From a virus: 42,383 bases of DNA. The stretch lies in the IMG/VR virus record IMGVR_UViG_3300034072_000964, positions 1-42,383 of that record. One strand, 5' to 3'. This document shows, piece by piece, positions 1 to 42,383 of this stretch. Below the pieces are notes generated by a model. The model was not told where the DNA came from, did no database searches, and saw nothing but the letters and a program-made list of their open reading frames with translations. The translations under genes and the position numbers were made by a program. How positions within the stretch are numbered: position 1 is the stretch's first letter; each line of letters opens with the position of its first letter.

Positions 1-127
1 AAAACGACTCTGACAGAACGGCGCAAGGCTTCAGTTTGACTTGCAGTAATGTTTAACTGATTAACCGTTATAGATCCGCCGCTTATATGAAGCGAATTAG
101 CGCCCGTAACAGATGGCGCAAAATCAG
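1..127. repeat. Direct terminal repeat, exact copy of 42257..42383 (circular-assembly overlap)
   Basis: Compared base by base: 1-127 is identical to 42257-42383. Confidence 0.97.
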
Positions 128-1442
128 CTGATGTTTGAAACGTACCGCCGACAAGGGCCGGATCTCTATCATCTGTTGCGGAAACAATAGATGTAATTCT
201 TGTTGAGCTTCCAGGGGATGAATAGCGAGTCCATACAGTAACTGTTGAAATCCTTACAGCATTTGCTGGAAGCGCTGGAGCTTTTGCATTCCCCGCGGTT
301 GATCCGATCTGAGCGCCTTTGACAACGTAAATTGATCCTGAATATATATCAACAACAACAAGATCTTTTCTATATCCCATTGCCGTTTGTAAATTAAACC
401 CAACAACAGTAGCTGGAGCAAAGGCCAGATCATTTGCTGGAAATGCTTTATAAGATGAAGCGCCTGGACTCCATAGCGGGGAATCTGCTGGCGTTCCAAA
501 TGGCGCATACTGTAATTCCAACTGGACATTGCCGGAAACGCGCTTTCCCTCTTTGTTGAAAAAAGCAAGCCCTTTTGGGAAAGTTACATCAACGCTGGCT
601 TCATCAATTCCGGACTCTGTTGAGCGGACTGTATAGCCATCAACCTGTTTAAGCAAAATATTATAATCAGTTTGCTTTACGTCATTTGGATATAAAAGAG
701 TCGTTGTGTTTAAATCGCCTTCCAGCTTATGTTCAATTTCAAAATCGCTGAATTGCTCAATTGGAGTTTCGCCAATTTTTAAATCAGTCAATACGCCTTT
801 AGGCCCATAGCCCCATGTAAAGAGCTGGCGGACATATTGATCATTGTCCTGGGTTTCAGTGTATGGCTGAGCGGCCTGAAGCGGGAACATCCTGTTACGG
901 CCAAGGCAAATTGGAACAACGCCATAAAGGTTTATATCGTTTCTAGCACCTTCAATAAATTGAGTCGGGCTTTCCGATGCGTTGGATGAATTGGCATTGC
1001 CAGCATTTGATGGTTTAGGCGGCGGGGCTAGAGCTGATACGGCCAGTTTACCCAGAACGCCAACAGCGCCTGTAACAAGAGATATACCGATTGTTGAAGT
1101 AATGCCCATAGCGCCAGCAAGCGCCGCGCCAGCATACGGGGCCGCGATCAAAACGGCGATTGAAAGAATGCTGGCAATCGGGTTTTTCTTTCCGCCGCCG
1201 CCCTGAGGAACAATATTTATATTTACGGTTGTTCCCAATTTTGGCCTTACAGATCGCCAAAATTCTTGCGGTACTATTTGCCCATTTATCATGGCAACCG
1301 CCCCAACAGCGCCAATTAAGCGCTCTGGGCATATATCATCAATGATCTGTTGGATTGTCGATCCTGGGGCCGCGGCGCGCTGGATACGCGCATTAGAAAA
1401 TGGCAAAGGGGACGCGAAAACAGGAATGGCGGCTTTATTCAT
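1..1442 (-). CDS. Host-specificity / central tail-tip protein (lambda gpJ-like with gpI-like N-terminus), 5' part; the same gene continues at 42256 down to 39571
   Basis: The minus frame with codon starts = 2 mod 3 is open from ATG 1442-1440 to base 1 (hand-checked over 1-240 and 960-1442). The start overlaps the upstream stop as tATGAATAA. The frame is in phase across the junction with ORF 39571..42282. N-terminus: MNKAAIPVFASPLPF...VPQGGGGKKNPIASILSIAVLIAAPYAGAALAGAMG. It is absent from the ORF track because it runs off the window. Confidence 0.75.
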   Translation of the reverse strand, partial: MNKAAIPVFASPLPFSNARIQRAAAPGSTIQQIIDDICPERLIGAVGAVAMINGQIVPQEFWRSVRPKLGTTVNINIVPQGGGGKKNPIASILSIAVLIAAPYAGAALAGAMGITSTIGISLVTGAVGVLGKLAVSALAPPPKPSNAGNANSSNASESPTQFIEGARNDINLYGVVPICLGRNRMFPLQAAQPYTETQDNDQYVRQLFTWGYGPKGVLTDLKIGETPIEQFSDFEIEHKLEGDLNTTTLLYPNDVKQTDYNILLKQVDGYTVRSTESGIDEASVDVTFPKGLAFFNKEGKRVSGNVQLELQYAPFGTPADSPLWSPGASSYKAFPANDLAFAPATVVGFNLQTAMGYRKDLVVVDIYSGSIYVVKGAQIGSTAGNAKAPALPANAVRISTVTVWTRYSSPGSSTRITSIVSATDDRDPALVGGTFQTSADFAPSVTGANSLHISGGSITVNQLNITASQTEALRRSVRVV

Positions 1443-1833
1443 ATCTTGCAAATCCAACAACTTTGTTTTTCCAGCGCAAAGAATCATAGCGCTCAATGAC
1501 AGTATTTATATCCTTGGCGCAATGTATCATAAGCCCTGGCTTAATGACAATTCCGCAATGCATGGGAACGCCGCGCATCTTCAAAATTATGATGTCAAAA
1601 GTAGCCGGAACCTCTGGGGCTTTCCATTTACTATTGCGCTCATTTTGTATCGTTTGCCCCAGAATATCCCTATCGTTGGTACTTTGATATACATCCAAAT
1701 AATCCGGCAATATGATGTTTCTTTCTTTAGGATATGCCAAAAAGGGCAATCCCCAGCAATCTACTCCATCCCAGCCGCGGCCTTTTTCCTTGAACGGGAT
1801 AGGCAAATATTTTTGATACCAATTTTCATTCAT
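1435..1833 (-). CDS. Tail-associated NlpC/P60 peptidase (lambda gpK / GTA g14 position)
   Basis: Track ORF 1435..1938 was trimmed to ATG 1833, just after the upstream TAG at 1835-1837. GRGWDGVDCWGL (Cys) and MHCGIV (His) fit the NlpC/P60 signature. The gene follows the L-like gene. Confidence 0.75.
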   Translation of the reverse strand: MNENWYQKYLPIPFKEKGRGWDGVDCWGLPFLAYPKERNIILPDYLDVYQSTNDRDILGQTIQNERNSKWKAPEVPATFDIIILKMRGVPMHCGIVIKPGLMIHCAKDINTVIERYDSLRWKNKVVGFARYE

Positions 1834-1834
1834 T

Positions 1835-2335
1835 CTAAAATAATCCTGGAAAATCTGAAGGGGTAAAGCGCCGCGCCGGAAATGGCTCCAGATCATAATA
1901 CTCAACAGAAAGATCCCCTGAAACCGTAAACGCATCATACGTTACTTTTTCAAGTTTGAAATCTTCAATCGTTATTTCCGGATTGTCCGGATCTGAAGCC
2001 AGAATAATTTCAATCTTTATTGATAAAGCTGAGTTTGCTTTTCTTACAGCATAAACAATTTGCCTATCAATATTATCAATCTGGATATTGGCTCTTGCGA
2101 CTCCAGAATCATCCTGATTGGGCAAATCAATTGCAAATGGAAGAAATATAAATTCCATGCCGCGGGAAAGAACGCCTTTAACGCCAGCATCCGGCAAATC
2201 ATCTGGAAGATCTGAAGCGACTCGAATATCTTCCAGAAAATCCGGATGCGATATTGTCAACAAAATAATAAAAACTTCAGATGTTGACTGAGCATAAACA
2301 GCTTGCTTTGCGGCTTTGGATAACTGGCGCGGCAT
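1835..2335 (-). CDS. Minor tail protein, DUF1833-like (lambda gpL position)
   Basis: 166 aa. The FIFLPFAIDLPNQDD...ANIQIDNIDRQI pattern is recalled from DUF1833 tail proteins. It lies between the M-like and K-like genes. Confidence 0.55.
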   Translation of the reverse strand: MPRQLSKAAKQAVYAQSTSEVFIILLTISHPDFLEDIRVASDLPDDLPDAGVKGVLSRGMEFIFLPFAIDLPNQDDSGVARANIQIDNIDRQIVYAVRKANSALSIKIEIILASDPDNPEITIEDFKLEKVTYDAFTVSGDLSVEYYDLEPFPARRFTPSDFPGLF

Positions 2336-2682
2336 TAGGGCAAGATCTCCAATGAAACTGATGCGAGATAAGCAACGCCGCCCCGCTCAGAATATGCTGG
2401 CGGCTCAACAAATCGCGCTGATACGGTTGCGAGAGTCCGCGGATGTTCAAAATCAAATTCAACCGATCCGGAAAATGTTGTTACAACATAAAAATCATCA
2501 AGCGTTTGCAATTCAGCTTTTGTAAGCATGAGCGAAAAAGCAACGGGCCTTACATCAGCTGTTGTACGGCGGCGGACTTTATCCGGCCCTTTATCCATAG
2601 ATGTTCTTAAAATATTATCAGGCGGCGACTCTGAAAAGGAATCCAGAAGAGGCGCTGGTAAAGTATTTGGCCATGCAACCAT
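2335..2682 (-). CDS. Distal/minor tail protein (lambda gpM position)
   Basis: 115 aa with ATG at 2682, immediately downstream of the tape measure stop. Called mainly from size and position. Confidence 0.45.
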   Translation of the reverse strand: MVAWPNTLPAPLLDSFSESPPDNILRTSMDKGPDKVRRRTTADVRPVAFSLMLTKAELQTLDDFYVVTTFSGSVEFDFEHPRTLATVSARFVEPPAYSERGGVAYLASVSLEILP

Positions 2683-2688
2683 TTTAAA

Positions 2689-4572
2689 TTATCTCCTTTT
2701 CAATCCTCTATTTTGCTGAGCGCGCAAAGATTGATTTGTTTTTGTTCCTGGCGTTGCTAATTTCTGGGCAACCAATTCATCAACCATGATTTCAAGATTC
2801 TTTCCGTCATTAGTTTTTCTGGCCGTAACTTGAGCATCAGATTTATTATTATTTATAATAACATCCCCATAGCCTGAATCTTTCCCCACCTGAGAAGCCG
2901 GAACAATCTCTTCCCCTTTATGAATTTTTGCAACCATATCCCGCGGAACATTTGGAGTCCCTGATGCGAAAGATGGAAGAGTCCACGCTCCATCCCAATT
3001 AGATGGAAGATCTGAAGCGCCAGAGCCGCCGCCAAAAATACCGCTGAATATGCCGCCCAGATCCAGGCTCCCCAACGCATCTTCAATAGGTTTATAAACC
3101 GTCATACGCAAAAGAATTTTTTCAATATCCTTGAATAATCCATCCAGAACATCAGAAAGATTTTTCCCCTCAATAACAGCATCTTCAAAAGCTGATTTAA
3201 CGGAGTCGCCAACGTCTTTAAGCGCCTCTTGAACAAGTTTTTGGCGCTCTAGTACATTTGTTGATTTTTCAATAGCATCCAGATAAGCATTAACTTGATT
3301 TTGTTGCTCGGCGCTTAGCGTGATTCCATCAGCCGCCAAACGATTCATTATCTCTTGCGCTTTGGTTGCTTTATTGATTGCGGACTCTTTTTGCCCCCAC
3401 ATGGAAACCTGAGTATTAAGAGTATCCGATTCCTGTTTTAATCCAGAGAGAACATCCTTTATTTTTTCAGCGGCTTTTTTCGCGGAATCCTCGGCGCTTT
3501 TATTTGCATCAGTTGAAACATATGTTGGAATATCTGGAAGCTGGGAATCGTCAAACAATTCTCTTGATGGGCCATAAGGAACCGCCCCTGTTTTTGTTCC
3601 AACAGGTTTTTGTTTCCGCGGCCTTCCCGTTAAACGAGTCATAAATGCATCAAACTTGCTTAAAGATTCATCACTTGGCAAAACGCTATTTATGCGCGCT
3701 TGATTCCGCTTAGACATTTCATCATAAGCGCCTATGAATTTTCCAAGGGCGTTTGCCGCGGCAACAATATTTGCGGCCATATCTCCAACAACTTCGCCAA
3801 CATTTCTGATGTTTTGAGCAAACTGAGGATCTGAATAAATATCTCTTACAGCTCCAGATGAATTTATAAATTCATCCAACAATCCGGCTGTAAAATTATT
3901 TTTGATTGTTGAGGCCAAGGCATCGAATTGATCGCCTAATTTATCAGCGGCCAATATTGTATCCGTATCAATTACATTGCCAGTTCTTTGAGCTTCAGCG
4001 GCAAATGCTTTTAGGCCATCAACTCCATCAGATAAAAGGGGCAAAAGTTTTGCGCCCATTTTGTTCCCAAAAGCATCATTTACGATTGCCAATTTTTCTG
4101 TTGCAGTTCTGGCATTTTTAACCGCATCAGCAATGCTATAAATCGCCTCATTGGTATTGGCGTATTTTAATTTTCCATCCGCAATCTGGGCATTCAATTT
4201 TATGAATGCCGTTTCCAATTCATCATTGGACATTCCAGAAAGTTTTGCGGCATATTGATATTCCTGCAATCTCTTAATTGATATTTGCAATCTATCAGAT
4301 GTATCTTTCAATGCCGCGGCATGATCAACAGCGCCTTTAGTTAAGGCATAAATTCCGGTTGCGGCCTTGATAGCCGTATCCAAGGCCAAATAACCCGCAA
4401 CCAATCCTGTAACTTTTTTCCCAACCGCATCAAAACTTGATGCGCTTTTGTCAAGAGCTTTACCCCAAACATTAGCGCTATTGTTAAGAGCTTTATCGGC
4501 TTTTTTTAATCCGGCCTCAAAACGGGAAGTATTGGCGGTTAAATCAGCTGTTAATTGTGCTACCTGAGTCAA
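2689..4572 (-). CDS. Tail tape measure protein
   Basis: 627 aa, Ala/Lys/Asp-rich and helical-looking, directly after the G/GT chaperone pair. TTG start at 4572 with GAGGA 9 nt upstream. About 94 nm of tail by the 0.15 nm per residue rule. Confidence 0.85.
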   Translation of the reverse strand: MTQVAQLTADLTANTSRFEAGLKKADKALNNSANVWGKALDKSASSFDAVGKKVTGLVAGYLALDTAIKAATGIYALTKGAVDHAAALKDTSDRLQISIKRLQEYQYAAKLSGMSNDELETAFIKLNAQIADGKLKYANTNEAIYSIADAVKNARTATEKLAIVNDAFGNKMGAKLLPLLSDGVDGLKAFAAEAQRTGNVIDTDTILAADKLGDQFDALASTIKNNFTAGLLDEFINSSGAVRDIYSDPQFAQNIRNVGEVVGDMAANIVAAANALGKFIGAYDEMSKRNQARINSVLPSDESLSKFDAFMTRLTGRPRKQKPVGTKTGAVPYGPSRELFDDSQLPDIPTYVSTDANKSAEDSAKKAAEKIKDVLSGLKQESDTLNTQVSMWGQKESAINKATKAQEIMNRLAADGITLSAEQQNQVNAYLDAIEKSTNVLERQKLVQEALKDVGDSVKSAFEDAVIEGKNLSDVLDGLFKDIEKILLRMTVYKPIEDALGSLDLGGIFSGIFGGGSGASDLPSNWDGAWTLPSFASGTPNVPRDMVAKIHKGEEIVPASQVGKDSGYGDVIINNNKSDAQVTARKTNDGKNLEIMVDELVAQKLATPGTKTNQSLRAQQNRGLKRR

Positions 4573-4882
4573 GGCCCGTTTCCTCTTTTAATTTATCGTT
4601 ATAAATAAACAGCCTTCTCTTTATATCATCTTCATCAATGGCTTTCACGGCCTTTTTAAAGCCCGTATAAAACTCTTTGAGAGGCGGGGGTTTAACTCCA
4701 TCCTTGGACAAAACAGCGCCATGCCACATCATCCAGGCTTGCCGATCATGCTCTTGCTCAAGGGCAAGGCCATATGCAATTTGGGCCTGTTGCGTTTGCC
4801 ACGGAGTCAAATGCCAAAATTCAGATACTGTTATTCCGGCAATGAATGATTTTTTAAGAGCTTCTGTTATGAAGTCTTTTTT
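4544..4882 (-). CDS. Tail assembly chaperone, -1 frame extension (gpT-like part of a G-T fusion)
   Basis: The -1 frame, translated by hand from the slippery site, is open to 4544 (..KKDFITEALKKSFIAGITVSEFWHLTPWQTQQ..). The M of track ORF 4544..4810 is an internal TTG. The predicted fusion is about 227 aa. Confidence 0.7.
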   Translation of the reverse strand, partial: KKDFITEALKKSFIAGITVSEFWHLTPWQTQQAQIAYGLALEQEHDRQAWMMWHGAVLSKDGVKPPPLKEFYTGFKKAVKAIDEDDIKRRLFIYNDKLKEETGLDSGSTINS

Positions 4883-5226
4883 TTGGACTCATCATCAGGC
4901 TTTGGATCTTCATCAATATCAGGCGCGCCATCAGGCCCCCAATAAGAAAATTCCAAAGCCTGATTAATTGCGGTTGTAATAGGAACAATGGGCGGGGAGA
5001 TCTTCATAATATCTTCAGGGGTATATTCATCCGGCTGATGTTTCTGAAGCCCCGCCGCAATGACAATGGATAAATCACTTGGACTCTTAGCAATTAAATT
5101 GGCAAGACCCTTTTCACCCAACTCGGATTTAATTCCGGCTATTGCCGCCCAATCGTAAAAAAGTTTTACCTTTTTTCCGCCAAGGGTAATTTCTTTTGAG
5201 CCAAGATATTTGTTATCCATTATCAA
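4867..5226 (-). CDS. Tail assembly chaperone (gpG-like / GTA g10-like)
   Basis: 119 aa between the major tail protein and the tape measure. It ends ..DESKKKTS over the slippery A run. Confidence 0.75.
   Translation of the reverse strand: MIMDNKYLGSKEITLGGKKVKLFYDWAAIAGIKSELGEKGLANLIAKSPSDLSIVIAAGLQKHQPDEYTPEDIMKISPPIVPITTAINQALEFSYWGPDGAPDIDEDPKPDDESKKKTS
4876..4884 (-). promoter_or_regulatory. -1 programmed ribosomal frameshift slippery site A_AAA_AAG inside an A8 run
   Basis: The minus strand reads TCC AAA AAA AAG ACT TCA TAA. The heptamer lies 2 codons before the chaperone stop, and the -1 frame is open downstream. Confidence 0.7.
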
Positions 5227-5236
5227 TCATTCCCGA

Positions 5237-5662
5237 TTAAGCAAAAGTTACATCCCCAGAGATTCTGAGCGTAAAGCTAGAATCAACTTTGGAGTCAACA
5301 GATCCGGAAACTGGAGCATTCATAACGTATGCTTTGAATGTTGCAGTTGAGGCATCCGAAAAAGTTACTTTGAAAGTTTTCAAAGCGCGGGATGCTTTAG
5401 CGGCGCGCAACGCGGCTTGGCCTGGGGCCGATGCATCTTTGACATAGGAAACATCAATGTTGAAGTTGCCGAAATCCTGCAAACCCATCAGCCATTCTTT
5501 AGCTGTTGATTTAAGATTGGTTTTATCAATCTCAGCGGCTTGGCCATCAAAGCCGTTAAACGCTGTTACCTCTTCGATTGACTGATAAACAGCTGGGGGG
5601 CCAACAGCCGTTTGAATGGCAATATCAAAGCCCTGGGCGGCTATAGCAACGGAATCTGGCAT
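5237..5662 (-). CDS. Major tail protein (TP901-1 / GTA g9-like)
   Basis: 141 aa. Canonical position between the tail terminator and the chaperones. The ..FNGFDGQAAEIDKTNLKS.. region is typical of this family as I recall it. Confidence 0.7.
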   Translation of the reverse strand: MPDSVAIAAQGFDIAIQTAVGPPAVYQSIEEVTAFNGFDGQAAEIDKTNLKSTAKEWLMGLQDFGNFNIDVSYVKDASAPGQAALRAAKASRALKTFKVTFSDASTATFKAYVMNAPVSGSVDSKVDSSFTLRISGDVTFA

Positions 5663-5674
5663 TGGAGTTTTCCT

Positions 5675-6067
5675 CTATGTTTCAAAGGTTACGGAATAAA
5701 CAGCAGAATTTCTAAACAAATACGGTTGATCCGTATCATCAAATATATCTACATCATTTTGAACCCTGACTCCAGCGATTTTATAAACTATGGAATCATG
5801 GGTTACAGAACCGCTGTATTTATTAAGAATCCCTTCAATTTGGGCCGAAATCGTCTTTGCCTCATAATAGCCTTTGGCATAAGCATCTATCTGAATTTGG
5901 GCCTGAATCATACCCCCCGTTCCATTGATAGAATCCCAACGGGTTGAATCAATACGCTGGAAAATAATAAAAGGCCCTTCAGCCTTATCAGGGGCGCGCA
6001 TGGCAAAGACATTGCCGCCAGCAAGAGTTTTGATTAATTCATAAATGGCTTTTTCAATTAATTTCAT
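5675..6067 (-). CDS. Tail terminator / tail completion protein (DUF3168-like)
   Basis: 130 aa, directly upstream of the major tail gene. General resemblance to DUF3168/GTA g8 proteins. Confidence 0.55.
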   Translation of the reverse strand: MKLIEKAIYELIKTLAGGNVFAMRAPDKAEGPFIIFQRIDSTRWDSINGTGGMIQAQIQIDAYAKGYYEAKTISAQIEGILNKYSGSVTHDSIVYKIAGVRVQNDVDIFDDTDQPYLFRNSAVYSVTFET

Positions 6068-6513
6068 TTTTTATTGCCGCCTGAATTTCTCAGTTTCTCA
6101 ACTTCTTTAGTTATGCCTTCGCGCATTTTATCAGCAAACCTTTTTAATACCAAATCTTTTACCGTTTCAAATGCTGGCAGAAACCAAGGGCGCGCTGGCT
6201 GATGCCGCGTTCCCTTCTCATAAAAGAAACCCCAGAAAGCGCGGCCAGTTGTAATGTATGCCCCGCGCTGGCCCTTTTTTCTATCGCGCTTCGATGCTTT
6301 GGCTTTTACGTTTTGACTCAAACGGCCATATTTCTTTGAAGCTGGGGATCTTTCATCAATATCTTTTGGAGCGCGGCCCCGCATATATTTTACAATGGAA
6401 CGCATTGTATCCAGCGTTGCTTTTTGCAAAACTTTATTTTCAACGCGCTGGGGCAATTGCTTTAAGAGCGCATCCATTTCTTTAAAGCCGCCAACCTTGC
6501 CTTCAAATTTCAT
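6064..6513 (-). CDS. HK97 gp10-family head-tail joining protein
   Basis: 149 aa. The C-terminal ..EKGTRHQPARPWFLPAFE is characteristic of the HK97 gp10 family. ATGA-type coupling with its neighbours. Confidence 0.7.
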   Translation of the reverse strand: MKFEGKVGGFKEMDALLKQLPQRVENKVLQKATLDTMRSIVKYMRGRAPKDIDERSPASKKYGRLSQNVKAKASKRDRKKGQRGAYITTGRAFWGFFYEKGTRHQPARPWFLPAFETVKDLVLKRFADKMREGITKEVEKLRNSGGNKK

Positions 6514-6515
6514 TG

Positions 6516-6839
6516 TTATCTGGCCTCTTTAGTTTGCGCGGTAAACCATAAAAATCCTTTGCGCTTTTCTGAATCATCAACAGCGCTGATATAATAAAAT
6601 CTATCGTTCCGTTTAACACGCCATTCAGAATCTATATCTGATCTGTAACGGATGCGGACTCTGATAATTTCATTGGCGTTTGTTCTGGCGGCTTCAAAAG
6701 ATTCAGATCCACGCTGAGTTAAAATCTCGGCCCATGTAAATGGTTTTGTTTCATCCCATGATTGCTGAAGTTCCCCGCTCTGATTTGTTTCAATCAGCGG
6801 TTGCAAATAAATTTTTTTATCTAAATTACCAGATTGCAT
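6516..6839 (-). CDS. Head-tail adaptor / head closure protein (SPP1 gp16-like)
   Basis: 107 aa. The ..EIIRVRIRYRSDIDSEWRV..FYYI.. pattern and the position upstream of the gp10-like gene support the call. Confidence 0.65.
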   Translation of the reverse strand: MQSGNLDKKIYLQPLIETNQSGELQQSWDETKPFTWAEILTQRGSESFEAARTNANEIIRVRIRYRSDIDSEWRVKRNDRFYYISAVDDSEKRKGFLWFTAQTKEAR

Positions 6840-7033
6840 TTTTCCGCCTTGCGCTCTTGAATTTTTGGAAGCGCTCTATTTGAAGTTGTCGCCCAGATGA
6901 AAGCCCAAAACCATCCTATCAGAGTCCAGCCAAAAAATAAATTGACAAAGAAAATTGATAAAGCGTTGTTATGCTTTCTAGCCAATGACAAGAAAAACGG
7001 GGCAAAATACCAAACTAAAAAAATAAATTCCAT
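6821..7033 (-). CDS. Superinfection-immunity (Imm) family small membrane protein
   Basis: 70 aa from ATG 7033, 1 nt after the upstream TAG at 7035-7037. PFFLSLARKHNNALSIFFVNLFFGWTLIGWFWAFIWA matches the A.R.H.N..aIf.Nl..GWT.iGW..A.iWA signature. Two predicted TM helices. Confidence 0.75.
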   Translation of the reverse strand: MEFIFLVWYFAPFFLSLARKHNNALSIFFVNLFFGWTLIGWFWAFIWATTSNRALPKIQERKAEKCNLVI

Positions 7034-7034
7034 T

Positions 7035-9284
7035 CTAAGCGCTCCATAAAAGCTGATTGCCAAGATAGACTTTAGAAACGGCCTGACTTCCAACATAAAT
7101 TGATGATGGCGAAACATTGCCAATCTTTAGCTGGGCCGGATCTGAAAAGATCCATCCATTGTTATTTCCATTATCATTTGCATGGCTCCCCGCGTACCAT
7201 TGCGCGCCGCCTGAAGCGTTTGAATATGAAATGTTGAAGTAATCCCCAACAATCATTCCTGATGCGCTGGAAAGCGTATGTTGAGCCGCCGTTATACTGC
7301 CAATAGTTATTGGGTTGCCAGCCGTTCCTTTTGTTGGAAACGGTATAACCATTGATGTTGTTGATCCGGCTGTAAATTTTACAGATGCATTTGGCTTTGG
7401 ATCAAATTTATTAAAAGAGTTACTTCCAACAAAATTTACATCCGCATTTCCGGCGGCTCCAGATATTTCAATATCATTGAACGCCATGCCACCGCCTGAA
7501 AATGTTTTTGCAACAGCGCTTGTATCTGTAATATTTATTTTTGATGTTGATTTTGTAAGAGTCAAATTAACAGCCGTTGCTGTATTCCAGATTGTCCCCG
7601 TTCCGGTTAGATTCAAATCTCCAGTTGGCATTGTAAAGGATCTGGAATTTGTAACTGAGCTTGTAAAATTCAAAACGCTCATATTCCCGCCAGCAATCAG
7701 ATTGCCGCCAGTTTGAACAAACCCAGCGGCGGATAAAGTATAATCAAAACCATTATGATCAAATGTACCGGATGCTATTGAGCTTCCAGCCGCCCTGTTA
7801 CTTGTAAAGTTATCCAGTAATTTTACCGTTCCCGAAAATGAATCAATATTCAGTTGCGGTTGGAAATTTTTCCCAGCGGTTGTAATAGTTTGAATCCCGC
7901 GCTTTCTCATTGTAAACAAACCGCCGCTTATCCCAACAATTGATGGCGCTGTATATGTTATATCTCCATAAACCTCAGTTGTATTTCCGCTTACAGATCC
8001 TTGATTTGTTGCATTATCAAAAAATATTGATCCGACTCTTGGAACATCCATTACCAATGTTTTATTAGCCGCGGGGAAAGACCCAGCCGCAACGCGCGCT
8101 GTATCCTGAGGCAAAGGAACGCGGCTTAAAGGTTGCCACATACTCGCATTGCTCCAGTTACCATTACCAAAATTCCATGTAAGAGTCGCTGGAGCTGTAA
8201 ATATTATTCCTGAATTTCCGCCACAATCCCCAGACTCGTAACCTGACAAATCCCAATTTGCGGAACCAACTCCGCTAATATCTCTGAAATCAGCGCGAGT
8301 AAATCCGGAAATATTTGATACGTTTATTGATCTTTGCGCGCCAATAGTGCTGGAAGCTATAAGCCCCCTTGCTGTTGAGCTAACATTTAGCGTTCCAATA
8401 GTTTGATTCTGAGTCAATATTGTTGAAGCGCCAAGAGTCGTTGTATTCAAATTATAAGTTCCAAATACGCAAGATAGGCCAATATTAACAACAGTACTGC
8501 CATTTTGATTCATTGTCGTCACATTCAATGTTCCGCCAATCGTCATTGTACCGCTGGAAAAATTAATTGTTCCAATCGTATTGTTTCCGTTAATCGCCAG
8601 CGTTCCGCCGCCTGTTGTTTTTTCTATAGTGCCAAATGTTAATCCGGCTCCGTTCAATGTTCCTGTTGTTGTTGTTCCAAAAAGGATCGTACTGGATGCG
8701 GCTGATAACGTAAAATTTGTTGTCGTTGTAACTGTCCAGGATCTTGATGTTCCGCCAAGGCTCCATATTGTTGAGCCTAAAGTTAAAGACCTTACAAGCG
8801 TTCCGCTTGTCGCAAATTGCCCAGAAACATTTTGGCCATTAGTATCAAGAGCGCCAGCCAATAAAGTAACCGTTGAATCAGTTGTTACAACAGAAAAAGA
8901 ATCCTGAAGAGTCCAGCCGCCGCCAACGCCATTAAAGGTTGTCGGCGGCGGTTGCTTTCCGGCCATAGTTATTGTTTTGCCGGATGATGTTGATGTAAAG
9001 GAAAGCCGCGCTGAATTGTTTGTTGAATAAGTCATTGCCGCTGAAAAAACCAAACTGCCAGCAATTTCAAGATAAGTATTTGTTGGATGGGAAAGCGTTC
9101 CAGTATATCCGGTGCAAGTTAAATCCCTGCAACGGTTGGGCGCTCCGGATGTTCCATTTATCGTTACATTTCCTGAGCTTGAATTTAAAACAACATCATC
9201 CGCGGCTGTTGGAACAACGCCGCCAATCCAAGTTGCGCCGCTTGTCCAAGATCCCCCAGCGGCTGATGCTGTAATGGTTGCCAT
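7035..9284 (-). CDS. Large Thr/Ser/Gly/Asn-rich structural protein, probable parallel beta-helix fibre or spike
   Basis: 749 aa. The N-terminus GGSWTSGATWIGGVVPTAADDVVLNSSSGNVTINGT resembles the start of G8/beta-helix domains. Degenerate short repeats run throughout. It lies inside the virion structural operon. Confidence 0.5.
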   Translation of the reverse strand: MATITASAAGGSWTSGATWIGGVVPTAADDVVLNSSSGNVTINGTSGAPNRCRDLTCTGYTGTLSHPTNTYLEIAGSLVFSAAMTYSTNNSARLSFTSTSSGKTITMAGKQPPPTTFNGVGGGWTLQDSFSVVTTDSTVTLLAGALDTNGQNVSGQFATSGTLVRSLTLGSTIWSLGGTSRSWTVTTTTNFTLSAASSTILFGTTTTGTLNGAGLTFGTIEKTTGGGTLAINGNNTIGTINFSSGTMTIGGTLNVTTMNQNGSTVVNIGLSCVFGTYNLNTTTLGASTILTQNQTIGTLNVSSTARGLIASSTIGAQRSINVSNISGFTRADFRDISGVGSANWDLSGYESGDCGGNSGIIFTAPATLTWNFGNGNWSNASMWQPLSRVPLPQDTARVAAGSFPAANKTLVMDVPRVGSIFFDNATNQGSVSGNTTEVYGDITYTAPSIVGISGGLFTMRKRGIQTITTAGKNFQPQLNIDSFSGTVKLLDNFTSNRAAGSSIASGTFDHNGFDYTLSAAGFVQTGGNLIAGGNMSVLNFTSSVTNSRSFTMPTGDLNLTGTGTIWNTATAVNLTLTKSTSKINITDTSAVAKTFSGGGMAFNDIEISGAAGNADVNFVGSNSFNKFDPKPNASVKFTAGSTTSMVIPFPTKGTAGNPITIGSITAAQHTLSSASGMIVGDYFNISYSNASGGAQWYAGSHANDNGNNNGWIFSDPAQLKIGNVSPSSIYVGSQAVSKVYLGNQLLWSA

Positions 9285-9286
9285 CT

Positions 9287-9514
9287 TTAAACCTCTTCAG
9301 GCGCATTCAGGCTTATAGTAAGATCATGTTCCGGCTGTACCATGTACCCAAAGCAAGATCCGGCATCAATCTCTTTTATAAAAACGCCATTAGAATATAA
9401 ATAATATTTCTTATTTTGGCTGTTATTCGTTATAGAGATCTGGTTTATATCTTCTATAGGCGGAATTTCTTCAACCGGAAAATCTTCAGCTGGAATTTCA
9501 TTTTCATCTGTCAT
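9287..9514 (-). CDS. Hypothetical acidic protein
   Basis: 75 aa, translationally coupled on both sides (4-nt overlap upstream, 2-nt gap downstream). Confidence 0.5.
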
Positions 9515-10029
9515 GGCGTTACAAAATAAACCGTTTGAGCATCTTTAGTTGTCAATGCGGCATATGCCGCGGCATTCAATGTTACTTCATTCAAAACTTT
9601 TGATGCGCCTGTAATTCCAGTTACATCAGAACGGATGAAAAGACTTGTATCAGCGGCGGGGCCAGTCGCTCCGGTTGCGCCAGTTGGCCCAGCTGGGCCT
9701 TGCGCTCCAGTATCCCCTTTGGGGCCTTGCGCGCCCGTTGCGCCAGTCGCGCCTGTATCGCCTTTAGGCCCCTGAGCGCCAGTTGCTCCAGTATCGCCCT
9801 TGGCTCCAGCTGGGCCAGCGATTCCTTGCGCTCCAGTTGCCCCTGTTGGGCCAGCTGGCCCTTGAATGCCTTGCGCGCCCTGAGCGCCTGTATCGCCCTT
9901 AATTCCTTGCGGCCCCGCGGGGCCAGCTATACCTGGGGGGCCTTGCTCAGCAACGCCAATTACATCAATCTGGATAGAGCCGCCAACCTCTATTGAATTT
10001 TGAGCTACTATAACATTTACTGTTGACAT
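9511..10029 (-). CDS. Collagen-like triple-helix repeat protein (fibre shaft)
   Basis: 172 aa with 32 uninterrupted G-X-Y triplets (aa 30-125), flanked by short non-repeat N- and C-terminal domains. Confidence 0.9.
9655..9942 (-). repeat. Collagen G-X-Y coding repeat, 32 triplets
   Basis: Runs from [21 protein letters not shown]... to ...GATGATGPA. The 9-nt periodic GGN CCN NNN units are visible in the DNA. Confidence 0.9.
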
Positions 10030-10368
10030 TTATTTTACCTCAACTGATGCGATTAAATACGGAATAACATCCGCCCCCGTATCCAAAAGCCATTTAAGGT
10101 TATAAAATCCCGCATCAATTTCTTCATCAGCTTCAAGCCGGAAATTTAATTGGCCGTTTGAACCGCCAACAGAAATTGAATTTGTTTCATCGAAATCATA
10201 AGAATTTGAGCAACATCCATTTGCGCCCGATTTCTCAAGGCTCAGCGCACTCTTGAATCCTGTAACATCATAAGGATTGCCATCAGGATCTTTCCAAGTG
10301 GTTTTAATTTCAAAAGTTGTTCCTTTTAAAATCAAAATTGTATCTGGATAAATTCCTGGATTATACAT
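10030..10368 (-). CDS. Small beta-rich (Ig-like?) structural protein
   Basis: 112 aa. FEIKTTWKDPDGNPYDVTGF...FYNLKWLL resembles Ig-like phage decoration or fibre domains. Abuts both neighbours with no gap. Confidence 0.45.
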   Translation of the reverse strand: MYNPGIYPDTILILKGTTFEIKTTWKDPDGNPYDVTGFKSALSLEKSGANGCCSNSYDFDETNSISVGGSNGQLNFRLEADEEIDAGFYNLKWLLDTGADVIPYLIASVEVK

Positions 10369-10653
10369 TTATGCCCCCAGATCGCGCCGCAATATATGAA
10401 GGCGTTTTTCAACCGTTTCATCAATATGATATTGGCCTTCAGTATTTTTATCTTCCCGATTTTCAAACCATCCGGCAACCATTTGACAAACTGAAATTTT
10501 TGCCAAATCATCATTGGGCATGGCATAGCCAAGAAATTTTGAAATGTATTTCTCAGCCGCGCTGATCATTGCATTCAAAATTGTATCTTGACTCGTATCA
10601 TCCGAGTCAAGTCTCAACCATTCTTTAACCATGCTCAATGATGTTACTGGCAT
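10369..10653 (-). CDS. Head-tail connector (gp6-like, Phage_connect_1)
   Basis: 94 aa. VKEWLRLDSDDTSQDTILNAMISAAEKYISKFLG is the typical N-terminal motif of gp6-like connectors. Confidence 0.65.
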   Translation of the reverse strand: MPVTSLSMVKEWLRLDSDDTSQDTILNAMISAAEKYISKFLGYAMPNDDLAKISVCQMVAGWFENREDKNTEGQYHIDETVEKRLHILRRDLGA

Positions 10654-10656
10654 TTA

Positions 10657-10869
10657 TTATTTAGTTTCCGCTGGCTTGCCAGCTTTGTTTGCATGGCGCG
10701 CTTTTTCTTTGCGCTCAGCGGCAACATCCGTTTCACCGATAAGGCCGCGCTCAGTGAGGGCTTTAATATCGCCAGCGCTGAATTTTTCAGTATCAATTTC
10801 TTGGCCTTGATGGAACATACCGATGCCCGATTGATGGAACGAGTCCTGAGCAAAAAGTTTTTTCGACAT
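10657..10869 (-). CDS. Hypothetical protein downstream of the major capsid gene
   Basis: 70 aa. AAAGGAGAT RBS ahead of ATG 10869. Confidence 0.55.
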   Translation of the reverse strand: MSKKLFAQDSFHQSGIGMFHQGQEIDTEKFSAGDIKALTERGLIGETDVAAERKEKARHANKAGKPAETK

Positions 10870-10915
10870 TTGGAAGATCTCCTTTAGGTTTCATATATGA
10901 GGCTTCATTATAGAC

Positions 10916-10946
10916 AAAAAAAGAGGGCTATGAAAGCCCTCTTTTC
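10916..10946 (-). terminator. Rho-independent terminator after the major capsid gene
   Basis: The minus strand reads AGAGGGCT-TTCAT-AGCCCTCT followed by TTTTTT: an 8-bp GC-rich stem, a 5-nt loop and a T run, 26 nt after the capsid stop. Confidence 0.7.
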
Positions 10947-10971
10947 CCCATCATGGCAGATGATCTATCTA

Positions 10972-12198
10972 TTAGGCAACAAGGCCCAGATCGCCTTTAA
11001 TGAAGGCTTCAGGACGGTAAACCGCCAGCGCAAGGCGCTCTTCAGCCAGGATTGTAACCAAGTTTTTAACAAAGTTATCCTGATCTTCAGTTGAAACCAG
11101 AACCGCGGCATCTTCCCGATCAAAAACTTGCGCGCCCATACCGAAAGAGCCAACAAGGAATTTATCGGTTGTCATTGCCTGGGTTGCGACAACTGGCAAG
11201 CCCCAAAGCGTTGGGGAAGCAACGCCTTTTGGATCGCCGATAATGTAACGGCCCTGAGTATCTTTCAATGTTTCCATTGCAGACCATTGAATCGGATTCA
11301 GGATCGTACCATCAGCCGGATATTCGGCCAGCATTGCCTGAAGCATAGCAAGGCGGATAATATCCAGGATGTTGGCAGTACCAACAATGCCGCCAACAGG
11401 CGCGCTGTAAGCTGTTGCCTGAGTATAGATCCCGTTCAGGTTTCCACCCGTTCCGGAACCCATCAAAAGCTGAAGCTCTTCAGCGTATTCCAGACCGTAT
11501 TTCAAACGGCCATCAATGTAAGATTCCATCATTGGCGCATCAGCCAAAATTTGTTTGGAAGCCTTGACATAGTGGGCGATTGTTACAACGCTGGAATTTT
11601 GCAAGCTAAACGCAATATCAGATTGCGCCTTTGCAGTACCTTCAGCGCCTTGAACCGCGGCCATGTTTTGAAAGCCAGTTTCCTGGACATATTCAATGGC
11701 GTTGGAATCAGTACGGCCTTTAGCGATCAAATCGCGGACGGTCATACGGCGCTGGCCTGGGGTAAGGAACGGGCTAACAATGCGATCATTCCGCACGTTT
11801 GCGCCGCCAGCTCCAGTTCCAGTTGTCGCGCTGGTAATGGTTGTAACGGCCTTTACGTTCATACCGTATTTGCCTTTGCCTTTTTGTTGAGTAAAGGATT
11901 TATATCCTTCATCTTCAATAAAGCGCTGGCCCAGAGATTTTTCGGCTTGATCTTCAGAACCGCCGCGGCGATTAAGTTTTTGCTCAAGCTCTTCAATGCG
12001 GGAAACGCCTTTTTTGGCATCTTCAGCAAGTTGGAGCATCAGTTCATTATGCTTTGTAAGCATATCATCAACTTCAGCTTTGGTTTTTTCGCTCATTTCC
12101 ACGCCTTTTTTAGACTCGGCAAGAGCTTTTTCGCCAGCCTCTTTGACTTGATCCGCGATCTTGTCCAGGCGTTCTTTTACTTCAACATCAACAGGCAT
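10972..12198 (-). CDS. Major capsid protein, HK97 fold, with N-terminal delta (scaffold) domain
   Basis: 408 aa. A coiled-coil N-terminal ~100 aa is followed by a typical HK97-family body. It follows the prohead protease. Confidence 0.9.
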   Translation of the reverse strand: MPVDVEVKERLDKIADQVKEAGEKALAESKKGVEMSEKTKAEVDDMLTKHNELMLQLAEDAKKGVSRIEELEQKLNRRGGSEDQAEKSLGQRFIEDEGYKSFTQQKGKGKYGMNVKAVTTITSATTGTGAGGANVRNDRIVSPFLTPGQRRMTVRDLIAKGRTDSNAIEYVQETGFQNMAAVQGAEGTAKAQSDIAFSLQNSSVVTIAHYVKASKQILADAPMMESYIDGRLKYGLEYAEELQLLMGSGTGGNLNGIYTQATAYSAPVGGIVGTANILDIIRLAMLQAMLAEYPADGTILNPIQWSAMETLKDTQGRYIIGDPKGVASPTLWGLPVVATQAMTTDKFLVGSFGMGAQVFDREDAAVLVSTEDQDNFVKNLVTILAEERLALAVYRPEAFIKGDLGLVA

Positions 12199-12212
12199 TT
12201 TTCGATTCCTTC

Positions 12213-12923
12213 TTAAAAGGTTGGGAGTTTAAAATCATCCAAGGATTGAATGATTCGGTTTTTCGCATCTTCAGCCGCGGACTCGCTCCGCAACAAATAC
12301 TTCAACCCGTTGTTTGCGATTGCAACGGATTGAGTTTTTGAAAACCCTGACTCCCTCAGGAAATCTTCAAATTCTTTTAGGCTGGGAAGTTTTCCAGCGC
12401 TGATTTTGTTCTTTACGGCATCAATGCGCGCCGAGTCAAGCATTGGAAACGTGACTTGAGAAACTTCATAAAGATCAATATCAATTAATGTTCTGGTATA
12501 ATTCCAATCATCATCATCATCAATTTCAATAGAGTATTCCTTGACTCCATATCCAATTGATAGGCCAGTAACAGCGCCTTCCCGCATCAGCGCATAGGCT
12601 TCTTTTGATTTTTGGACTTCATCAATGAGCAAACGGCCCTTTACAAAAAGCCCTTTTTCATCTTCATAAATTTCATCATAGACTCCAATCGGTTCATCCC
12701 ATTTATGTTGCCAAAGAACGGGAAATTTGCGCTTTAAACCCTCTTGTTCTTTCAAAGTACGGGTAAAAGCGCCCTTTTGGACTATATCGCCGCCAAAATC
12801 CTCTTCCCCAAAAAGGGACGCATAACCCGTAAAAATACCCTTTTCATCAACCGATTTAACGGAAAATGAAAGATCTTTATGCTCTTTTTTAGGGGCCGCA
12901 ATGGTGTAATTTTTCTGATTCAT
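12213..12923 (-). CDS. Prohead maturation protease, HK97 family (S78/U35)
   Basis: 236 aa. GYASLFGEEDFGGDIVQKGAF...LWQHKWDEPIGV is typical. It lies between portal and capsid. Confidence 0.9.
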   Translation of the reverse strand: MNQKNYTIAAPKKEHKDLSFSVKSVDEKGIFTGYASLFGEEDFGGDIVQKGAFTRTLKEQEGLKRKFPVLWQHKWDEPIGVYDEIYEDEKGLFVKGRLLIDEVQKSKEAYALMREGAVTGLSIGYGVKEYSIEIDDDDDWNYTRTLIDIDLYEVSQVTFPMLDSARIDAVKNKISAGKLPSLKEFEDFLRESGFSKTQSVAIANNGLKYLLRSESAAEDAKNRIIQSLDDFKLPTF

Positions 12924-12938
12924 GGCGCTTTTACCTTA

Positions 12939-14249
12939 CTATACTTTCTCAGGATCATCAACATGGGGAATAGTCATATCTTTTATATTCAAAATCGTTT
13001 TCTGATCGCCGTTATTGGCTGGCGCTGGAGTTGTCGCGGTTCCGCGGGGAATCTTATCCAGATCCTTGAGATTTACAAGCGCCGATTGAACAGTAAGCTC
13101 TTCAGATCCCGCTTTGTAAGGCAAGTTTTCTTTGCGGCGAATTTCAGCGCGATCCATCCAGCCATTTTGGGATGCCGATGCATAAAGAGCGGCGCGGCCC
13201 GAAGAATCGGCCCTCAGGAACGCATCAATATTAAATTCACAGAATAAATCATCCTTTTGCTCAGATGGAATCAAAGAGCGCGCCATTTCTTGTTCAAGTG
13301 ATTTTATAATTGGATGAATCGTATAGGTTAAAAAGCCCAGATTTATTTGCTCGACTCCCGTTCCCCACATTGTCGTATTGGCAGAATGGCCAATCAATAC
13401 AGGCGGGACTCCAAACCAGCGGCAAACCTCTTCAATTGAGAAAGAGCGGGATGCAATCAGCTCAGCATCTTCAGGCGTTAATCCCAGCGCCTCAAATGTC
13501 ATACCGCCTTCTAAAACCAGCGTTCCGCCATTCTTTGTTAAATTTCCAAATTGAGCGGCAATATTATCTTTAAAAAGCTGGCGTTGCTCATTTGTCAAAG
13601 TTTTTTCAACTTTCAAAATCCCCGTTTTTTGCATTCCGCGGGAATAGATTTTTGAAGTTGTTGATTCCTGATCTAACGAAATACCAAAACTTTGATTGGC
13701 ATACGAAATGACGGAAAGACCAGTACGGCCATTGATCGTAAACCCCTTATGATGAAAAATTTCATCTTCAGTGTATTCATTCCGGCCCAACCGATCCTGA
13801 TAGATGTAAGTTACAGATCCATCCTTGTTTTCTCGCAAGCTCATTAGGGCCGGATGCAAAAGCTCAAGAGAAACAAGGGCGCGATTTTTGCCAGAGCCGC
13901 GGAAAGTTTTCAGGGCGTATGCATTCCCCCAAAGAAGGCGGCAAGCTATGAAGGCGCAAAAAAATGTAAATGCGGTCATGTCCGCATTTGGGGAACGCCG
14001 TAAAATTTTATAAAGAGGATTATCCCGCTCAAGGATTTTATCGCCATATGTATCCAGAGAAAAAACGCCGCATGGAAGCGCGGCGATACTTTGAGAGATC
14101 AAACGGACGCAAGCGAAAACCGCGGAAATTGTAAGGGCCGTTTCTGTATTAACTGGCCTTGTACAATCATCGCCGCGGCCAAAAATCTTTCCGCTCTTAT
14201 CCGTTAATTTTACTCTTTGGCTTATCCAATTTGTGAGTCCGAAAATCAA
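12939..14249 (-). CDS. Portal protein, HK97 family
   Basis: 436 aa. ..ALTISAVFACVRLISQSIAALP.. is the conserved portal N-terminal block. TTG start at 14249 with AGGA upstream, and no in-frame ATG nearby. Confidence 0.9.
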   Translation of the reverse strand: MIFGLTNWISQRVKLTDKSGKIFGRGDDCTRPVNTETALTISAVFACVRLISQSIAALPCGVFSLDTYGDKILERDNPLYKILRRSPNADMTAFTFFCAFIACRLLWGNAYALKTFRGSGKNRALVSLELLHPALMSLRENKDGSVTYIYQDRLGRNEYTEDEIFHHKGFTINGRTGLSVISYANQSFGISLDQESTTSKIYSRGMQKTGILKVEKTLTNEQRQLFKDNIAAQFGNLTKNGGTLVLEGGMTFEALGLTPEDAELIASRSFSIEEVCRWFGVPPVLIGHSANTTMWGTGVEQINLGFLTYTIHPIIKSLEQEMARSLIPSEQKDDLFCEFNIDAFLRADSSGRAALYASASQNGWMDRAEIRRKENLPYKAGSEELTVQSALVNLKDLDKIPRGTATTPAPANNGDQKTILNIKDMTIPHVDDPEKV

Positions 14250-14310
14250 GGCGGGGATTCCTGAATAAAAGATTATTTTCCGACATTTTACTATAAAGGC
14301 GATTTATTAC

Positions 14311-14346
14311 AAGCAAAAGAAAAGCCCCCAATTAAGAGGGCTTTTC
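14311..14346 (-). terminator. Putative intrinsic terminator between the 78-aa gene and the portal gene
   Basis: The minus strand reads GAAAAGCCC-(10-nt loop)-GGGCTTTTC followed by TTTTGCTT. Confidence 0.45.
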
Positions 14347-14361
14347 CCAGCAAAACCGCAA

Positions 14362-14598
14362 TTAAGCGGCGGAATCAGCTTCTGTAATGTCCAGATAGTA
14401 TTCCTTGCCTTCAGCAAATTTGCCTTTTACAGCATCATTATCAACCGTAATTTGCAAAGATCCGTTTGGCGTTGCTTTCGCAAAAGATTCATTCTCTTCA
14501 GTTCCGCCCAGAACGGCTGAGAATGTTACTTGTTCCGATGTTTCGCCCAGCTGAACAACTGATTGGCAACGGAATTTGGCGCGGGTTACAGATTTCAT
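14362..14598 (-). CDS. Hypothetical small protein between terL and portal
   Basis: 78 aa (MKSVTRAKFRCQSVVQLGE...GKEYYLDITEA). Followed by a hairpin with a T run. Confidence 0.6.
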   Translation of the reverse strand: MKSVTRAKFRCQSVVQLGETSEQVTFSAVLGGTEENESFAKATPNGSLQITVDNDAVKGKFAEGKEYYLDITEADSAA

Positions 14599-14629
14599 TT
14601 CAAGATCCTTTTCAAGAGTTAAATTTAAC

Positions 14630-16180
14630 TCAGCAAACTATAGGCGAATTTAAAAAGCCGTCAAGGTTATCATCCGGCTCTGGCGGCTTCTCAGCAACAA
14701 ACTCAGAAATGGCCAGCGCAACAGCTCCATCAATCCGGCCTGTTGATTTTTTCTTATTCAATTTTCTGTTATCCGTTGCATCCGTTTCAACTGATGAATT
14801 GGCAACGCACATTGTTAAAACAGGATGGCCCCCATGCCTGTAAGATCCATTCAGTAATTTCTTTTCCATGCCTTCGATGGCAACGGTCATATCTTTGAAT
14901 CCTTGTCCGACTTCAACAAGGTTTATATTAAAATCAATTTTATCCAGCTCTTTTTTCAACAGCGCTATGCGCCATCTATCGTATCCCATAGCGACAATAT
15001 CAACATCCTTGAGGATCTGGGCCATGCGTAAAGCGACAAACTCATAATCAATCGTATGCCCTGGGCAAGCCTCAATATATCCTTGCTGATACCAAACATC
15101 ATATGGCGCTCTATCCCGCTTTGCGCGCTCAATTAAATTCTCTAATGGAGTCCAGAAATAAGAATATACCGGAAAAGAATTTGTTTCCGGATGATAACCC
15201 TGCAAAACCATAGCCGTTAAATCCGTTTTACCGGAAAGATCCAATCCGCCTGTTATGTTGATGCATTCAGAAATAGGCGGCGGATTTGCCCCTGATTTTT
15301 TCCAGATCTCTTGCGTTACAAACGGGCTGGAAGTTGTAACCCGCATATTTAGATTTAAGTTTTTAAAAGTATTTGTAAAAGTTGGCATCCGATTTGCTTT
15401 ATCGGCTTGCTTTCTCATATCGGCTTCAGATCTGAATATTCCCAGCGCTGGATTTGCTTTCTTCCATTGCTTTTCATCCATTACATCCGCATCAGCATCA
15501 GCGCAATGAACATGGCAAACCATCTTTTCCGGTTTATTCGTTTCATAATCATCAATCAAAATGCTCAACAGATCGCCATTGTTCTGGGCCTGAGTCGAAA
15601 TATAAAACAGCAAAGCATTTTTATATGCTCCCTGGGCCGTTGTAATCGCATCAATAAAATCCGATTGCGGCCCTTTGACTTGCCCAACTTCATCCAGAAT
15701 GGCAACAATCGGGCTTTTACCATGCGCGGTTTTGGCATCAGCTGATGTTGCCTGATATTCAACATTCATTTTCAAGCCAATAAGTTTTTTCCCCGATGGA
15801 ATAATTTTAATTCTGTCCCTGAGCTTTGGAGATAGATTTATTGTTTTGCTGGCAAGGTTAAAGACTTCAGCGGCTTGCTCTTTGCTCATAGCGCCAGAAA
15901 CGATACGGGAATTTTCAACCGCTTCAGGCCCAACCAAATGGGCCAATACGATAAAAGCAATCAAAGCGGTTTTTGCATTTTTCCGCGCAATCGAAAGAAT
16001 GGCTGTATCTGTAATGAACGGGTTATCATATACATCAATGATAAAATCTTTTTGAAACTGGAGCAATACAACAGGCTGGCCCATCAGATCGCCTTCAGGA
16101 ACAACGCAAAAACGCTCTATAAATGCAATGACGCGCTGGCCGCGGGTTAGTGGCTTAGGTTGTTGATTCTTCATTATCAT
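14630..16180 (-). CDS. terL: Terminase large subunit (Terminase_1-like)
   Basis: 516 aa. LLQFQKDFI... and the deviant Walker A in SIARKNAKTALIAF are present, with a nuclease-type C-terminal half. It lies upstream of the portal. Confidence 0.9.
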   Translation of the reverse strand: MIMKNQQPKPLTRGQRVIAFIERFCVVPEGDLMGQPVVLLQFQKDFIIDVYDNPFITDTAILSIARKNAKTALIAFIVLAHLVGPEAVENSRIVSGAMSKEQAAEVFNLASKTINLSPKLRDRIKIIPSGKKLIGLKMNVEYQATSADAKTAHGKSPIVAILDEVGQVKGPQSDFIDAITTAQGAYKNALLFYISTQAQNNGDLLSILIDDYETNKPEKMVCHVHCADADADVMDEKQWKKANPALGIFRSEADMRKQADKANRMPTFTNTFKNLNLNMRVTTSSPFVTQEIWKKSGANPPPISECINITGGLDLSGKTDLTAMVLQGYHPETNSFPVYSYFWTPLENLIERAKRDRAPYDVWYQQGYIEACPGHTIDYEFVALRMAQILKDVDIVAMGYDRWRIALLKKELDKIDFNINLVEVGQGFKDMTVAIEGMEKKLLNGSYRHGGHPVLTMCVANSSVETDATDNRKLNKKKSTGRIDGAVALAISEFVAEKPPEPDDNLDGFLNSPIVC

Positions 16181-16940
16181 CTATAAAGCATCCACAACCG
16201 CCGAAATCATATTTTTCATCCGGCTCAAGCTCCATCTTTTCAAATTGTTCCAGCGTAATGTAATGCTGTTTTTTGTTTATTGTTTTTCTCAGAAACGGAT
16301 GATCCAGATCCGGATTTTCTTCAACAAGTTTTTTCTGTTGCTGTTTATGCCATTCAAAACGCTCAGGGAAATTTTCCCTTAATTTTGCAAATTGAGCCAA
16401 TCCAGCGCGGACGCAAAAACCGCCGCAATTGTTATGAGCGAAACCCATCTTATATAATCTAGGCAATTCAATGTTGTATTGCTTTAAAAGATCAAGCCTT
16501 TGGCCATGAGTCATAAAGCTCCCTCTTTCGCAAAGAGGCGCTATAACTTTATAATCTGGATTATTTTTTTGCGCTCTGGGAAGCCTATGCTCTTCCTCAA
16601 GATCAATTCCCAAAACAAGAATAGGCGGCGATTCAAAAGTTTTTAGATATTTTTCCATCTGGACTCGCTTCAGGAAAATTGAGCATTGAGCTTTGCGCGT
16701 ATTGCCTTGATATTTTACATCCCTGAAAACTTCCCACGGATTCCGGCCATCAGTTAATTTTACAAGTGGTAAATTTAACTTGGCCGCGCTTTCGTCTAAA
16801 AATCTGTAAAGATCTTCATCTTCAATAAGTGTATCGCAAAATGCCAGCTGTATATCAGCTGGATCAACTTGCTGTTTTAAAATATGAGCCGCGGCAAAAG
16901 ATCCAAGACCACCGGAATAAGAAACAACATATTTCATCAA
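16155..16940 (-). CDS. PP-loop ATP pyrophosphatase / PAPS-reductase-like protein
   Basis: 261 aa. The N-terminal VVSYSGGLGS is an SGGxDS-type PP-loop. The C-terminal half has the Cys pairs NNCGGFC and GGCGCF. It overlaps terS by 4 nt and terL by 26 nt. Confidence 0.65.
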   Translation of the reverse strand: MMKYVVSYSGGLGSFAAAHILKQQVDPADIQLAFCDTLIEDEDLYRFLDESAAKLNLPLVKLTDGRNPWEVFRDVKYQGNTRKAQCSIFLKRVQMEKYLKTFESPPILVLGIDLEEEHRLPRAQKNNPDYKVIAPLCERGSFMTHGQRLDLLKQYNIELPRLYKMGFAHNNCGGFCVRAGLAQFAKLRENFPERFEWHKQQQKKLVEENPDLDHPFLRKTINKKQHYITLEQFEKMELEPDEKYDFGGCGCFIDDNEESTT

Positions 16941-17437
16941 TTCAAACTCCCAGGGCTTGCCAACAGATCATCATCATCCATTTCATGCGCCGCTTCAATA
17001 TCACGGCCCATCTTGCGGCGCTTTGCAACATCCCGCGCCTCGCCCATTACAGCGCGCCCATGAATGGATAGACTCCGGCGCATGGTTGAAATAATGGTTG
17101 CCTCCATAGCAACAGCGGCGCGCCTTGGATTTGATACTGGCCCCTTTGCCCCTTCGATTGTTGGGCCTTCAGCGCGCAGATCCTGAATATCGGAATCGTA
17201 ATCCGTCATGGTTTTTGCCAGCAATGCGGCCAGCCGGATTCTATGCGGAGTCCATTCCAGCTTTGGGGCCTCTTGAATTATCTCTTCAAAATTTTTTGTA
17301 TCGGCCTCAGTCATTTCAATATTTGATGGCGGTTTTATTTTCTTCCCCGCATGGCGCGCAACCTCAGCCGCCCCCGTTACGGAATCAATCCTTGACTTTT
17401 TGTCTTTTCCTTTGTTGGATTTTTTGGCGGGGGGCAT
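16937..17437 (-). CDS. terS: Terminase small subunit (P27-family-like)
   Basis: 166 aa. A basic N-terminus and a helical body, at the first position of the packaging operon, downstream of an HNH gene as in HK97-like cos phages. Confidence 0.55.
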   Translation of the reverse strand: MPPAKKSNKGKDKKSRIDSVTGAAEVARHAGKKIKPPSNIEMTEADTKNFEEIIQEAPKLEWTPHRIRLAALLAKTMTDYDSDIQDLRAEGPTIEGAKGPVSNPRRAAVAMEATIISTMRRSLSIHGRAVMGEARDVAKRRKMGRDIEAAHEMDDDDLLASPGSLN

Positions 17438-17517
17438 AGGTATATGTTCCTAGTTTTTTGTGTTAGCATTTGTTCTGAGTGATGGGGGCGGTCAAATGGG
17501 CATTTGCATAAAAGTTT

Positions 17518-17763
17518 TTACCCACCCCTCCCCATCAGGGTTTCCATATCAATTTTTTTATAGTTTCCGTATCTTTCCTTGCTTTCATAATAAAATCTTA
17601 ACACTTCATCAGAGAAATGCAAAGCCAACTTACCATGAGCAATAATCATTTGACTCTTATTTAATTCAGTCAATTGATTCGCAAAAATAATATCTTTATG
17701 AGATTGGAGAATTACATCATGCCATAAAGGATCTAACAACAGAGTCATATGCATCTTAGCCAT
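17518..17763 (-). CDS. Hypothetical protein
   Basis: 81 aa. Overlaps the upstream ORF by 8 nt. Confidence 0.5.
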   Translation of the reverse strand: MAKMHMTLLLDPLWHDVILQSHKDIIFANQLTELNKSQMIIAHGKLALHFSDEVLRFYYESKERYGNYKKIDMETLMGRGG

Positions 17764-17962
17764 GCTGTTGTTCCCTTATAGATTGGGCAACCATTCGATT
17801 AAAGCCTTGAGTAAATGAAACTTGCTCAGGGTATTTGCCAGCATAGAAAGCCTTGGCCATATCATCTGTATGTTGCTGATGAATAACAACCCATCCATTA
17901 GCCCTGAGCATACGCAACTGATCAACAGTTATGATATGCAATACCTTCAGCTTATCGGCCAT
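17756..17962 (-). CDS. Hypothetical protein
   Basis: 68 aa. The ATG lies 4 nt after the upstream TAG. Confidence 0.5.
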   Translation of the reverse strand: MADKLKVLHIITVDQLRMLRANGWVVIHQQHTDDMAKAFYAGKYPEQVSFTQGFNRMVAQSIREQQHG

Positions 17963-17968
17963 GCTCTA

Positions 17969-18139
17969 TCCCTCTATAAATTGGCAATGCGCTGATATAG
18001 TAACAGTTGGCAATTCATTAACAGCGCATCTGGTATTAATGGATACCACGCATGGAATCTGCTGGCCATCAGGCATAAGCGCAACCATGATACCGTCTTT
18101 AACTTTAACTCTTAAAATATTATTTAATTGATCGGCCAT
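17969..18139 (-). CDS. Hypothetical small protein (below the ORF-track cutoff)
   Basis: Hand translation from ATG 18139 gives MADQLNNILRVKVKDGIMVALMPDGQQIPCVVSINTRCAVNELPTVTISAHCQFIEG (56 aa). It fills the gap between the HNH gene and the next ORF. Confidence 0.45.
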
Positions 18140-18411
18140 CCATCGACTCCTGTTACCTTTACATCCTTGCCATTCTCTATCCGTTGCTTAGTCGCGCTAT
18201 GATGCGGATTGCATAGGGCTTGCCAGTTATTCTTTGTATCCCAGAATAGTTTCTGATCGCCCCTATGCGGAATGATATGATCAACAACTGAAGCGCGGCA
18301 TATGCGGCCCTCTTCCATACACATCCGGCAATTCGGATTGTTCTGAAGAAAAGTTTTCTTGGCTTTTTGCCAACGGCCATCATATCCGCGCTCAGCTGTC
18401 TTTTTACGCAT
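18124..18411 (-). CDS. HNH endonuclease (terminase-associated type)
   Basis: 95 aa. CRMC...VDHIIPHRGD...NWQALCNPHH is an HNH/zinc-finger motif. It lies upstream of the terminase genes. Confidence 0.85.
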   Translation of the reverse strand: MRKKTAERGYDGRWQKAKKTFLQNNPNCRMCMEEGRICRASVVDHIIPHRGDQKLFWDTKNNWQALCNPHHSATKQRIENGKDVKVTGVDGWPIN

Positions 18412-18421
18412 TGCCCTCTAC

Positions 18422-19216
18422 TCAGCTAACCGCTTGCCCATCATCCTTTGGATTGGGATGCGTACCATTGAAGATATAATGATATTCTTTACCTTCAATC
18501 ATAAAACGCTTTTTACGCTCTGCCAGATCATAGATATTGGTAACATCAATTGCGCCATCAGGAACATGATCAATTACTTCCAGCGCCATATTTGGAAGAT
18601 CTTCAATCTTATCCTTGCGCGCATGAGCCTGAGCATCTGAATATTTCCCTTCAGCATAACGCTTGCCCAGCTTCTCAATATTGCCTTCCAGGGTTTCTTG
18701 CCTTGTAATGCCAAAGATCTGGCGCAAGCCTTCCAGGAAAAATTCAATATCTCCCAGCTCTTCAATTACATTTTTGCGATCCAGCGCCTTGTTATAGATT
18801 GTCCACTTTTTCACGGCATCAATCAATTCGCCAGCTTCCCCAACAACGCCAATGGCCATATGAATGGCATCAGCTTTTTCTGGGATCATAGAGTCGATAA
18901 TGTCCTGTCCTGATTTTTTCAGATTGGCAACCATATCTTCAAATATGATTCTATCTGATTGCGTTCCGGCCATATCAGCCAATCCGATTTCTTCCCCTGT
19001 ATCATTAGTCGCATTTTGTCTTGGCTCAAATTCAGGATCAAACATCTGAATGAATTTAACCGCATCCCCGCGATCCGTAAATTGTGTTCCATAGATAACA
19101 TTAAGCTCAGCGCTAAATGTTGAATTGCGGCCATGATAAAGCTGAAGGCCGGATTCATCTTTCTCAGAAACAATGAAGCCATCAGCGGTTGTAATAATAG
19201 AAAATTGGGCAGTCAT
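18422..19216 (-). CDS. mazG: MazG-like nucleotide pyrophosphohydrolase with N- and C-terminal extensions
   Basis: 264 aa. The central AIHMAIGVVGEAGELIDAVKK...VIEELGDIEFFLEGL...GNIEKLGKRY is a MazG EExxE/EExxD core. It is flanked by ~100 and ~60 unassigned residues. Confidence 0.7.
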   Translation of the reverse strand: MTAQFSIITTADGFIVSEKDESGLQLYHGRNSTFSAELNVIYGTQFTDRGDAVKFIQMFDPEFEPRQNATNDTGEEIGLADMAGTQSDRIIFEDMVANLKKSGQDIIDSMIPEKADAIHMAIGVVGEAGELIDAVKKWTIYNKALDRKNVIEELGDIEFFLEGLRQIFGITRQETLEGNIEKLGKRYAEGKYSDAQAHARKDKIEDLPNMALEVIDHVPDGAIDVTNIYDLAERKKRFMIEGKEYHYIFNGTHPNPKDDGQAVS

Positions 19217-19245
19217 ATTTTTAATTCCTTATCTTGTTAGTTGGA

Positions 19246-19497
19246 TTATTTGTTGAGATTGATAACATTATCTTCAGCAACAGATTTTTTTCTTTTCAAA
19301 TCTGAAATTTCAAAAATTGCTGATGCAATCATATCATCCGGCTCTGAATGAAATTCAACAACGGATTTATGATTTCCTTTTTTATCAAAGATAGCCTGAG
19401 ATTCCCCCAGAGCTTCAGCATACGCAAAATGCGCGGCTTGTCTGCTATCAGTATCAGTTGTTATTTTGCCATTAAGCAAAACTTTATATTTAGCCAT
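19246..19497 (-). CDS. Hypothetical protein
   Basis: 83 aa from ATG 19497, with an AAGGAG RBS. The track start at 19518 lacks an RBS. Confidence 0.55.
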   Translation of the reverse strand: MAKYKVLLNGKITTDTDSRQAAHFAYAEALGESQAIFDKKGNHKSVVEFHSEPDDMIASAIFEISDLKRKKSVAEDNVINLNK

Positions 19498-19511
19498 TTT
19501 GGACTCCTTTT

Positions 19512-19523
19512 GTCGCATTGGTT
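19512..19523 (-). promoter_or_regulatory. Leader 12-mer AACCAATGCGAC (copy 1 of 3)
   Basis: Lies 14 nt upstream of ATG 19497. Near-identical 12-mers are at 30661 and 30816. Confidence 0.5.
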
Positions 19524-19531
19524 ATTTAGGC

Positions 19532-19581
19532 AAGCTAAACCGATTCATAACCTTAATCAACAAAAATAATATTTATTATTT
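19532..19581 (-). promoter_or_regulatory. Promoter-like module A: A/T 20-mer, TTGATT, N17 containing GAATC, TAGCTT
   Basis: The minus strand reads AAATAATAAATATTATTTTT-G-TTGATT-AAGGTTAT-GAATC-GGTT-TAGCTT. It aligns without gaps to 30595..30644. Confidence 0.45.
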
Positions 19582-19968
19582 ATTTTTATAAGGGGAAACT
19601 ATTCCTAAAACTTTAAGCCAGCCATCCATAGGGGATTCAGCATAAACGGTATAGATCCGGCATCCGGCTTTTTCCATCAGCTCATGTAAATCAATTTGTT
19701 CCTGGGAACGCTTAGCAGGTTTCTTTTTTGTTTTATATTTCAGCTCTATCCACAATGGGCCATCTGGCAGGATAAAGCATAAATCAGGCCATCCGGCCAA
19801 AGCGCTCAGGCTTGATTCCATACGGCCCCTTACAGTCTTGCTAGATCCGTTCTGATCGCCATGAACCGTATAGCCATCCTTGCGCGCCATCGAAACAATA
19901 AAGGCTTGAATCAACAGCTCTGACCATTTCAGGGATGCATCAGCGGGATCTTTATTTAAAAACAACAT
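19576..19968 (-). CDS. VRR-NUC domain nuclease
   Basis: 130 aa from ATG 19968, with GAGG 7 nt upstream. GWPDLCFILPDGPLWIELKYK...SQEQIDLHELMEKAGCRIYTVY fits the VRR-NUC PD-(D/E)xK motif. Confidence 0.7.
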   Translation of the reverse strand: MLFLNKDPADASLKWSELLIQAFIVSMARKDGYTVHGDQNGSSKTVRGRMESSLSALAGWPDLCFILPDGPLWIELKYKTKKKPAKRSQEQIDLHELMEKAGCRIYTVYAESPMDGWLKVLGIVSPYKNK

Positions 19969-19980
19969 AAATGGCCTCAA

Positions 19981-20064
19981 ATGGTTGTTAATGGATAAGA
20001 ATGGATAAGAATAACACAAGAATTATATATATAAGTTATTGATATATATATTATATTATATTTC
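19981..20064. other. Candidate replication-origin-like region: 10-bp phased repeats plus a ~95% A+T tract
   Basis: ATGGATAAGA occurs twice in tandem (19991-20010), preceded by the degenerate copy ATGGTTGTTA. A 44-nt tract (20021-20064) is almost pure A/T. The region sits in a 269-nt gap next to the primase-helicase gene. Confidence 0.3.
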
Positions 20065-20237
20065 TTTCCCTCTTTCCCTATCTTATACATACTTTTTCTT
20101 TTTTGTCCCCTTTTGGGCGGGGCGCTTTTTTCTTTGGGAGAGGGTGTATAGGGGAATCTGGGAAAGAATTGCCAGTTTCCTTTTGAATCAAAAACTTAGG
20201 GTAATAATTCTTAGCCCGATTTGAGCATGGTCAACAA

Positions 20238-22421
20238 TTATTCGACAATCGAATAAGTGAGGGCGCGCCGCCCCCCGCCTTTGCCGCCTGTTGGCTGGGT
20301 AATCTCTATGGAGCCGCGATCAACAAGGCTGATTATTGCCCCTTCCCGCTGTTTTGAATCCATGCGGCGAGTTAAGCGGCAAAGTCTGGACTTGTCAACA
20401 GATCCACCGGAACGGCGGATTGCGCTCAAAATGTCATTGCAATCTTTTTCATGCTGGGAATCGGCCAGATGCTCTTCCACCATATCAATCATAAATTCAA
20501 CCGATTTCATAACCAGCGCCTCAGCAAAATCCAGATGCTCAGCCTTGATACGGGGCGCAATCTGATTTTCCGTTATGGCCAGAATCATGGCGATCTTAAT
20601 CACGTTTTCCCGATAGCGCCCCCAGAGCGCGCCAGCGTTGTTCCGATTCTCTTCCATCTTGGCATCTTCAAAATCGCCCATATCGTCAATACGATCCTGA
20701 AGCCCTGGCCATTCAACAACAATAGCATCCGGTTGAATGAGGCCGCTATTGGGCGCGCCGCCCTTGAAAGCCTTCCATGCGTTAACCAGCCATTCAGGGG
20801 GCGCTTGATAGACAACCCCGCGGCGGCGCTTTGGATTGTCCTGAGCGGCCTTTAAAACGATAAAGCGGTTCAATTCGCCGGATGTAATCGCATCCCTGTT
20901 GATAGCGCTGGTATATTTTTCCATTGTGGAAATGCCAAAGATGCAAAGGTTGGGGCTGGCAATGATAATTGGCTCAGCTTTCGTATCCGCATATTGCGCG
21001 CCGATATAGCGCCCAGATGATGCGCTATAAAGCTCAGTAATATTTTTGCTGGCAACTTTCATATGCGAAGCGCCGCGCTTATCCATGATGGCTTCCATCA
21101 TCATCCCAAATTCATCAAGATGCATGATCTGGGATGGCTTTTTGAAAACCGCCGTTAAAAGACCAGATCCAGACGCGATTGACTCCCCGCCAATAAACTC
21201 TTCCAATCCGGCATCAGCCAATAATTCTTTGATGCAAACTTTAGAATGGTTTTTCCCCGCGGCGGTTCCGGCAAGGCCAACTGTATAAATGTTTGTTCTG
21301 GTATTCATGGGGCTTTTATATCGCCGCCCGAAAACAGCGCCCAGCGCGGTAATCGTATTTTGAAGAGCTAATTCAGGCTGGGGCTTTTGCGCTGTTGATA
21401 AAATCCAGTTTACCGTTTCGCCAATGATGCCTGGAAATTCATTCAGCGGAATTTCAACCTTCTCTTCTTTCGATGTTTTGGATCTGAGAATATTTTTAAC
21501 GGCATCAGCGCCCATGTTGTAAAGCGTATCATCAACAGGCTGGATATAATTGTATCCATTCAAAACAGCCCTATCAACAACCGTTCCCATTGTGATCCCG
21601 CCGCCCTTGCGAAATGATCGCCAATGGAAATCACAATCTTTAACGCCTTTATATTTTGAACCCTTGGCGCTCCAGTTATTGAAGAGGCCGAAATCAAAGC
21701 CGCCATCAAAAAGACCCATCCCGATCTGAATCCAATCGGTATAAGTGCAATCTGGATCTATGAAGCTGAGCATTTCCGCAACATCATCATTAGACCAATC
21801 GACATTATCCGACTCGCCTATCTCTATATGCTCCGGCTCAACTTCTTTATGCCGGATAAGATCAATCAACCATTCCGGCGCATCAGCTATTTGCCAGCCT
21901 TGCGATTCATCCCAGCTGTATTGATTGCCTGAAGCGTGTTTTGAAGGGGGGCCAATGATATATCCGCCATCCCCTCTAACGTCTAAATTTTTCCCCAGCT
22001 TTGATGTACGGGTAACAATCTTTATTCCAGGATGCTTAAAGATAAGATGTTTCCCGCGGCCCGTTAAATTCGTAAGAGTTTTTGGAAGCGCGCCATGCTC
22101 AGCTTCCAGCGCATCAAGTGATTCTTCCCCGTTGATTCCATCAACATCAACCGCGAAAATCCCAGATACTTCCCCTGTAACGATTCCAATATTGAAATCT
22201 TTGGAGCCAAACATTTTGCGAATCTGAAACGCATCAGCGCTGGCATCTTTCAAGCCATTCTTTGTTGCCGGATGTTTGCCAATCTGTTTTGCCTGAGATC
22301 CGCCAGGAACATGATCAACATTGCCGCAAGTGCAAGAGCCATCAGATTGAACGGAATGAATCGGGAATACATGAAAACCAAATTCAGATGCGTATGATAG
22401 AGCTTTGGATAGTATTGTCAT
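20238..22421 (-). CDS. Bifunctional primase-polymerase (Prim-Pol) with PriCT and DUF3987-type helicase/NTPase domains
   Basis: 727 aa. FHVFPI...GKHP...FAVDVDG...GGYIIGPPSKH is a Prim-Pol signature. WIQIGMGL..WSAKGSKY is PriCT-like. GLAGTAAGKN is Walker A-like. Confidence 0.85.
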   Translation of the reverse strand: MTILSKALSYASEFGFHVFPIHSVQSDGSCTCGNVDHVPGGSQAKQIGKHPATKNGLKDASADAFQIRKMFGSKDFNIGIVTGEVSGIFAVDVDGINGEESLDALEAEHGALPKTLTNLTGRGKHLIFKHPGIKIVTRTSKLGKNLDVRGDGGYIIGPPSKHASGNQYSWDESQGWQIADAPEWLIDLIRHKEVEPEHIEIGESDNVDWSNDDVAEMLSFIDPDCTYTDWIQIGMGLFDGGFDFGLFNNWSAKGSKYKGVKDCDFHWRSFRKGGGITMGTVVDRAVLNGYNYIQPVDDTLYNMGADAVKNILRSKTSKEEKVEIPLNEFPGIIGETVNWILSTAQKPQPELALQNTITALGAVFGRRYKSPMNTRTNIYTVGLAGTAAGKNHSKVCIKELLADAGLEEFIGGESIASGSGLLTAVFKKPSQIMHLDEFGMMMEAIMDKRGASHMKVASKNITELYSASSGRYIGAQYADTKAEPIIIASPNLCIFGISTMEKYTSAINRDAITSGELNRFIVLKAAQDNPKRRRGVVYQAPPEWLVNAWKAFKGGAPNSGLIQPDAIVVEWPGLQDRIDDMGDFEDAKMEENRNNAGALWGRYRENVIKIAMILAITENQIAPRIKAEHLDFAEALVMKSVEFMIDMVEEHLADSQHEKDCNDILSAIRRSGGSVDKSRLCRLTRRMDSKQREGAIISLVDRGSIEITQPTGGKGGGRRALTYSIVE

Positions 22422-22427
22422 TAGAAC

Positions 22428-22646
22428 CTAAAATGGGCAGGGGGCCAGCTCGTTAAATTTTTCTTTCCAGTTTGAAATAATTTCCTCAAGAAATGTATTC
22501 CATTCATCAGGGGATAATTTTGCCAGATCTGTTTTGTTTATATAGTCCAGATAAGCGCCGCCATTCTCCCCAGCATATTCCAGAGCTTCAGCATGAGCCT
22601 TTTTAACATCGGCTTCATATTGCTCTTGAGAAAAAGGATCTATCAT
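22428..22646 (-). CDS. Hypothetical acidic protein
   Basis: 72 aa. 4-nt overlap with the upstream ORF. Confidence 0.5.
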   Translation of the reverse strand: MIDPFSQEQYEADVKKAHAEALEYAGENGGAYLDYINKTDLAKLSPDEWNTFLEEIISNWKEKFNELAPCPF

Positions 22647-22813
22647 AAATATTTATCCGATTCGTTTTTCATGTACTGGCAAAGATCCGCTGAGGGGCTT
22701 AGGCTTGCGACTCCCTGAGCTTCAGCTTTCTTTACCAGCGCTTTTTTGTAATCCTTCCAAGTCTTATCAGGACTCGAAATCATTTTTCGGACTGTTTTGG
22801 ATCTTGTTGCCAT
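22643..22813 (-). CDS. Hypothetical basic protein, first gene of the leftward block
   Basis: 56 aa from ATG 22813 (MATRSKTVRKMISSPDKTWKDYKK...). The longer track ORF (to 22975) would overlap the divergent gene start and has no RBS. Confidence 0.45.
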   Translation of the reverse strand: MATRSKTVRKMISSPDKTWKDYKKALVKKAEAQGVASLSPSADLCQYMKNESDKYL

Positions 22814-22939
22814 GTATTGTGCCTTATTGTGCTTTGTTATCGGGTGTAACTTTTTTTCAACTTTTCTGTTGACTTGATTTTTATACGGGTTTATTGCTGG
22901 ACTTACAACTGAAAAATTTAACAAGGAAAACAAAACATC
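22814..22939. promoter_or_regulatory. Divergent control region between the leftward and rightward gene blocks
   Basis: A 126-bp gap between divergent starts. TTGACT lies at 22869-22874 with TATTGC 17 nt downstream. TATTGTGC is repeated 10 bp apart at 22815 and 22825. Confidence 0.35.
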
Positions 22940-23770
22940 ATGGCAACTAAAAAAGATACGGCTGATAAATCTCATTCAGCAATGGTTGAAGAGCTTGATG
23001 CTCTTCCAGGCGTGACAACAACAGGCGGATTGCCGCCGCGCATTACAATTTACGGCCCCCCTAAAATCGGTAAATCATCTTTTGGCGCAATGGCCGACTC
23101 GCCGATCTTCCAACAAGCTGAAGATGGCCTTGATGCCCTGAAGGTTCCCGCCTTCCCAAAATTGGAATCGTTTTCTGATGCAATGAAAAATCTGGAAAAC
23201 CTCGCAACCAAAAAGCACAATTACAAAACCATTGTTACAGATTCGGCGGATCATCTTGAGCCGCTTATCTGGAAAGAAACCGCCGCCAGCGAAAACCTGA
23301 AATCAATTGAAGATTTTGGATATGGCAAGGGCTATATCAAAGCTCTTGATTTATGGCGGGAATATTTTGAAGCCATTGACTATCTCAGATCTGAGCGCGG
23401 CATGACTTCAGTAATGATTGCCCATCATCAAATCAAACGCTTTGAAAGCCCTGTTACTGATGCATATGATAAATATGAAATCAAACTTCATAAAAATGCA
23501 TCAGCGTTGCTAATCGAAAATTCCGATATTATTCTTTTTGCCAATTACTTTGTTGGCATCAAGAAAGAAGCCGATTCATCCCGCCAGAAAGATGATGATA
23601 AGCGCAAACGCGCAATCGGCTCAGGGGAACGCATTCTTTATACTGAAGAGCGCCCAGCATTTTCAGCCGGAAACCGTTACGGGCTTCCATCTGAAATTCC
23701 ATTTGATAAAGATGGATCTTATTGGGGCGTGATCGCCGATCATGTCCCATTCTTTAACGCCAACAAATAA
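22940..23770 (+). CDS. RecA-fold ATPase, AAA_24 / Sak4-like recombination protein
   Basis: 276 aa. Walker A is YGPPKIGKSS. TIVTDSADHL is Walker B-like. Followed by a DUF669-type gene, as is usual for Sak4 modules. Confidence 0.75.
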   Translation: MATKKDTADKSHSAMVEELDALPGVTTTGGLPPRITIYGPPKIGKSSFGAMADSPIFQQAEDGLDALKVPAFPKLESFSDAMKNLENLATKKHNYKTIVTDSADHLEPLIWKETAASENLKSIEDFGYGKGYIKALDLWREYFEAIDYLRSERGMTSVMIAHHQIKRFESPVTDAYDKYEIKLHKNASALLIENSDIILFANYFVGIKKEADSSRQKDDDKRKRAIGSGERILYTEERPAFSAGNRYGLPSEIPFDKDGSYWGVIADHVPFFNANK

Positions 23771-23781
23771 AGGAAACTGAA

Positions 23782-24333
23782 ATGGCAAAACTTGGACAAG
23801 TTGTTAACGCTGATGAAATTGAAGAGCGCAAAGGCTATGAACCTTTACCGCCTGGAGATTATACGGCAATGATAACGGAAAGCGAAATGAAGCCAACCGA
23901 TCATGGCCAAATGCTCGTTCTCACATTGGAAATTCAAGATGAAGAGTTTAAAGGCCGCAAGATCTTTGAACGCCTGAATATTGAACATTCCGGCAAGGAT
24001 ACCAGCGCAAAAACTGTTGAGATTGCTTATCAGGTTTTGGGCGAAATCATCCGCGCTTGCGGCAAGAAAACCATCAAAGATACTGAAGAGCTTCATAACA
24101 AGCGCCTCAATATCAAAGTACGGGTTGACGCGCCGAAAGAATACACTGACAAAAAAACCAAAGAAAAGAAAATGGGAACGGCTCAAAACAGCATTTCCAA
24201 ATATTCTGTTTTTGGATCTTCAACCGCCTCAGCTCCAAAGCAAAAAGCTGTTGAAGATAATTCAGAAAGCGATTCATCTGAAGGCGGCGAAACATCCGCG
24301 CCAGCTGAAAAGCCTTGGAAGAAAAAGAAATAA
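23782..24333 (+). CDS. DUF669-family protein (SSB-like partner of Sak4)
   Basis: 183 aa. LPPGDYTAMITESEMKPTDHGQMLVLTLEI..GRKIFERLN fits DUF669. Acidic, low-complexity tail. Confidence 0.65.
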   Translation: MAKLGQVVNADEIEERKGYEPLPPGDYTAMITESEMKPTDHGQMLVLTLEIQDEEFKGRKIFERLNIEHSGKDTSAKTVEIAYQVLGEIIRACGKKTIKDTEELHNKRLNIKVRVDAPKEYTDKKTKEKKMGTAQNSISKYSVFGSSTASAPKQKAVEDNSESDSSEGGETSAPAEKPWKKKK

Positions 24334-24348
24334 ATCAACAATGTAAAA

Positions 24349-24372
24349 GAGCGGCCCAGCGCCGCCCTTTTA
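24349..24372 (+). terminator. Putative intrinsic terminator after the DUF669 gene
   Basis: GAGCGGC-CCAGC-GCCGCCC is followed by TTTT. The T run is shared with the left arm of the 19-bp inverted repeat. Confidence 0.45.
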
Positions 24373-24467
24373 TCCATGCCCTGAAATGGAATCTGACTTG
24401 AAAGCCAGATCCATCTGAGTCCCCGCGCTTGCGGCATTTGGCTTATACTCAGGGCATGGATAAAAGG
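24366..24467 (+). other. Structured 102-nt element closed by a perfect 19-bp inverted repeat
   Basis: CCTTTTATCCATGCCCTGA (24366-24384) pairs with TCAGGGCATGGATAAAAGG (24449-24467). The 64-nt interior holds two further hairpins: ATGGAATCTG/CAGATCCAT and CTGAGT..CCGC-GCTT-GCGG..ACTCAG. Confidence 0.6.
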
Positions 24468-24484
24468 AAAAAAGGAAATCTGAT

Positions 24485-24685
24485 ATGCAATTCATCCTTG
24501 TTATAGTTGCCAGCGCTGGAATGGTTTATCCATCAATTGCTGTTGATCATATCGGCCATCTATCCCGCGCCGGATGCGAAACTGTGGCGGCTCAGCTGGA
24601 AGGCAAACCGAATATAAAGGCTGTATATTGTATTACATCCGATCAAACTTATACCAATGATGAAGCTGAAGAGGCGGCGCAATAA
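24485..24685 (+). CDS. Hypothetical small protein with hydrophobic N-terminus
   Basis: 66 aa. AAGGAAA RBS. The stop abuts the next ATG. Confidence 0.55.
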   Translation: MQFILVIVASAGMVYPSIAVDHIGHLSRAGCETVAAQLEGKPNIKAVYCITSDQTYTNDEAEEAAQ

Positions 24686-25450
24686 ATGGTTGCCATCCCC
24701 GATTCAACAGATCCAACGCTTGCCGCGATTGACGAAATTCTGGAGCGTAAAAACGCATCAGAGCCAAAGCGGAATTATCTGGGCGCATCATCTATTGCAG
24801 ATCCATGTAATAGAAAACTCTGGATGCGTTTGCATTCCCAGCGCAAAGAAGTTTTTGATGCCGATACGTTGCGCCGCTTTAATGATGGCCATCGTTCTGA
24901 AGATGTTATGGCCGCGCATTTGCGCCTAGTGCCAGGGATTGAATTGCATACATATATTGAAGGCATAAAACCCCCAGCGCTTATAAATGAATTTGATGAT
25001 CAACATGGCAAATGGAATCAATATGGCTTTGAGGATAAGAGTCTTGGCCCTAAAGTTTTTTCCGGCCATTATGATGGAGTCATTCTTGGAATTTTACAGG
25101 CCCCAAAAACTTGGCATATATGGGAACATAAAGCCGTAAATGAAAAGAAATTTGCGAAGGCTTTGGAATTGCGCCGCGCTGATGAAAAGAAAGCGCTGGA
25201 GCAATGGGATAAAGTCTATTATGGGCAAGCTGTAATCAATATGTTCAAAGAAGGCTTGACGCGGCATTATATGACGATCTCGACTCCAGGATGCCGCGCT
25301 TGGACAAGTTTCAGGACTGAAGAAAATCCGGTTTATGCTGAGGCTTTAATCAGAAAAGCTGGCCGGATCATCAACATGAAAACGCCGCCAGATTGTACCT
25401 GTCCAGTTCAATGGGGGCCATGCTTTCCAGGAGATCATTTACATGACTGA
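24686..25450 (+). CDS. PD-(D/E)xK nuclease (Cas4/RecB-like exonuclease of the recombination module)
   Basis: 254 aa. GHYDGVI...WEHKAV gives the D...ExK motif. C-terminal Cys cluster CTCPVQWGPC. Located next to the Sak4/DUF669 genes. Confidence 0.65.
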   Translation: MVAIPDSTDPTLAAIDEILERKNASEPKRNYLGASSIADPCNRKLWMRLHSQRKEVFDADTLRRFNDGHRSEDVMAAHLRLVPGIELHTYIEGIKPPALINEFDDQHGKWNQYGFEDKSLGPKVFSGHYDGVILGILQAPKTWHIWEHKAVNEKKFAKALELRRADEKKALEQWDKVYYGQAVINMFKEGLTRHYMTISTPGCRAWTSFRTEENPVYAEALIRKAGRIINMKTPPDCTCPVQWGPCFPGDHLHD

Positions 25451-25658
25451 AGCGCCCGATATAATGCAAATTATGAATGCCGTTTATGAGGATGAAAAAG
25501 TTATCATTCCGAAAGGGCTTTTACAAGAATGCCATCTGGATGATATTTCAACTTTCCTTAGAAAGAATGGAATGATCAATCATGCATATATGATTGATGA
25601 AATTTCAAAAATATCCAGAGATCCTGAGAGTCAATTTAACACAACGGATTTTTATTAA
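25443..25658 (+). CDS. Hypothetical protein
   Basis: 71 aa. Overlaps upstream by 8 nt, with a TAATG junction downstream. Confidence 0.5.
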   Translation: MTEAPDIMQIMNAVYEDEKVIIPKGLLQECHLDDISTFLRKNGMINHAYMIDEISKISRDPESQFNTTDFY

Positions 25659-26065
25659 TGGTTATTTCATCCCCGATACCCGCTAAAGATCAAGCGCAAT
25701 GGGCAAAGATTTTTTCCGAGTCCGGTTATTCGATTGAATGGCTTCACAAGGAAACCGGAATCAATGTTCCGAGTCTGAATAAATATATTTACAATTCGCG
25801 CAAGCCGCGCAAATTGAACCGGATAAAAATGGAGAAAGCCATGAGTAAAATGAGCAAAGGGGAAAAGAAACTTCAGCGCCATCCGTCATTTGGATATGCC
25901 ACAGCTGAGCAGGTTGAATTGCTAAATTCCCTTGGCCTTGGCCCCCAGCGCGATTTCATACTTTCGCAAATCGAAAAACAAAATAAATCAGGCGGCAAAA
26001 TCGTTTTTGATGTTCCTGAGAATTTGAAAAAGAAAACTAAAAAAGAGAATGGAGATTTAATATAA
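25658..26065 (+). CDS. Hypothetical protein with possible helix-turn-helix
   Basis: 135 aa. YSIEWLHKETGINVPSLNKYIYNSRKP looks like an HTH. Confidence 0.45.
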   Translation: MVISSPIPAKDQAQWAKIFSESGYSIEWLHKETGINVPSLNKYIYNSRKPRKLNRIKMEKAMSKMSKGEKKLQRHPSFGYATAEQVELLNSLGLGPQRDFILSQIEKQNKSGGKIVFDVPENLKKKTKKENGDLI

Positions 26066-26598
26066 TGGGCAAAAGATCTGATTTCAAACGAGTCAAAAAT
26101 GACAAATATATAACGCCGATTGAAGGTGTAAACCCATTTGCCCATTACTTTGGATCTGGCAAGTATGTTGAGCCATGCGCGGCAAAAGGCCAGCTGATTG
26201 AAAAGCTCAAAATAATCAAAAGATTGAAATGCTCAGCGGCTTTTGATATTGGAACCGCATCCGGCATTGTAAAAAAGCGGGATGCATTGACTTTGAAAAA
26301 ATCAGATCTGAAGGGCGCTAAAAAAATTATTACAAACCCGCCTTGGAAGCGCGAGATCCTGCATAAAATGATTGAACATTTTATGAATCTTGTTCCTGAA
26401 GTATGGCTTTTATTTGATGCTGATTGGCCCCATACAAAACAAAGCGCGGATCTGATTAAGCATTGCAAGCTGATAATTTCCGTTGGAAGGCTGAAATGGA
26501 TTCCAAAGTCAAAATCTGTTGGCAAGGATAATTGCTGTTGGTACTTATTCAGCAAACGCCATACGGATGGGCCTAAATTTATTGGCAGAAAAAAATAA
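26065..26598 (+). CDS. N6-adenine (or N4-cytosine) DNA methyltransferase, small orphan type
   Basis: 177 aa. VEPCAAKG is motif I-like, followed by ITNPPWK, the (D/N)PP(Y/F/W) catalytic motif IV. No adjacent restriction gene. Confidence 0.7.
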   Translation: MGKRSDFKRVKNDKYITPIEGVNPFAHYFGSGKYVEPCAAKGQLIEKLKIIKRLKCSAAFDIGTASGIVKKRDALTLKKSDLKGAKKIITNPPWKREILHKMIEHFMNLVPEVWLLFDADWPHTKQSADLIKHCKLIISVGRLKWIPKSKSVGKDNCCWYLFSKRHTDGPKFIGRKK

Positions 26599-26601
26599 AT
26601 C

Positions 26602-26913
26602 ATGCCAGTAGTTCTTCCCCTATCAAGAGGATATTGCGCCATCATAGATGATGAAGATCTTGAAAAAGTTTCTCAACATAAATGGCATACGCATATTTCC
26701 AAAGGCAAAAACAAAAAACCAGGCCAGCCATACGCCAGGGCAACCATCAATGGCAAAAAGGTTTATCTGCATAGATTTGTAATGGATTCAACAGATCCAT
26801 CAAAACAGGTTGATCATGGCAATCATCAGACTCTGGATTGCCGGAAATGTAATTTGGAAGAAACGGATCATCAGACAAATCAGAGTCGCCGTAGGAATTG
26901 CAACAAATGTTAA
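26602..26913 (+). CDS. HNH_3-type endonuclease-like protein
   Basis: 103 aa. YLHRFVM...VDHGNHQTLDCRKCNLEE matches the vDH.N...lDNR..NL pattern. Confidence 0.6.
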   Translation: MPVVLPLSRGYCAIIDDEDLEKVSQHKWHTHISKGKNKKPGQPYARATINGKKVYLHRFVMDSTDPSKQVDHGNHQTLDCRKCNLEETDHQTNQSRRRNCNKC

Positions 26914-27350
26914 ATGGCTCAGAAAAAATAAAAAAGATCTTGCCGCAATTAACTCAGGATAATGATGTTGCGATTGTCGCGGCCATCAATGCCATCAAGC
27001 GTATCCTTGCATCTGAAGGCAAATCATTCCATGATGTTGAGCTTGTCGCAAAGGGCGGATCTAGCGGCGGCAACGGTTATCAATATCAGAGCTATGGAAG
27101 ATCCCAGCGCCAAGAAAAACCGCGCCAGGAAAGAACCTATGAACATTCTGGGGAAAAGGCTTTTACGTTTGAAAAGCAAAAAGAAATGGCGGAATTTATT
27201 GATCAAAATACGCCATCCATGACGGAATGGGAAACAACTTTCTGGCAAGATATTCAAGGCCGGATATACAGGATGAAATTATCCGCAAAACAAATGGCAA
27301 TCATAGAAAGACTCTATGATCGCGCAATATTAGAGGCGTTAAGAACATGA
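26898..27350 (+). CDS. Hypothetical protein
   Basis: 150 aa. ATGA overlap with the helicase gene. Confidence 0.55.
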   Translation: MQQMLNGSEKIKKILPQLTQDNDVAIVAAINAIKRILASEGKSFHDVELVAKGGSSGGNGYQYQSYGRSQRQEKPRQERTYEHSGEKAFTFEKQKEMAEFIDQNTPSMTEWETTFWQDIQGRIYRMKLSAKQMAIIERLYDRAILEALRT

Positions 27351-29020
27351 CATTGGAATTAAGACCATATCAGGCAAAGGCTGTAAGAGCTGTTTATAAT
27401 TACTGGCAAAATTATGATACGCATGGAATCGTTGTATTGCCAACCGGAACGGGCAAGAGCTTTGTTATCGCTAAAATTTGCGAAGATATGGCCCCGCATG
27501 GAGCGCGCATCATTGTTGCGACTCACGTTAAAGAGCTGGTAAAGCAAAACTATCTGGAGCTGATAGATATAAGCCCGTTTGCCCCAGCTGGCGTTTACAG
27601 CGCCGGATTGAATCGCCGCGACTCTGATGCCCAGATTATTTTTGGCGGCATCCAGACGATCTATAACAAGGCATATGAGATTCAGAAATGCGACATTCTT
27701 ATAATTGATGAATGCCAGACAATCAGCCCTGAAGATGAAACCAGATGGCAAAAATTCATTGCGGATCTTTTAGTTATAAATCCTGATATGCGGATTCTTG
27801 GCTTGTCCGCAACGCCATACAGAACATCATCAGGAATGTTGACTGAGCCTTATAAAGACAATCCCCCGCTCTTTGATGATATTATTTATGAGTATGGCAT
27901 TCTGGAAGCTGTAAGGGATGGATACCTTTGCGAGATAGTGCCAAAATATATGGATACGGAATTTGATATATCATCTGTTGGAATCCGCGGCGGGGAATTT
28001 ATAGCTGGCGAATTGGAAAAGGCCGTTAACATTGATGAAATAACTGCCAGAGCCATTGATGAAGTTATGGTTTACGGCGCAAATCGTAAAACATGGCTCT
28101 TGTTTTGTTCCGGCTCAGATCATGCCTATGCTGTAAGGGATGAATTGAGAAGGCGCGGAATCAAATGCGAAACTATCACGGATAAAACATCATCTGGGGA
28201 TAGGGATAAATTTATTGAGCAATTGAAGAGCGGGGAATTACAGGCCCTAACTAATAATAATATTTTGACAACAGGAACAAACATTCCGCGAATTGATATG
28301 ATTGTTGGATTGCGCTGGACTGGAAGCCCTGGATTATACGTTCAAATATTGGGCCGCGGAATGAGGCTTTTCCCAGGAAAAGAAAATTGCCTGTATCTGG
28401 ATTTTGCAAAGAACGCTTATAGATTTGGGCCGCTGGATAAAATCAAGCCGCGTAAACCTGGCTCCGGCATGGGTGAAGCCCCAATGAAGAAATGCAAATT
28501 CAGATTGGATAACGGCCATGAATGCGGAACAATCGTTTACGCGGGAACAAAGATTTGCCCAGATTGTTTAAATCCATTTCCGTTTGAAGAGCCGGAAATT
28601 AAAATTACATCTGATGGCGATTCCGCGGCGCTGTTATCAGATCAAGTAAAACCGGAATGGCATGATGTTTTATGGATGCAAACCAGCCGCCATGAAAAGC
28701 CAGGAAAGATTCCTTCAATGTGCGTAACGTATGGATGCAAAACGGCCCATTACAAAGAATGGATCTGTTTTGAACATGAGGGCTTTGCATGGGAAAAAGC
28801 CGAGAAATGGCATGATAAAAGAATTGATGAAGTGCCAGCGCCGCATACGGTTGATGAAGCCCTGAAGATAACTTATCCAACGCCGCGCCGGATTGAAGTT
28901 ATTCCTGATGGGAAATTTTTCCGTATCAAGGCTTATGACTTTTCAGAGCCTGAGCGCCCGATTGAAGAAGAAATTGATATGGATGAAATTGATTTTGATG
29001 AAGAGGATATTCCATTTTGA
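27347..29020 (+). CDS. SF2 DEAD/DEAH-box DNA helicase with C-terminal Cys-rich region
   Basis: 557 aa. LRPYQ and LPTGTGKS (motif I) are present, with IIDECQ (motif II), SATP (motif III) and a TTGTNIPRID..QILGRGMR C-lobe. A CGTIVYAGTKICPDC zinc-ribbon-like region follows. Confidence 0.85.
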   Translation: MTLELRPYQAKAVRAVYNYWQNYDTHGIVVLPTGTGKSFVIAKICEDMAPHGARIIVATHVKELVKQNYLELIDISPFAPAGVYSAGLNRRDSDAQIIFGGIQTIYNKAYEIQKCDILIIDECQTISPEDETRWQKFIADLLVINPDMRILGLSATPYRTSSGMLTEPYKDNPPLFDDIIYEYGILEAVRDGYLCEIVPKYMDTEFDISSVGIRGGEFIAGELEKAVNIDEITARAIDEVMVYGANRKTWLLFCSGSDHAYAVRDELRRRGIKCETITDKTSSGDRDKFIEQLKSGELQALTNNNILTTGTNIPRIDMIVGLRWTGSPGLYVQILGRGMRLFPGKENCLYLDFAKNAYRFGPLDKIKPRKPGSGMGEAPMKKCKFRLDNGHECGTIVYAGTKICPDCLNPFPFEEPEIKITSDGDSAALLSDQVKPEWHDVLWMQTSRHEKPGKIPSMCVTYGCKTAHYKEWICFEHEGFAWEKAEKWHDKRIDEVPAPHTVDEALKITYPTPRRIEVIPDGKFFRIKAYDFSEPERPIEEEIDMDEIDFDEEDIPF

Positions 29021-29214
29021 GCAAACCAATATGGGAAGATCCGGATTTTATTCTGGGATGCTGGGCTGGGGAAGATCCAGAGGGGCAAGAATTATCAATG
29101 AAGCATTTAATCAAGCGGCTGAAAGAAGAGGGATATAAAAAACAAGATGTAAGAATTATAAAATACGATGGCGGAATTATTGCAAAAAGGAAAATATCAA
29201 ATGCCGAAAATTAA
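29017..29214 (+). CDS. Hypothetical protein (start uncertain)
   Basis: 65 aa from TTG 29017. The first in-frame ATG is at 29098. Confidence 0.35.
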   Translation: MSKPIWEDPDFILGCWAGEDPEGQELSMKHLIKRLKEEGYKKQDVRIIKYDGGIIAKRKISNAEN

Positions 29215-29341
29215 AATCTATGTTTACGATAATGGCAAGCCAGTTGAAACTGTTGAAAAAACAGATGCGACTGAAGCCAATACTTTTATCAATGAAAAAA
29301 TTCAAGCCGGATATAAGGTAAATTCATCATGGGAAAAATGA
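29201..29341 (+). CDS. Hypothetical small protein (below the ORF-track cutoff)
   Basis: Hand translation gives MPKIKIYVYDNGKPVETVEKTDATEANTFINEKIQAGYKVNSSWEK (46 aa). AAGGAAA RBS. Overlaps both neighbours. Confidence 0.45.
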   Translation: MPKIKIYVYDNGKPVETVEKTDATEANTFINEKIQAGYKVNSSWEK

Positions 29342-30021
29342 GAGCTTCAAATATTATTATTGGATGCGAAGAATCATTTACGATAGCTGGGGCTTTCCGT
29401 AGGGGGGGGTACAAGGCTTTTTCATGCGATACGGAACCGACTCGCGGCAATCCGGATTATCATTTCCAGATGGATATTTTCATTGTCCTTAAAGGCGGAT
29501 GGCTCAGGACTCAATCTGGAAAGCGGGTTTATATTGATAAATGGGATTTTGGAATCTTTCATCCGCCATGTACTTTCATAGCAAACTCCAGCGCAAAACA
29601 CCTTTACAAAGGCATGAATAAAGAGAACGGCAAAAATATGAAACGCTGGAAAGAAATGAAGGCTGGAGCTTTATTCTTTAAACGCTTGCTGGAAGCGGAT
29701 ATTGAAATGATCGCTGTTGAAAATCCTGTAATGCTGGGCTATGCGCTGGCAATCATAGGACAAGATCCAGCGCAAACTTTTCAGCCTTGGCAACATGGCC
29801 ATATGGAAGTAAAGCGGACTTGCTTATGGCTTAAAAATTTGCCGCCAATCAAAGAAACAAAAAATGTATATAATGCCATGATGAAATTGCCTTACGCTGA
29901 GCGCGCTAAAGTTCATCATTGCGCGCCAGGGCCAAACAGGGCAAAGATCCGATCAACAACGTATCCTGGCTTTGCCAGAGCTGTTGTAAAACAATGGGGC
30001 AAGCTCTTAACTAAAATTTAA
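29329..30021 (+). CDS. Compact C5-cytosine-methyltransferase-like protein
   Basis: 230 aa. FHPPCTF is a PC catalytic motif IV and VENPV is an ENV-like motif VI. TCLWLKNLPP and RSTTYPGFARAVVKQW are recalled from a phage C5-MTase-like family. Motif I is atypical. Confidence 0.55.
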   Translation: MGKMRASNIIIGCEESFTIAGAFRRGGYKAFSCDTEPTRGNPDYHFQMDIFIVLKGGWLRTQSGKRVYIDKWDFGIFHPPCTFIANSSAKHLYKGMNKENGKNMKRWKEMKAGALFFKRLLEADIEMIAVENPVMLGYALAIIGQDPAQTFQPWQHGHMEVKRTCLWLKNLPPIKETKNVYNAMMKLPYAERAKVHHCAPGPNRAKIRSTTYPGFARAVVKQWGKLLTKI

Positions 30022-30045
30022 TGCGTTTCCTTTATAACCCTTGGC

Positions 30046-30384
30046 ATGGATTGGAAAAGACTGATGAAGCTAACGATAATTGAAGCGCCATTTGAACAAG
30101 ATGAAAAGCGCCGTAACTGGTATTTAAAGCTATGCATTGAAGATTGCCTGAGTCGGGATGAAGCGCCCTTTTCAGCCGATGGATTTTATAGCCGATTCAT
30201 TGATCAAAAAGTTTTAACTCAGCGGGAAAAAACAATCAGCGCCGGATTGGAATGGGCGCGCTATGCTGATGTTGTCGCATTCTATACCGATCATGGAATC
30301 AGCGAGGCCATGAAAGACCGTATGAAAATCTATCAGGCCCAACATAAAAAGATTGAATGCCGGACTCTATTTCCTGCCAGCTGA
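30046..30384 (+). CDS. Hypothetical protein
   Basis: 112 aa. I see a weak resemblance to nucleoside-deoxyribosyltransferase-like DUFs but cannot verify it. The 3' end overlaps the convergent small gene by 18 nt. Confidence 0.5.
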   Translation: MDWKRLMKLTIIEAPFEQDEKRRNWYLKLCIEDCLSRDEAPFSADGFYSRFIDQKVLTQREKTISAGLEWARYADVVAFYTDHGISEAMKDRMKIYQAQHKKIECRTLFPAS

Positions 30385-30546
30385 TTTTTTCTTTTTCAAT
30401 TTCTTTGCATCTTCAGCCATCAGGGAAACTAGGTAATTCCCCAGATGCGGCTGTTGATTCTTTTTGACAATGCCCAGCTCAAGCGCCCTTGCCTCAGCCT
30501 TTGCCGTTGCGCCATCCGGCGCGTTAAATGATAGTTTTTCAGCCAT
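30367..30546 (-). CDS. Small DNA-binding-like protein, possibly ribbon-helix-helix (below the ORF-track cutoff)
   Basis: Hand translation gives MAEKLSFNAPDGATAKAEARALELGIVKKNQQPHLGNYLVSLMAEDAKKLKKKKSAGRK (59 aa). AAGGA RBS 9 nt upstream. It is the only minus-strand gene inside the plus block. Confidence 0.45.
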   Translation of the reverse strand: MAEKLSFNAPDGATAKAEARALELGIVKKNQQPHLGNYLVSLMAEDAKKLKKKKSAGRK

Positions 30547-30594
30547 TTATATAATCCTTTTCTGATTTAACCGAATCATAGCATAAAACGGCCT

Positions 30595-30644
30595 AAATAA
30601 TAAATATTATTTTTATTGCATCGGTTTTCGAATCATGCTCTATT
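30595..30644 (+). promoter_or_regulatory. Promoter-like module B: A/T 20-mer, TTGCAT, N17 containing GAATC, TCTATT
   Basis: AAATAATAAATATTATTTTT-A-TTGCAT-CGGTTTTC-GAATC-ATGC-TCTATT. The 20-mer is identical to module A, and TTG and GAATC sit in the same register. Confidence 0.45.
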
Positions 30645-30660
30645 GGGGTTACTGAGTAAC

Positions 30661-30672
30661 AACCAATGCGAG
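30661..30672 (+). promoter_or_regulatory. Leader 12-mer AACCAATGCGAG (copy 2 of 3)
   Basis: Lies 17 nt upstream of ATG 30690. Confidence 0.5.
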
Positions 30673-30689
30673 AAATAAAGGAAATAAAC

Positions 30690-30785
30690 ATGAAAAAGAA
30701 CAAATACCGTATAAGAACAATTCTTATAACATCAGCCTTTTGGCTGTTGATTTTTGGCTTCATTAAAAACTGGGGCTATTGCTAA
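30690..30785 (+). CDS. 31-aa basic/hydrophobic micropeptide
   Basis: MKKNKYRIRTILITSAFWLLIFGFIKNWGYC. AAGGAA RBS 7 nt upstream. One predicted TM helix. Followed by the hairpin GGGGC-GCAA-GCCCC. Confidence 0.4.
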   Translation: MKKNKYRIRTILITSAFWLLIFGFIKNWGYC

Positions 30786-30815
30786 TCTGGGGCGGGGCGC
30801 AAGCCCCAAACCTTC

Positions 30816-30827
30816 AACCAATGCGAG
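30816..30827 (+). promoter_or_regulatory. Leader 12-mer AACCAATGCGAG (copy 3 of 3)
   Basis: Lies 9 nt upstream of ATG 30837 and overlaps the GAGGA RBS. Confidence 0.5.
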
Positions 30828-30836
30828 GATAAAAAA

Positions 30837-31112
30837 ATGAATCATTTACAAGTTTGGGAAGCTGAAAAAGCATCTGAAAATAATACAGGCGATAGAGCTT
30901 GGCATTTATTTTGCTCTGAAGTTGAAAAATTGACTAAGCTCGACTCTCTTGATGGCGATCAAGAAAAAGACGGTTATTCTTTAGATGAAGCGTATGATTG
31001 GTTTTCGCGTAAATTCACGGCTGAAGATTATGCGAATCATCTTAATACGCCATTTGATAAAAGAAATTCTTATTTCTTGAATCAGGGGCGCGATTGCCCA
31101 AATTTTGATTAA
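30837..31112 (+). CDS. Hypothetical acidic protein
   Basis: 91 aa. Bracketed by the leader motif and its inverted copy. Confidence 0.55.
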   Translation: MNHLQVWEAEKASENNTGDRAWHLFCSEVEKLTKLDSLDGDQEKDGYSLDEAYDWFSRKFTAEDYANHLNTPFDKRNSYFLNQGRDCPNFD

Positions 31113-31120
31113 GTTTCCTG

Positions 31121-31187
31121 ACTCGCATTGGGAAGGGCGGCGCGGAAGGATGGATTACCAGACTATCCGCGCCGACTCCCAGCGAAT
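31121..31187 (+). other. Long imperfect intergenic hairpin containing the inverted leader motif (CTCGCATTGG, 31122-31131)
   Basis: Three pairings were read by hand: CGGCGCGG (31138-45) with CCGCGCCG (31167-74), TGGGA (31129-33) with TCCCA (31177-81), and TCGC (31123-26) with GCGA (31182-85). No T run follows. Confidence 0.5.
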
Positions 31188-31201
31188 TGAAAGAATGAAA
31201 A

Positions 31202-31489
31202 ATGGATAGCCATATTGAAAGAATACTAAAGCCATCAAAAATTGAAATAACATCAATTCAGGCTGATGAAATACGCCATGCCTTTGATCAAAAAGATAGA
31301 GAGATATTTGAGCTGAAAAGATCAAATGAAGCTCTTGAATCTTTGCGCCCTCATTGGGCTAAGGGATACAGCTCAGACTCTGTTGCCGCGCAAACATCAG
31401 CGGCGGCATTATCCCAGATCTGGAGAATCTTGGAAGTTGACAACCAAACCGCGGCAATTCAAAAATTGAGAGAAATTTTAAAATATTAA
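31202..31489 (+). CDS. Hypothetical protein
   Basis: 95 aa. The stop lies 1 nt before the next ATG. Confidence 0.55.
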   Translation: MDSHIERILKPSKIEITSIQADEIRHAFDQKDREIFELKRSNEALESLRPHWAKGYSSDSVAAQTSAAALSQIWRILEVDNQTAAIQKLREILKY

Positions 31490-31490
31490 A

Positions 31491-32009
31491 ATGAAAGATA
31501 AACGCATGACGATGAACCGAAAAATCCAACATCCAACATTTATGGGCCGCGCCCCTTTTGTAATTGGTACTGATGAAAATCCGTATCTGTTGCGCTGGTT
31601 TTTGATTCCAAAAAACCGGATCTTCAATATCTATCTCCATAAGTTTTGCCGCTCAGATGATGATAGAGCGTTGCATGATCATCCTTGGCTCTTCAATGCC
31701 AGCTTTCTTTTGCGCGGGGATTATATAGAACATTCTTTTGTTGATCCGAAAAACTGGCAATCAAATCCAATGCAATGGCAGGACTTAAGAAAAGAAGGGG
31801 CCAGGAAATTCCGTTTTGGCCGCGCCCCGCATCGGATTCAATTATTGACTGATGAAACCGGAAAAGAAAAACCAGTTTGGACAATCTTCATTACAGGGCC
31901 AAAGCTATGGCGCTGGGGCTTCTATTGTCCAAAGGGCTGGAAGTTATGGGAAAAATTTGTTGATAAGCGCGAAGGCGGAAATCATGTTGGAGAGGGATGC
32001 GGGGAATGA
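31491..32009 (+). CDS. Hypothetical protein with HDHPW motif (possible cupin-like metal site)
   Basis: 172 aa. YLLRWFLIPKNRIFNIYLHKFCRSDDDRALHDHPWLFNASFLLRGDYIEH. Confidence 0.55.
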   Translation: MKDKRMTMNRKIQHPTFMGRAPFVIGTDENPYLLRWFLIPKNRIFNIYLHKFCRSDDDRALHDHPWLFNASFLLRGDYIEHSFVDPKNWQSNPMQWQDLRKEGARKFRFGRAPHRIQLLTDETGKEKPVWTIFITGPKLWRWGFYCPKGWKLWEKFVDKREGGNHVGEGCGE

Positions 32010-32287
32010 TACGGGTAACAATCGAATTGATAAGCGCCATTAATGGCCAGCGCTCGACTCTTGGAGTCATGGATATATGCAATGATGGCCAATCTGATGA
32101 TCCAAACATTGGCCATTACTATGGCAAGCTATACAGAAAAGGCGCTGTAAAGCCTCAGGAATTAACCGCTGTAACAGATCAATATGTTCAACGCCGCGGG
32201 AAAGTAAAAAACTATCCAAGGAAATCATACGTTATCTGGCGGCTCATTATCAGGATGCTTAGAGATATGTTCCCAGAGGAAAAATAA
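31997..32287 (+). CDS. Hypothetical protein
   Basis: 96 aa. 13-nt overlap upstream. Confidence 0.5.
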   Translation: MRGMIRVTIELISAINGQRSTLGVMDICNDGQSDDPNIGHYYGKLYRKGAVKPQELTAVTDQYVQRRGKVKNYPRKSYVIWRLIIRMLRDMFPEEK

Positions 32288-32288
32288 A

Positions 32289-32459
32289 ATGGCCGAATAT
32301 ACATATCAAAAATTGGATTGGGCAACAGCAACTTGCTCAGAATGTCCGGCTAGATGCGATTCTAAAAACGCTCTTGCCTGGGCGCATAACCACGCCAGAA
32401 AAACAGGCCATTCTGGAATTATAGTTTGCCTTCAATCTTTTGTTGGAAAGAAAAAATGA
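32289..32459 (+). CDS. Hypothetical Cys/His-rich small protein (below cutoff)
   Basis: Hand translation gives MAEYTYQKLDWATATCSECPARCDSKNALAWAHNHARKTGHSGIIVCLQSFVGKKK (56 aa). The ATG lies 1 nt after the upstream stop. Confidence 0.45.
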   Translation: MAEYTYQKLDWATATCSECPARCDSKNALAWAHNHARKTGHSGIIVCLQSFVGKKK

Positions 32460-32587
32460 AAAAAGATTTTCAAAAACAGGCGGATTATAAACCCCGCCCC
32501 AACATCCGGCCAATCGTTATTACAACGCCAGATCAATTGCGCCTTGTAATGGAGCGGCTTCAATATCTAGCAAGGAATCCAAAATGA
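32456..32587 (+). CDS. Hypothetical small protein (below cutoff)
   Basis: 43 aa (MKKDFQKQADYKPRPNIRPIVITTPDQLRLVMERLQYLARNPK). ATGA overlaps on both sides. Confidence 0.4.
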   Translation: MKKDFQKQADYKPRPNIRPIVITTPDQLRLVMERLQYLARNPK

Positions 32588-33111
32588 CTGATGATAAAAC
32601 AAGAATATATTTTTTAGTTGATCCTGCCAGCCCCGTTATGGATGCGGTTAAAGCTGTAAGGCTAAAAAGAAAAGTTTTTGATGGCCATATGTCTGAGCTT
32701 CAAAAAGAATTTAAAGCCAAAAATGTTTGGTATAGAGGGGAATGGATTCTGGGCCTTGAATTTGAAGGGGAAGTTCCAGCGCCATTTAAAAAGAAAGCTG
32801 GAGAAAAATATTGCATTCCAGATAGAACAAGCGCTGGGCGCGCAATGAAAAAGCGATTGGAATCCATAAGAGATTTTTCATGGTTCCAGTTTTCCAGCGA
32901 TCTATCAAAAGATGATGATGATTGTTTTGATGCTGTTGTTGGGCATACTTGGATGTATGCCAGCTTTGGAAACTTTGGAGATAAAGTTATTTTATCGGTT
33001 CCAGCCGCGGCAAAGGTAATCAAAAATAACAAATTGCCAGCCGGATTAACTGAGCTAAAAATGTCCGAGTATTGGGCCATCAAGGAAAAAGAGAAAGAAA
33101 CCCTGGGATGA
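32584..33111 (+). CDS. Hypothetical protein
   Basis: 175 aa. Translationally coupled on both sides. Confidence 0.55.
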   Translation: MTDDKTRIYFLVDPASPVMDAVKAVRLKRKVFDGHMSELQKEFKAKNVWYRGEWILGLEFEGEVPAPFKKKAGEKYCIPDRTSAGRAMKKRLESIRDFSWFQFSSDLSKDDDDCFDAVVGHTWMYASFGNFGDKVILSVPAAAKVIKNNKLPAGLTELKMSEYWAIKEKEKETLG

Positions 33112-33314
33112 ATAACGCTGAAATTGAAAAAAAACTGAAAAAAGGAATCTCAGCTTCCAGCATCGGAATCAAACATCAGATGCTTTGCGAAGTTCTGGCC
33201 GCATTTGAAAACGCATCAGCGCGGCCTTGTATTCCATGCCAAGGCAAAGGCAAATATATTTGTGAAACCGGAATGGAAATATGCCGATCATGTAACGGAA
33301 CGGGGAAGATCTAA
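33108..33314 (+). CDS. Small protein with two DnaJ-type CxxCxGxG zinc-finger motifs
   Basis: 68 aa from ATG 33108. Contains CIPCQGKGK and CRSCNGTGK. Confidence 0.55.
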   Translation: MNNAEIEKKLKKGISASSIGIKHQMLCEVLAAFENASARPCIPCQGKGKYICETGMEICRSCNGTGKI

Positions 33315-33787
33315 TGAAAACTTTTAAGCATAAAAAGCGCGGTACTTTTTACAAAGCAATTGCTGAAGGCAATCTTCAGATTGATAATCCTGTATATGAT
33401 AACATGAAGCTCCAGATCTATCAGGGGGATGATGGAAAGTTTTGGGCTAGGCCAGTTTCAGAATTTAATGATGGCCGATTTGAAGAAATTCCAAATTGCA
33501 TTCATAACCCTGGATATGATCGAATCCATTCATGGTTTTCTTTATCGTATGCGGCCTTTGCTGTATTGCCGCGAGTCCTGATGAATGCCATGCCTGATAG
33601 ATGGCAACATAGAATGGCCGACTGTTTAGAAGAGCTTGATGCGGCATTCCCCAATGCTCCATCCATCAATTACTATTTAACGGCTAAAGGGAAACGGGGC
33701 CGCTTTGAAAAAATTCCTGAATGGCTTTGTAAATATCGTTATCCAGATCAATCCGAAATAGAGAAGGCAAAACGCCATGCCGATTAA
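33314..33787 (+). CDS. Hypothetical protein
   Basis: 157 aa. TAATG junction upstream. Confidence 0.55.
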   Translation: MKTFKHKKRGTFYKAIAEGNLQIDNPVYDNMKLQIYQGDDGKFWARPVSEFNDGRFEEIPNCIHNPGYDRIHSWFSLSYAAFAVLPRVLMNAMPDRWQHRMADCLEELDAAFPNAPSINYYLTAKGKRGRFEKIPEWLCKYRYPDQSEIEKAKRHAD

Positions 33788-34232
33788 ACAGCGCTTAAAA
33801 AAGACACCGCCGCCGCCTTGGAATGCTGAAGAGGATAAAATTCTTTTAGAGCGATCCCAGCGCGGCGATACAATGGCCCAGATAGCGGCCAGGATCAATA
33901 AAGCCTTCAATACAGCGCGGACTCGCATGAGCGTTGCAGGGCGGCTGGATAGGCTGAGAAAAGGGCCAGCAAAACGATTGAACAAATCAGCGCCGAAAAA
34001 GAAACCGATACAAACAACCTTGCCGCCCAGATCCATCAGCTCAGCGCCATTGCCGCCGACTGAGCCAGCGCCGGAAAATCTGATATTGCTTACAGATTTC
34101 AAAGCGGATACATGCCGCTGGCCATATGGTGATAAAGCGCCCTATAAATTTTGCGGCCAGAAAATAAGCGGCTCAAGATCTTATTGCGCCGCCCATACGA
34201 TTAAATCTGATGGGAAATCATCCAAGAAATAG
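33777..34232 (+). CDS. gcrA: GcrA-family cell-cycle regulator homologue
   Basis: 151 aa. The N-terminus W-NAEEDKILLERSQRGDTMAQIAARIN...RMSVAGRLDRL resembles the GcrA DNA-binding domain. A Pro/Lys-rich linker follows. The C-terminal CRWPYGDKAPYKFCGQKISGSRSYCAAH matches the GcrA C.WP.GD....FCG.....YC..H block. Confidence 0.8.
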   Translation: MPIKQRLKKTPPPPWNAEEDKILLERSQRGDTMAQIAARINKAFNTARTRMSVAGRLDRLRKGPAKRLNKSAPKKKPIQTTLPPRSISSAPLPPTEPAPENLILLTDFKADTCRWPYGDKAPYKFCGQKISGSRSYCAAHTIKSDGKSSKK

Positions 34233-34803
34233 AGGCCAGCGCTCCAGCCGCATGAAAAACGCCGCTGAGAATTTCCCCAATCTGGGTTGCGGCGCTTATT
34301 GGGGCTGGTAGGTTTTCATTCCTAAAATTAGGAATAATTGCCCATCCGATCGCATAGGCCCCAGAGCGCGCTAAACCGCCCAGCAATAGCAGAATGGCCG
34401 GAACGTACCAACCAAAGCAAATAAGCGCCAGCGCCCCCGCTGAGGCGTGAAATAGGCCCAAAACGGCATTGCCTATGAAGTCATACCAATAATCCGAAAT
34501 CTTGCCCTTAAGCGGCTTCAGCGCCCAGACAATAATTGATGTTTTATCCGTAGGTTCCCGATCATACCCCATATCTAAAAATGGGGCCGTTCCCATGCGT
34601 TTCAGGAAACCGCCAGCGATCCAGACCAGCGCGGCCCATAACCCTATCCAGGGCCATAAAAGAAGATCTGGCAGGGCATATAAAAACCTATCCCAGATCC
34701 AGGGCGTTTTTGGCCAGCCGCCGCCGCTCATGCGGGATGTAAAGCCGCGCCAAGTTAAAGCCAAGGATGCCAGAATTAAAATTATCATTGCCGCGTTTTC
34801 CAT
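34201..34803 (-). CDS. Polytopic membrane protein of unknown function, last gene of the late block
   Basis: 200 aa. Five or six hydrophobic, Trp/Gly-rich segments. The 3' end overlaps the gcrA-like 3' end by 32 nt. Confidence 0.6.
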   Translation of the reverse strand: MENAAMIILILASLALTWRGFTSRMSGGGWPKTPWIWDRFLYALPDLLLWPWIGLWAALVWIAGGFLKRMGTAPFLDMGYDREPTDKTSIIVWALKPLKGKISDYWYDFIGNAVLGLFHASAGALALICFGWYVPAILLLLGGLARSGAYAIGWAIIPNFRNENLPAPISAATQIGEILSGVFHAAGALASISWMISHQI

Positions 34804-35060
34804 GTTGACTCCATAAAATCAATTGCCGACTCAAGTTGGAGCCGGTATTTTTCAGCTTCAGCCGCAAAATCCAAAAGCCAATCTTCTTTTAGACCTTGCG
34901 CCCCATCGGTTGCAGTTGCCATGCGTTCCAGCATGGAATCTTTCGCTGGCCGCTCAATTATATTTGCTGGCCTAACGGGTAATTGGGATGCATCGCGGGT
35001 TGACTCGCAAGCGTTTAAGCTCAGCAATGCGACTATTAAGAGTGGTAATTTTTTCAGCAT
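34785..35060 (-). CDS. Outer-membrane spanin (Rz1-like lipoprotein)
   Basis: From ATG 35060: MLKKLPLLIVALLSLNAC-ESTRD.., a signal peptide plus lipobox Cys, with a Pro-rich mature part. It starts inside the i-spanin gene in another frame. Confidence 0.65.
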   Translation of the reverse strand: MLKKLPLLIVALLSLNACESTRDASQLPVRPANIIERPAKDSMLERMATATDGAQGLKEDWLLDFAAEAEKYRLQLESAIDFMESTWKTRQ

Positions 35061-35253
35061 GATCTTCAGCCTTTTCTTCAGATAGAATTTTATCATCCTG
35101 GCATTTTTTCAAATCTTTTTGCGCCAGTTCTTTTGCCTGTTTTTCTTCAGCAACTTCTTTATGAAGATGATGAATATAGAATCCGCTCAGCGTTTGAGTA
35201 ATCAACAACGCTATGCAAACATAGCTTAAAATTTTTATTCCCATAGCGCTCAT
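34972..35253 (-). CDS. Inner-membrane spanin (Rz-like)
   Basis: 93 aa. N-terminal TM (ILSYVCIALLITQTLSGFYI) followed by a charged coiled coil. Directly after the endolysin. Confidence 0.65.
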   Translation of the reverse strand: MSAMGIKILSYVCIALLITQTLSGFYIHHLHKEVAEEKQAKELAQKDLKKCQDDKILSEEKAEDHAEKITTLNSRIAELKRLRVNPRCIPITR

Positions 35254-35256
35254 GTT

Positions 35257-35793
35257 CTATTCCTTGTAACAGTATTTTTCGCCATACCCTTTATCCAGCA
35301 TAAATTCAATTTTCTGGGCGGCTTCAGCTTTGGATATAGCGCCATCCTTGTTTGTATCCAGGCCGGAATTGGGCCTGTATTCCTGAGGCGTTATAATGAT
35401 CTTTGTTGATTCAGGCGCGCCAATATAAGCTGGCTTTAAAATGCCCATGTAAATATCGGATATTTTGGCCGTTGGAGTTTTCAGTTTTGAAAATTGATCA
35501 AAATATTTAAAGACCCATTTCAATTGCTCTTCAGGAGTCATGCGCGCCAAAGCCGCGGTTGTTGTCCCCAGACTCTTGGCCGTAAAATCCATAAACTGAA
35601 TGAGTCCGGTTCCTGAAGATCCGGCCATATTTTTGATTGCCGGATTAAATGTTTCCGCTGATTCAAATGCCATGCAAGCCATCAGATAGGATGGGGCGCG
35701 ATCTCCCCAGCGCATAGCCTCGCATCCTTTATAGAGAATTTCTCTAAACTCAGCTGAAACTTTTTTTCCCCAGGCAAGCGGCGGTTTTCTCAT
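35257..35793 (-). CDS. Endolysin, lytic-transglycosylase/lysozyme-like (SLT-type)
   Basis: 178 aa. AFESAETFNP (catalytic E-S) and GTGLIQFM are SLT signatures. It sits between membrane proteins and spanins. The C-terminal DTNKDGAISKAE is an EF-hand-like loop. Confidence 0.7.
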   Translation of the reverse strand: MRKPPLAWGKKVSAEFREILYKGCEAMRWGDRAPSYLMACMAFESAETFNPAIKNMAGSSGTGLIQFMDFTAKSLGTTTAALARMTPEEQLKWVFKYFDQFSKLKTPTAKISDIYMGILKPAYIGAPESTKIIITPQEYRPNSGLDTNKDGAISKAEAAQKIEFMLDKGYGEKYCYKE

Positions 35794-35975
35794 TTTCTAA
35801 TCCTTTTATATTGATAGGGGATCTTACAATCCTTATCCGGAATATCATGTTTCATGCAAAAACTCATAAGCTGTTGCTCAGTTATAATATGATCCTGCTT
35901 ATCCAACAAAACGATTCCAAAAATCGCATTGAAGATTAATGATAGAGAGAGAAGGGATATAAGACGCGGACTCAT
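35790..35975 (-). CDS. Small single-TM membrane protein (holin/antiholin candidate)
   Basis: 61 aa from ATG 35975, with an ATGA overlap with the upstream stop. MSPRLISLLSLSLIFNAIFGIVLL is followed by a charged tail. Confidence 0.45.
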   Translation of the reverse strand: MSPRLISLLSLSLIFNAIFGIVLLDKQDHIITEQQLMSFCMKHDIPDKDCKIPYQYKRIRK

Positions 35976-36400
35976 TGCGGCCCCCCAACTGGCATTCCAA
36001 ACGGAAATGCAAAGAAAAGAGAAATGGCCAGCATCAGATAGAAAACGCAAATATACAGCCAAACATATGTTGAAATTCTTTTGGAAACCCCCTCTTCACT
36101 TTTACGCAAGAGAAACCAGATAAGAACGGTTCCGGCGATTGATAAAAAAGTGAAAATGACATTGCGGCCAAGGCTTCTTTGATCTTCAGTTATGATCTGG
36201 AAAAAATCTGCAAAGTAAAGAGTCCGGCCAGATATGGCTTGGAATACATACGCCAAAACGCCAAACGCAAAAAGCGTTAAGGCGCTGGCCTTGTTTGCCA
36301 AAACCATATTTAACAGCAATACGGCAACAGTTAAGGCTGAGGCAAAAACATAAAATGAAGATGCAAACTCATAACTATTTAGAAAATTTACATCATCCAT
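35972..36400 (-). CDS. Four-TM membrane protein (holin candidate)
   Basis: 142 aa with four hydrophobic helices, two genes upstream of the endolysin. Confidence 0.45.
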   Translation of the reverse strand: MDDVNFLNSYEFASSFYVFASALTVAVLLLNMVLANKASALTLFAFGVLAYVFQAISGRTLYFADFFQIITEDQRSLGRNVIFTFLSIAGTVLIWFLLRKSEEGVSKRISTYVWLYICVFYLMLAISLFFAFPFGMPVGGPQ

Positions 36401-36575
36401 TTTTATGGCCTTGTATTAGTTTTTCAAACTTTAGCAAATTCTGTTGGGAATTTCTACCCGTATTGGTTGAGAGGCGCTTTAACGCCGCAAAGATTCCCAG
36501 CGCGGAGTCGTGAACATCATCAGCGGCTTGCGGGATATTTGTCAATCTGGCCTCATGCTTTTCATCTGTAATCAT
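36393..36575 (-). CDS. Hypothetical protein
   Basis: 60 aa. Overlaps both neighbours by a few nt. Confidence 0.4.
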   Translation of the reverse strand: MITDEKHEARLTNIPQAADDVHDSALGIFAALKRLSTNTGRNSQQNLLKFEKLIQGHKNG

Positions 36576-36994
36576 ATCGCCCTGGCTTCCAGCTTTGAAT
36601 TTATCAAATTCTCTATCTTCTCGCCCCGCGCCTCAACATCTTCCAGCCGCTCCCCGACTCCATTTAAACTTTGCCCTAACGCTTGTAATGTCAAGGATGT
36701 TGTTCCTTGCGTATTGTAATAATTATGAACAAGTTCTTTTACTTCATCATCCCTTTTATCAAGCCGCGCATTATTCTCAGCTTCTTTTTTATCCAAACGC
36801 TCTTGCCATGATGCATCCCGCGCATCCATGCGCGCCTGATTTGCATCCAGCATTTTCCCAACTTTGTTAATGACATAGACGGTTGCGGCCAAAAAGCATA
36901 AAAAGAAAAATAATATAACAGCGGCAACAAACCATTGATTATTCAATAGCGCTTCAATAACGGATTGGCCAGCTTGCGTTGGATCAATTTTCAT
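36572..36994 (-). CDS. Single-TM coiled-coil membrane protein
   Basis: 140 aa. The TM helix WFVAAVILFFFLCFLAATVYVI is followed by charged heptad-like sequence. Confidence 0.55.
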   Translation of the reverse strand: MKIDPTQAGQSVIEALLNNQWFVAAVILFFFLCFLAATVYVINKVGKMLDANQARMDARDASWQERLDKKEAENNARLDKRDDEVKELVHNYYNTQGTTSLTLQALGQSLNGVGERLEDVEARGEKIENLINSKLEARAI

Positions 36995-37157
36995 TGCCGG
37001 ATTTTCCCTTGATCATTTTGGCCAGCTCAACATTATCATCCAACAAGCGCTGTTTATAAAAGATATGATCTTGGATCTTTGTAAAGATCCAATCAATAAA
37101 ACGAAAGTAAAAGGGCGATACCAGAAAGCATAAAATTATAAGCGCCTTGATCGTCAT
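36984..37157 (-). CDS. Small membrane protein (below cutoff)
   Basis: Hand translation gives MTIKALIILCFLVSPFYFRFIDWIFTKIQDHIFYKQRLLDDNVELAKMIKGKSGNEN (57 aa). Its stop overlaps the next ATG (ATGAAAATTGA). Confidence 0.45.
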   Translation of the reverse strand: MTIKALIILCFLVSPFYFRFIDWIFTKIQDHIFYKQRLLDDNVELAKMIKGKSGNEN

Positions 37158-37159
37158 TT

Positions 37160-37666
37160 TTAAGATGCCTTCATTAATTCCCGATAAATGAAAACGCCTG
37201 AAGAAACGGATGCGGCCCAGGCTTGTAATTCCTGTATAGCAGTTTTTACCTGATTGCCAAAGTCTAAAGCAACAACAGTTAGGCCCAGCGCCGAAACCCC
37301 GACAGCCGCTGTTAATGGGGCTGAGGGGCTGGCAATCTTATTGGCCCTATTCCCGCGCCATGCCTTGAGCGCCGATATATCCGCATCCTGATCTGTATTC
37401 TTTTGTTCCGCGGCGCTCATGCGCTGGGATAAGCTCCCCGCGGTTAATTGCAAAGATGTAATACTGGCTTCATTCGCCAGCGCCCGATCCGTCAAAGAAT
37501 TGATTGAGGAATTTACTCCTAAAACGGCCGCATTGTTTTGTTCAAGTGTTGCAACGCGGGAAGCCAGCGTTCCCATTTTGGCTTCATCCGTATCAGCCCT
37601 TGACTCCAAAGTCGTTAAGCGCCCCGCCATTGTTGTATTGCGGGTATTCAGAACGCTCATATCCAT
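37160..37666 (-). CDS. Coiled-coil fibre-associated protein
   Basis: 168 aa from ATG 37666, the first ATG after the upstream stop at 37686. RLTTLESR..RVATLEQN..SITSLQL heptads. Confidence 0.5.
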   Translation of the reverse strand: MDMSVLNTRNTTMAGRLTTLESRADTDEAKMGTLASRVATLEQNNAAVLGVNSSINSLTDRALANEASITSLQLTAGSLSQRMSAAEQKNTDQDADISALKAWRGNRANKIASPSAPLTAAVGVSALGLTVVALDFGNQVKTAIQELQAWAASVSSGVFIYRELMKAS

Positions 37667-37685
37667 CTGGGTTAGGATTCTGATA

Positions 37686-38444
37686 TTACTTGGCATCTGG
37701 CTTTGTACCCCCTTCAGAAACGGCATAAGAAGCCGGATCTGGCTTTGGATAATCTTTCTTGATGCTGGCAACTTCAGCGTTGGCCTCAGCGATCAATGAA
37801 TCCTTTTCAGGCCCATCAGCAAGCCTATTTGCCTCAGCAACAAGCGGATCAACATGAGCTTCATAAAAGCCGCGGCGAATTGTCCGGACGCGCTCAAGAT
37901 CGCGGCTATACGCGCCAGCATTCCATTCTTTTTCCCGCGCCAGCGTTTCAGCAATTTCATCTTCATCCATTGGCTGATCGCCGTATTTTTTGTACTCTTT
38001 ATCAGCTTTGCCAAATTCTACTTTGGCGCGCTTCAGGGCATCAGCCCTTTCATCAAGCGCCGATTGATATTTTTCTTCAGCTTGTCGCGCCGCGGCTTGG
38101 CCAGCGCGCTCCAGATCATCCTGAAGGACTCGCTCAGCGTTATCTATGGCCTTATCATAGATCATCTGGGCGGCTTCCAATCCAGCTTTCATTTCATCTT
38201 TTGCATCATCATCAGCTGTATCAAAAGCCAGCTGAGCCGCATCAAGCGCGGCCTTGCTTTCTGTGTAAGTAATATTGCGCTTTTCAGTTGCAAGCTGAAT
38301 TTGCTCAACAGGAACATCAGCTGGATAATCTTCTTTTCTGATTTCAAGATTTTCAAGATCTGAAATAACCTGTTGTAAAAGTGTATGACGGTTTAAAAGA
38401 TCAACCGGAATTGCAATATGTTTTATAAATTGGCGCTCAGTCAT
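37686..38444 (-). CDS. Acidic helical protein downstream of the tail fibre (function unknown)
   Basis: 252 aa, Ala/Glu/Asp/Lys-rich. Confidence 0.55.
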   Translation of the reverse strand: MTERQFIKHIAIPVDLLNRHTLLQQVISDLENLEIRKEDYPADVPVEQIQLATEKRNITYTESKAALDAAQLAFDTADDDAKDEMKAGLEAAQMIYDKAIDNAERVLQDDLERAGQAAARQAEEKYQSALDERADALKRAKVEFGKADKEYKKYGDQPMDEDEIAETLAREKEWNAGAYSRDLERVRTIRRGFYEAHVDPLVAEANRLADGPEKDSLIAEANAEVASIKKDYPKPDPASYAVSEGGTKPDAK

Positions 38445-38446
38445 TT

Positions 38447-39574
38447 TTATTGTCCTTTGATTCCGAGAATATACGCTTCCCCTGTAATTGTATTTGCAGA
38501 TGGATAAAGTTTAAGGGCATTAAACGCATTCATATCTGAAACATGATTTGCGCCGCCATCATAATAAAATGCATCAGTTATAGTATGATGCCATGAATAA
38601 ACAGAAAGCGCCGCATATCTGTTGGTATTAGACCAGTTATAAAGGCGCGCAAATCCAGCGCAACATTGATTTGCGCCGCCGCCGCCTGGATAATATGCAA
38701 GATTGCAATAAGCGTTTCCGGCTGAAAACCCGCCAGCATTCCCGATTGAAGTTGATCCAGCTGAGCGGCCATAATTCCTTGAAAGCAAAGAGCTGGTATA
38801 AGCCGCGCCAGCATTTTTAGACCATTCACAGCGAATATCGGCTGGAGATCCTGGGAATGTAAAATTGAAATTCAATTCATAATTATCATATCCGGTAATA
38901 CCGGATAGCGAGAGAATGGATGCGCCCGTTACAGCCGCATATGCAATTGGAACGCCATTCCCGCCAATCTTATTCAGTCTTACTTTTTTAGGGCCGCTGG
39001 CGGATGCGTCATAAGTTAAAACAAAATCATTGGCAGTATCTGGGGCCGTATCCTCAGTTAAAAGATTCAAAACCTTCAACAGATCTGTAATGAGCATTTT
39101 ATTATTTGCGCCGGATGATTCCGAAACATCATTGATCAAAACATAATCGCCAAGAGCAATAGAGGCTTCAGCGGCCATGCCAGCAAAATCAACTGAGCCT
39201 GATGCGCTGTTAAGAGAAACAAGTTTTGCATCAATCTGATTGATGGCGCTTTGGACATTGGAGCCAGTTGTATATGTCCGGCCCGTTGGATCGTATGTAA
39301 TGCCGGATGCGGCTGTTACCAATCCTGAAGGCGTGAAAATATTTGTTGTTGTATTTACCGTTCCAATCGGAACATCAGCTGAGCCTGTAAAGAAATTTAC
39401 GACTCGCGGATTAGTTGTATTGTTTACCCAGATCATTCCCGCCTGAGCGTATGAAGGACGGGATGGGCCGGAATGGGATGAATGAAGCGCATCCCGCCAA
39501 GGCTCAATTTTGCCATTGATAAGGGCCGTTCCAGATATGGGAGATTCTATATTTCCTAAATCAAATTGGCTCAT
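38447..39574 (-). CDS. Putative tail fibre / receptor-binding protein
   Basis: 375 aa, Gly/Ser/Thr/Asn-rich, overlapping the J-like gene end by 4 nt. The N-terminus ..WRDALHSSHSGPSRPSYAQAGMIWVN.. resembles N-termini of alphaproteobacterial phage fibres as I recall them. Confidence 0.5.
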   Translation of the reverse strand: MSQFDLGNIESPISGTALINGKIEPWRDALHSSHSGPSRPSYAQAGMIWVNNTTNPRVVNFFTGSADVPIGTVNTTTNIFTPSGLVTAASGITYDPTGRTYTTGSNVQSAINQIDAKLVSLNSASGSVDFAGMAAEASIALGDYVLINDVSESSGANNKMLITDLLKVLNLLTEDTAPDTANDFVLTYDASASGPKKVRLNKIGGNGVPIAYAAVTGASILSLSGITGYDNYELNFNFTFPGSPADIRCEWSKNAGAAYTSSLLSRNYGRSAGSTSIGNAGGFSAGNAYCNLAYYPGGGGANQCCAGFARLYNWSNTNRYAALSVYSWHHTITDAFYYDGGANHVSDMNAFNALKLYPSANTITGEAYILGIKGQ

Positions 39575-42383
39575 GTTCTTTCTCTTCCGTATCCTGCAAT
39601 AATAATATCAGCCGTTCTGGAAACATAGGTTAGGCTGATCCGATTATAAACTTTTACTGTAAAAGTGCTAGGGCTTTTTTCTGTATATTCCAGTTCATCC
39701 GCCGCATCCCCATCTTGAATTGTTGTTGAAATAGCTGGGATTTCTTTAAACGCCGGAACAAAAGTTAATGCCAATCCCTCAACAGGTATTGTTACATCTT
39801 CGATTTTTTCAATTCTATCCGGCATATCAATGGAAACCGCAAGGCCGGAAACCTTAGGGGATATTCCGTATTGAAGGCTCGTAAGTTTTATCCTGAATTG
39901 AATGGCCCAGAAAGAGATATTCCCAGCGCGAAACTCTGCCCAATCGCTCCAATTATTTAGGGCCGGATCATCCGTTGTTACCCTATATTGAAGTTGTACT
40001 TCCCATGCATCAGATCCAATACCGAAAACATCTGACAAAGAAAAAATATCATCCTCAGATAAAAGATCATTTCCGCCAGCGCCGAAAACATCCGCCATTG
40101 CAAAAATATCAGCAACGGAAAAAATATTATTTATAAAAACGCCATTAGCAATAACAGATGCGCCAACAAAAGATGTAAAGAGCGCGCCCAGATCCAAAGA
40201 GTTTGCAAAATAGTAATACCCTTCAGCCGTATCAACATCATTCAAAACGACTCCGCCATCAACATAAGTTGTATTGGTTTTTGCTCCAGTAAAATCTGGG
40301 GCTTCATCCAAAACGGCAATGGCGTTTAAAAGATTCCCAGGATCATAAGTTATAACCGCCGTTGCATTTGCGGATTCATTCCCAGACAAATCAACAAATT
40401 TAATCAGATAAGTACCTGGCAGAAACGGAGTCGAGAATCTGTTTTCAGTTACCAGATCTTTCAACAGCTGGGCTGTATCCCATGTTGCGCCAATAAATTG
40501 AGAGCTATAACGGACTCTTGCGCCCCTTATATCAATTGCCTGAGAAGGATTCCATTCAAAGATGGCTGTATTGTCGCTTATATCAACAACAAAGCCTGTA
40601 ACATCATCCGGCAATCCTGATGCGCCAATGAATTTATATCCATTGATTTCCAGTGGAAGAGATTGCATAGAGCCGCCAGCGCGATAATAACGGATATGAA
40701 TATCATAAAGCGTATCATCATCAAGACCAGTTAATATGATACGCTCAGGAGTCGACTCTAAAACATTTGCATTATTCAGTTTATCAGTTCCTGAAACCCT
40801 GACTTTTACAGATGTTAAAATATTTTCTTCATTATTATTTTTTAAAGTGATAATGGCGCGGGGCGTGAAAGATCCATCAGAGTTTCTGAGCATAACCGAC
40901 TCATCAGATTGAATCGTTATCAGCTCAGGCGGTACTGGCCTTTTGAAAACAAGCGGCTCAGTAATGCGGCTATTCCAAACTGGAATAGGGGAATTTTCAG
41001 CCGTGAAAATTTCAGGCGCATAATCAATGGCTGTAAGTTTGGCGCTCAGATCATCTTGCGGCTCAATACGGGTTAGAATAACATCGACTTCCCCGCCAGC
41101 CTCAACAATATATCCAAGATCGCCGATAAGCGGCAAAATACTGTTATCATCAATACTTAGCGGCCTATCAAATGGCGTTGTAAAAACAAAAGTTTTCGTT
41201 TCGCCAACAGATGTATTCAGCTGTTTATACATTTGGCTCCCATCAGATAATCTAAGCCTCATATAAAATGTTGATGCGCTGGGGATTGCAACCGTATCAT
41301 CAAAAGTAATGCTGGTAATCTTGCCAGAGCCATCAACAGCGAAAGATTTAATCCGGCCATCACCAACTGCAATGAGCGGAATATCATGGGCCAGCTTTAC
41401 ACGATCGCCACGAATGGCAACAAGGTTTTCAAAATCCATTACAACTGAATGAGACTCAGGGCGCAAAACAATTGCGGCGAAATGGCGCTTGCCTGTTTTG
41501 AAAGCAAAATCAGAATTGGTACAATGCATCAGTTCCAAAACTTCAAAATCTGTTGCGGGAATCAGGCCATTAGATCCATCCTCATTATATCCATCCCTGT
41601 AAACAATTCTTTCGTCTTGTTGAAATCCTTTTTCTTCATTTCTGAATTGGACTCTCAAGGCATGGGGAAGATCCGCATAAATCAATTCAGCGGAATAATC
41701 GCGGCTGTTGCGCGGGGTTATGATTTGAACAATGTCATTTTTTATTCTATCAATCGCAACCGATCTTTTCCCATCAACAATAGCGGGGCTTGCGCTTCCC
41801 GCGCTGGCTATATCCTGCAAAACATCCTCAAGGGAAGTTTCATAATCTATAACCCTGTTATAAGAATATCCCTGTTGTTCGCAATGGATATGCCAATCCT
41901 CAAGGCCAGCAATATCAATTTTTGAATCAGCCAGTGGCTTTGCATTGGCCTCCCCCTGCAAAGCGTAACGATATATGGAAGCCGGATTTGAAGTAACTCT
42001 TTCTTCCCATAGGCCAGTATCGCTGTTGTAATCCGGAATTACCAAAGAGAAAATTCCATTCAACTGATCAAGAGCGCCGTTCAATTGATCTGTTGCTTTT
42101 ATGCGGATGGCAGTACCGTTTAAATTTGCCAGCTTAACAGGCGCGCCGTATTTTACGCTCCTGATCGCTGTAAAATAAACATCATTCAAAAATTGATCTG
42201 AATCGTTATCTAACGATAAGCGGCGGATTCTGAAATCATATTTCCCGTTTGTTGGGAAAACGACTCTGACAGAACGGCGCAAGGCTTCAGTTTGACTTGC
42301 AGTAATGTTTAACTGATTAACCGTTATAGATCCGCCGCTTATATGAAGCGAATTAGCGCCCGTAACAGATGGCGCAAAATCAG
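39571..42383 (-). CDS. Host-specificity / central tail-tip protein J-like, 3' part (same gene as 1..1442)
   Basis: The frame is open to the window end. The M of track ORF 39571..42282 is an internal TTG (Leu). Reconstructed gene: 1442..1 plus 42256..39571, or 4128 nt and 1375 aa. Size and position after the M/L/K-like genes fit gpJ / GTA g15. Confidence 0.75.
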   Translation of the reverse strand, partial: DFAPSVTGANSLHISGGSITVNQLNITASQTEALRRSVRVVFPTNGKYDFRIRRLSLDNDSDQFLNDVYFTAIRSVKYGAPVKLANLNGTAIRIKATDQLNGALDQLNGIFSLVIPDYNSDTGLWEERVTSNPASIYRYALQGEANAKPLADSKIDIAGLEDWHIHCEQQGYSYNRVIDYETSLEDVLQDIASAGSASPAIVDGKRSVAIDRIKNDIVQIITPRNSRDYSAELIYADLPHALRVQFRNEEKGFQQDERIVYRDGYNEDGSNGLIPATDFEVLELMHCTNSDFAFKTGKRHFAAIVLRPESHSVVMDFENLVAIRGDRVKLAHDIPLIAVGDGRIKSFAVDGSGKITSITFDDTVAIPSASTFYMRLRLSDGSQMYKQLNTSVGETKTFVFTTPFDRPLSIDDNSILPLIGDLGYIVEAGGEVDVILTRIEPQDDLSAKLTAIDYAPEIFTAENSPIPVWNSRITEPLVFKRPVPPELITIQSDESVMLRNSDGSFTPRAIITLKNNNEENILTSVKVRVSGTDKLNNANVLESTPERIILTGLDDDTLYDIHIRYYRAGGSMQSLPLEINGYKFIGASGLPDDVTGFVVDISDNTAIFEWNPSQAIDIRGARVRYSSQFIGATWDTAQLLKDLVTENRFSTPFLPGTYLIKFVDLSGNESANATAVITYDPGNLLNAIAVLDEAPDFTGAKTNTTYVDGGVVLNDVDTAEGYYYFANSLDLGALFTSFVGASVIANGVFINNIFSVADIFAMADVFGAGGNDLLSEDDIFSLSDVFGIGSDAWEVQLQYRVTTDDPALNNWSDWAEFRAGNISFWAIQFRIKLTSLQYGISPKVSGLAVSIDMPDRIEKIEDVTIPVEGLALTFVPAFKEIPAISTTIQDGDAADELEYTEKSPSTFTVKVYNRISLTYVSRTADIIIAGYGRERT
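42257..42383. repeat. Direct terminal repeat, exact copy of 1..127
   Basis: Identical base for base to 1-127. Confidence 0.97.

Follow-up and report, generated by a model that had tools for sequence, protein, structure and literature searches.

A four-gene fibre cassette between the connector and head-closure genes of a metagenomic phage, with a proposed role as a collar-and-whisker apparatus

We analyzed a 42,383-nucleotide stretch of viral DNA (IMG/VR record IMGVR_UViG_3300034072_000964, positions 1-42,383; hereafter, the window) in which four closely packed genes separate the gene for the head-tail connector protein Ad1 from that for the head-closure protein Hc1. The conclusion that this cassette makes a fibre is well supported, and on balance we favor the view that its products assemble with the head-tail connector into an accessory adhesion apparatus of collar and whiskers. 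An initial annotation had proposed an additional fibre cassette here, with a collar whisker system or a glycan-binding appendage among its candidates, and this proposal gained support from the homology of the first protein to a known fibre socket, from a matching plug at the start of the second protein, and from the beta-helix predicted for the distal protein.

Gene order and conservation of the Ad1-Hc1 junction

The features of the region, in the order in which they would be transcribed, are listed here with their positions in the window.

10369..10653, minus strand: connector Ad1 (gp6-like), 94 aa, the upstream boundary of the cassette (PF05135 1.2e-12, phrog_40 4e-17)
10030..10368, minus strand: putative collar (fibre socket) protein, 112 aa, LtfC/p132-like Ig-like beta-sandwich (phrog_1084 1.3e-5)
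9511-10029, minus strand: collagen-like protein, 172 aa, with plug, collagen stalk and PF24243 end
9943..10029, minus strand: putative beta-strand plug, aa 1-29 of the collagen-like protein, ending in QGPPG; a recurrent layout after the socket gene
9655..9942, minus strand: collagen triple-helix stalk, aa 30-125, with 32 uninterrupted G-X-Y triplets, ~27 nm (PF01391)
9514..9654, minus strand: candidate C-terminal joint domain, aa 126-172 (PF24243 'Phage_tail_C', 1.4e-7)
9287..9514, minus strand: small acidic protein, 75 aa, defined by its acidic composition and a C-terminal match to a protein of locus L006
7035..9284, minus strand: distal protein, 749 aa, predicted tandem double beta-helix (AlphaFold2)
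6821..7033, minus strand: superinfection-immunity-like membrane protein, 70 aa, two TM segments (PF14373 Imm_superinfect 2.3e-13, phrog_1039 1.4e-21)
6516..6839, minus strand: head closure / head-tail adaptor Hc1, 107 aa, the downstream boundary (PF05521 5e-16, phrog_25 7e-17)

The gp10-like/Ne1 gene and then the tail terminator gene come after Hc1. The four open reading frames of the initial annotation (112, 172, 75 and 749 aa, all on the minus strand) were borne out, as was their tight coupling, with 0 nt at each of the first two junctions, an overlap of 4 nt at the next and a gap of 2 nt at the last; promoter and terminator signals in the cassette region did not rise above chance. The distance from Ad1 to Hc1, however, is 3.53 kb rather than the 3.3 kb first given, and it holds a fifth gene that had been overlooked, the 70-aa PF14373 gene at 6821-7033. 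This gene starts with an ATG 1 nt past the stop codon of the 749-aa gene and shares 19 nt with Hc1. A 61%-identical copy occupies the same place in the related locus L010, and homologues occur at other positions in 13 further related loci. It is a separate, non-structural moron within the interval and probably not part of the fibre.

The presence of this undoubted moron raises the question of whether the whole block might be non-virion cargo, carried in the late operon like the immunity-like gene, with products that are secreted or exposed on the surface and modify the host. At least one homologue of the 749-aa protein does lie in a non-phage-like context, among giant genes. We nevertheless consider this reading highly improbable, as no signal peptide was evident in the four cassette proteins when their N-termini were read by eye, the cassette is tightly and translationally coupled to structural genes, the protein families to which it is linked are those of fibres and of fibre anchors, and most of the inspected homologues of the 749-aa protein are found within phage structural modules.

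The ordinary gene order was evaluated in 66 IMG/VR loci that carry a related capsid gene together with both joining genes, Ad1 and Hc1. As had been claimed, the connector gene is normally followed directly by the adaptor gene: the two abut or are separated by no more than ~170 bp in 62 of the 66 loci. The gap is 349-727 bp in four loci of this set, and a multi-kb insert was seen only in L010. In the closest relatives of the window, L010 and L011, an orthologue of the socket gene is found at the same junction, so that all three members of the clade have this gene inserted after Ad1 and ahead of Hc1, even though these genomes have diverged (in L010, Ad1 and Hc1 are 61-76% identical to those of the window, Hc1 being the 76% case). 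The distal fibre proteins of L010 and L011 are entirely different from those of the window. More distant relatives lack the whole cassette, and in other relatives the junction holds a small accessory gene of another kind. Because L010 and L011 keep the socket but not the distal genes, and because distant relatives are without the cassette, we regard it as a lineage-specific accessory rather than as the ordinary order. The 112-aa gene did not arrive with a newly inserted unit; it is the socket that this small clade conserves. The Ad1 protein of the window is of a minimal form; the relatives with a collar gene have Ad1 proteins of 93-94 aa, whereas those of most collar-less relatives have 152-240 aa and a central insertion.

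The socket protein and the stalk with its plug

The 112-aa protein had been described as Ig-like, and its AlphaFold2 model (pLDDT 88) is indeed an Ig-like beta-sandwich of eight strands. The best 50 of ~2000 Foldseek matches to this model were generic Ig-like domains and baseplate chains of phage 80alpha (TM 0.60-0.66 for the latter), and p132/LtfC was not among these 50. Its sequence, used by itself, gave no Pfam match at E <= 0.1, and so did not reach the PF23926 LtfC model; phrog_1084 was its sole PHROG match.

A more specific relationship was indicated by the alignment of its family, which has 23 members including the window protein. All 23 matched phrog_1084, 14 matched 'L-shaped tail fiber protein assembly' PHROGs (phrog_3304), and 11 matched PF23926 LtfC (best 2e-8). 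When compared by hhalign with p132 of phage T5, the family profile aligned over its full length (107 aligned columns) with a probability of 86.7% and an E value of 4.4e-6. Against PDB sequences the same profile matched 26dk_M (7e-16), DT57C LtfC (8hqz_Q; 0.021) and T5 p132 (7qg9_R; 0.1). The homology of the window protein to LtfC is thus transitive, being carried by the family profile and not by the protein's own Pfam score. Through this profile similarity, the 112-aa protein can be identified as a predicted homologue of the T5 p132 / DT57C LtfC fibre-anchoring collar, a family to which PF23926, phrog_3304, phrog_15373 and phrog_1084 correspond. A relationship between p132 and BppU is described in the literature; PF10651 BppU_N was matched by one of the 23 family members, at a non-significant E of 0.097.

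In T5 and DT57C, the only phages for which a collar ring and strand-augmented fibre binding have been established, the collar is a dodecamer of 12 subunits, with which the N-termini of the lateral fibres are intertwined by strand augmentation. The window resembles this system in several respects. Its socket candidate belongs to the sequence family of the T5 and DT57C collars and, like them, is a small Ig-like protein with a single domain; the collar gene is followed by a fibre gene, as p132 is followed by ltf in T5; short beta-strands are predicted at the start of the fibre, ahead of the trimerization region; and the fibres of T5 and DT57C are accessory (non-essential) and serve in primary adsorption, a role that in the window phage we propose from its genes. 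The differences are that the window protein has only ~17% sequence identity to T5 p132, that the shaft is a collagen triple helix here and an alpha-helical coiled coil there, that the fibre is split into three polypeptides in the window, and that a counterpart of the p140-like inner ring gene was not identified among the cassette neighbors (Ad1 and Hc1, as assigned by Pfam and PHROG).

The collagen-like nature reported for the 172-aa protein was confirmed (PF01391, 4.6e-17), with its 32 G-X-Y triplets running without interruption. These repeats also account for the many PHROG tail-fibre matches of this protein and for the GC content of up to 0.495 in the stalk segment. Ahead of the repeats, the putative plug consists of alternating hydrophobic strands followed by the motif Q/R-G-P-P/A/R-G. 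Apart from the window, six phages that differ in morphotype have a gene with this layout directly past a socket-family gene: L010, Limnohabitans phage DC31, Halomonas phiHAP-1, Acidovorax AP1, Streptomyces BillNye and Pseudomonas phiR18. This putative plug is analogous to the N-terminus of LtfA/pb1 that intertwines with the collar.

At the other end of the stalk, the PF24243 domain recurs in similar settings. The 130-aa stalk protein of L011 has the same C-terminus, and PF24243-ended genes are found upstream of a double-beta-helix gene in the window, in L006 and in L101. In L101 the second gene follows directly, while in the window and in L006 one small gene lies between the two.

The distal double-beta-helix protein and its small neighbor

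The 749-aa protein is rich in Thr, Gly, Ser and Asn (14.7% T, 12.8% G, 12.3% S and 8.7% N), as had been noted. The resemblance of its N-terminus to G8 domains was not supported: the Pfam search returned no family at E <= 0.1, and hence no G8, Beta_helix or pectate-lyase match. AlphaFold2 modeled the protein as an all-beta solenoid (pLDDT 86, pTM 0.78). The protein contains an internal duplication, with halves of approximately aa 1-365 and 366-716 and a 33-aa C-terminal extension. It matched nothing among the PDB sequences. The top fold matches of its model in the PDB, none of them significant (best E 0.019, TM ~0.15), were PL6 lyases, tailspikes (P22, Sf6, HK620 and CBA120 TSP1) and the passengers of the autotransporters Hbp, EspP and Ag43. 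The parallel beta-solenoid predicted here is what it would have in common with the tailspikes and passengers; unlike them, it is a tandem duplication of two helices, with neither a Pfam Beta_helix or pectate-lyase match nor identifiable catalytic residues. Matches in BFVD were to uncharacterized phage proteins, with TM values of up to 0.73.

At least 1300 homologues of the 749-aa protein were found, all of them unnamed or annotated as 'hypothetical protein', and among the 120 listed only one has a Pfam domain on record. Neither Pfam nor PHROG has a model for this family, and none of its members has a solved structure. Its members occupy tail-fibre positions in siphophage contigs and positions near portal or capsid genes in podophage contigs, and they also have upstream partners of other kinds; the socket family and the 749-aa family occur together in L005 and phage DC31 as well. 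We take the 749-aa protein to be a predicted beta-helix from a family of phage fibre tips that is widespread.

The 75-aa protein is acidic, as annotated (15 D/E versus 3 K/R), and had no Pfam or PHROG match. Its C-terminal 35 aa matched the 64-aa protein encoded in the equivalent position in L006 (BLASTP 8e-6, in a single comparison), the common parts being a GSCFG[YW] motif and a terminal P-E/D-E/D-V. We propose that it serves the distal protein as an adaptor or helps it to assemble.

Placement of the apparatus and comparison with known systems

In the apparatus that we favor, the 112-aa protein would form a ring, probably 12-fold, to match the dodecamer of Ad1 encoded by the gene just upstream, which we propose as the 12-fold seat of the collar. 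Residues 1 to ~29 of the 172-aa protein would insert into the beta-sheets of the collar and extend them, as LtfA does in LtfC, and directly past QGPPG three chains would wind into a collagen triple helix of ~27 nm pointing outward. The distal unit, which is the 749-aa tandem double beta-helix, may be joined to the stalk at its C-terminal PF24243 knob, through the 75-aa acidic protein or with its help. This beta-helix is a putative binder of a surface glycan or of another part of the cell envelope and could thereby mediate reversible primary adsorption, which would add to that of the lambda-like J tip and of the fibres encoded past J. The data show which genes are present and in what order, the homology between the socket family and LtfC/p132, the recurrence of socket with plug, the collagen repeat, the modeled beta-helix fold and the repeated linkage of PF24243 stalk genes to beta-helix genes; how many subunits the ring has, how stalk and beta-helix would join and what the tip would bind are inferred.

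Since the cassette separates Ad1 from Hc1 and is not part of the tail-tip module, the collar probably belongs to the neck, a location on the virion that is read from gene position only. The presence of another small accessory gene at this junction in other relatives also speaks for the neck, as does the match in symmetry that a 12-mer ring would have with Ad1. The same proteins could instead form lateral tail fibres, with the collar surrounding the distal tail tube as in T5 and DT57C and the neck-module position being simply the landing site of a mobile module. The LtfC/p132 collars with solved structures all surround a tube-like ring at the tail tip, genes of the family adjoin baseplate or tail-fibre genes in phiHAP-1, AP1 and T4-like cyanophages, and fibre genes are often encoded far from the site at which their products attach. 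We consider this placement unlikely, although it is the alternative that we take most seriously, because the socket gene has stayed at the Ad1-Hc1 junction in three diverged genomes while its fibre partners were swapped or moved, and because Streptomyces phages also have the socket gene in the head module (in BillNye, just past the capsid gene). Among the Pfam and PHROG assignments beside the cassette there is also no p140-like gene for an extra tube ring, and the tail tip of the window phage is lambda-like (M/L/K/J genes), with its own candidate fibres past J. These last genes, at 37160-39574, do follow the J-like gene as the initial annotation had placed them; because they gave no family matches, the second fibre set described there is a set of candidate fibres only.

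An attachment to the capsid would also be compatible with gene order, since the cassette follows the capsid gene within the head module and the small accessory gene of other relatives occupies the same junction. The collagen trimers would then be head fibres on hexamer or penton centers, like SPP1 gp12 or the head spikes of RcGTA, and the 112-aa Ig-like protein would be a Hoc-like decoration. Both kinds of protein have precedents, T4 Hoc as an Ig-like decoration and SPP1 gp12 as a collagen-like protein that binds the capsid. This arrangement is nonetheless improbable in our estimation: homology links the 112-aa family to a fibre socket that forms a ring rather than to known decoration proteins, the pairing of plug and QGPPG is also found in phages whose corresponding genes lie among tail genes, and there is no likeness to gp12 apart from the G-X-Y repeats.

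A broader reading, which we offer tentatively as possible rather than probable, is that the p132/LtfC Ig ring and the plug-then-QGPPG start of its partner constitute a portable dock that crosses morphotypes and would fit any 6- or 12-fold ring in the virion of a tailed phage, being mounted at the tail tip in T5, in the baseplate region of myophages and on the tail of podophages, and moved in the present clade of HK97-like siphophages onto Ad1 to give neck whiskers tipped with double beta-helices of the family of at least 1300 members. A structural paper of 2023 regarded the p132-type collar as a landmark of T5-like phages only, and the portable dock, if true, would speak against that published view. 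The comparisons presented here extend the p132/LtfC collar beyond T5-like phages and place it in a widespread module with a recognizable partner motif. They also flag the large double-beta-helix family as a recurrent fibre tip in siphophage and podophage genomes. Adsorption rate and host range are governed by accessory fibres; for this reason, a well-defined, exchangeable system of socket, plug, stalk and tip would be useful for reading host specificity in metagenomic phages and for phage engineering.

If the collar of the window phage does sit on the connector, this HK97-like phage would have a collar and whiskers on its neck that are built from separate parts, not from a single chain like that of the lactococcal neck passage structure (NPS). 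T4 fibritin (wac) is an accessory, neck-attached trimeric fibre whose gene adjoins neck genes, all of which would hold for the window fibre too. It has no sequence or fold relationship to the window proteins, however, and consists of a coiled coil with a foldon that acts as chaperone and sensor for the long tail fibres, not as an adhesin. The NPS of 936 and P335 phages, including that of TP901-1, is a non-essential connector collar with trimeric fibres, to which the window system, known from its genes alone, would be similar. Exchangeable distal modules among close relatives are a second likeness: the tips of NPS fibres are exchangeable carbohydrate-binding modules, some of them beta-helices, and the distal protein of the window is a predicted beta-helix, distinct from the distal proteins of L010 and L011. 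In contrast, the NPS consists of a single chain of 500-900 aa whose shaft is a coiled coil, as opposed to four genes and a collagen shaft in the window, and the socket family had no significant match to the BppU_N domain. The NPS phages also infect Gram-positive hosts, whereas the host of the window phage, as inferred from the relatives of this phage, is most likely Gram-negative or cyanobacterial.

Gene content of the Ad1–Hc1 junction

With 42,256 unique bp, the window represents a complete phage genome that was assembled as a circle. An exact 127-bp direct repeat occupies its two ends (1-127 and 42257-42383), from which we infer that the contig is a circular assembly of that length, and the gene for the lambda-J-like central fibre (about 1390 aa, minus strand) is split over the junction (about 1-1430 and 39571-42383). 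The four ORFs of the cassette, encoding proteins of 112, 172, 75 and 749 aa, were present exactly where the initial annotation had placed them, within the following order of late genes:

14630-16180, minus strand: large terminase, first in the late gene order
12939-14249, minus strand: portal
12213-12923, minus strand: protease
10972-12198, minus strand: HK97-type capsid protein
between the capsid gene and Ad1, minus strand: 70-aa protein
10369-10653, minus strand: gp6-like connector Ad1 (PF05135, 1.2e-12; phrog_40)
between Ad1 and Hc1, minus strand: the four cassette ORFs and a fifth small ORF
6821-7033, minus strand: the fifth ORF, 70 aa (PF14373, 2.3e-13; phrog_1039, 1.4e-21)
6516-6839, minus strand: head closure protein Hc1 (PF05521, 5e-16; phrog_25)
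after Hc1, minus strand, one after another: gp10-like/Ne1, tail terminator, major tail protein (5237-5662), chaperones, tape measure
end of the late gene order, minus strand: lambda-like M/L/K/J tip

The gene for a 261-aa protein with a PAPS-reductase domain (16155-16940, minus strand) directly precedes and overlaps that of the large terminase, in the place expected for the small terminase, and a 78-aa gene (14362-14598, minus strand) lies between terminase and portal. The three genes after J (37160-39574, minus strand), initially read as a conventional fibre set, matched no Pfam or PHROG family above threshold; of their products, the 375-aa one resembles a fibre at its N-terminus, and those of 252 and 203 aa resemble coiled coils.

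The junctions of the cassette are, in order, 0 nt (twice), a 4-nt overlap and a 2-nt gap. Across the region, sites resembling promoters or terminators did not exceed the shuffled expectation, GC content was ordinary except in the collagen repeat, and neither GC nor flanking promoter or terminator signals gave any sign of recent insertion. The ATG of the fifth ORF lies one base past the stop codon of the 749-aa ORF, and the ORF overlaps Hc1 by 19 nt. Its product, a membrane protein with two helices, belongs to the superinfection-immunity family. The gene is embedded in the late structural operon, flanked by the gene for the proposed fibre tip and by Hc1. The copy in L010, one of the two closest relatives, is 61% identical and in the same spot, and homologues are present in 13 further related loci, where they lie some 3-5 kb downstream of the capsid gene and apparently belong to the tail module.

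In order to evaluate how unusual this arrangement is, we retrieved 80 IMG/VR loci in which the capsid gene is related and used iterated HMMs to find their Ad1 and Hc1 genes. The two genes overlapped or lay no more than about 170 bp apart in 62 of the 66 loci having both, and were separated by 349-727 bp, room for one small gene, in four; a multi-kb insert was found only in L010 (4.2 kb). The connector and adaptor genes also abut in the characterised relative Mesorhizobium phage vB_MseS-P1. The premise that the adaptor normally follows the connector directly was therefore correct.

The two closest relatives, L010 and L011, have capsid proteins 78% and 73% identical to that of the window. In L010, Ad1 is followed by a homologue of the 112-aa protein (124 aa, 31% identity), a single protein of 1229 aa, a 68-aa homologue of the fifth-ORF immunity protein, and Hc1; in L011, the order is Ad1, a 120-aa homologue of the 112-aa protein, Hc1, proteins of 130, 61, 951 and 207 aa, and then the gp10-like gene. 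A "pectate-lyase-like" reading of the 1229-aa protein was dropped, as it had no Pfam support. These layouts indicate that the gene for the 112-aa protein, a putative fibre socket, has been kept at the Ad1-Hc1 junction in a small clade while everything distal to it was replaced. The other 78 loci fetched contained no socket-gene homologue.

At the same junction, three other loci carry a different gene of 136-161 aa (L028 4498-4908, L039 11525-11989 and L043 9047-9532), the product of which starts MVDLTVTATNV... or ...DLVITAANV..., so in this phage group the junction seems to admit accessory head or neck genes readily. The length of Ad1 itself also varied. It was 93-94 aa in the three socket-carrying genomes, whereas almost every relative lacking the socket gene had an Ad1 of 152-240 aa that includes a central insertion domain (exceptions L045, 122 aa, and L068, 114 aa). 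The collar may replace this insertion domain, or need its space. We rejected the possibility that the 112-aa protein arose by detachment of the C-terminal domain from a longer Ad1, as the extra length of the longer proteins is a central insertion; the window's Ad1 aligned end to end with their conserved termini.

The predicted socket family and its candidate plug

The 112-aa protein alone matched only phrog_1084, a family of unknown function (1.3e-5), and word-indexed homologue searches with it, or with a three-sequence profile, returned only the three clade members. An exhaustive HMMER search reached a wider family of 110-130-aa proteins, which we aligned (A3, 23 sequences). All 23 members matched phrog_1084, 14 matched phrog_3304 ("L-shaped tail fiber protein assembly"), and 11 matched the Pfam family PF23926 ("LtfC-like beta-sandwich"; best 2e-8). 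Against PDB sequences, the A3 profile matched 26dk_M (7e-16), DT57C LtfC (8hqz_Q, 0.021) and T5 p132 (7qg9_R, 0.1). The best of these, 26dk chain M, has a sequence that traces to Pseudomonas phage KPP25/phiR18; its partner plug protein is absent from the PDB. The 140-aa T5 p132 was reconstructed by hand from T5.135 and T5.136, and hhalign aligned A3 with it over the full length (probability 86.7%, E 4.4e-6). In the T5 reference (NC_005859, L094, 8056-8480), a frameshift splits p132 into these two ORFs, as noted in the DT57C paper too. AlphaFold2 modelled the 112-aa protein as a confident eight-strand sandwich (pLDDT 88), for which Foldseek returned, among the best 50 of about 2000 matches, Ig-like domains and three phage 80alpha baseplate chains (TM 0.60-0.66). 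The profile comparisons identify the 112-aa protein as a predicted fibre socket.

Members of this family were found in phages of Streptomyces, Synechococcus, Pelagibacter, Acidovorax, Halomonas, Pseudomonas and Limnohabitans. The T5 structural paper called p132/p140 a landmark of T5-like phages only; given the occurrence of the family in these phages, this does not hold for p132-like proteins.

The 172-aa protein begins with alternating hydrophobic strands (residues 1-29), continues with 32 uninterrupted G-X-Y triplets (residues 30-125; about 27 nm as a triple helix), and ends with about 25 residues that match PF24243 ("Phage_tail_C", 1.4e-7). We compared its N-terminus with the protein encoded next after the socket-family gene in the other phages fetched, namely L010, Limnohabitans DC31, Halomonas phiHAP-1, Acidovorax AP1, Streptomyces BillNye and Pseudomonas phiR18, the socket protein of which is PDB 26dk_M. 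In all six, one to several short hydrophobic strands were followed by Q/R-G-P-P/A/R-G, and in several by a few collagen triplets after this motif. The gene order of T5 is the same (p132, then ltf). This socket-plug pairing recurs in sipho-, myo- and podophage genomes, and of all the evidence it argues most strongly that the first two cassette genes work together as socket and plug.

The distal module

The 749-aa protein had no match in Pfam, PHROG or PDB sequence searches, and the resemblance of its N-terminus to G8 domains that had been suggested from the sequence found no Pfam match. It had at least 1300 homologues, all unnamed or "hypothetical protein", and all except one of the 120 listed were without a recorded Pfam domain; the candidate tip family is large and wholly uncharacterised. 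AlphaFold2, run with a 62-sequence alignment, predicted an all-beta solenoid (pLDDT 86, pTM 0.78). The protein has two mutually homologous halves (about 1-365 and 366-716). Foldseek against the PDB gave no significant match to this model (best E 0.019), the non-significant ones being beta-helical autotransporter passengers, adhesins, PL6 lyases and tailspikes, and its BFVD matches were only to uncharacterised "uncultured Caudovirales" proteins (TM up to 0.73).

We examined the synteny of this family in 14 individually fetched genomic contexts, which do not constitute a systematic survey. The homologue lay after tape measure, Dit and Tal, a tail-fibre position, in two siphophage contigs (L007 and L097), and near portal and capsid genes in four podophage contigs (L001, L006, L100 and L101); the context in L003 had a non-viral look. 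A protein with a PF24243-type C-terminus like that of the 172-aa protein is encoded directly upstream of the homologue in L101, and in L006 with a 64-aa gene in between. The C-terminal half of this 64-aa protein (GSCFGW motif, terminal PDDV) aligned with the 75-aa protein in a single pairwise BLASTP comparison (8e-6), and a pooled phmmer search gave no significant match between the two; it is this pairwise alignment and the shared position that suggest homology. The closest homologue (41% identity), in L005, has a socket-family gene after it, and in phage DC31 a homologue lies about 3 kb from a socket-plug pair. The 749-aa family has at least two further kinds of upstream partner and behaves as an exchangeable distal module.

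Residues 717-749 (7038-7136, minus strand), ending …IYVGSQAVSKVYLGNQLLWSA, form an optional extension of about 30 residues, found only in P0017 among the 120 homologues listed. In L011 (7777-7962), it recurs at the N-terminus of an independent 61-aa protein, the gene of which separates those of the stalk and the distal spike. This extension may be a docking motif.

The proposed device and its position

In the arrangement we propose, the 112-aa protein would be the socket, the 172-aa protein would provide plug, collagen stalk and joint, the 75-aa protein would be a small adaptor or assembly factor, and the 749-aa protein would form a distal double beta-helix. Socket homology to LtfC/p132, the matching plug, the collagen stalk and the beta-helix tip supported, in kind, the initial reading of an additional fibre cassette, and we consider it likely that the cassette encodes a virion fibre built on an LtfC-type socket. 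L010 combines plug and distal part in a single 1229-aa chain, and L011 divides them differently, as would be expected of modular receptor-binding appendages.

We only lean towards the full statement, which also places this fibre at the neck. Placement at the connector is favoured by the retention of the socket gene at the Ad1-Hc1 junction in three diverged genomes, by its location just after the capsid gene in Streptomyces phages, by the different accessory gene at this junction in other relatives, and by the minimal 93-94-aa Ad1, without the central insertion, in the three socket genomes; a 12-mer ring would also match the symmetry of Ad1. However, every solved collar of the LtfC/p132 family is at the tail tip, and in several phages the socket gene lies among baseplate or fibre genes, both of which argue against the connector.

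The cassette would work like the collar that attaches the lateral tail fibres of T5 and DT57C. It differs from T5 in that the shaft is collagen rather than coiled coil, the fibre is split into several polypeptides, the genes lie in the head module, and no p140 partner was identified beside the cassette. As a whole device, it resembles the collar-whisker of the lactococcal neck passage structure (NPS), which is described as non-essential and carries exchangeable carbohydrate-binding tips, beta-helices included. The NPS collar domain has the BppU_N fold, to which p132 has been structurally linked, but the NPS is one gene rather than four, and the cassette had no significant BppU_N sequence match. 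The cassette combines a predicted LtfC-type socket, encoded in the neck module of an HK97-like siphophage, with a predicted collagen stalk and double-beta-helix tip. Judging from beta-helical adhesins and from the beta-helix modules found in the lactococcal NPS, the most likely ligand of the tip would be a surface polysaccharide.

MptE-like (DUF115-type) genes lie next to the fibre genes in L011 (10716-11339), L006 (5082-6752) and L101 (634-2304), and in L006 sugar-nucleotide and glycosyltransferase genes do so as well, which hints that the fibres may be glycosylated.

Follow-up and report, generated by a model that had tools for sequence, protein, structure and literature searches.

A gene encoding a protein of the PAPS-reductase fold lies between terS and terL, the two terminase genes, in the viral DNA analysed here (a stretch of 42,383 nucleotides, referred to in its entirety as the window), which raises the question of what such an enzyme does and whether its function has anything to do with DNA packaging. 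An initial annotation, made from the sequence alone, had described a PP-loop enzyme wedged into the packaging operon and had suggested that its placement reflects either chemistry coupled to packaging (DNA modification or anti-restriction) or an accessory role in the terminase.

Gene boundaries and the packaging operon

The minus strand carries the gene together with the entire packaging operon (Table 1). The initial annotation had placed a 261-aa ORF at 16155-16940, which the ORF list bears out (260/261 codons), and its 3,538 homologous clusters (E<=1e-5) establish it as a genuine gene rather than an ORF open by chance. Its upstream boundary, nevertheless, needs correction: the in-frame TTG at 16940 is a mechanical ORF start, and the start codon is likely the ATG at 16937 (giving MKYVV...), in agreement with the homologues and with the public gene call, so that the product has 260 residues. 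The junctions were likewise only partly as described. The 26-nt overlap with the start of terL is present (20 nt if the second ATG of terL is used), whereas the overlap with terS, given as 4 nt of sequence ATGA, amounts to 1 nt, shared by the terS stop and the ATG within TTGATGA; a 4-nt overlap (TTGA) holds only for the upstream TTG start, and the ATGA overlap is absent from the junction.

The neighbouring terminase subunits are HK97-like, TerS being 45% identical to its counterpart in phage 16-3 and 30% to that of HK97, and TerL being 57.6% identical to HK97 TerL. There is no evident Shine-Dalgarno sequence belonging to terL itself, the ATG of which sits in the last 26 nt of the PAPS-reductase-fold gene. 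In the packaging unit around this gene no internal terminator was found and no convincing internal promoter (promoter-like sites were at chance level). Given the overlapping start and stop codons, the Shine-Dalgarno-like sequence inside terS and the lack of an internal terminator, the gene belongs physically to the transcription unit for packaging, as had been proposed.

Base composition was considered as a sign of recent acquisition and rejected, since the GC3 of the gene (0.318, z = -1.07 among 52 window genes) is no outlier; codon-usage distance was also rejected, being uninformative for short genes. The window contains no tRNA genes, and there is no integrase among the ORFs scanned.

Table 1. 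Positions of the gene, its motifs and the adjoining packaging features in the window.
Feature	Position	Strand	Description and basis
PAPS-reductase-fold, SspD-like (predicted) enzyme gene	16155..16937	minus	260 aa, ATG start; ORF list, public gene call with the same coordinates
terS, HK97/Hendrixvirinae type	16937..17437	minus	166 aa; TGA stop; phrog_5601 E=6e-34; PF26841 (Hendrixvirinae_terminase_S)
terL	14630..16180	minus	516 aa; TerL_ATPase and TerL_nuclease; junction sequence
Shine-Dalgarno-like GGGAG	16947..16951	minus	9 nt upstream of ATG 16937, in the 3' end of terS; sequence reading
HNH endonuclease, usual partner of HK97-type terminases (context)	18124..18411	minus	upstream of terS; Pfam HNH, phrog_2323 E=1e-34
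PP-loop-like SGGLGS, residues 8-13	16899..16916	minus	translation
DTLIEDEDLYRF nucleotide-binding motif, residues 35-46	16800..16835	minus	aligns with TDTGYLFPETYRF of E. coli CysH
CSIFLK motif, invariant C85, L89, K90	16668..16685	minus	C85 in 120/120 clusters
HNNCGGFC, residues 168-175, putative catalytic or Fe-S centre	16413..16436	minus	>=99% conservation of H168, N169, N170, C171, G173, C175
C-terminal GGCGC, residues 246-250	16188..16202	minus	G247, C248, C250 in 119/120 clusters

Fold and family

The proposed fold was borne out by profile and structure searches. Pfam PAPS_reduct (PF01507) matches residues 3-166 (E=7e-9) with a score of 36.3 bits, its cutoff being 22.5, phrog_424 matches residues 1-252 (E=2.9e-51), and the AF2 model has a pLDDT of 90.9. 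The top Foldseek matches are PAPS and APS reductases (TM about 0.5 over about 180 residues), with further matches to argininosuccinate synthetase, GMP synthetase, the [4Fe-4S] protein LarE, MnmA, TilS and CysD, all at probability 1.00; this structural ranking leaves out the phage protein PptA (PDB 21fy), the PDB set searched being older than that entry. As judged from the predicted model, a PP-loop/PAPS-reductase fold with a Rossmann-like alpha/beta/alpha N-terminal domain is confirmed.

Nor is the gene class an unrecognised one. Homologues are routinely annotated as PAPS reductase-like in more than 100 isolated phages, the superfamily takes in the lambda-type NinC, and the phrog_424-type phage family has about 3,100 representatives at 50% identity. 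This is a large phage family that is already catalogued, and only the position between terS and terL is unusual.

Conserved residues

Conservation was evaluated over 120 clusters of the family, spanning 43-100% identity. The loop at residues 8-13 had been classed as an SGGxDS-type PP-loop, and its S8, G9, G10 and S13 are indeed kept in at least 118 of the 120 clusters; the canonical Asp, however, is absent in all 120 members (position 12 is G, A, S or N), which makes it an SGGxGS loop, aligning with SGGKDS of SspD and SSFGIQ of CysH. With this Asp missing in every member, ATP pyrophosphatase activity is not assured. In the nucleotide-binding motif further along the chain, D35, T36, E39, D40, D42 and R45 show little or no variation in the family alignment.

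Four cysteines in two pairs (NNCGGFC, residues 169-175, and GGCGCF, residues 246-251) had been singled out as a possible metal or Fe-S site. Both pairs were recovered, and C85 has to be added to them, so that the invariant cysteines number five (C85, C171, C175, C248 and C250, each conserved at >=99% over the 120 clusters). The Cys and Lys of the CSIFLK motif are also kept in SspD, PptA and the protein of Vibrio phage 168E36-1. HNNCGGFC corresponds to SGCTFC in SspD and to NNNCVGC in PptA, and at least 11 of 146 representatives (about 8%) carry an intein inserted precisely at N170|C171. The C-terminus, which reads FGGCGCF in 119 of 120 members, aligns through GGCGC with GGGACITC in SspD, CSLVC in PptA and CGIIC in the Vibrio phage 168E36-1 protein. 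The cysteines, being invariant and matching the Fe-S or sulfur-relay positions of relatives, are candidates for metal or Fe-S binding.

Comparison with SspD, DndC and CysH

SspD was the sole PADLOC match (E=3.8e-14, residues 2-206), with no match to DndC or BrxP at E<=0.01. Against a genuine SspD, taken from a complete SspABCD-SspE cluster, hhalign with the family profile gave 99.05% probability (E=1.9e-18) over 202 columns, leaving the central HNNCGGFC motif and the last ~55 residues unaligned. The two proteins share the fold, the domain order and the glycine-rich SGG loop, and also a five-cysteine layout spread over three corresponding sites (in SspD WCTIRMK, with Cys-x4-Lys at the C85 position, SGCTFC and GGGACITC), the alignable ones being C85, C175 and the C-terminal pair. 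They differ in the loop (SGGKDS in SspD, SGGxGS here), in the centre (a CxxC, SGCTFC, in SspD and a CxxxC, HNNCGGFC, here) and in a longer C-terminal insert in SspD, and are only about 25-28% identical. On these sequence comparisons the nearest characterised relative is SspD, an ATP pyrophosphatase of the PAPS-reductase family that takes part in DNA phosphorothioation by SspABCD.

DndC and BrxP (from Dnd and BREX type 4) belong to the same PAPS_reduct domain superfamily, although they are larger proteins that act with DndD/E or BrxC. DndC has been described as a PP-loop enzyme with a three-Cys [4Fe-4S] cluster and a Cys dyad (PMC10853773), which is the layout that the cysteines of the phage protein suggest. 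In addition to the PAPS-domain protein, every characterised phosphorothioation system requires an NTPase (DndD, SspC or BrxC) and a partner that targets DNA (PMC12914056). While SspD genes always come together with those for SspA, SspB and SspC, the phage gene stands alone: among the 26 window ORFs scanned with PHROG or Pfam we found no such NTPase, no DNA-binding or nicking partner (SspB or DndE) and no cysteine desulfurase. Because these partner genes are absent, the protein is not filed as a member of an SspD or DndC system, and SspD and DndC are considered only its closest functional analogues.

The alternative that the gene is an auxiliary metabolic gene, its product being a PAPS/APS reductase (CysH) whose sulfite would raise sulfur assimilation by the host during infection, an assumption common in virome papers, draws on the same fold evidence, in that PAPS_reduct scores above its cutoff and the best Foldseek matches are CysH and APS reductases. 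The phage family and CysH have the DT...E.YRF motif in common and both lack the PP-loop Asp, and the five cysteines could mimic the layout of APS reductases, which have an Fe-S cluster and a C-terminal catalytic Cys. The tests specific to CysH point the other way. None of the NCBIfam models for cysH, APS reductase, PAPS reductase and DndC matched at E<=0.01; the family profile reached a solved CysH structure (PDB) with E=0.33 over the first 58 residues only; and hhalign to E. coli CysH gave 86% (E=5e-6) over 96 N-terminal columns only, fewer than half of those aligned with SspD. Where the phage family keeps SGG, CysH has SFG, and the phage protein has an extra C-terminal region of ~80 residues that CysH does not match, with GGCGC instead of the ECGLH tail of CysH-type reductases (as in the reference sequence used in hhalign). 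Sulfate-assimilation genes, moreover, were never seen as neighbours. Such genes have been treated as auxiliary metabolic genes in published work (PMC13369170; 10.64898/2026.02.18.706556), including a Bifidobacterium preprint that itself points out that its hosts lack the remainder of the pathway (10.64898/2026.02.18.706556). Judging from these profiles, the protein is not a CysH orthologue, and we regard a role in sulfate assimilation as improbable.

Phage relatives

A phage relative with a solved structure is PptA (PDB 21fy; profile E=1.5e-24), from Vibrio phage vB_VhaP_VH-5, a source assigned by tblastn with a sequence rebuilt from the alignment. PptA and its homologues in Vibrio phages 168E36-1 and 236O40-1 are, like our protein, phage-encoded and standalone (about 250-290 aa), with the C85-type Cys/Lys motif, an NNNCxGC and a C-terminal Cys pair, and their genes are placed after early or replication-type genes. 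They differ in having a degenerate PP-loop (FSCGAPS, YSHGAAS) and no DT..ED acidic motif, and since they are only about 23-25% identical, they form a sister subfamily. Our literature search found no paper explaining the function of PptA. NinC is a weak and very distant homologue (22% identity, E=7e-5), found at the end of the early region, as are many homologues of the phage gene.

Functional data come from Vibrio phage 44E38.1, in which a PAPS-domain::Dam fusion (p0018), moved together with its neighbour p0019, gave escape from host Dnd (10.1101/2021.05.05.442762); this 479-aa fusion is distant from our protein, was tested with a second gene and is likened to it by domain. PAPS reductases are also contained in Aca-regulated anti-defence operons (PMC13551039). 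Within the family itself the domain occurs fused to SAM methyltransferases, in either order (P0163, P0284), as well as to a calcineurin-like phosphoesterase (P0152), the methyltransferase partners being generic class-I Methyltransf_23 and not classical DNA methyltransferases.

These fusions would fit the possibility that the enzyme performs some other PP-loop adenylation chemistry, on a nucleotide, nucleobase or tRNA (thiolation as by TtcA, TtuA or MnmA, or amidation as by QueC), or that it modifies or destroys a signalling nucleotide of host immunity, in which case the link to DNA-backbone sulfur would be ancestral only. Foldseek also finds MnmA, TilS, LarE and GMP synthetase, a phage QueC appears in BFVD, and genes for MazG-type NTP pyrophosphohydrolases lie in the vicinity, both in the window and in the phages RHph_X2_24 and Vibrio 168E36-1; an enzyme acting alone, with no partner to target DNA, would also suit a small-molecule or tRNA substrate better. 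Against this, similarity is highest to the PAPS-reductase/SspD clade and not to the TtcA, TilS or QueC families, neither Pfam ATP_bind_3 nor QueC gives a match, and Dnd evasion is the one activity for which the superfamily offers functional data. We consider such a different chemistry rather unlikely, while giving it appreciable weight.

Position between terS and terL

TerL pattern scans of viral and genome contigs retrieved no close relative of the phage, and when the packaging region was compared with isolated phages by blastn, the only matches were to terL, at about 64%. Because no close relatives were found, the insertion polymorphism was checked through relatives of the TerS protein. In all eight related modules of HK97/16-3 type (HK97, 16-3, RHph_X2_25 and contigs L101-L105) terS is directly followed by terL, the order in Rhizobium phage RHph_X2_25 being HNH-terS-terL-portal, and none of the annotated phage homologues that we inspected lies between terS and terL. 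The placement is therefore derived, the gene having been inserted into an HK97-like packaging operon. The survey of this gene order that had been called for has, nevertheless, one positive outcome besides the zero of eight related modules: in an unrelated contig (L056) a terS-sized HTH-like ORF precedes a PAPS-like gene, which is followed by a terL that belongs to a different family and by the portal gene, again with overlaps. It follows from the insertion into the HK97-like operon that the gene is co-transcribed and probably translationally coupled with the terminase, and made late, during DNA packaging.

Neighbours were surveyed in 74 viral loci, scanning 141 downstream and 141 upstream genes with PHROG. 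No conserved partner was found, no PHROG family occurring more than four times among them. Helicase, primase and polymerase genes are over-represented among the neighbours on the upstream side, the homologues of cultured phages lie in early or DNA-metabolism regions, and the neighbours are in general replication, packaging and anti-defence genes. In the 71 loci with downstream ORFs, few neighbours matched terminase families: phrog_2 was hit three times, phrog_5653 twice (one or both of these hits falling on an ORF already counted under phrog_2) and the terS family phrog_57 twice, and the TerL genes at L045 and L048 are on the strand opposite to the PAPS-like gene. The closest homologue, 74% identical, is in divergent orientation relative to terS. 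The gene behaves as a mobile cassette. Elsewhere in the window, the gene at 31491-32009 was considered as a sulfur link; its PHROG label, "cysteine dioxygenase", has no Pfam support and was not used.

That the protein is an accessory factor working with TerS and TerL, either modifying DNA while it is packaged or regulating the terminase, would account for the overlap with both terminase genes (terL may even depend on its translation) and for the repeated terS-like, X, terL order in L056; TerL and TerS might also provide the ATPase and nickase or DNA-recognition activities that phosphorothioation systems need. The comparative data speak against it: since all eight related modules lack an intervening gene, the terminase works without it, few of the 71 loci have terminase neighbours (two of these TerL being encoded on the opposite strand), the 74%-identical homologue is divergent from terS, and homologues mostly occupy early or replication regions. 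A terminase-accessory role is for these reasons very unlikely. The idea, present in the initial annotation, that the position itself reflects a function coupled to packaging is not sustained, in view of the eight modules without the gene and of the 74 loci without a conserved neighbour.

Discussion

We tentatively favour, at somewhat less than an even chance, the explanation that the gene encodes a standalone, late-expressed, SspD-like enzyme of sulfur transfer or anti-restriction, belonging to a widespread phage family. The closeness to SspD and the Dnd-evasion relative both point in this direction, and the earlier suggestion of DNA modification or anti-restriction is to this extent shared. 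More broadly, the function is probably nucleic-acid sulfur modification or anti-defence, rather than sulfate assimilation, as judged by homology.

In the mechanism that we envisage, the PP-loop-like site would bind an adenine nucleotide, probably ATP, and activate a substrate oxygen, while C85, C171 and C175 would hold an Fe-S centre. The flexible C248-G-C250 pair could then carry sulfur, probably obtained from a host cysteine desulfurase. The most likely target would be the phage DNA (backbone or base) or, alternatively, some part of host immunity that is a nucleotide or nucleic acid, and the role would be to escape host restriction or defence.

A bolder version is that the standalone SspD-like enzyme now serves the terminase, having been recruited to it in the present phage and, as a separate event, in L056, with the DNA recognition of TerS and the ATPase/translocase and nuclease of TerL replacing SspB/SspC or DndD/DndE, so that sulfur (as phosphorothioate or thio-base) would be written during packaging. 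If true, this would be packaging-coupled DNA modification from a single added gene; we give it hardly any credence.

Genes of this family rank with those most frequently described as viral "auxiliary metabolic genes" (cysH), a label on which conclusions about ecology rest (for example PMC13369170; 10.64898/2026.02.18.706556). For the phage subfamily the label is probably wrong, considering the failed CysH-specific tests, the closeness to SspD, the invariant cysteines, the inteins at HNNC, the methyltransferase fusions and the behaviour as a mobile cassette. The insertion between terS and terL defines no new kind of system; a phage relative, PptA, already has a structure. The insertion is a natural case in which a foreign gene has been spliced, at the level of translation, into a terminase junction that is invariant elsewhere, and it offers a clean genetic handle, because its deletion gives back the HK97 arrangement.

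Gene call and junctions

The ORF that the initial annotation had placed between terS and terL is real, and the observation stands once strand, start and cysteine count are corrected. Its coordinates do delimit an ORF, but on the minus strand and from a mechanical TTG start; the likely start is the ATG of the following codon (16937), which opens a 260-aa product beginning MKYVVSYSGG and agrees with homologue N-termini and with the public gene call. The 4-nt overlap with terS claimed earlier (ATGA) is valid for the TTG start only, and no ATGA is present: the minus strand reads AAT TGA TGA AAT, where the terS stop (TGA, 16939-16937) and the ATG of this wedged gene have one base in common. At the other end, the proposed 26-nt overlap was confirmed, the terL ATG (16180) lying within the 3' end of the wedged gene, with no obvious Shine-Dalgarno for terL seen at the junction. 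Given these junctions, and since neither a convincing terminator nor a promoter above chance was found between the three genes, they very probably form a single transcription unit, and their translation is probably coupled.

Coordinates of the wedged gene and other features (in the window, unless another contig is named)
Feature	Position	Strand	Description
Wedged-gene ORF	16155..16940	minus	ORF list; mechanical start TTG 16940
Wedged gene, likely form	16155..16937	minus	260 aa
Shine-Dalgarno-like GGGAG	9 nt 5' of wedged-gene ATG	minus	within terS; sequence reading
terS	16937..17437	minus	
terL	14630..16180	minus	
Equivalent of intein site	16425/16426		between N170 and C171
78-aa ORF	14362-14598	minus	between terL and portal; no Pfam match
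Hairpin	14317-14348	minus	13-bp stem and T-run, after 78-aa ORF
Three small ORFs	17518-18139	minus	HNH to terS; 81, 68 and 57 aa
172-aa ORF	31491-32009	plus	phrog_4786 (E=2e-49), PHROG label 'cysteine dioxygenase'; no Pfam match
Methyltransferase-like ORFs	26065-26598, 29329-30021	plus	PHROG 'DNA methyltransferase' families phrog_799, phrog_757; no Pfam match at E<=0.001
L056 arrangement	349-5271		IMGVR_UViG_3300005805_005754

Fold and family

The PP-loop/PAPS-reductase-like fold proposed earlier is borne out by profile and structure searches. The protein scores 36 bits against Pfam PAPS_reduct (threshold 22.5) and matches phrog_424 ("phosphoadenosine phosphosulfate reductase") over its whole length (E=3e-51). 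Its AlphaFold2 model (34 homologues; pLDDT 90.9, pTM 0.87) is closest in the PDB to PAPS and APS reductases (TM ~0.5 over ~180 residues), with other PP-loop enzymes ranking next, and in BFVD to phage "PAPS reductases" and QueC, the last ~80 residues lying outside these matches.

The large phage family to which the protein belongs (the family) comprises 3,538 clusters (90% identity, E<=1e-5), and when its profile was run exhaustively against 1.84 billion representatives, 3,094 matched at E<=1e-3 (651 at E<=1e-30). Homologues occur in 106 isolated-phage records (60 mycobacteriophages, the others on Rhizobium, Bacillus, Microcystis and further hosts), mostly labelled "PAPS reductase-like domain protein"; lambda-type NinC genes are homologues at the detection limit. 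Mycobacteriophage homologues are labelled inconsistently as tRNA methyltransferase, ribonucleotide reductase, PAPS reductase-like or hypothetical (e.g. MG944221.1, OL549190.1, KF493880.1); only a few records bear the first two labels, and our analyses gave no support to either.

Closest characterised enzyme and conserved residues

Although the fold is shared with PAPS reductases, a genuine CysH-type AMG is improbable, being disfavoured by every CysH-specific test applied. The NCBIfam cysH, APS-reductase and DndC equivalogs do not match the protein; the family profile reaches solved CysH at E=0.33 over 58 residues only, and E. coli CysH by hhalign at 86% over 96 N-terminal columns. The loop is SSFGIQ in CysH and SGGxGS in the family, and the CysH tail is ECGLH, against GGCGC. 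By these comparisons genuine CysH is not a close relative. SspD, the PAPS-reductase-family ATP pyrophosphatase of SspABCD DNA phosphorothioation, is much closer. SspD was the sole PADLOC match (E=3.8e-14), and the family profile aligned with SspD from the textbook SspA-SspB-SspC-SspD-SspE cluster of Vibrio scophthalmi plasmid pVS127 at 99% probability (hhalign, E=1.9e-18, 202 columns). When the sequences are aligned together, WCTIRMK, a Cys/Lys motif of SspD, falls at the family's C85 position, the central Cys pair is SGCTFC in SspD and NNCGGFC in the family, and the C-terminal GGGACITC of SspD aligns with GGCGC. DndC is described as a PP-loop enzyme carrying a three-Cys [4Fe-4S] cluster and a sulfur-relaying cysteine dyad (PMC10853773), a layout that the family's five cysteines would match.

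Over 120 family clusters (43-100% identity), at least 98% conservation was found for S8, G9, G10, S13, D35, E39, D42, R45, G64, R65, W68, C85, L89, K90, E115, R118, Y162, H168, N169, N170, C171, G173, C175, G179, G247, C248 and C250. Five cysteines are thus invariant (C85, C171, C175, C248, C250), not the four first counted. As for the supposed SGGxDS-type PP-loop, the glycine-rich SGG is present, but no member keeps its Asp, that position being taken by G, A, S or N. Since the loop is glycine-rich like that of ATP-using PP-loop enzymes yet non-canonical, ATP pyrophosphatase activity is only likely.

Inteins, both mini-inteins and LAGLIDADG-containing ones, lie exactly between N170 and C171 in at least 11 of 146 representatives at 50% identity (P0155, P0162, P0164, P0191, P0206, P0216, P0222, P0229, P0234, P0239, P0248), with junctions in the HNNC motif such as AHNN/CFSGDT...LTGN/CGGGC. 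Such placement is what homing into a catalytic motif typically gives.

Genomic position

Both flanking identities given in the initial annotation were upheld: terS matches phrog_5601 and Pfam Hendrixvirinae_terminase_S, and terL has TerL_ATPase and TerL_nuclease domains (57.6% identity to HK97 TerL). The portal gene lies downstream of terL, and HNH endonuclease and MazG-like genes lie upstream. Taken whole, the window resembles the complete genome of an HK97-like siphophage, with genes also for primase, helicase, Sak4, SSB, a Cas4-like exonuclease and two proteins of methyltransferase type. Judging from the two PHROG methyltransferase matches, the phage may have several DNA-modification functions.

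The packaging module, HK97-like apart from the wedged gene, has a further addition in the 78-aa ORF and its hairpin, the strongest terminator-like one in the region; in the metagenomic relatives L103 and L104 the portal directly follows terL. The three small ORFs, which are also called in the public contig, occupy the region (HNH endonuclease to terS) that would be expected to hold the cos site in HK97-type phages; one of them matches T3 gene 1.05 below threshold.

In HK97, Rhizobium phage 16-3, RHph_X2_25 and the five metagenomic loci nearest by TerS (L101-L105, 44-56% identity), terS is directly followed by terL (8/8 without insert), indicating that the position is derived in this terminase lineage; the gene's composition does not point to recent acquisition (GC3 z = -1.07). 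Across 74 IMG/VR loci with the gene, no neighbour family occurs more than 4 times; on the upstream side helicase, primase, polymerase and HNH genes are over-represented, and downstream neighbours are heterogeneous, with occasional terminase genes. The homologue of highest identity (74%) and a terS gene are divergently oriented; further homologues sit in groups of small early genes, close to lysis genes or within a block of head genes, and those of cultured phages adjoin primase, helicase, dCMP deaminase or cytosine methyltransferase. With such heterogeneous positions and neighbours, the gene behaves as a mobile single-gene cassette. Locus L056, on a contig unrelated to the window, independently repeats the order: a terS-sized ORF of 183 aa, HTH-like at its N-terminus and unmatched in PHROG and Pfam, then a PAPS-like gene, then terL from another family (phrog_2 type) and an SU10/P22-type portal, with overlaps of 23 nt and 8 nt, so the terS/terL junction has been used at least twice. 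Given the insert-free modules and mixed neighbours, the earlier suggestion of packaging-coupled chemistry is weak, and a terminase accessory role, for all the gene's placement, is disfavoured by this comparative context and highly improbable.

Phage relatives and proposed role

The top PDB sequence match is "PptA" (21fy; phmmer E=2e-11, profile E=1.5e-24), on which our literature search found no paper. About 200 residues, rebuilt from the alignment and searched by tblastn, matched at 100% identity a Vibrio phage vB_VhaP_VH-5 product labelled "hypothetical protein", whose gene comes immediately after that for the phage RNA polymerase; the standalone PAPS-reductase homologues that Vibrio phages 168E36-1 and 236O40-1 encode have 36-37% identity to PptA. 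This sister subfamily has in common with the family the C85-type motif, NNNCxGC and the C-terminal Cys pair, but differs in its degenerate loop (FSCGAPS, YSHGAAS) and in lacking the DT..ED motif. Functional data concern a relative more distant than PptA: p0018 of Vibrio crassostreae phages, a PAPS-domain::Dam fusion that, moved with its neighbour p0019 into a sensitive phage, allowed escape from host Dnd (10.1101/2021.05.05.442762). Aca-regulated anti-defence operons also include PAPS reductases (PMC13551039). The p0018 fusion is echoed in the family by a class-I SAM methyltransferase joined to the PAPS-like domain (N-terminal in P0163, C-terminal in P0284) and by P0152, with an N-terminal calcineurin-like phosphoesterase and, by eye, a helix-hairpin-helix-like segment before the PAPS-like domain; such architectures would suit a part in modifying nucleic acids or nucleotides, as one of a set of anti-defence genes.

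Our preferred reading, held tentatively and at somewhat short of even confidence, is that the wedged gene encodes a standalone SspD/DndC-like, cysteine-dependent sulfur-transfer enzyme against host defence. Its target would be the phage DNA, or else some other nucleic acid or nucleotide, enabling evasion, and, inserted between terS and terL, it would be expressed late with the terminase. The absence of the canonical PP-loop Asp in all 120 clusters counts against this reading; so does the partner requirement, since all known phosphorothioation systems need an NTPase and a DNA-targeting partner (PMC12914056), and PHROG/Pfam scans of 26 window ORFs found neither. PP-loop chemistry of another kind, on nucleotides, bases or tRNA, is rather less probable.

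The wedged gene is a new member of an abundant phage family that is already known and whose biochemistry is under study; it is not the family that is unusual here, but the exact placement of the insert at the terS/terL junction.

Follow-up and report, generated by a model that had tools for sequence, protein, structure and literature searches.

Could a phage time its later genes by reading adenine methylation with a GcrA protein of its own? Homologues of GcrA have been annotated in phages since 2012 (Gill et al., 2012, PMC3556154), and in the literature searched phage GcrA appears only as a possible manipulator of host genes or of lysis-lysogeny, with no phage cis target proposed. The question is raised here by a phage genome for which the initial annotation described two copies of a 50-nt promoter-like module, each with a GANTC site in the same register, and proposed a methylation-sensing transcription switch. 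The GANTC sites of the GcrA regulon are "narrowly centered around -20", occur also at +2 to +30, and prefer the flanks YGAKTCK/TGATTCG; following the same study, the class of GcrA-dependent promoters is taken here to require a GANTC that is no more than 40 bp from the start, clear of the -10, and placed either near -20 or between +2 and +30 (Haakonsen et al., 2015, PMC4647560). Judged from their sequences, the two modules, termed A and B below, are probably post-early promoters, and their control by GcrA and methylation is plausible but unproven.

The window, that is, the whole stretch of DNA analysed (42,383 nt), represents the circular genome (42,256 bp, G+C content about 43%) of an HK97/lambda-like siphovirus. 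Modules A and B are located at the distal ends of its two divergent early (replication) operons. Module A is oriented toward the MazG, HNH, TerS, TerL and structural genes, and module B toward a block of small genes of which gcrA is the last, so that the orientations originally assigned to the two copies, one to the MazG/HNH/terminase/structural side and the other to the rightward block, are borne out by gene annotation. No terminator was found between module A and the gene upstream of it, and therefore read-through could express the late genes without any promoter in module A. Rfam and tRNA scans of the phage genome returned no match. For contrast, the conserved early rightward promoter, TTGACT-N17-TATTGC (22871–22899, plus strand), has a better -35 than those of modules A and B, carries no GANTC and is less A/T-rich upstream.

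Searches with the primase in IMG/VR, JGI metagenomes, GTDB genomes and a set of 5.8 billion proteins yielded one phage with 86% identity (hereafter, the relative), and the other primase relatives are at most 62% identical (67% for one partial contig). A GcrA and the methyltransferase are also encoded by the relative, with identities of 56% and 58%, respectively. Searching with the tape-measure protein yielded no more of its contig. Three primase relatives viewed in their genomic context have the replication module in common, two of them with P22-like virion genes, and neither the modules nor the leader 11-mer described below occur in any of the three. The exact A/T tract followed by TTG was not found elsewhere in IMG/VR, leader-pattern searches returned only the relative plus chance coding matches, the promoter-plus-leader pattern gave four unrelated chance matches in GTDB genomes, and megablast with 20 kb of the sequence matched no isolate phage.

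Both 50-nt strings are present as described, AAATAATAAATATTATTTTTGTTGATTAAGGTTATGAATCGGTTTAGCTT on the minus strand (19581–19532) and AAATAATAAATATTATTTTTATTGCATCGGTTTTCGAATCATGCTCTATT on the plus strand (30595–30644). Their 20-nt A/T block is indeed identical, and the identity includes one more upstream base, for a total of 21 nt (TAAATAATAAATATTATTTTT); beyond this tract 15/30 positions match by eye, TTG and GAATC among them. Therefore, the "50-nt module" consists of a 21-nt identical tract and a loosely similar promoter core. In module A, on the minus strand, the tract (19562–19582) overlaps the stop codon of the upstream VRR-NUC-like gene, and is followed by a -35-like hexamer TTGATT (19555–19560), a GAATC in the context TGAATCG (19542–19546) and a weak -10-like hexamer TAGCTT (19532–19537). 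The corresponding elements of module B, on the plus strand, are the tract (30594–30614), TTGCAT (30616–30621), a GAATC in the context CGAATCA (30630–30634) and TCTATT (30639–30644). The register of TTG and GAATC is the same in both, with the GAATC 8 nt after TTGNNN and 4 nt before TNNNNT. The cores, TTGATT-N17-TAGCTT and TTGCAT-N17-TCTATT, resemble sigma-70-type promoters with 17-nt spacers, which agrees with the promoter-like reading; their -35 and -10 are weak, and a consensus promoter scan listed neither of them. Module B can also be framed as aTTGcA-N17-CTcTAT, which fits a rhizobial sigma-70 consensus. Across the genome, the pattern TTG-N10-12-GANTC-N3-5-TNNNNT has modules A and B as its only non-coding matches. 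IHF and CtrA boxes were not seen in the modules by eye.

What, then, might the A/T tract be? UP elements are A/T tracts at -40 to -60 that are bound by the alpha-CTD in strong bacterial and phage promoters. By sequence, both modules appear to have such an element, as an A/T-only tract lies directly upstream of the -35, and over all four module instances in the two phages the 23 nt upstream of the -35 are 91–100% A/T, compared with 78% at the early promoter. The match to the Escherichia coli UP consensus is partial (by eye). In addition, the phage tract shows perfect dyad symmetry and recurs unchanged at a second site, whereas UP function requires neither: two exact copies of the 20-mer are present, where 0.06 matches would be expected by chance with up to three mismatches allowed, and the 21 nt hold a perfect 8-2-8 palindrome, AAATAATA-aa-TATTATTT, of a kind found six times in the genome (0.64 expected), two of these being the tract. 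The tract was also considered as a terminator, and this was rejected, as the RNA folds (-1.8 to -3.1 kcal/mol) are no better than those of shuffles.

The perfect symmetry, together with the 21/21 identity amid diverged flanks, would suit an operator through which a dimeric phage protein switches both promoters. A third near copy of the tract, AAATAAGAAATATTATTTAT (9397–9416, minus strand, inside ORF 9287–9514), could be a further site: it keeps the symmetry despite two mismatches and 32/40 nt there resemble the upstream region of module B, and no promoter core follows it. Candidate binders would be the HTH-like product of 25658–26065 and a 59-codon ORF (30367–30546, minus strand) that is divergent from module B and 49 nt away from it, whose product is basic and, as modelled, a two-helix protein and a candidate DNA binder. 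However, the two modules of the relative share no specific site in register, the palindrome being broken at its module A and the tract absent at its module B. The 59-codon ORF has no family match, and its model is mediocre (pLDDT 70.6) with no Foldseek neighbour, so that an assignment as an RHH protein was unsupported; in the relative, the homologous sequence forms the C-terminal domain of a GIY-YIG protein that resembles homing endonucleases. A palindromic operator of this kind seems decidedly unlikely to us.

The GIY-YIG gene also bears on the possibility that the modules are non-regulatory, the 21-nt identity being a recombination scar or junction linker that was copied from A to B in a homing-endonuclease rearrangement upstream of module B. 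The tract resembles the sequence of the relative at module A (16/20 positions conserved) and not at module B, and therefore A looks ancestral. Upstream of module B, the relative has the GIY-YIG gene and an extra small gene where only the 59-codon remnant is present here, and the two phages have different genes downstream of module B. Nevertheless, the core and the leader are conserved at module B irrespective of the tract, including the TTG of the -35-like hexamer and TATTG at the -10. Position and composition fit promoters, and an A/T content of at least 91% at all four sites, 91% even at the otherwise unconserved tract position of the relative's module B, would be left unexplained by a scar, which we regard as very unlikely.

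If the modules are promoters, their GANTC sites are at the position expected of the GcrA-dependent class. With the -10 hexamer taken as -12 to -7, a GAATC 4 nt upstream of it is centred near -19 from the predicted start in each module, and module A has a second GANTC, a GAGTC starting at 19502, at about +25. Read on the other strand, the CGAATCA of module B matches the GcrA consensus TGATTCG exactly, and the flanks of module A (TGAATCG/CGATTCA) have one mismatch to YGAKTCK, a consensus which is that of Caulobacter and may not be that of the divergent phage GcrA. Five TGATTCG-type 7-mers occur in the genome, two of them in the intergenic region of module B, 57 nt apart; the second (30573–30577), which lies upstream of the module B site and precedes the ATG of the divergent 59-codon ORF by 27 nt, is unconserved in the relative. 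The search of related phages that had been suggested for the module came out divided, with one close relative to go by: at module B, the block CG(G/A)TTTTCGAATC with its GAATC is in register, whereas at module A the -35-like TTGATT is conserved and the GAATC follows it by 1 nt instead of 8 nt, and is near -20 only with a different -35/-10 pair.

Much of this would also be expected of ordinary sigma-70 promoters with an UP-like tract, in which the GAATC is incidental or was inherited through promoter duplication, while GcrA acts on host genes. In all four instances the tract is placed and composed as an UP element would be, and GANTC is dense throughout the genome, being over-represented (O/E 1.4–1.7), unlike in relatives, at sites that are not individually conserved. 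Since the density is high everywhere, a chance GANTC is not rare; its probability within a 17-nt spacer is about 0.07–0.1 at 5.8–8 GANTC per kb. All ten intergenic GANTC positions listed in the initial annotation exist, but the non-coding enrichment that it implied is not significant, with 22 sites in 2,725 nt (8.1/kb, based on our own gene calls) versus 5.6/kb in coding DNA (Poisson p = 0.078). Seven of the ten sites, like the register of module A, are lost in the relative, and the genome-wide retention of GANTC, 34%, is average (rank 115 of 218 patterns). The literature likewise gives phage GcrA a host-directed role, as proposed for phiCbK (PMC3556154). On the other side, the pentamer that the two modules share in register, for which the chance in two independent spacers is about 0.01–0.02, is a GANTC where GcrA is known to act. 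In addition, the flanks of the module B site are exactly the top-ranked ones and are conserved, weak -35 and -10 elements are typical of activator-dependent promoters, and, for control by GcrA, it counts that the phage does not avoid GANTC. On balance, we hold purely ordinary promoters to be somewhat unlikely.

Could the phage protein read these sites? The gene at 33777–34232 (plus strand), the last of the unit downstream of module B, was originally called a gcrA homologue, and this is confirmed by PF07750 (E = 9e-13; 49.3 bits, cut-off 26.9, residues 15–141), above the gathering score. The NCBIfam equivalog for cellular GcrA reaches 26.6 bits, below its cut-off of 280; the protein is therefore a member of the GcrA family and not an orthologue-grade match. 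Residues 85–141 align to the crystallised GcrA-SID (5yix_B, 7ye1_G), and the predicted sigma-70 region-2 interaction domain conserves CRWPYGD...FCG...YCAAH. In the DNA-reading helix, TRMSVAGRLDRL aligns with TRNAVIGKVHRL, where by eye R33, G38 and R42 are kept and K39 is replaced by R, while H41 of Caulobacter GcrA is D. The methyl pocket (R33, N34, I37, G38) is altered, as R33 and G38 are kept and N34 and I37 are changed to M and A; the GcrA of the relative has L and G at these two positions. The substitutes are hydrophobic or small, which speaks neither for nor against methyl reading. Because of the changes at N34, I37 and H41, methyl sensing, and even the target sequence, may differ from those of Caulobacter GcrA. 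Further relatives of the protein are one distant IMG/VR locus, one 79% protein on a 1.8-kb contig and, among isolate phages, five with at most 31% identity over most of the protein (one 33% match is partial); GcrA-like genes are also present in cyanophages. Rhizobium phage RHph_X2_24 encodes GcrA, yet has 2 GANTC in 28 kb, and therefore carriage of gcrA does not imply use of GANTC.

As for the writer of the mark, the ORF at 26065–26598 (plus strand, early rightward operon), which had been described as an orphan adenine-type methyltransferase, does look like a small amino-methyltransferase (phrog_799, VEPCAAKG, NPPW), but lies outside the CcrM family. Neither PF01555 nor any other Pfam family matches it at E ≤ 1, and its motif IV (NPPW) comes after motif I (VEPCAAKG), whereas in the beta-class order of CcrM/HinfI motif IV (DPPY) precedes motif I. 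A second methyltransferase-like gene (29329–30021, plus strand, phrog_757) has the C5-type motifs HPPCTF and ENP. Neither protein belongs to the CcrM/HinfI type (beta-class, PF01555), and no CcrM-family gene was found in the phage genome.

Each module is followed by a conserved leader 11-mer, AACCAATGCGA, that was absent from the initial annotation. In module A, it is located at 19513–19523 (minus strand), 15 nt upstream of the ATG at 19497, and is followed by the Shine-Dalgarno sequence AAGGAG, which overlaps the GAGTC at 19502. In module B, it is located at 30661–30671 (plus strand), 18 nt before the ATG that opens a 31-codon ORF (30690–30785), and is preceded by a small palindrome, GTTACtgaGTAAC. 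Another sense copy of AACCAATGCGA (30816–30826, plus strand), 10 nt before the ATG at 30837, follows a hairpin GGGGC-GCAA-GCCCC (30794–30807), and both are conserved in the relative. Structured 5' leaders were looked for and rejected (z-scores -0.5 to -0.7).

These copies suggest that the control element could lie in the RNA, with the leader 11-mer, AACCAAUGCGA, 5' of the Shine-Dalgarno sequence acting as a translational or stability operator, and the likeness to promoters being secondary. In both modules no stretch is better conserved than the 11-mer, for which a single-stranded state is predicted. Its three sense copies precede start codons by 9–18 nt, and both phages have them at the same three locations. 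A possible pairing partner is the complementary CUCGCAUUGG, at the base of the hairpin at 31123–31185, which is conserved. One inverse copy is part of a very stable hairpin (z = -4.8), whose conservation includes compensatory changes. However, there is no Rfam family match, and with up to one mismatch allowed, three or more matches arose in 16 of 100 shuffles, so that only the exactness and placement are striking. An RNA element would leave TTG, GAATC and the A/T tract unexplained, and it does not conflict with the promoter reading, as both could hold. As the primary explanation it is, in our estimation, rather unlikely.

The explanation that we prefer, tentatively and at less than even confidence, is that modules A and B are two post-early promoters whose weak cores are boosted by GcrA reading a methylated GANTC in the spacer. 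Each would comprise four parts, namely an UP-like A/T tract, a sub-optimal -35, a 17-nt spacer with GANTC and a sub-optimal -10. The promoter of module A (P_A) would read leftward into the MazG, HNH, terminase and structural genes, and that of module B (P_B) rightward into the small-gene block ending in gcrA. The GANTC adenines would be N6-methylated by the host CcrM, or possibly by a phage methyltransferase, and GcrA on the sigma-70 RNA polymerase would read the site and promote the open complex, host GcrA acting first and phage GcrA later. The outcome would be a switch from early to later genes, with positive feedback because gcrA lies in the P_B unit. The methylation-sensing switch proposed at the outset is partly supported, as to promoter anatomy, placement and a GANTC near -19, and finds no backing in site enrichment, the register of module A, a CcrM-like methyltransferase or the methyl pocket.

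A more extended version would be a self-contained circuit, in which an early phage methyltransferase or host CcrM writes the mark and phage GcrA reads GANTC at -20 of the two promoters, one driving gcrA itself and the other the virion genes. The genome-wide excess of mostly low-affinity GANTC sites would then concentrate GcrA-loaded polymerase, and related phages without this strategy would purge GANTC instead. Such a circuit appears distinctly improbable at present.

Compared with the GcrA/CcrM promoters of Caulobacter crescentus (Haakonsen et al., 2015, PMC4647560; Fioravanti et al., 2013, PMC3667746), the likeness consists in a sigma-70-type core with GANTC about 20 nt upstream of the predicted start, the TGATTCG-type flanks of module B and a GcrA-family protein in the same genome. 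However, the setting here is a phage genome of about 43% G+C instead of a cellular chromosome, the reader is a divergent protein that the phage encodes (N34 to M, I37 to A; NCBIfam 26.6 versus 280), the phage has no CcrM-family writer, and the modules add an A/T-only upstream tract and the leader 11-mer. Gp222 of phiCbK and its relatives are likewise Pfam GcrA-family proteins in tailed phages (Gill et al., 2012, PMC3556154). The role put forward for the phiCbK homologue was to reprogramme the replication genes of the host, and no target promoters in the phage were suggested, whereas the candidate cis sites here lie in the phage's own post-early promoters, and the two proteins are only about 28% identical. 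As with the sigma-appropriating or sigma-region-2/4 cofactors that activate late promoters in temperate and lytic phages (T4 MotA/AsiA, for example; sigma-remodelling factors are reviewed in PMC7403470), a phage cofactor would redirect the host sigma-70 RNA polymerase to a class of weak promoters, but the cofactor family differs and the proposed cue is an N6-methyladenine mark in the spacer, which is not described as a phage temporal cue in the literature searched.

If the promoters are independent of GcrA, the finding would be a pair of ordinary UP-element promoters. The excess of GANTC in this phage, as against its near-total avoidance in related or GcrA-bearing phages, poses a separate, testable question of how CcrM-type methylation shapes phage genomes. 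If the preferred explanation is true, this would be the first phage in which the timing of later genes depends on a reader of N6-methyladenine taken over from the cell cycle of alphaproteobacteria, and would provide a compact two-promoter system for studying the specificity of GcrA.

Two promoter-like stretches, module A (minus strand, 19581-19532) and module B (plus strand, 30595-30644), were re-read from the window and match the initial annotation letter for letter. Both carry an A/T-only tract of 21 nt, TAAATAATAAATATTATTTTT, followed by TTG, eight bases, GAATC, four bases and a TNNNNT hexamer. A 20-mer of the tract occurs in two exact copies, against 0.06 chance matches expected at up to three mismatches, and the tract pair is the longest inverted repeat of the window. 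The proposal of a repeated 50-nt module holds for the identical tract and the promoter-defining letters, but the two stretches are not 50-nt duplicates, about half of the positions downstream of the tract agreeing by eye. Module A begins where the last leftward early gene has its stop codon and, as proposed and seen in the gene annotation, faces the MazG, HNH, terminase and structural genes. Module B follows the final early gene on the rightward side, and the run of small genes that it faces ends in gcrA (33777-34232). We regard the two modules as the probable promoters of two post-early units.

As sequences, modules A and B fit weak sigma-70 promoters (TTGATT-N17-TAGCTT and TTGCAT-N17-TCTATT, respectively). 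For module B, an alternative frame, aTTGcA-N17-CTcTAT, fits a rhizobial consensus. Neither module was listed by a generic promoter scan of the window, because their -10 hexamers are poor. When TTG-N10-12-GANTC-N3-5-TNNNNT was searched genome-wide, the modules were the only non-coding matches, and four more lay inside genes. The rightward early promoter, TTGACT-N17-TATTGC, lacks GANTC and is kept in the single close relative found in the collections searched (IMGVR_UViG_3300020045_007163).

Directly upstream of the -35 hexamer, 23 nt have an A/T content of 91-100% in each module, in the window and the relative alike, compared with 78% at the early promoter, and the tract has the position and composition of a putative UP element. 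One main rival is that of plain UP-element promoters, in which GANTC would be incidental. The tract also forms a perfect palindrome of the 8-2-8 type, of which the genome has six against 0.64 expected. A second main rival is a palindromic operator bound by some phage protein. A third tract copy, with two mismatches, lies at 9397-9416 (-) inside the ORF 9287-9514, and no promoter core follows it; its region and the sequence upstream of module B are similar at 32/40 nt. The tract as a terminator was ruled out, since it lacks a terminator fold.

GcrA rides sigma-70 RNA polymerase, and in the promoters that it directly activates GANTC is "narrowly centered around -20" or lies at +2 to +30, off the -10, with the flanks TGATTCG/YGAKTCK favoured (Haakonsen et al., PMC4647560). 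In modules A and B, GAATC precedes the -10 hexamer by four bases and would thus span about -21 to -17 relative to the predicted starts. Compared with Caulobacter-type sites (PMC4647560), CGAATCA of module B, read on the opposite strand, equals the consensus exactly, while TGAATCG of module A differs by one letter. Module A has an extra GAGTC at about +25, overlapping the Shine-Dalgarno sequence. The phage GcrA homologue, as initially annotated, matches the Pfam GcrA family, and its sigma-binding C-terminal domain aligns to crystal structures. According to a by-eye alignment, its DNA-reading helix keeps R33, G38 and R42, with K39 replaced by R, and the methyl-pocket residues N34 and I37 are replaced by M and A, as is H41 by D; the reading of G...C is plausibly kept.

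The relative, whose primase is 86% identical and whose aligned DNA is about 74% identical, encodes GcrA (56% identical) and a small methyltransferase (58% identical). Its module B keeps the core in register, namely TTG, CG(G/A)TTTTCGAATC(A/G)TG, TATTG and the leader TTACTGAGTAACAACCAATGCGA, and has another A/T-rich sequence in place of the tract. Its module A keeps the tract (16/20 positions), TTGATT and the leader, with GAATC one base after TTGATT versus eight in the window, so that GAATC is near -20 only under another hexamer pair, TTTTTA ... TAAAAT. The two phages have different genes immediately after module B, and the regulatory cassette is therefore better conserved than the first cargo. 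A GcrA/methylation layer fits well by position and, in the case of module B, also by sequence and conservation, judged from this one relative and from predicted transcription starts.

Upstream of its module B, the relative carries an insertion of a GIY-YIG gene and another small ORF, so the site looks like an insertion hotspot of the homing-endonuclease type. The 59-codon ORF 30367-30546 (-), divergent from module B in the window, shares homology with the C-terminal domain of that 142-aa GIY-YIG protein; the corresponding stretch of the relative is 798-1396 of its locus L001.

The third main rival is control at the RNA level through a conserved leader 11-mer, AACCAATGCGA, which was absent from the initial annotation and is compatible with the promoter reading. 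It lies 3' of each module, directly 5' of the Shine-Dalgarno sequence, and its three copies, 19513-19523 (-), 30661-30671 (+) and 30816-30826 (+), each precede a start codon by 9-18 nt. A GGGGC-GCAA-GCCCC hairpin precedes the last copy, which stops ten bases short of the following start codon. All three are present at matching places in the relative, and the 11-mer is predicted to be single-stranded. It matched no known family, and was found in none of the distant primase-relative loci; those examined for gene context (L011-L013) have only the replication module in common with the window. An inverse copy at 31122-31131 forms, as the reverse complement, the base of a stable hairpin.

This hairpin, 31123-31185 (+), separates two genes in the unit of module B, is 63 nt long and GC-rich (-38 kcal/mol, z = -4.8), and is kept in the relative (z = -3.9) with compensatory stem changes; it has no U-tract and no Rfam match. 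The stem-loop at 30794-30807 (+), 3' of a 31-codon ORF, has a five-pair GC stem and a GNRA tetraloop (GGAA in the relative), and resembles the boxB hairpin in shape only.

All ten GANTC sites noted initially are present in the window. In the relative, seven of them are lost (20154, 20185, 24389, 24417, 30573, 31120 and 31174), 30630 is kept and 19542 is shifted, 14256 being outside the comparison. An intergenic enrichment, as had been suggested, is not supported: based on 72 gene calls, there are 22 sites in 2,725 non-coding nt (8.1/kb) versus 5.6/kb in coding DNA (Poisson p = 0.078). Genome-wide, 244 sites were observed versus 158, 143 and 173 expected from base composition, second-order Markov (half of the both-strand expectation) and third-order Markov models, respectively. 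The observed/expected ratio (O/E) is thus 1.4-1.7, and 1.35-1.72 for each of the four central bases. Coding DNA holds 226 sites, while synonymous-codon shuffles give 141 ± 8, making GANTC the second of 256 XYNZW patterns by coding excess, although such z-scores spread broadly (sd 3.6). Its O/E of 1.4-1.5 exceeds that of 43 other phage loci, whose maximum is 1.26 (base composition) or 1.18 (third-order Markov). Phages with the same replication module mostly purge GANTC, with O/E of 0.16-0.38 in five (base composition), and two loci of one further contig sharing the module are near-neutral (0.67-0.81); the loci set against the whole window are L002, L004, L005, L011, L012 and L068. Because site retention in the relative (34%) is the median of all patterns, the enrichment is one of density, not of conserved positions. 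Sites with YGAKTCK-type flanks number 34 versus 61 predicted by independent flanks, an expectation that ignores CpG effects. Exact TGATTCG/CGAATCA sites number five in the genome, and the intergenic region of module B holds two of them, 57 nt from each other. Other patterns are strongly depleted in coding DNA relative to synonymous-codon shuffles or Markov models (CTNCG/CGNAG, O/E 0.11/0.19; CTNCT/AGNAG, 0.17/0.27; CCNGG, 0.42), which may reflect avoidance of restriction or of SD-like sequences.

The product of 26065-26598, in which motif I (VEPCAAKG) precedes motif IV (NPPW), matches the phage methyltransferase family phrog_799 and no Pfam or NCBIfam model. We read it as a putative amino-methyltransferase, and it is outside the beta-class CcrM/HinfI family. 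A second methyltransferase-like gene, 29329-30021 (+), missing from the initial annotation, matches phrog_757 (E = 6e-48) and has C5-cytosine-type motifs (HPPCTF, ENP); its counterpart in the relative is seemingly split in two ORFs. As a lead, not a result, L013, the one distant relative seen with a PF01555 methyltransferase, is near-neutral for GANTC (O/E 0.8-0.9), and GANTC is purged in distant relatives in which no methyltransferase is seen.

An exact terminal repeat of 127 nt (1-127 = 42257-42383) marks the window as a circular (or circularly permuted) assembly, with a unique length of 42,256 bp and a G+C content of 43%. The virion/lysis-type genes are HK97- and lambda-like (TerL, portal, S78 protease, HK97-fold capsid, J-like tip protein, NlpC/P60, TerS, a PAPS-reductase-like protein, HNH, an SLT domain and MazG). 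The replication genes form two divergent early operons that start at ~22.8-22.9 kb. The leftward one comprises the primase-polymerase, an origin-like A/T-rich region and a VRR-NUC-like nuclease, and the rightward one AAA_24, DUF669, a Cas4-like exonuclease, the two methyltransferase-like genes, a helicase and DUF7768. Among the ORF products scanned, a part of the window's ORFs, no integrase or repressor was seen. The origin-like region, 19990-20120, adjoins the primase gene, and its direct repeats (GGGAAAGA and TTCTTATCCAT, each twice) enclose the A/T-only stretch ATATAATATAATATATATATCAATAACTTATATATATAA; the A/T core is found again in L011, L012 and L013. A bidirectional terminator-like hairpin lies 3' of the DUF669 gene (24344-24372), followed by a 15-nt inverted repeat, TTATCCATGCCCTGA ... 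TCAGGGCATGGATAA (24370-24384 / 24449-24463), enclosing ~64 nt. Its arms are kept in the relative and the inner bases covary; a structured RNA and a pair of operators are both possible. In the ORF 9511-10029 (-), upstream of the tape-measure region, ~240 nt of 9-nt periodic repeats code for Gly-X-Y (collagen-like) triplets, and the G+C content of the window peaks here. The PAPS-reductase-like gene (phrog_424), 16155-16940 (-), lies between the small- and large-terminase-subunit genes. The reported co-occurrence of cysH and gcrA in a coral-associated phage linked to Rhizobiales (PMC11309003) is a possible ecological pointer to the host.

The GcrA-encoding Rhizobium phage RHph_X2_24 has two GANTC sites in its 28 kb, neither of them in non-coding DNA, and cyanophage annotations likewise include GcrA-like genes. 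Therefore, a phage gcrA alone does not imply GANTC-bearing phage promoters. For the GcrA of phiCbK, a host-directed role has been proposed (PMC3556154). Our literature search found no paper naming phage promoters as GcrA targets. The full model, post-early promoters under GcrA/methylation control, is one that we would put forward tentatively; if true, phage promoters under GcrA would represent a known mechanism in a new form.

Follow-up and report, generated by a model that had tools for sequence, protein, structure and literature searches.

Stable hairpins between the cistrons of one operon are known from several bacterial and phage transcripts. Intercistronic hairpins that stabilise mRNA or stop its decay include the puf operon stem-loop of Rhodobacter capsulatus and, in E. 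coli, the REP hairpins of the malEFG operon; among phages, RNase III processing sites are known from the T7 early mRNAs and from lambda sib/tI. When transcription reads through at lambda sib/tI, the terminator region becomes part of a longer double-stranded stem. Repeated words at the DNA level are likewise familiar: DnaA boxes adjoin AT-rich regions in many plasmid and phage origins, and the alpha primase-helicase of P4 binds a pair of sites, ori and crr.

In the archaeal plasmid pRN1, a stem-loop of ~100 nt that follows a putative terminator is essential for replication (Berkner et al. 2014, PMC4234260). The integrity of the pRN1 stem is needed, restored stem symmetry rescued replication, and the stem-loop is functional when moved elsewhere in the plasmid (PMC4234260). 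In Bordetella phage BIP-1, a large stem-loop adjoins the homologous replication gene, and an origin has been proposed there (PMC4234260). Here we describe a 102-nt inverted-repeat element in an uncultured phage that resembles each of these systems in part: it lies between two cistrons, as do the RNA hairpins, it follows a terminator, and it shares a short word with an origin-like gap 4.4 kb away.

Architecture of the element and its neighbourhood

The window, meaning the whole stretch of DNA that was analysed (IMGVR_UViG_3300034072_000964), is the complete 42,383-bp genome of an uncultured phage and has direct terminal repeats. A nucleotide search of GenBank phages returned no match to the phage, a protein search with its primase-helicase returned cultured phages at <=30% identity only, and ARAGORN found no tRNA or tmRNA. 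In a profile search the primase-helicase (minus strand) matches Prim-Pol at 1.2e-38 and PriCT_2 at 8.2e-17, together with a weak match to DUF3987 below the cutoff. The early operon runs rightward in the order Sak4, DUF669 single-strand-binding protein (SSB), terminator, element, 66-aa ORF and Cas4-like exonuclease. The features that matter for the argument are as follows.

19991-20010, plus strand: two tandem ATGGATAAGA repeats, the word of the arms, in the origin-like gap that follows the 3' end of the PrimPol-helicase gene
20238-22421, minus strand: primase-helicase gene (727 aa; Prim-Pol / PriCT_2 / SF3-type)
22940-23770, plus strand: Sak4-like AAA_24 ATPase gene, diverging from the primase-helicase gene
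23782-24333, plus strand: DUF669 SSB gene
24344-24372, both strands: bidirectional intrinsic terminator after the DUF669 SSB gene, with a GC stem (GCGGC/GCCGC, 24351-24365) between an A-tract and a T-tract
24366-24384, plus strand: left arm of the 19-bp closing stem, CCTTTTATCCATGCCCTGA, which starts with the terminator T-tract and contains TTATCCAT
24385-24448, plus strand: variable interior of 64 nt (72 nt in the relative), with two predicted hairpins
24423-24434, plus strand: small hairpin CCGC-GCUU-GCGG; nothing else in the interior is conserved
24449-24467, plus strand: right arm of the closing stem, TCAGGGCATGGATAAAAGG, which contains ATGGATAAAA
24468-24484, plus strand: purine-rich leader AAAAAAGGAAATCTGAT, which bears the Shine-Dalgarno sequence of the next ORF and has a similar tract in the relative
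24485-24685, plus strand: small orphan ORF of 66 aa with a hydrophobic N-terminus
24526-24533, plus strand: third TTATCCAT word, 59 nt past the right arm and within the small ORF, not positionally conserved in the relative
24686-25450, plus strand: Cas4-like exonuclease gene, with further early genes beyond

The flanking genes lie on the same strand and the promoter scan lists no promoter-like site within the 24334-24484 gap (the closest, at 24480-24507, reaches into the small ORF), which places the element inside the operon. From this context we infer that the element is transcribed; a role in processing or stability is proposed.

The arms form a perfect 19-bp inverted repeat, being 100% complementary and 64 nt apart, as a preliminary description of the locus had reported. 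The same description correctly noted that the element contains two inverted TTATCCAT words, that the left arm shares the T run of the terminator, with whose T-tract it starts, and that the right arm ends 17 nt upstream of an ATG, at 24485. The arms are the sole perfect inverted repeat of such length in the genome, with none other coming close, and by our estimate the chance expectation for a perfect 19-bp repeat within 300 nt in 42 kb is ~5e-5. Folded as RNA, the 102 nt reach -50.5 kcal/mol with z = -7.8, a value that none of 200 shuffles equals; folded as DNA, they give z = -6.5. Two GANTC sites that had been singled out, at 24389 and 24417, are present, but they are not notable, because GANTC is over-represented genome-wide (245 sites versus 161 +/- 12 expected, or ~1 per 173 bp) and is absent from the element of the relative.

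The terminator that precedes the element consists of the hairpin at 24351-24365 followed by CCTTTTAT, and a consensus scan recognises it on both strands. In the relative, its 5' half differs and the hairpin is kept. The terminator and the long stem had been proposed to be mutually exclusive; this is contradicted by the coordinates, since the last base of the GC stem is 24365 and the first of the arm is 24366, with no overlap. In both phages the terminator and the long helix coexist as contiguous helices in the minimum-energy and centroid folds, and competition with the left arm is limited to 4-5 optional A:U extension pairs of the terminator. An attenuator that works by alternative folds was rejected, because the 19-bp stem has no base in common with the terminator stem and the two form together. 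The 102-nt element itself does not have the form of an intrinsic terminator, its right arm being followed by AAAAAAGG with no T-run. A separate bidirectional terminator, ACAAAAAAAGAGGGCTATGAAAGCCCTCTTTTCCC at 10914-10948 of the window, is perfectly conserved in the relative over 35 nt.

The interior is less well defined than the stem. The branched interior with a three-way junction, as first described, is indeed given by the minimum-energy fold, but the relative lends it no support: folded without the closing stem, the interior of the window has z = -2.0 on the plus strand and -2.4 on the minus strand, whereas that of the sole homologue has z = 0.0 (plus) and +0.1 (minus), no better than shuffled sequence. 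The only interior feature common to both phages is a 4-bp hairpin with a GCUU loop. In the relative this small hairpin reads AUGC-GCUU-GCAU, both outer pairs being altered on both sides.

Conservation in one relative and across the SSB-exonuclease slot

The element was found in only one other genome, IMGVR_UViG_3300020045_007163 in IMG/VR, where it occupies the syntenic position. The exonuclease of this relative is 82% identical to that of the window and the SSB 72% identical; their aligned DNA is 71% identical genome-wide, with ~80 perfect runs of >=18 nt. The arms of the relative, GCCGCCCTTTTATCCATGCCCAGC on the left and GCTGGGCATGGATAAGAG on the right, enclose a 72-nt interior that is hardly alignable, and form a stem of 18 bp with one G-U pair. 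The compensatory changes that had been put forward as a check appear in this alignment (n = 2 genomes): the inner stem TGA/TCA becomes AGC/GCT, which amounts to two double-sided changes, from T-A and A-T pairs in the window to A-T and C-G pairs in the relative. A further substitution leaves one outer pair of the relative as G-U in a plus-strand transcript; read from the minus strand, this pair would be an A-C mismatch. The helix is present and conserved in both phages, its pairing is kept through substitutions, and it stands in an operon context.

Conservation of the arms extends to their sequence. Specifically, the outer 16 bp differ at 1 of 32 nt, against a background identity of 71-80%, and the relative shares without change a 21-nt run at 24361-24381, which takes in part of the left arm. 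The single substitution in the outer arms turns ATGGATAAAA into an exact copy of the repeat ATGGATAAGA. The centre-to-centre spacing of the arms is 83 bp in the window and 91 bp in the relative. The ORF that follows the element in the relative encodes 104 aa (L006 3704-4018) and is unrelated to the 66-aa ORF.

Relatives with 57-68% exonuclease identity, drawn from a protein collection, keep the synteny of PrimPol (minus strand), Sak4, DUF669 and exonuclease, and the arms are absent from them. Their SSB-exonuclease gap measures 52-105 nt and contains a GC-rich hairpin in each and a T-rich tail in most. In a set of 41 non-redundant relatives, the gap has a median length of 68 nt, and about three-quarters of the gaps fold very stably, several of them with long perfect stems around loops of 25-46 nt. 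The arm words of these other long slot hairpins do not recur elsewhere in their records, so that the common denominator is the slot itself, not a link to a second locus. An extra ORF is inserted in the slot in 6 of the 41 relatives, and most run straight from terminator to exonuclease. Taken together, this pattern suggests that the element and the small ORF are a lineage-specific elaboration of a family-wide post-SSB hairpin.

The small ORFs that the slot takes are unrelated to one another: the 66-aa ORF of the window, for which no homologue was found among 5.8 billion proteins; the 104-aa ORF of the relative; and a 71-aa ExoX-like_C protein (L094 806-1021). In two relatives, the SSB-exonuclease gaps at L094 715-805 and L095 384-448 have in common a 13-nt hairpin loop, TTAGTGGATTTCT, on wholly different, complementary stems; this loop motif was not found in other loci and is not general.

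The origin-like gap and the shared word

The gap 3' of the primase-helicase gene contains a 90-nt block at 19990-20079 (wider region 19985-20235) that is 100% identical in the relative and is the longest perfect run in the genome. An AT-rich tract lies in the block, together with two copies each of ATGGATAAGA and CTTTCCCT. Its AT-rich core, GAATTATATATATAAGTTATTGATA, occurs also in L246, a relative at ~60% protein identity, and around the block lie nested imperfect inverted repeats with TTCTTTC/GAAAGAA words, a nesting that is seen in the gap of four phages. The 19990-20079 block is the probable replication origin.

The word that links the gap to the element is ATGGATAARA, which occurs 4 times in 42 kb versus 0.66 expected, a count of four that 0 of 100 shuffles reach. 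The four copies in the window are the tandem pair at 19991-20010 and one per arm. In the relative, the tandem pair follows the primase-helicase gene, the arms lie 4.6 kb off, and there is one further copy; in the window, the distance from the element to the origin-like gap is 4.4 kb. A search for a regulon of TTATCCAT sites yielded, besides the origin repeats and the arms, no copy that is positionally conserved, and a literature search for the 8-mer returned primer sequences only. Scans for the tandem repeat pair and for the AT-rich core gave no further relatives. L246 and L247 carry other flanking repeats in the gap and are without the element.

The C-terminal DNA-binding region of the primase-helicase in L246 is about as conserved as the rest of the protein. 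Co-variation of this C-terminus with the word was rejected, since in L246, which has other repeats, the C-terminus is ordinarily conserved. L246 also has an inverted repeat of its own at 5409-5510, in the gap beside its primase-helicase gene: it spans 33 nt, is 85% complementary around a 36-nt spacer, and has a core of ~20 bp that is perfect (AATTCTTTCATTCTTTCTAT / ATAGAAAGAATGAAAGAATT). It is built as is the 102-nt element, but stands in the origin-like position.

Readings of the element

We tentatively read the element as an intercistronic RNA hairpin of a read-through transcript, which would serve as a decay barrier, as a double-strand RNase site, or as both. According to this proposal, the family-wide post-SSB hairpin and terminator would have been extended in the present lineage, such that a complementary segment, 64-72 nt further on, pairs with the U-tract of the terminator and the ~10 nt after it. 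The resulting 18-19-bp helix would abut the terminator hairpin with no spacer and would end just before the ribosome-binding site of the next ORF, and the small ORF behind the helix would be exchangeable. Transcripts that stop at the weak terminator would yield a stable SSB message; read-through transcripts would gain a long helix, which could block 3'-to-5' decay, let in a double-strand-specific nuclease of the RNase III type, or do both. The predicted outcome is abundant SSB mRNA uncoupled from the downstream catalytic genes, together with a defined 5' end of the downstream message. If the element acts in this manner, it would be one more phage case in which the ratio of an abundant SSB to catalytic recombination enzymes is set within one operon, unusual in that the terminator stacks on a long helix whose interior is free, and it would also mark a slot where small accessory ORFs swap.

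We favour the RNA processing or stability reading because a stable hairpin occupies the slot across the family and because the stem shows compensatory changes and one change to a G-U pair. An interior that is free to vary is what would be expected if the stem alone matters. The conservation of the outer left arm can be attributed to its second role as the terminator U-tract, and the 35-nt conservation of the terminator at 10914-10948 indicates that such conservation is normal for RNA hairpins in this phage pair. RNase III sites generally take a stem of about two helical turns in a transcribed region; the stem here has 19 perfect bp in the window and 18 bp with one G-U pair in the relative, in a region that is probably transcribed, judging by its context. 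Counting against the RNA reading are the 64-72-nt unstructured interior, which is unusual for a processing hairpin; the single change in 32 nt of the outer arms, as a stem alone needs no sequence conservation; the ATGGATAARA word shared with the origin-like gap, which would have to be a coincidence (p ~0.03-0.1 by a rough estimate); and the ability of palindromes to homogenise by template switching without RNA selection.

The element shares with the puf and REP hairpins and the RNase III sites a stable helix set between two cistrons of an operon, after a high-demand gene and with a leaky terminator; as at lambda sib/tI, read-through would lengthen the terminator region into a long stem; and the 18-19-bp helix is near the length that a double-strand RNase is generally understood to need. 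Unlike those hairpins, the element encloses 64-72 unconserved nt in place of a small loop or an internal-loop 'bubble', and its arms are conserved in sequence besides pairing.

The main and a serious rival, though in our judgement less probable, is that the element acts instead as DNA, as a cis element tied to replication and an auxiliary site 4.4 kb from the main origin-like gap. This could take either of two forms: the arms could be inverted origin words with a common reader, for which a lineage-specific phage protein and host DnaA are candidates, or an extruded stem-loop or cruciform could help the PrimPol/SF3 helicase to assemble. The distribution of ATGGATAARA speaks for a DNA role, since the word is confined to the arms and the origin-like tandem repeats in the window, and in the relative but for the one extra copy; so does its setting, the tandem copies lying in the 90-nt identical block whose AT-rich core reaches the ~60% relative. 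Relatives without the ATGGATAAGA repeats are also without the element, and the lone outer-arm substitution turns the word into an exact copy of the repeat. The word match is however only 8-10 nt long and was spotted post hoc, its TTTTAT part is a plain terminator T-tract, and the conservation of the arms runs on into GCCC, which is absent from the repeats. No AT-rich unwinding region adjoins the element, the change in arm spacing from 83 to 91 bp loses helical phasing, the coordinated change of inner pairs is unexplained by independent binding sites, and the long slot hairpins of other relatives show no second locus.

TTATCCAT matches the first 7 of the 9 positions of the DnaA box TTATCCACA, and 19991-20065 has the arrangement of a box-like word beside an AT-rich region; but TTATCCATG/T agrees with the box at 7/9 positions only, positions 8 and 9 being TG or TT, not CA. 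The primase-helicase is probably not the reader, given its C-terminal conservation in L246. As with P4 ori and crr, two non-coding loci 4.4-4.6 kb apart flank replication genes and have a short word in common; in contrast to crr, which consists of iteron arrays, the element has one inverted word per arm, no array and no AT-rich tract, and P4 alpha has a Toprim primase, whereas the C-terminus of the phage primase-helicase does not track the word.

A DNA role would have a parallel in pRN1. The phage encodes Prim-Pol, PriCT_2 and an SF3-type helicase, the protein class to which the pRN1 stem-loop origin belongs (PMC4234260), and shares with pRN1 a replication protein with PrimPol, helical (PriCT_2) and SF3-type helicase domains, as well as a putative terminator followed by a stem-loop of ~100 nt. 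In both, the stem matters and its sequence may vary, as seen from compensatory rescue in pRN1 and as suggested by compensatory substitutions in the element. The location differs: the pRN1 and BIP-1 stem-loops lie directly 3' of the replication gene, whereas the element lies 4.4 kb off, behind the SSB gene. The position where the pRN1/BIP-1 model puts the origin, 3' of the phage replication gene (19990-20212), has its own repeats and nested inverted repeats. Among pRN plasmids, moreover, the stem-loop sequence is unconserved and its flanks are conserved, whereas in the element the arms are conserved and the interior is not. A more specific proposal, to which we give a low probability, is that the element is a second, cruciform-type cis replication site, in which inverted origin words around an exchangeable core act together with the main gap; by analogy, a bacterial phage would then have its own version of the pRN1 stem-loop origin, in a two-site layout like that of P4 ori/crr. 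If the shared word is functional, it would provide a testable handle on start-site choice in PrimPol/SF3-helicase phages, a class for which the published evidence so far consists of pRN1 genetics and the BIP-1 prediction. Whichever of the RNA and DNA readings holds, the finding of more use may be the ultra-conserved, origin-like 90 nt at 19990-20079.

Three further explanations have less to recommend them. The element could be a functionless palindrome, a scar of the insertion of the small-ORF cassette that arose, for example, as a template-switch inverted duplication of the T-tract and was kept perfect by intrastrand correction. The lineage-restricted occurrence of element and extra ORF, the direct run from terminator to exonuclease in most relatives, the swap of the ORF behind the element between the two phages, and the seemingly unconstrained interior would all fit. 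We nevertheless regard this as improbable, because intrastrand correction preserves complementarity, not the identity of the arms across lineages that are 20-29% diverged, and both arms and the exact abutment on the terminator are kept in both phages. Still more doubtful is a minus-strand small RNA of ~130 nt that would end in the bidirectional terminator and be antisense to the first part of the small ORF. On the minus strand the score of the terminator is no lower than on the plus strand (12 pairs plus a T-run), the minus-strand T-run of the relative, TTTTTAAAATT, beats its plus-strand one, and the fold is of equal strength on both strands; against this, rightward of the element the promoter scan shows no promoter-like site on the minus strand, the one non-Watson-Crick pair of the relative is G-U when read from the plus strand but A-C from the minus strand, the frames of minus-strand ORFs are not kept between the phages, and there is no Rfam match. 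A remnant of a MITE or other mobile element, suggested by terminal inverted repeats around a variable core and by lineage-specific presence, is very improbable and is largely refuted by the single copy per genome and the lack of a flanking direct duplication; among the matches listed in the arm scans, there is no true copy beyond the syntenic one in the relative.

Several candidate classes were eliminated by direct searches. The element had been suggested to be a small structured RNA; across the whole window nothing reaches Rfam gathering scores, and the interior fold is not significant. The best permissive local matches are to miRNA models, at 20 bits (thresholds 51-75), and to 'DUF2815 RNA', at 15.4 (threshold 41.2), and membership in a known Rfam family was rejected, as all matches fall under the gathering thresholds. 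A retron was rejected since the genome has no RVT_1 match, the control genomes being positive. A conserved minus-strand ORF was likewise rejected: ORFs of 41 aa and 55 aa match only over the right arm and its flank, and the left-arm frames differ.

The suggestion of a MITE-like insertion, with copies elsewhere, found no backing in the collections either. A two-arm pattern was run against viral, metagenome and prokaryote genome collections, and among the at least 143 matches listed the only true one is the known relative; ~95 of these matches belong to a long palindromic repeat of sample Ga0268261, which has a tRNA-like core and no relation to the element, and the remainder are due to chance. 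A single-arm scan gave three chance matches without a second arm, and a protein-guided scan of metagenome contigs gave no close relative. The Ga0268261 repeat family (L098-L217, from that sample and a few others) is large and consists of near-perfect palindromes of ~75-105 nt, acaacagacaaaTATCCATGCCCCCGGTGGGATTCGAACCC...GGGTTCGAATCCCACCGGGGGCATGGATAtttgtctgttgt, with a tRNA T-arm-like core, often at contig ends and unrelated to the phage element. These palindromes look like a tRNA-derived repeat of the MITE/SINE type from some organism in the sample.

What the first reader, a model, noticed from the sequence alone, without database searches (positions are those of the whole stretch)
30816..31131. 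AACCAATGCGAG leader motif in three 5' UTRs, plus an inverted copy bracketing one gene
The 12-mer AACCAATGCGA(G/C) lies 14, 17 and 9 nt upstream of three start codons: 19497 on the minus strand, and 30690 and 30837 on the plus strand. In each case it is just 5' of or overlapping the Shine-Dalgarno sequence.

The 10-nt core CCAATGCGAG also occurs inverted (CTCGCATTGG, 31122-31131), 9 nt after the stop of the 30837-31112 gene. That mRNA segment therefore carries perfectly complementary 10-mers at its two ends.

A given 10-mer is expected only ~0.08 times on both strands of a genome this size. Possible roles are a translational operator for a phage RNA-binding protein, a 5'-3' pairing switch that occludes the RBS, a processing site, or the ends of a small gene cassette.
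Basis: seen in the sequence. Interest (0 to 1): 0.62.

Follow-up and report, generated by a model that had tools for sequence, protein, structure and literature searches.

The report
Conserved leader motif flanking swappable phage genes
A 12-letter word sits just ahead of the ribosome-binding sites of three genes (plus a worn fourth copy) in this phage of alphaproteobacteria. It is kept letter for letter in the one close relative although the small genes next to it have been replaced, so it is a real lineage-specific regulatory 'socket' whose molecular partner is still unknown.

Summary
AACCAATGCGA(G/C) lies 17, 9 and 14 nt 5' of the start codons at 30690, 30837 (+) and 19497 (-). CTCGCATTGG lies 9 nt after the stop of the 30837-31112 gene. 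The placement is significant, however: an 11-mer shared by three of 73 leaders occurred in 8 of 2000 shuffles.

The one close relative (IMG/VR 3300020045_007163, 66-78% nt identity in genes) keeps all four copies at the same sites, inside 46-80-nt islands that are 82-87% identical. The genes between the islands are unrelated in the two phages. More distant relatives (about 1.7 Mb) lack the word.

The inverted copy forms the foot of a stable hairpin. Five of its ten upper-stem pairs changed on both sides between the two phages. The other foot strand, TCCCAGCGA, is a degenerate fourth sense copy 15-16 nt before the next start codon.

Best reading: a strand-specific mRNA leader element inside conserved 'sockets' for exchangeable small genes. 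This resembles the PeSL cassettes of T4-type phages, but most copies lack a promoter. The trans-acting partner is unknown.

Earlier notes from this scan describe hairpin-plus-leader cassettes in other phages. The sequencing-run finder was closed.

The parts
19512..19523 (-). Copy m3, AACCAATGCGAC, 14 nt 5' of the ATG at 19497. That ATG starts the first gene after the late-operon promoter.
   Evidence: The identical word is kept in G001 12 nt before the orthologous ATG.
19489..19534 (-). Leader island around m3: motif, Shine-Dalgarno AAGGAG, ATG and first codons.
   Evidence: A separate blastn match of 46 nt at 85% identity to G001. The protein behind it is only 27.5% identical.
19530..19582 (-). 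Promoter-like module: AT-rich block, TTGATT, a GAATC site in the spacer, TAGCTT.
Evidence: In G001 the same type of module lies about 25 nt further from the motif.
30594..30645 (+). Second copy of the promoter-like module: AATAATAAATATTATTTTT, TTGCAT, a GAATC site, TCTATT.
30648..30660 (+). Small hairpin GTTAC-TGA-GTAAC directly 5' of m1.
   Evidence: -2.9 kcal/mol, not better than shuffles. The sequence TTACTGAGTAAC is identical in G001.
30661..30672 (+). Copy m1, AACCAATGCGAG, 17 nt 5' of the ATG at 30690.
   Evidence: G001 has AACCAATGCGAA 16 nt before an unrelated 41-aa gene.
30690..30785 (+). Gene A, a 31-aa hydrophobic peptide: variable cassette gene.
   Evidence: No homologue in G001.
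30794..30807 (+). Hairpin 1, GGGGC-GCAA-GCCCC (GNRA tetraloop), which starts 8 nt after the stop codon of gene A.
   Evidence: G001 has the same stem with loop GGAA.
30811..30827 (+). CCTTC-AA followed by copy m2, AACCAATGCGAG, 9 nt 5' of the ATG at 30837. The Shine-Dalgarno GAGGA overlaps the end of the motif.
   Evidence: The island 30783-30844 is 87% identical to G001.
30837..31112 (+). Gene B, 91 aa: variable cassette gene.
   Evidence: No homologue in G001 or in IMG/VR. No Pfam match.
31122..31136 (+). Inverted copy CTCGCATTGG plus GAAGG. It is the 5' strand of the foot of hairpin 2.
   Evidence: G001 has ACCGCATTGGGAAGG.
31123..31185 (+). Hairpin 2: foot UCGC-AU-UGGGA / UCCCA-GCGA, with a G+C-rich upper stem at 31138-31174.
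   Evidence: In a 116-nt local fold: -42.4 kcal/mol, z -4.6; G001 -32.6 kcal/mol, z -3.0. Five of ten upper-stem pairs changed on both sides.
31177..31185 (+). Copy m4, TCCCAGCGA, a degenerate sense copy 16 nt 5' of the ATG at 31202. It is the 3' strand of the hairpin foot.
   Evidence: Identical in G001, 15 nt before a 26-aa ORF.
31202..31489 (+). Gene C, 95 aa: variable cassette gene.
   Evidence: phrog_23162. No homologue in G001. 73% nt identity to a hypothetical gene of Brucella Tb-group phages.
30367..30546 (-). 59-aa ribbon-helix-helix-like gene that diverges from the m1 promoter. It is a possible DNA-binding candidate for one rival reading.
   Evidence: no Pfam match. Its domain is 47-49% identical to the C-terminus of a GIY-YIG fusion protein in G001.

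Best explanation
AACCAATGCGA(G/C/A) is the invariant core of a small set of conserved, strand-specific leader modules. Each module ends in a Shine-Dalgarno site and a start codon.

Two modules follow the phage's two look-alike GANTC-bearing promoters. These head the roughly 27-kb structural operon and a second rightward operon that ends in the phage's gcrA gene. Two further modules follow conserved hairpins between the first three small genes of that second operon; one of these carries only the degenerate copy CCCAGCGA.

Shown: the modules are fixed 'sockets'. The only close relative keeps them, while the genes plugged in between are unrelated.

Inferred: the word acts in cis on the mRNA as a single-stranded recognition site inside the ribosome-loading region, 8-17 nt 5' of the start codon. 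A trans-acting factor, not yet identified, would bind there and set the translation or stability of those cistrons together.

Inferred: the single inverted copy is the 5' strand at the foot of a covarying intercistronic hairpin that sequesters the fourth copy. It can pair instead with copy m2 or m1, which would give a possible switch.

Inferred: the 46-80-nt islands also offer enough homology for recombination between co-infecting relatives, which would explain the gene exchanges.
For: Position
- The copies lie 17/9/14 nt from the ATGs in the window and 16/8/12 nt in G001, always in the sense direction.
- The distance from the promoter-like -10 hexamer varies: 8 and 16 nt in the window, about 33 nt for m3 in G001. 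The word is therefore tied to the start codon, not to the promoter.

Conservation
- The 8-nt core CCAATGCG is unchanged in all eight instances across two genomes whose genes are 66-78% identical.
- The islands appear as separate matches at 82-87% identity.
- Genes A, B and C have no homologue in G001, and the reverse also holds.
- The m3 leader is 85% identical, while the protein behind it is 27.5% identical.

Specificity
- Paralogous copies share only the 12-mer, with sharp edges.
- There is no copy inside coding sequence in the window.
- The leader-set test gave 8 of 2000 shuffles.

RNA-level selection in this region
- Hairpin 2 folds well beyond shuffles (z -4.6 and -3.0).
- Five of ten upper-stem pairs changed on both sides.
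- The loop of hairpin 1 stays GNRA (GCAA versus GGAA).
- Copies m1-m3 are predicted unpaired locally.
- The inverted copy pairs with m4 locally, or with m2/m1 in long folds.
Against: - Only one informative relative exists, so conservation rests on a single comparison.
- No RNA-binding protein, NusG-like factor or other candidate partner was found in the phage.
- No transcript data could be obtained.
- A DNA-level role is not excluded.
- The word is conserved no better than its immediate flanks within each orthologous island. Whole-island selection, or recent recombination, could therefore explain the orthologous conservation without any special role for the 12-mer.
- Other genes in the same operon were also exchanged without conserved islands, so the islands are not needed for exchange.
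- The motif/anti-motif pair shows no compensatory change. G001's two differences only shorten the helix.
Confidence: 0.5

Rival explanations
1. The word is a loading site for a transcription-elongation or antitermination factor. It would work like ops for RfaH or nut for lambda N: read in the non-template strand or in the nascent RNA just after the two late-type promoters, and again after each internal hairpin. This would let RNA polymerase read through hairpins 1 and 2 and transcribe the long structural operon.
For: - It is a 12-nt, sense-strand-only element in operon leaders, at a variable distance from the promoter.
- One copy heads a roughly 27-kb operon.
- Copies m2 and m4 follow hairpins.
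- Hairpin 1 is a 5-bp stem with a GNRA loop, as in boxB-type hairpins.
- All RfaH-controlled operons carry a 12-nt ops in their leaders, and RfaH also recruits ribosomes (PMC5995543).
Against: - The word matches ops GGCGGTAGCGTG at only 5 of 12 positions (my comparison with the sequence quoted).
- The phage has no NusG/RfaH-like gene.
- Neither hairpin is followed by a U tract, so neither looks like an intrinsic terminator.
- The order of hairpin and linear element is the reverse of lambda nut.
- The constant closeness to start codons is not required by this model.
Confidence: 0.15
2. The word is a double-stranded DNA operator for a phage or host DNA-binding protein, for example the neighbouring ribbon-helix-helix-like protein. 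The protein would sit just downstream of the two late-type promoters and around gene B and block transcription.
For: - The 8-bp core is present in both orientations.
- Four of the five sites cluster within 520 bp next to a divergently transcribed small ribbon-helix-helix-like gene whose domain is kept in G001.
- Two sites lie downstream of similar promoters.
Against: - The three exact copies and the degenerate copy all face the same way as their gene and keep their distance to the start codon, not to the promoter.
- The sites are single and asymmetric, without the tandem or palindromic sub-sites usual for such repressors.
- The inverted copy is accounted for by the hairpin foot.
- No Pfam match supports the DNA-binding assignment of the 59-aa protein.
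Confidence: 0.12
3. The word has no sequence-specific function. It would be a remnant of an ancestral leader copied along with cassettes, and the islands are conserved only because recent recombination between relatives homogenised them, as with PeSL-type linker sequences.
For: - Whole islands, not just the word, are conserved.
- Unrelated genes sit between the islands.
- The phage carries its own recombination genes: a Sak4-like annealase and a Cas4-type exonuclease.
- G001 has a GIY-YIG nuclease gene right next to the array.
- PeSLs show that regulatory linkers can mediate such shuffling (PMC2839356).
Against: - Within one genome the paralogous leaders share exactly the 12-mer and nothing else. 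Drift from a common ancestor is unlikely to produce that pattern without selection on the word.
- The m3 leader is conserved although its gene has diverged to 27.5% identity in place rather than being swapped.
- The core is unchanged eight times out of eight.
Confidence: 0.13
4. The main role is a 5'-3' cyclisation switch of the gene B cistron. The 30816 copy and the inverted copy pair, occlude the Shine-Dalgarno site of gene B and create a double-stranded target for an RNase. The other copies would be incidental.
For: - In the window there are 15 complementary bases (5 + 10, with a 2-nt bulge), and they cover the GAG of GAGGA.
- This pairing dominates the predicted ensemble: 6.7 of 10 expected pairs in the full transcript, and 10 of 10 in a transcript starting after hairpin 1.
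- The extra CCTTC/GAAGG match is unlikely by chance.
Against: - In G001 the helix shrinks to 8 + 4 bp with no compensating change.
- Folding in G001 pairs the inverted copy with m1, or with m4 in the local hairpin, and not with m2.
- The model does not explain m1, m3 or m4.
- The inverted copy has a conserved local partner.
Confidence: 0.08

Closest known systems
PeSL (promoter-early stem-loop) cassettes of T4-type phages (Arbiol et al. 2010, PMC2839356; Comeau et al. 2014, PMC4122927)
   Same: - Short conserved intergenic modules running from the stop codon of one gene, through a G/C-tract stem-loop, to the Shine-Dalgarno site and start codon of the next.
- They sit in front of small genes of unknown function in a variable region.
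- Replacements between close relatives are bounded by the modules.
- Two of the modules here also carry an AT-rich block and a sigma-70-type promoter.
   Different: - Only 4-5 modules per genome, against about 50.
- Copies within a genome share just 12 nt, too little for the copy-to-copy recombination shown for PeSLs.
- The internal modules (m2, m4) have no recognisable promoter.
- One copy is inverted and forms the foot of a hairpin.
- The host is an alphaproteobacterium and the phage is a siphovirus.
ops element / RfaH (Zuber et al. 2018, PMC5995543)
   Same: A 12-nt, orientation-specific signal in the leaders of long accessory operons, linked to both transcription and ribosome recruitment.
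   Different: The sequence is unrelated (5 of 12 positions). The phage has no NusG paralogue. The genes here have ordinary Shine-Dalgarno sites.
Base pairing between 5' and 3' untranslated regions that masks the ribosome-binding site (Staphylococcus aureus icaR; fold-back inhibition of hok mRNA).
   Same: Complementary stretches at the ribosome-binding region and just after the stop codon of the same cistron. Long-range pairing is predicted in the window.
   Different: The pairing is weaker in the relative and does not covary. The 3' stretch has a local partner. The 5' stretch also occurs at three other cistrons.
Translational operators of phage RNA-binding repressors such as T4 RegA (from my own knowledge)
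   Same: A short, unstructured word next to the ribosome-binding site of several otherwise unrelated phage mRNAs.
   Different: No repressor gene was identified. The word lies 5' of the Shine-Dalgarno site and does not overlap the start codon.
Hairpin-plus-leader cassettes noted earlier in this scan in Bacteroidales phages and T1-like phages (e1-3603467, e1-3671740, e1-273890)
   Same: The same layout of stop codon, hairpin, conserved leader and start codon, with genes gained or swapped at the spacer. Some of those leaders also contain ACCAAT. In phage T1 I confirmed AACCAAT directly 5' of three Shine-Dalgarno sites.
   Different: Those are many-copy systems in unrelated hosts. The T1 word CCAATCAGRRG is also scattered through coding sequence on both strands. 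No common descent or common mechanism is shown.

Membership tests
PeSL cassettes (T4-type phages) | A sigma-70-type early promoter in each cassette. | tested here: not met
   Promoter-like hexamers occur only upstream of m1 and m3. No conserved -35/-10 pair was found in the m2 or anti/m4 islands (and by eye).
PeSL cassettes (T4-type phages) | A stable stem-loop within the cassette. | tested here: met
   Hairpin 1 is a conserved G/C stem, and hairpin 2 has z -4.6/-3.0 with compensatory changes. The hairpin at m1 is weak, and m3 has none that is conserved.
PeSL cassettes (T4-type phages) | Insertions and replacements between close relatives are bounded by the cassettes. | tested here: met
PeSL cassettes (T4-type phages) | Many similar copies per genome that can recombine with each other. 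| tested here: not met
   There are 3 exact or near-exact copies, 1 inverted and 1 degenerate. The paralogues share only 12 nt.
ops / RfaH | Match to the ops consensus GGCGGTAGCGTG. | tested here: not met
   5 of 12 positions match, compared with the sequence quoted in PMC5995543.
ops / RfaH | A specialised NusG paralogue is available. | tested here: inconclusive
   The phage has none. The host is unknown.
lambda-type nut site | boxA followed by a boxB hairpin, plus an N-type protein. | tested here: not met
   Only m2 has a GNRA hairpin, and that hairpin lies 5' of the linear element. No N-like gene was recognised. Rfam found nothing in the window.
5'-3' UTR pairing switches | Conserved or covarying complementarity between the ribosome-binding region and the 3' untranslated region of the same cistron. 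| tested here: inconclusive
   15 bp in the window and 8 + 4 bp in G001, with no compensatory change.
Integron-type cassettes (attC) | A recombinase gene, and crossover at the conserved core site. | tested here: not met
   No integrase turned up among the proteins scanned. The exchange junctions lie at the island edges, not at the 12-mer.
Any Rfam family | A match to a curated covariance model. | tested here: not met
   There were 0 matches at E <= 1 over the whole window.

The most novel reading that the evidence does not exclude
The word and its single complementary copy form a phage-specific RNA control circuit. One anti-motif, normally locked in the foot of hairpin 2 with the degenerate fourth copy, is released by translation of gene B or by RNase cleavage. 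It then pairs with the leaders of the other motif-bearing cistrons, including in trans the first gene of the late operon. Expression of the exchangeable accessory genes and the onset of structural gene expression would thus be coupled through one 10-nt RNA-RNA code.
Probability: 0.12. Interest if true: 0.65.

Novelty: new variant of a known kind. Interest (0 to 1): 0.38.

Why it matters
Phage genomes evolve largely by swapping small accessory genes, but outside the T4-type phages little is known about which sequences keep a newly arrived gene expressed. Here a siphovirus of alphaproteobacteria keeps a few short leader modules fixed while the genes behind them change. The modules share a word that also heads the late operon.

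If the word proves to be a binding site for a factor or for the complementary RNA stretch, it would give a compact, portable expression signal for alphaproteobacterial systems. It would also be an example of coordinated post-transcriptional control in a phage that additionally carries its own GcrA and GANTC-bearing promoters.

If it is only a linker, it is still a clean example of socket-type modular exchange. Either way the system is so far known from two genomes only.

Tried and rejected
- **Chance.** Rejected because of the placement and the orthologous conservation.
- **Known RNA family.** The Rfam scan of the whole window at E <= 1 found nothing.
- **Pairing with 16S rRNA (translational enhancer).** Against the 16S rRNA of Roseicella, used as a stand-in alphaproteobacterium, the longest complementary run was 7 nt, and 351 of 500 shuffled words reached that.
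- **Presence in wider relatives.** There is no copy of ACCAATGCGA or CCAATGCGAG in 1.15 Mb around helicase homologues, and only chance hits in 0.55 Mb around homologues of the 172-aa gene. Three fuller genomes of distant relatives gave background hits only. The next-nearest relative has no analogous repeated leader word.
- **Pattern scans of IMG/VR.** A 14-base pattern returned only random hits plus the window itself. The island-specific patterns returned G001 plus chance hits in G+C-rich coding sequence.
- **Site-specific recombination core.** Rejected because the homology between the two phages continues past the word, through the Shine-Dalgarno site and the first codons.
- **Upstream start codon.** The ATG inside the word is in frame with the gene in only 3 of 6 cases and has no Shine-Dalgarno site.
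- **Other readings checked by eye.** Sigma-54, CtrA (TTAA-N7-TTAA), IHF and DnaA boxes, a sigma-dependent pause, and an antisense promoter on the opposite strand. None fits all copies.
- **Further complementary copies.** A search allowing G-U pairs found none in a sense transcript.

Full report
**What the window is.** The window is a complete 42.3-kb phage genome with a 127-bp terminal repeat. It is a siphovirus: terminase, portal, HK97-type capsid, tape measure and J-type tail protein are all present. It encodes a GcrA homologue (PF07750, E 9e-13) and a DNA methyltransferase. Its nearest cellular relative is a prophage-like region of Roseicella. The host is therefore very probably an alphaproteobacterium. 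No RNA polymerase or NusG-like gene was found, so the phage uses host transcription.

**The observation.**
- AACCAATGCGAG is at 30661-30672 and 30816-30827 (+).
- AACCAATGCGAC is at 19512-19523 (-).
- These end 17, 9 and 14 nt before the ATGs at 30690, 30837 and 19497.
- CTCGCATTGG is at 31122-31131, 9 nt after the TAA of the 30837-31112 gene.

The genome holds 946 distinct 10-mers with three or more copies, against about 614 in Markov-3 shuffles. The word is not enriched once mismatches are allowed.

Placement is the real signal. The 8-nt core CCAATGCG has no copy in coding sequence. Among 73 40-nt leaders, an 11-mer shared by three or more appeared in only 8 of 2000 shuffles.

**The relative.** One close relative exists in the collections searched: IMG/VR 3300020045_007163, here called G001. 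It is syntenic, with 66-78% nucleotide identity in genes and 85% protein identity in the helicase. The next relatives are at 61% helicase identity or less.

G001 keeps all four copies at the same sites:
- m1 is AACCAATGCGAA.
- m2 is AACCAATGCGAG.
- m3 is AACCAATGCGAC.
- The inverted copy is ACCGCATTGG.

The distances to the ATGs are 16, 8 and 12 nt. The copies lie in short islands that blastn reports as separate matches at 82-87% identity: 19489-19534, 30609-30688 and 30783-30844. A fourth island lies around 31111-31201.

The genes between the islands are unrelated in the two phages. Genes A, B and C of the window have no homologue in G001, and the reverse also holds. The gene behind m3 is homologous but only 27.5% identical.

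The homology continues through the Shine-Dalgarno site and into the first codons (ATGAATCA at m2). On the other side it starts at or just before stop codons. The exchanges therefore happened at the island edges, not at the 12-mer.

About 1.7 Mb of more distant relatives contains no copy in a comparable setting. Island-specific pattern scans of IMG/VR found only G001. The word is specific to this lineage.

**Anatomy.** Copies m1 and m3 lie downstream of two similar promoter-like modules: an AT-rich block, TTGnnn, a GAATC site in the spacer and a -10-like hexamer. An earlier follow-up of this scan (e1-3438938) already treated these modules.

The distance from the -10 hexamer to the word is 8 nt at m3 and 16 nt at m1 in the window, but about 33 nt at m3 in G001. 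The distance to the start codon changes by only 1-2 nt. The word is therefore tied to the start of the cistron, not to the promoter.

Copy m2 has no promoter. It follows a conserved GGGGC-GNRA-GCCCC hairpin that starts 8 nt after the stop codon of gene A.

**The inverted copy.** It is the 5' strand of the foot of a large hairpin at 31123-31185. The foot pairs UCGC-AU-UGGGA with UCCCA-GCGA.
- The fold is far more stable than shuffles in both phages (z -4.6 and -3.0).
- Five of the ten pairs of its upper stem changed on both sides between the phages. This is direct evidence that a fold, not just a sequence, is under selection.
- The 3' foot strand, TCCCAGCGA, is a degenerate sense copy of the word. 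It lies 16 nt (window) or 15 nt (G001) before the next start codon.

The operon that starts at 30.6 kb thus reads: promoter, m1, gene A, hairpin 1, m2, gene B, anti-motif, hairpin 2, m4, gene C.

The anti-motif is also complementary to m2 over 15 bases in the window (CCUUC + CCAAUGCGAG, 2-nt bulge). That pairing dominates the predicted ensemble there. In G001 only 8 + 4 bp remain and no change compensates. Folding there prefers m1 or the local hairpin.

**Interpretation.** Five features point to a cis-acting element of the mRNA in the ribosome-loading region:
- Every copy faces the same way as its gene.
- The copies keep a fixed closeness to start codons.
- Their position is independent of the promoter.
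- They are locally unpaired.
- Selection on RNA folds in the same spacers is demonstrated.

I take this as the most likely role (confidence 0.5). The partner, whether protein or the complementary RNA, is unidentified. No RNA-binding domain was found in the proteins scanned.

That the modules act as fixed sockets around exchangeable genes is shown by the comparison. That they serve as recombination patches is inference. It is weakened by the fact that other genes of the operon were exchanged without such islands.

The rivals are:
- an ops- or nut-like loading site for an elongation factor (0.15);
- a DNA operator (0.12);
- a functionless remnant kept by recombination (0.13);
- a dedicated 5'-3' switch of gene B (0.08).

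Complementarity to 16S rRNA was tested and rejected. Rfam has no match.

**Comparison with what is known.** The closest described system is the PeSL cassette of T4-type phages (PMC2839356, PMC4122927). It has the same layout from stop codon through stem-loop to Shine-Dalgarno site and start codon, the same association with small variable genes, and the same bounding of replacements.

This is not a PeSL in the strict sense. Most copies lack a promoter, there are few copies, and the paralogues share only 12 nt.

It resembles ops in being a 12-nt sense-strand leader signal (PMC5995543), but the sequence and the factor do not match.

Earlier notes of this scan report hairpin-plus-leader cassettes, some with an ACCAAT box, in Bacteroidales and T1-like phages. 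I confirmed only that phage T1 has AACCAAT directly 5' of three Shine-Dalgarno sites, and that its word CCAATCAGRRG is over-represented genome-wide. No common mechanism follows from that.

**Verdict.** This is a real, lineage-specific leader motif inside conserved sockets for exchangeable genes. It is a new variant of a known kind and of moderate interest.

Noticed in passing
L122:4474-4902 (-) and window 30367-30546 (-): In G001 the ribbon-helix-helix-like domain is the C-terminus of a 142-aa protein with a GIY-YIG nuclease N-terminus. That looks like a homing endonuclease, and it sits right next to the variable gene array. The window keeps only the 59-aa DNA-binding-like part, perhaps a remnant.
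   Followed up: partly
window 31110-31121: The TAA of gene B is followed in frame by GTT TCC TGA. G001's unrelated gene ends ...GTT TCC TAA at the same place. The island therefore begins with the last two codons and the stop of an older gene, which marks the exchange junction.
   Followed up: partly
window 30666, 30821, 19518 (-): The word contains an ATG (CCA ATG CGA). It is in frame with the downstream gene in 3 of 6 cases across the two phages. In the others it opens a 3- to 11-codon mini-ORF. It has no Shine-Dalgarno site, so it is probably not used.
   Followed up: partly
L300 (phage T1, AY216660): 1514, 4929, 18854, 47046 (-) and others: Phage T1 has its own word, CCAATCAGRRG, with 14 copies against 2.4 expected. 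Several copies are fused to Shine-Dalgarno sites and others lie inside genes on either strand. This is unexplained and partly overlaps the AACCAAT of the present motif.
   Followed up: partly
window 31202-31489: Gene C (95 aa, phrog_23162) shares about 73% nucleotide identity over 116 nt with a hypothetical gene of the Brucella Tb/Pr/Wb phage group. This points to gene traffic among alphaproteobacterial phages.
   Followed up: no
window 1-127 and 42257-42383; 39571-42383 with 1-1496 (-): There is an exact 127-bp terminal repeat. The J-type tail gene runs across the window ends, so the 903-aa and 498-aa ORFs are one gene of roughly 1390 aa.
   Followed up: no
window 30794-30807; L122:5351-5364: The loop of hairpin 1 differs between the phages (GCAA versus GGAA), but both are GNRA tetraloops on an unchanged 5-bp G/C stem.
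   Followed up: partly
L281/L282 (Logan SRR10854512 contig, 42286 bp): A second public assembly carries genes B and C with identical protein sequences and the same gene order downstream.
   Followed up: no
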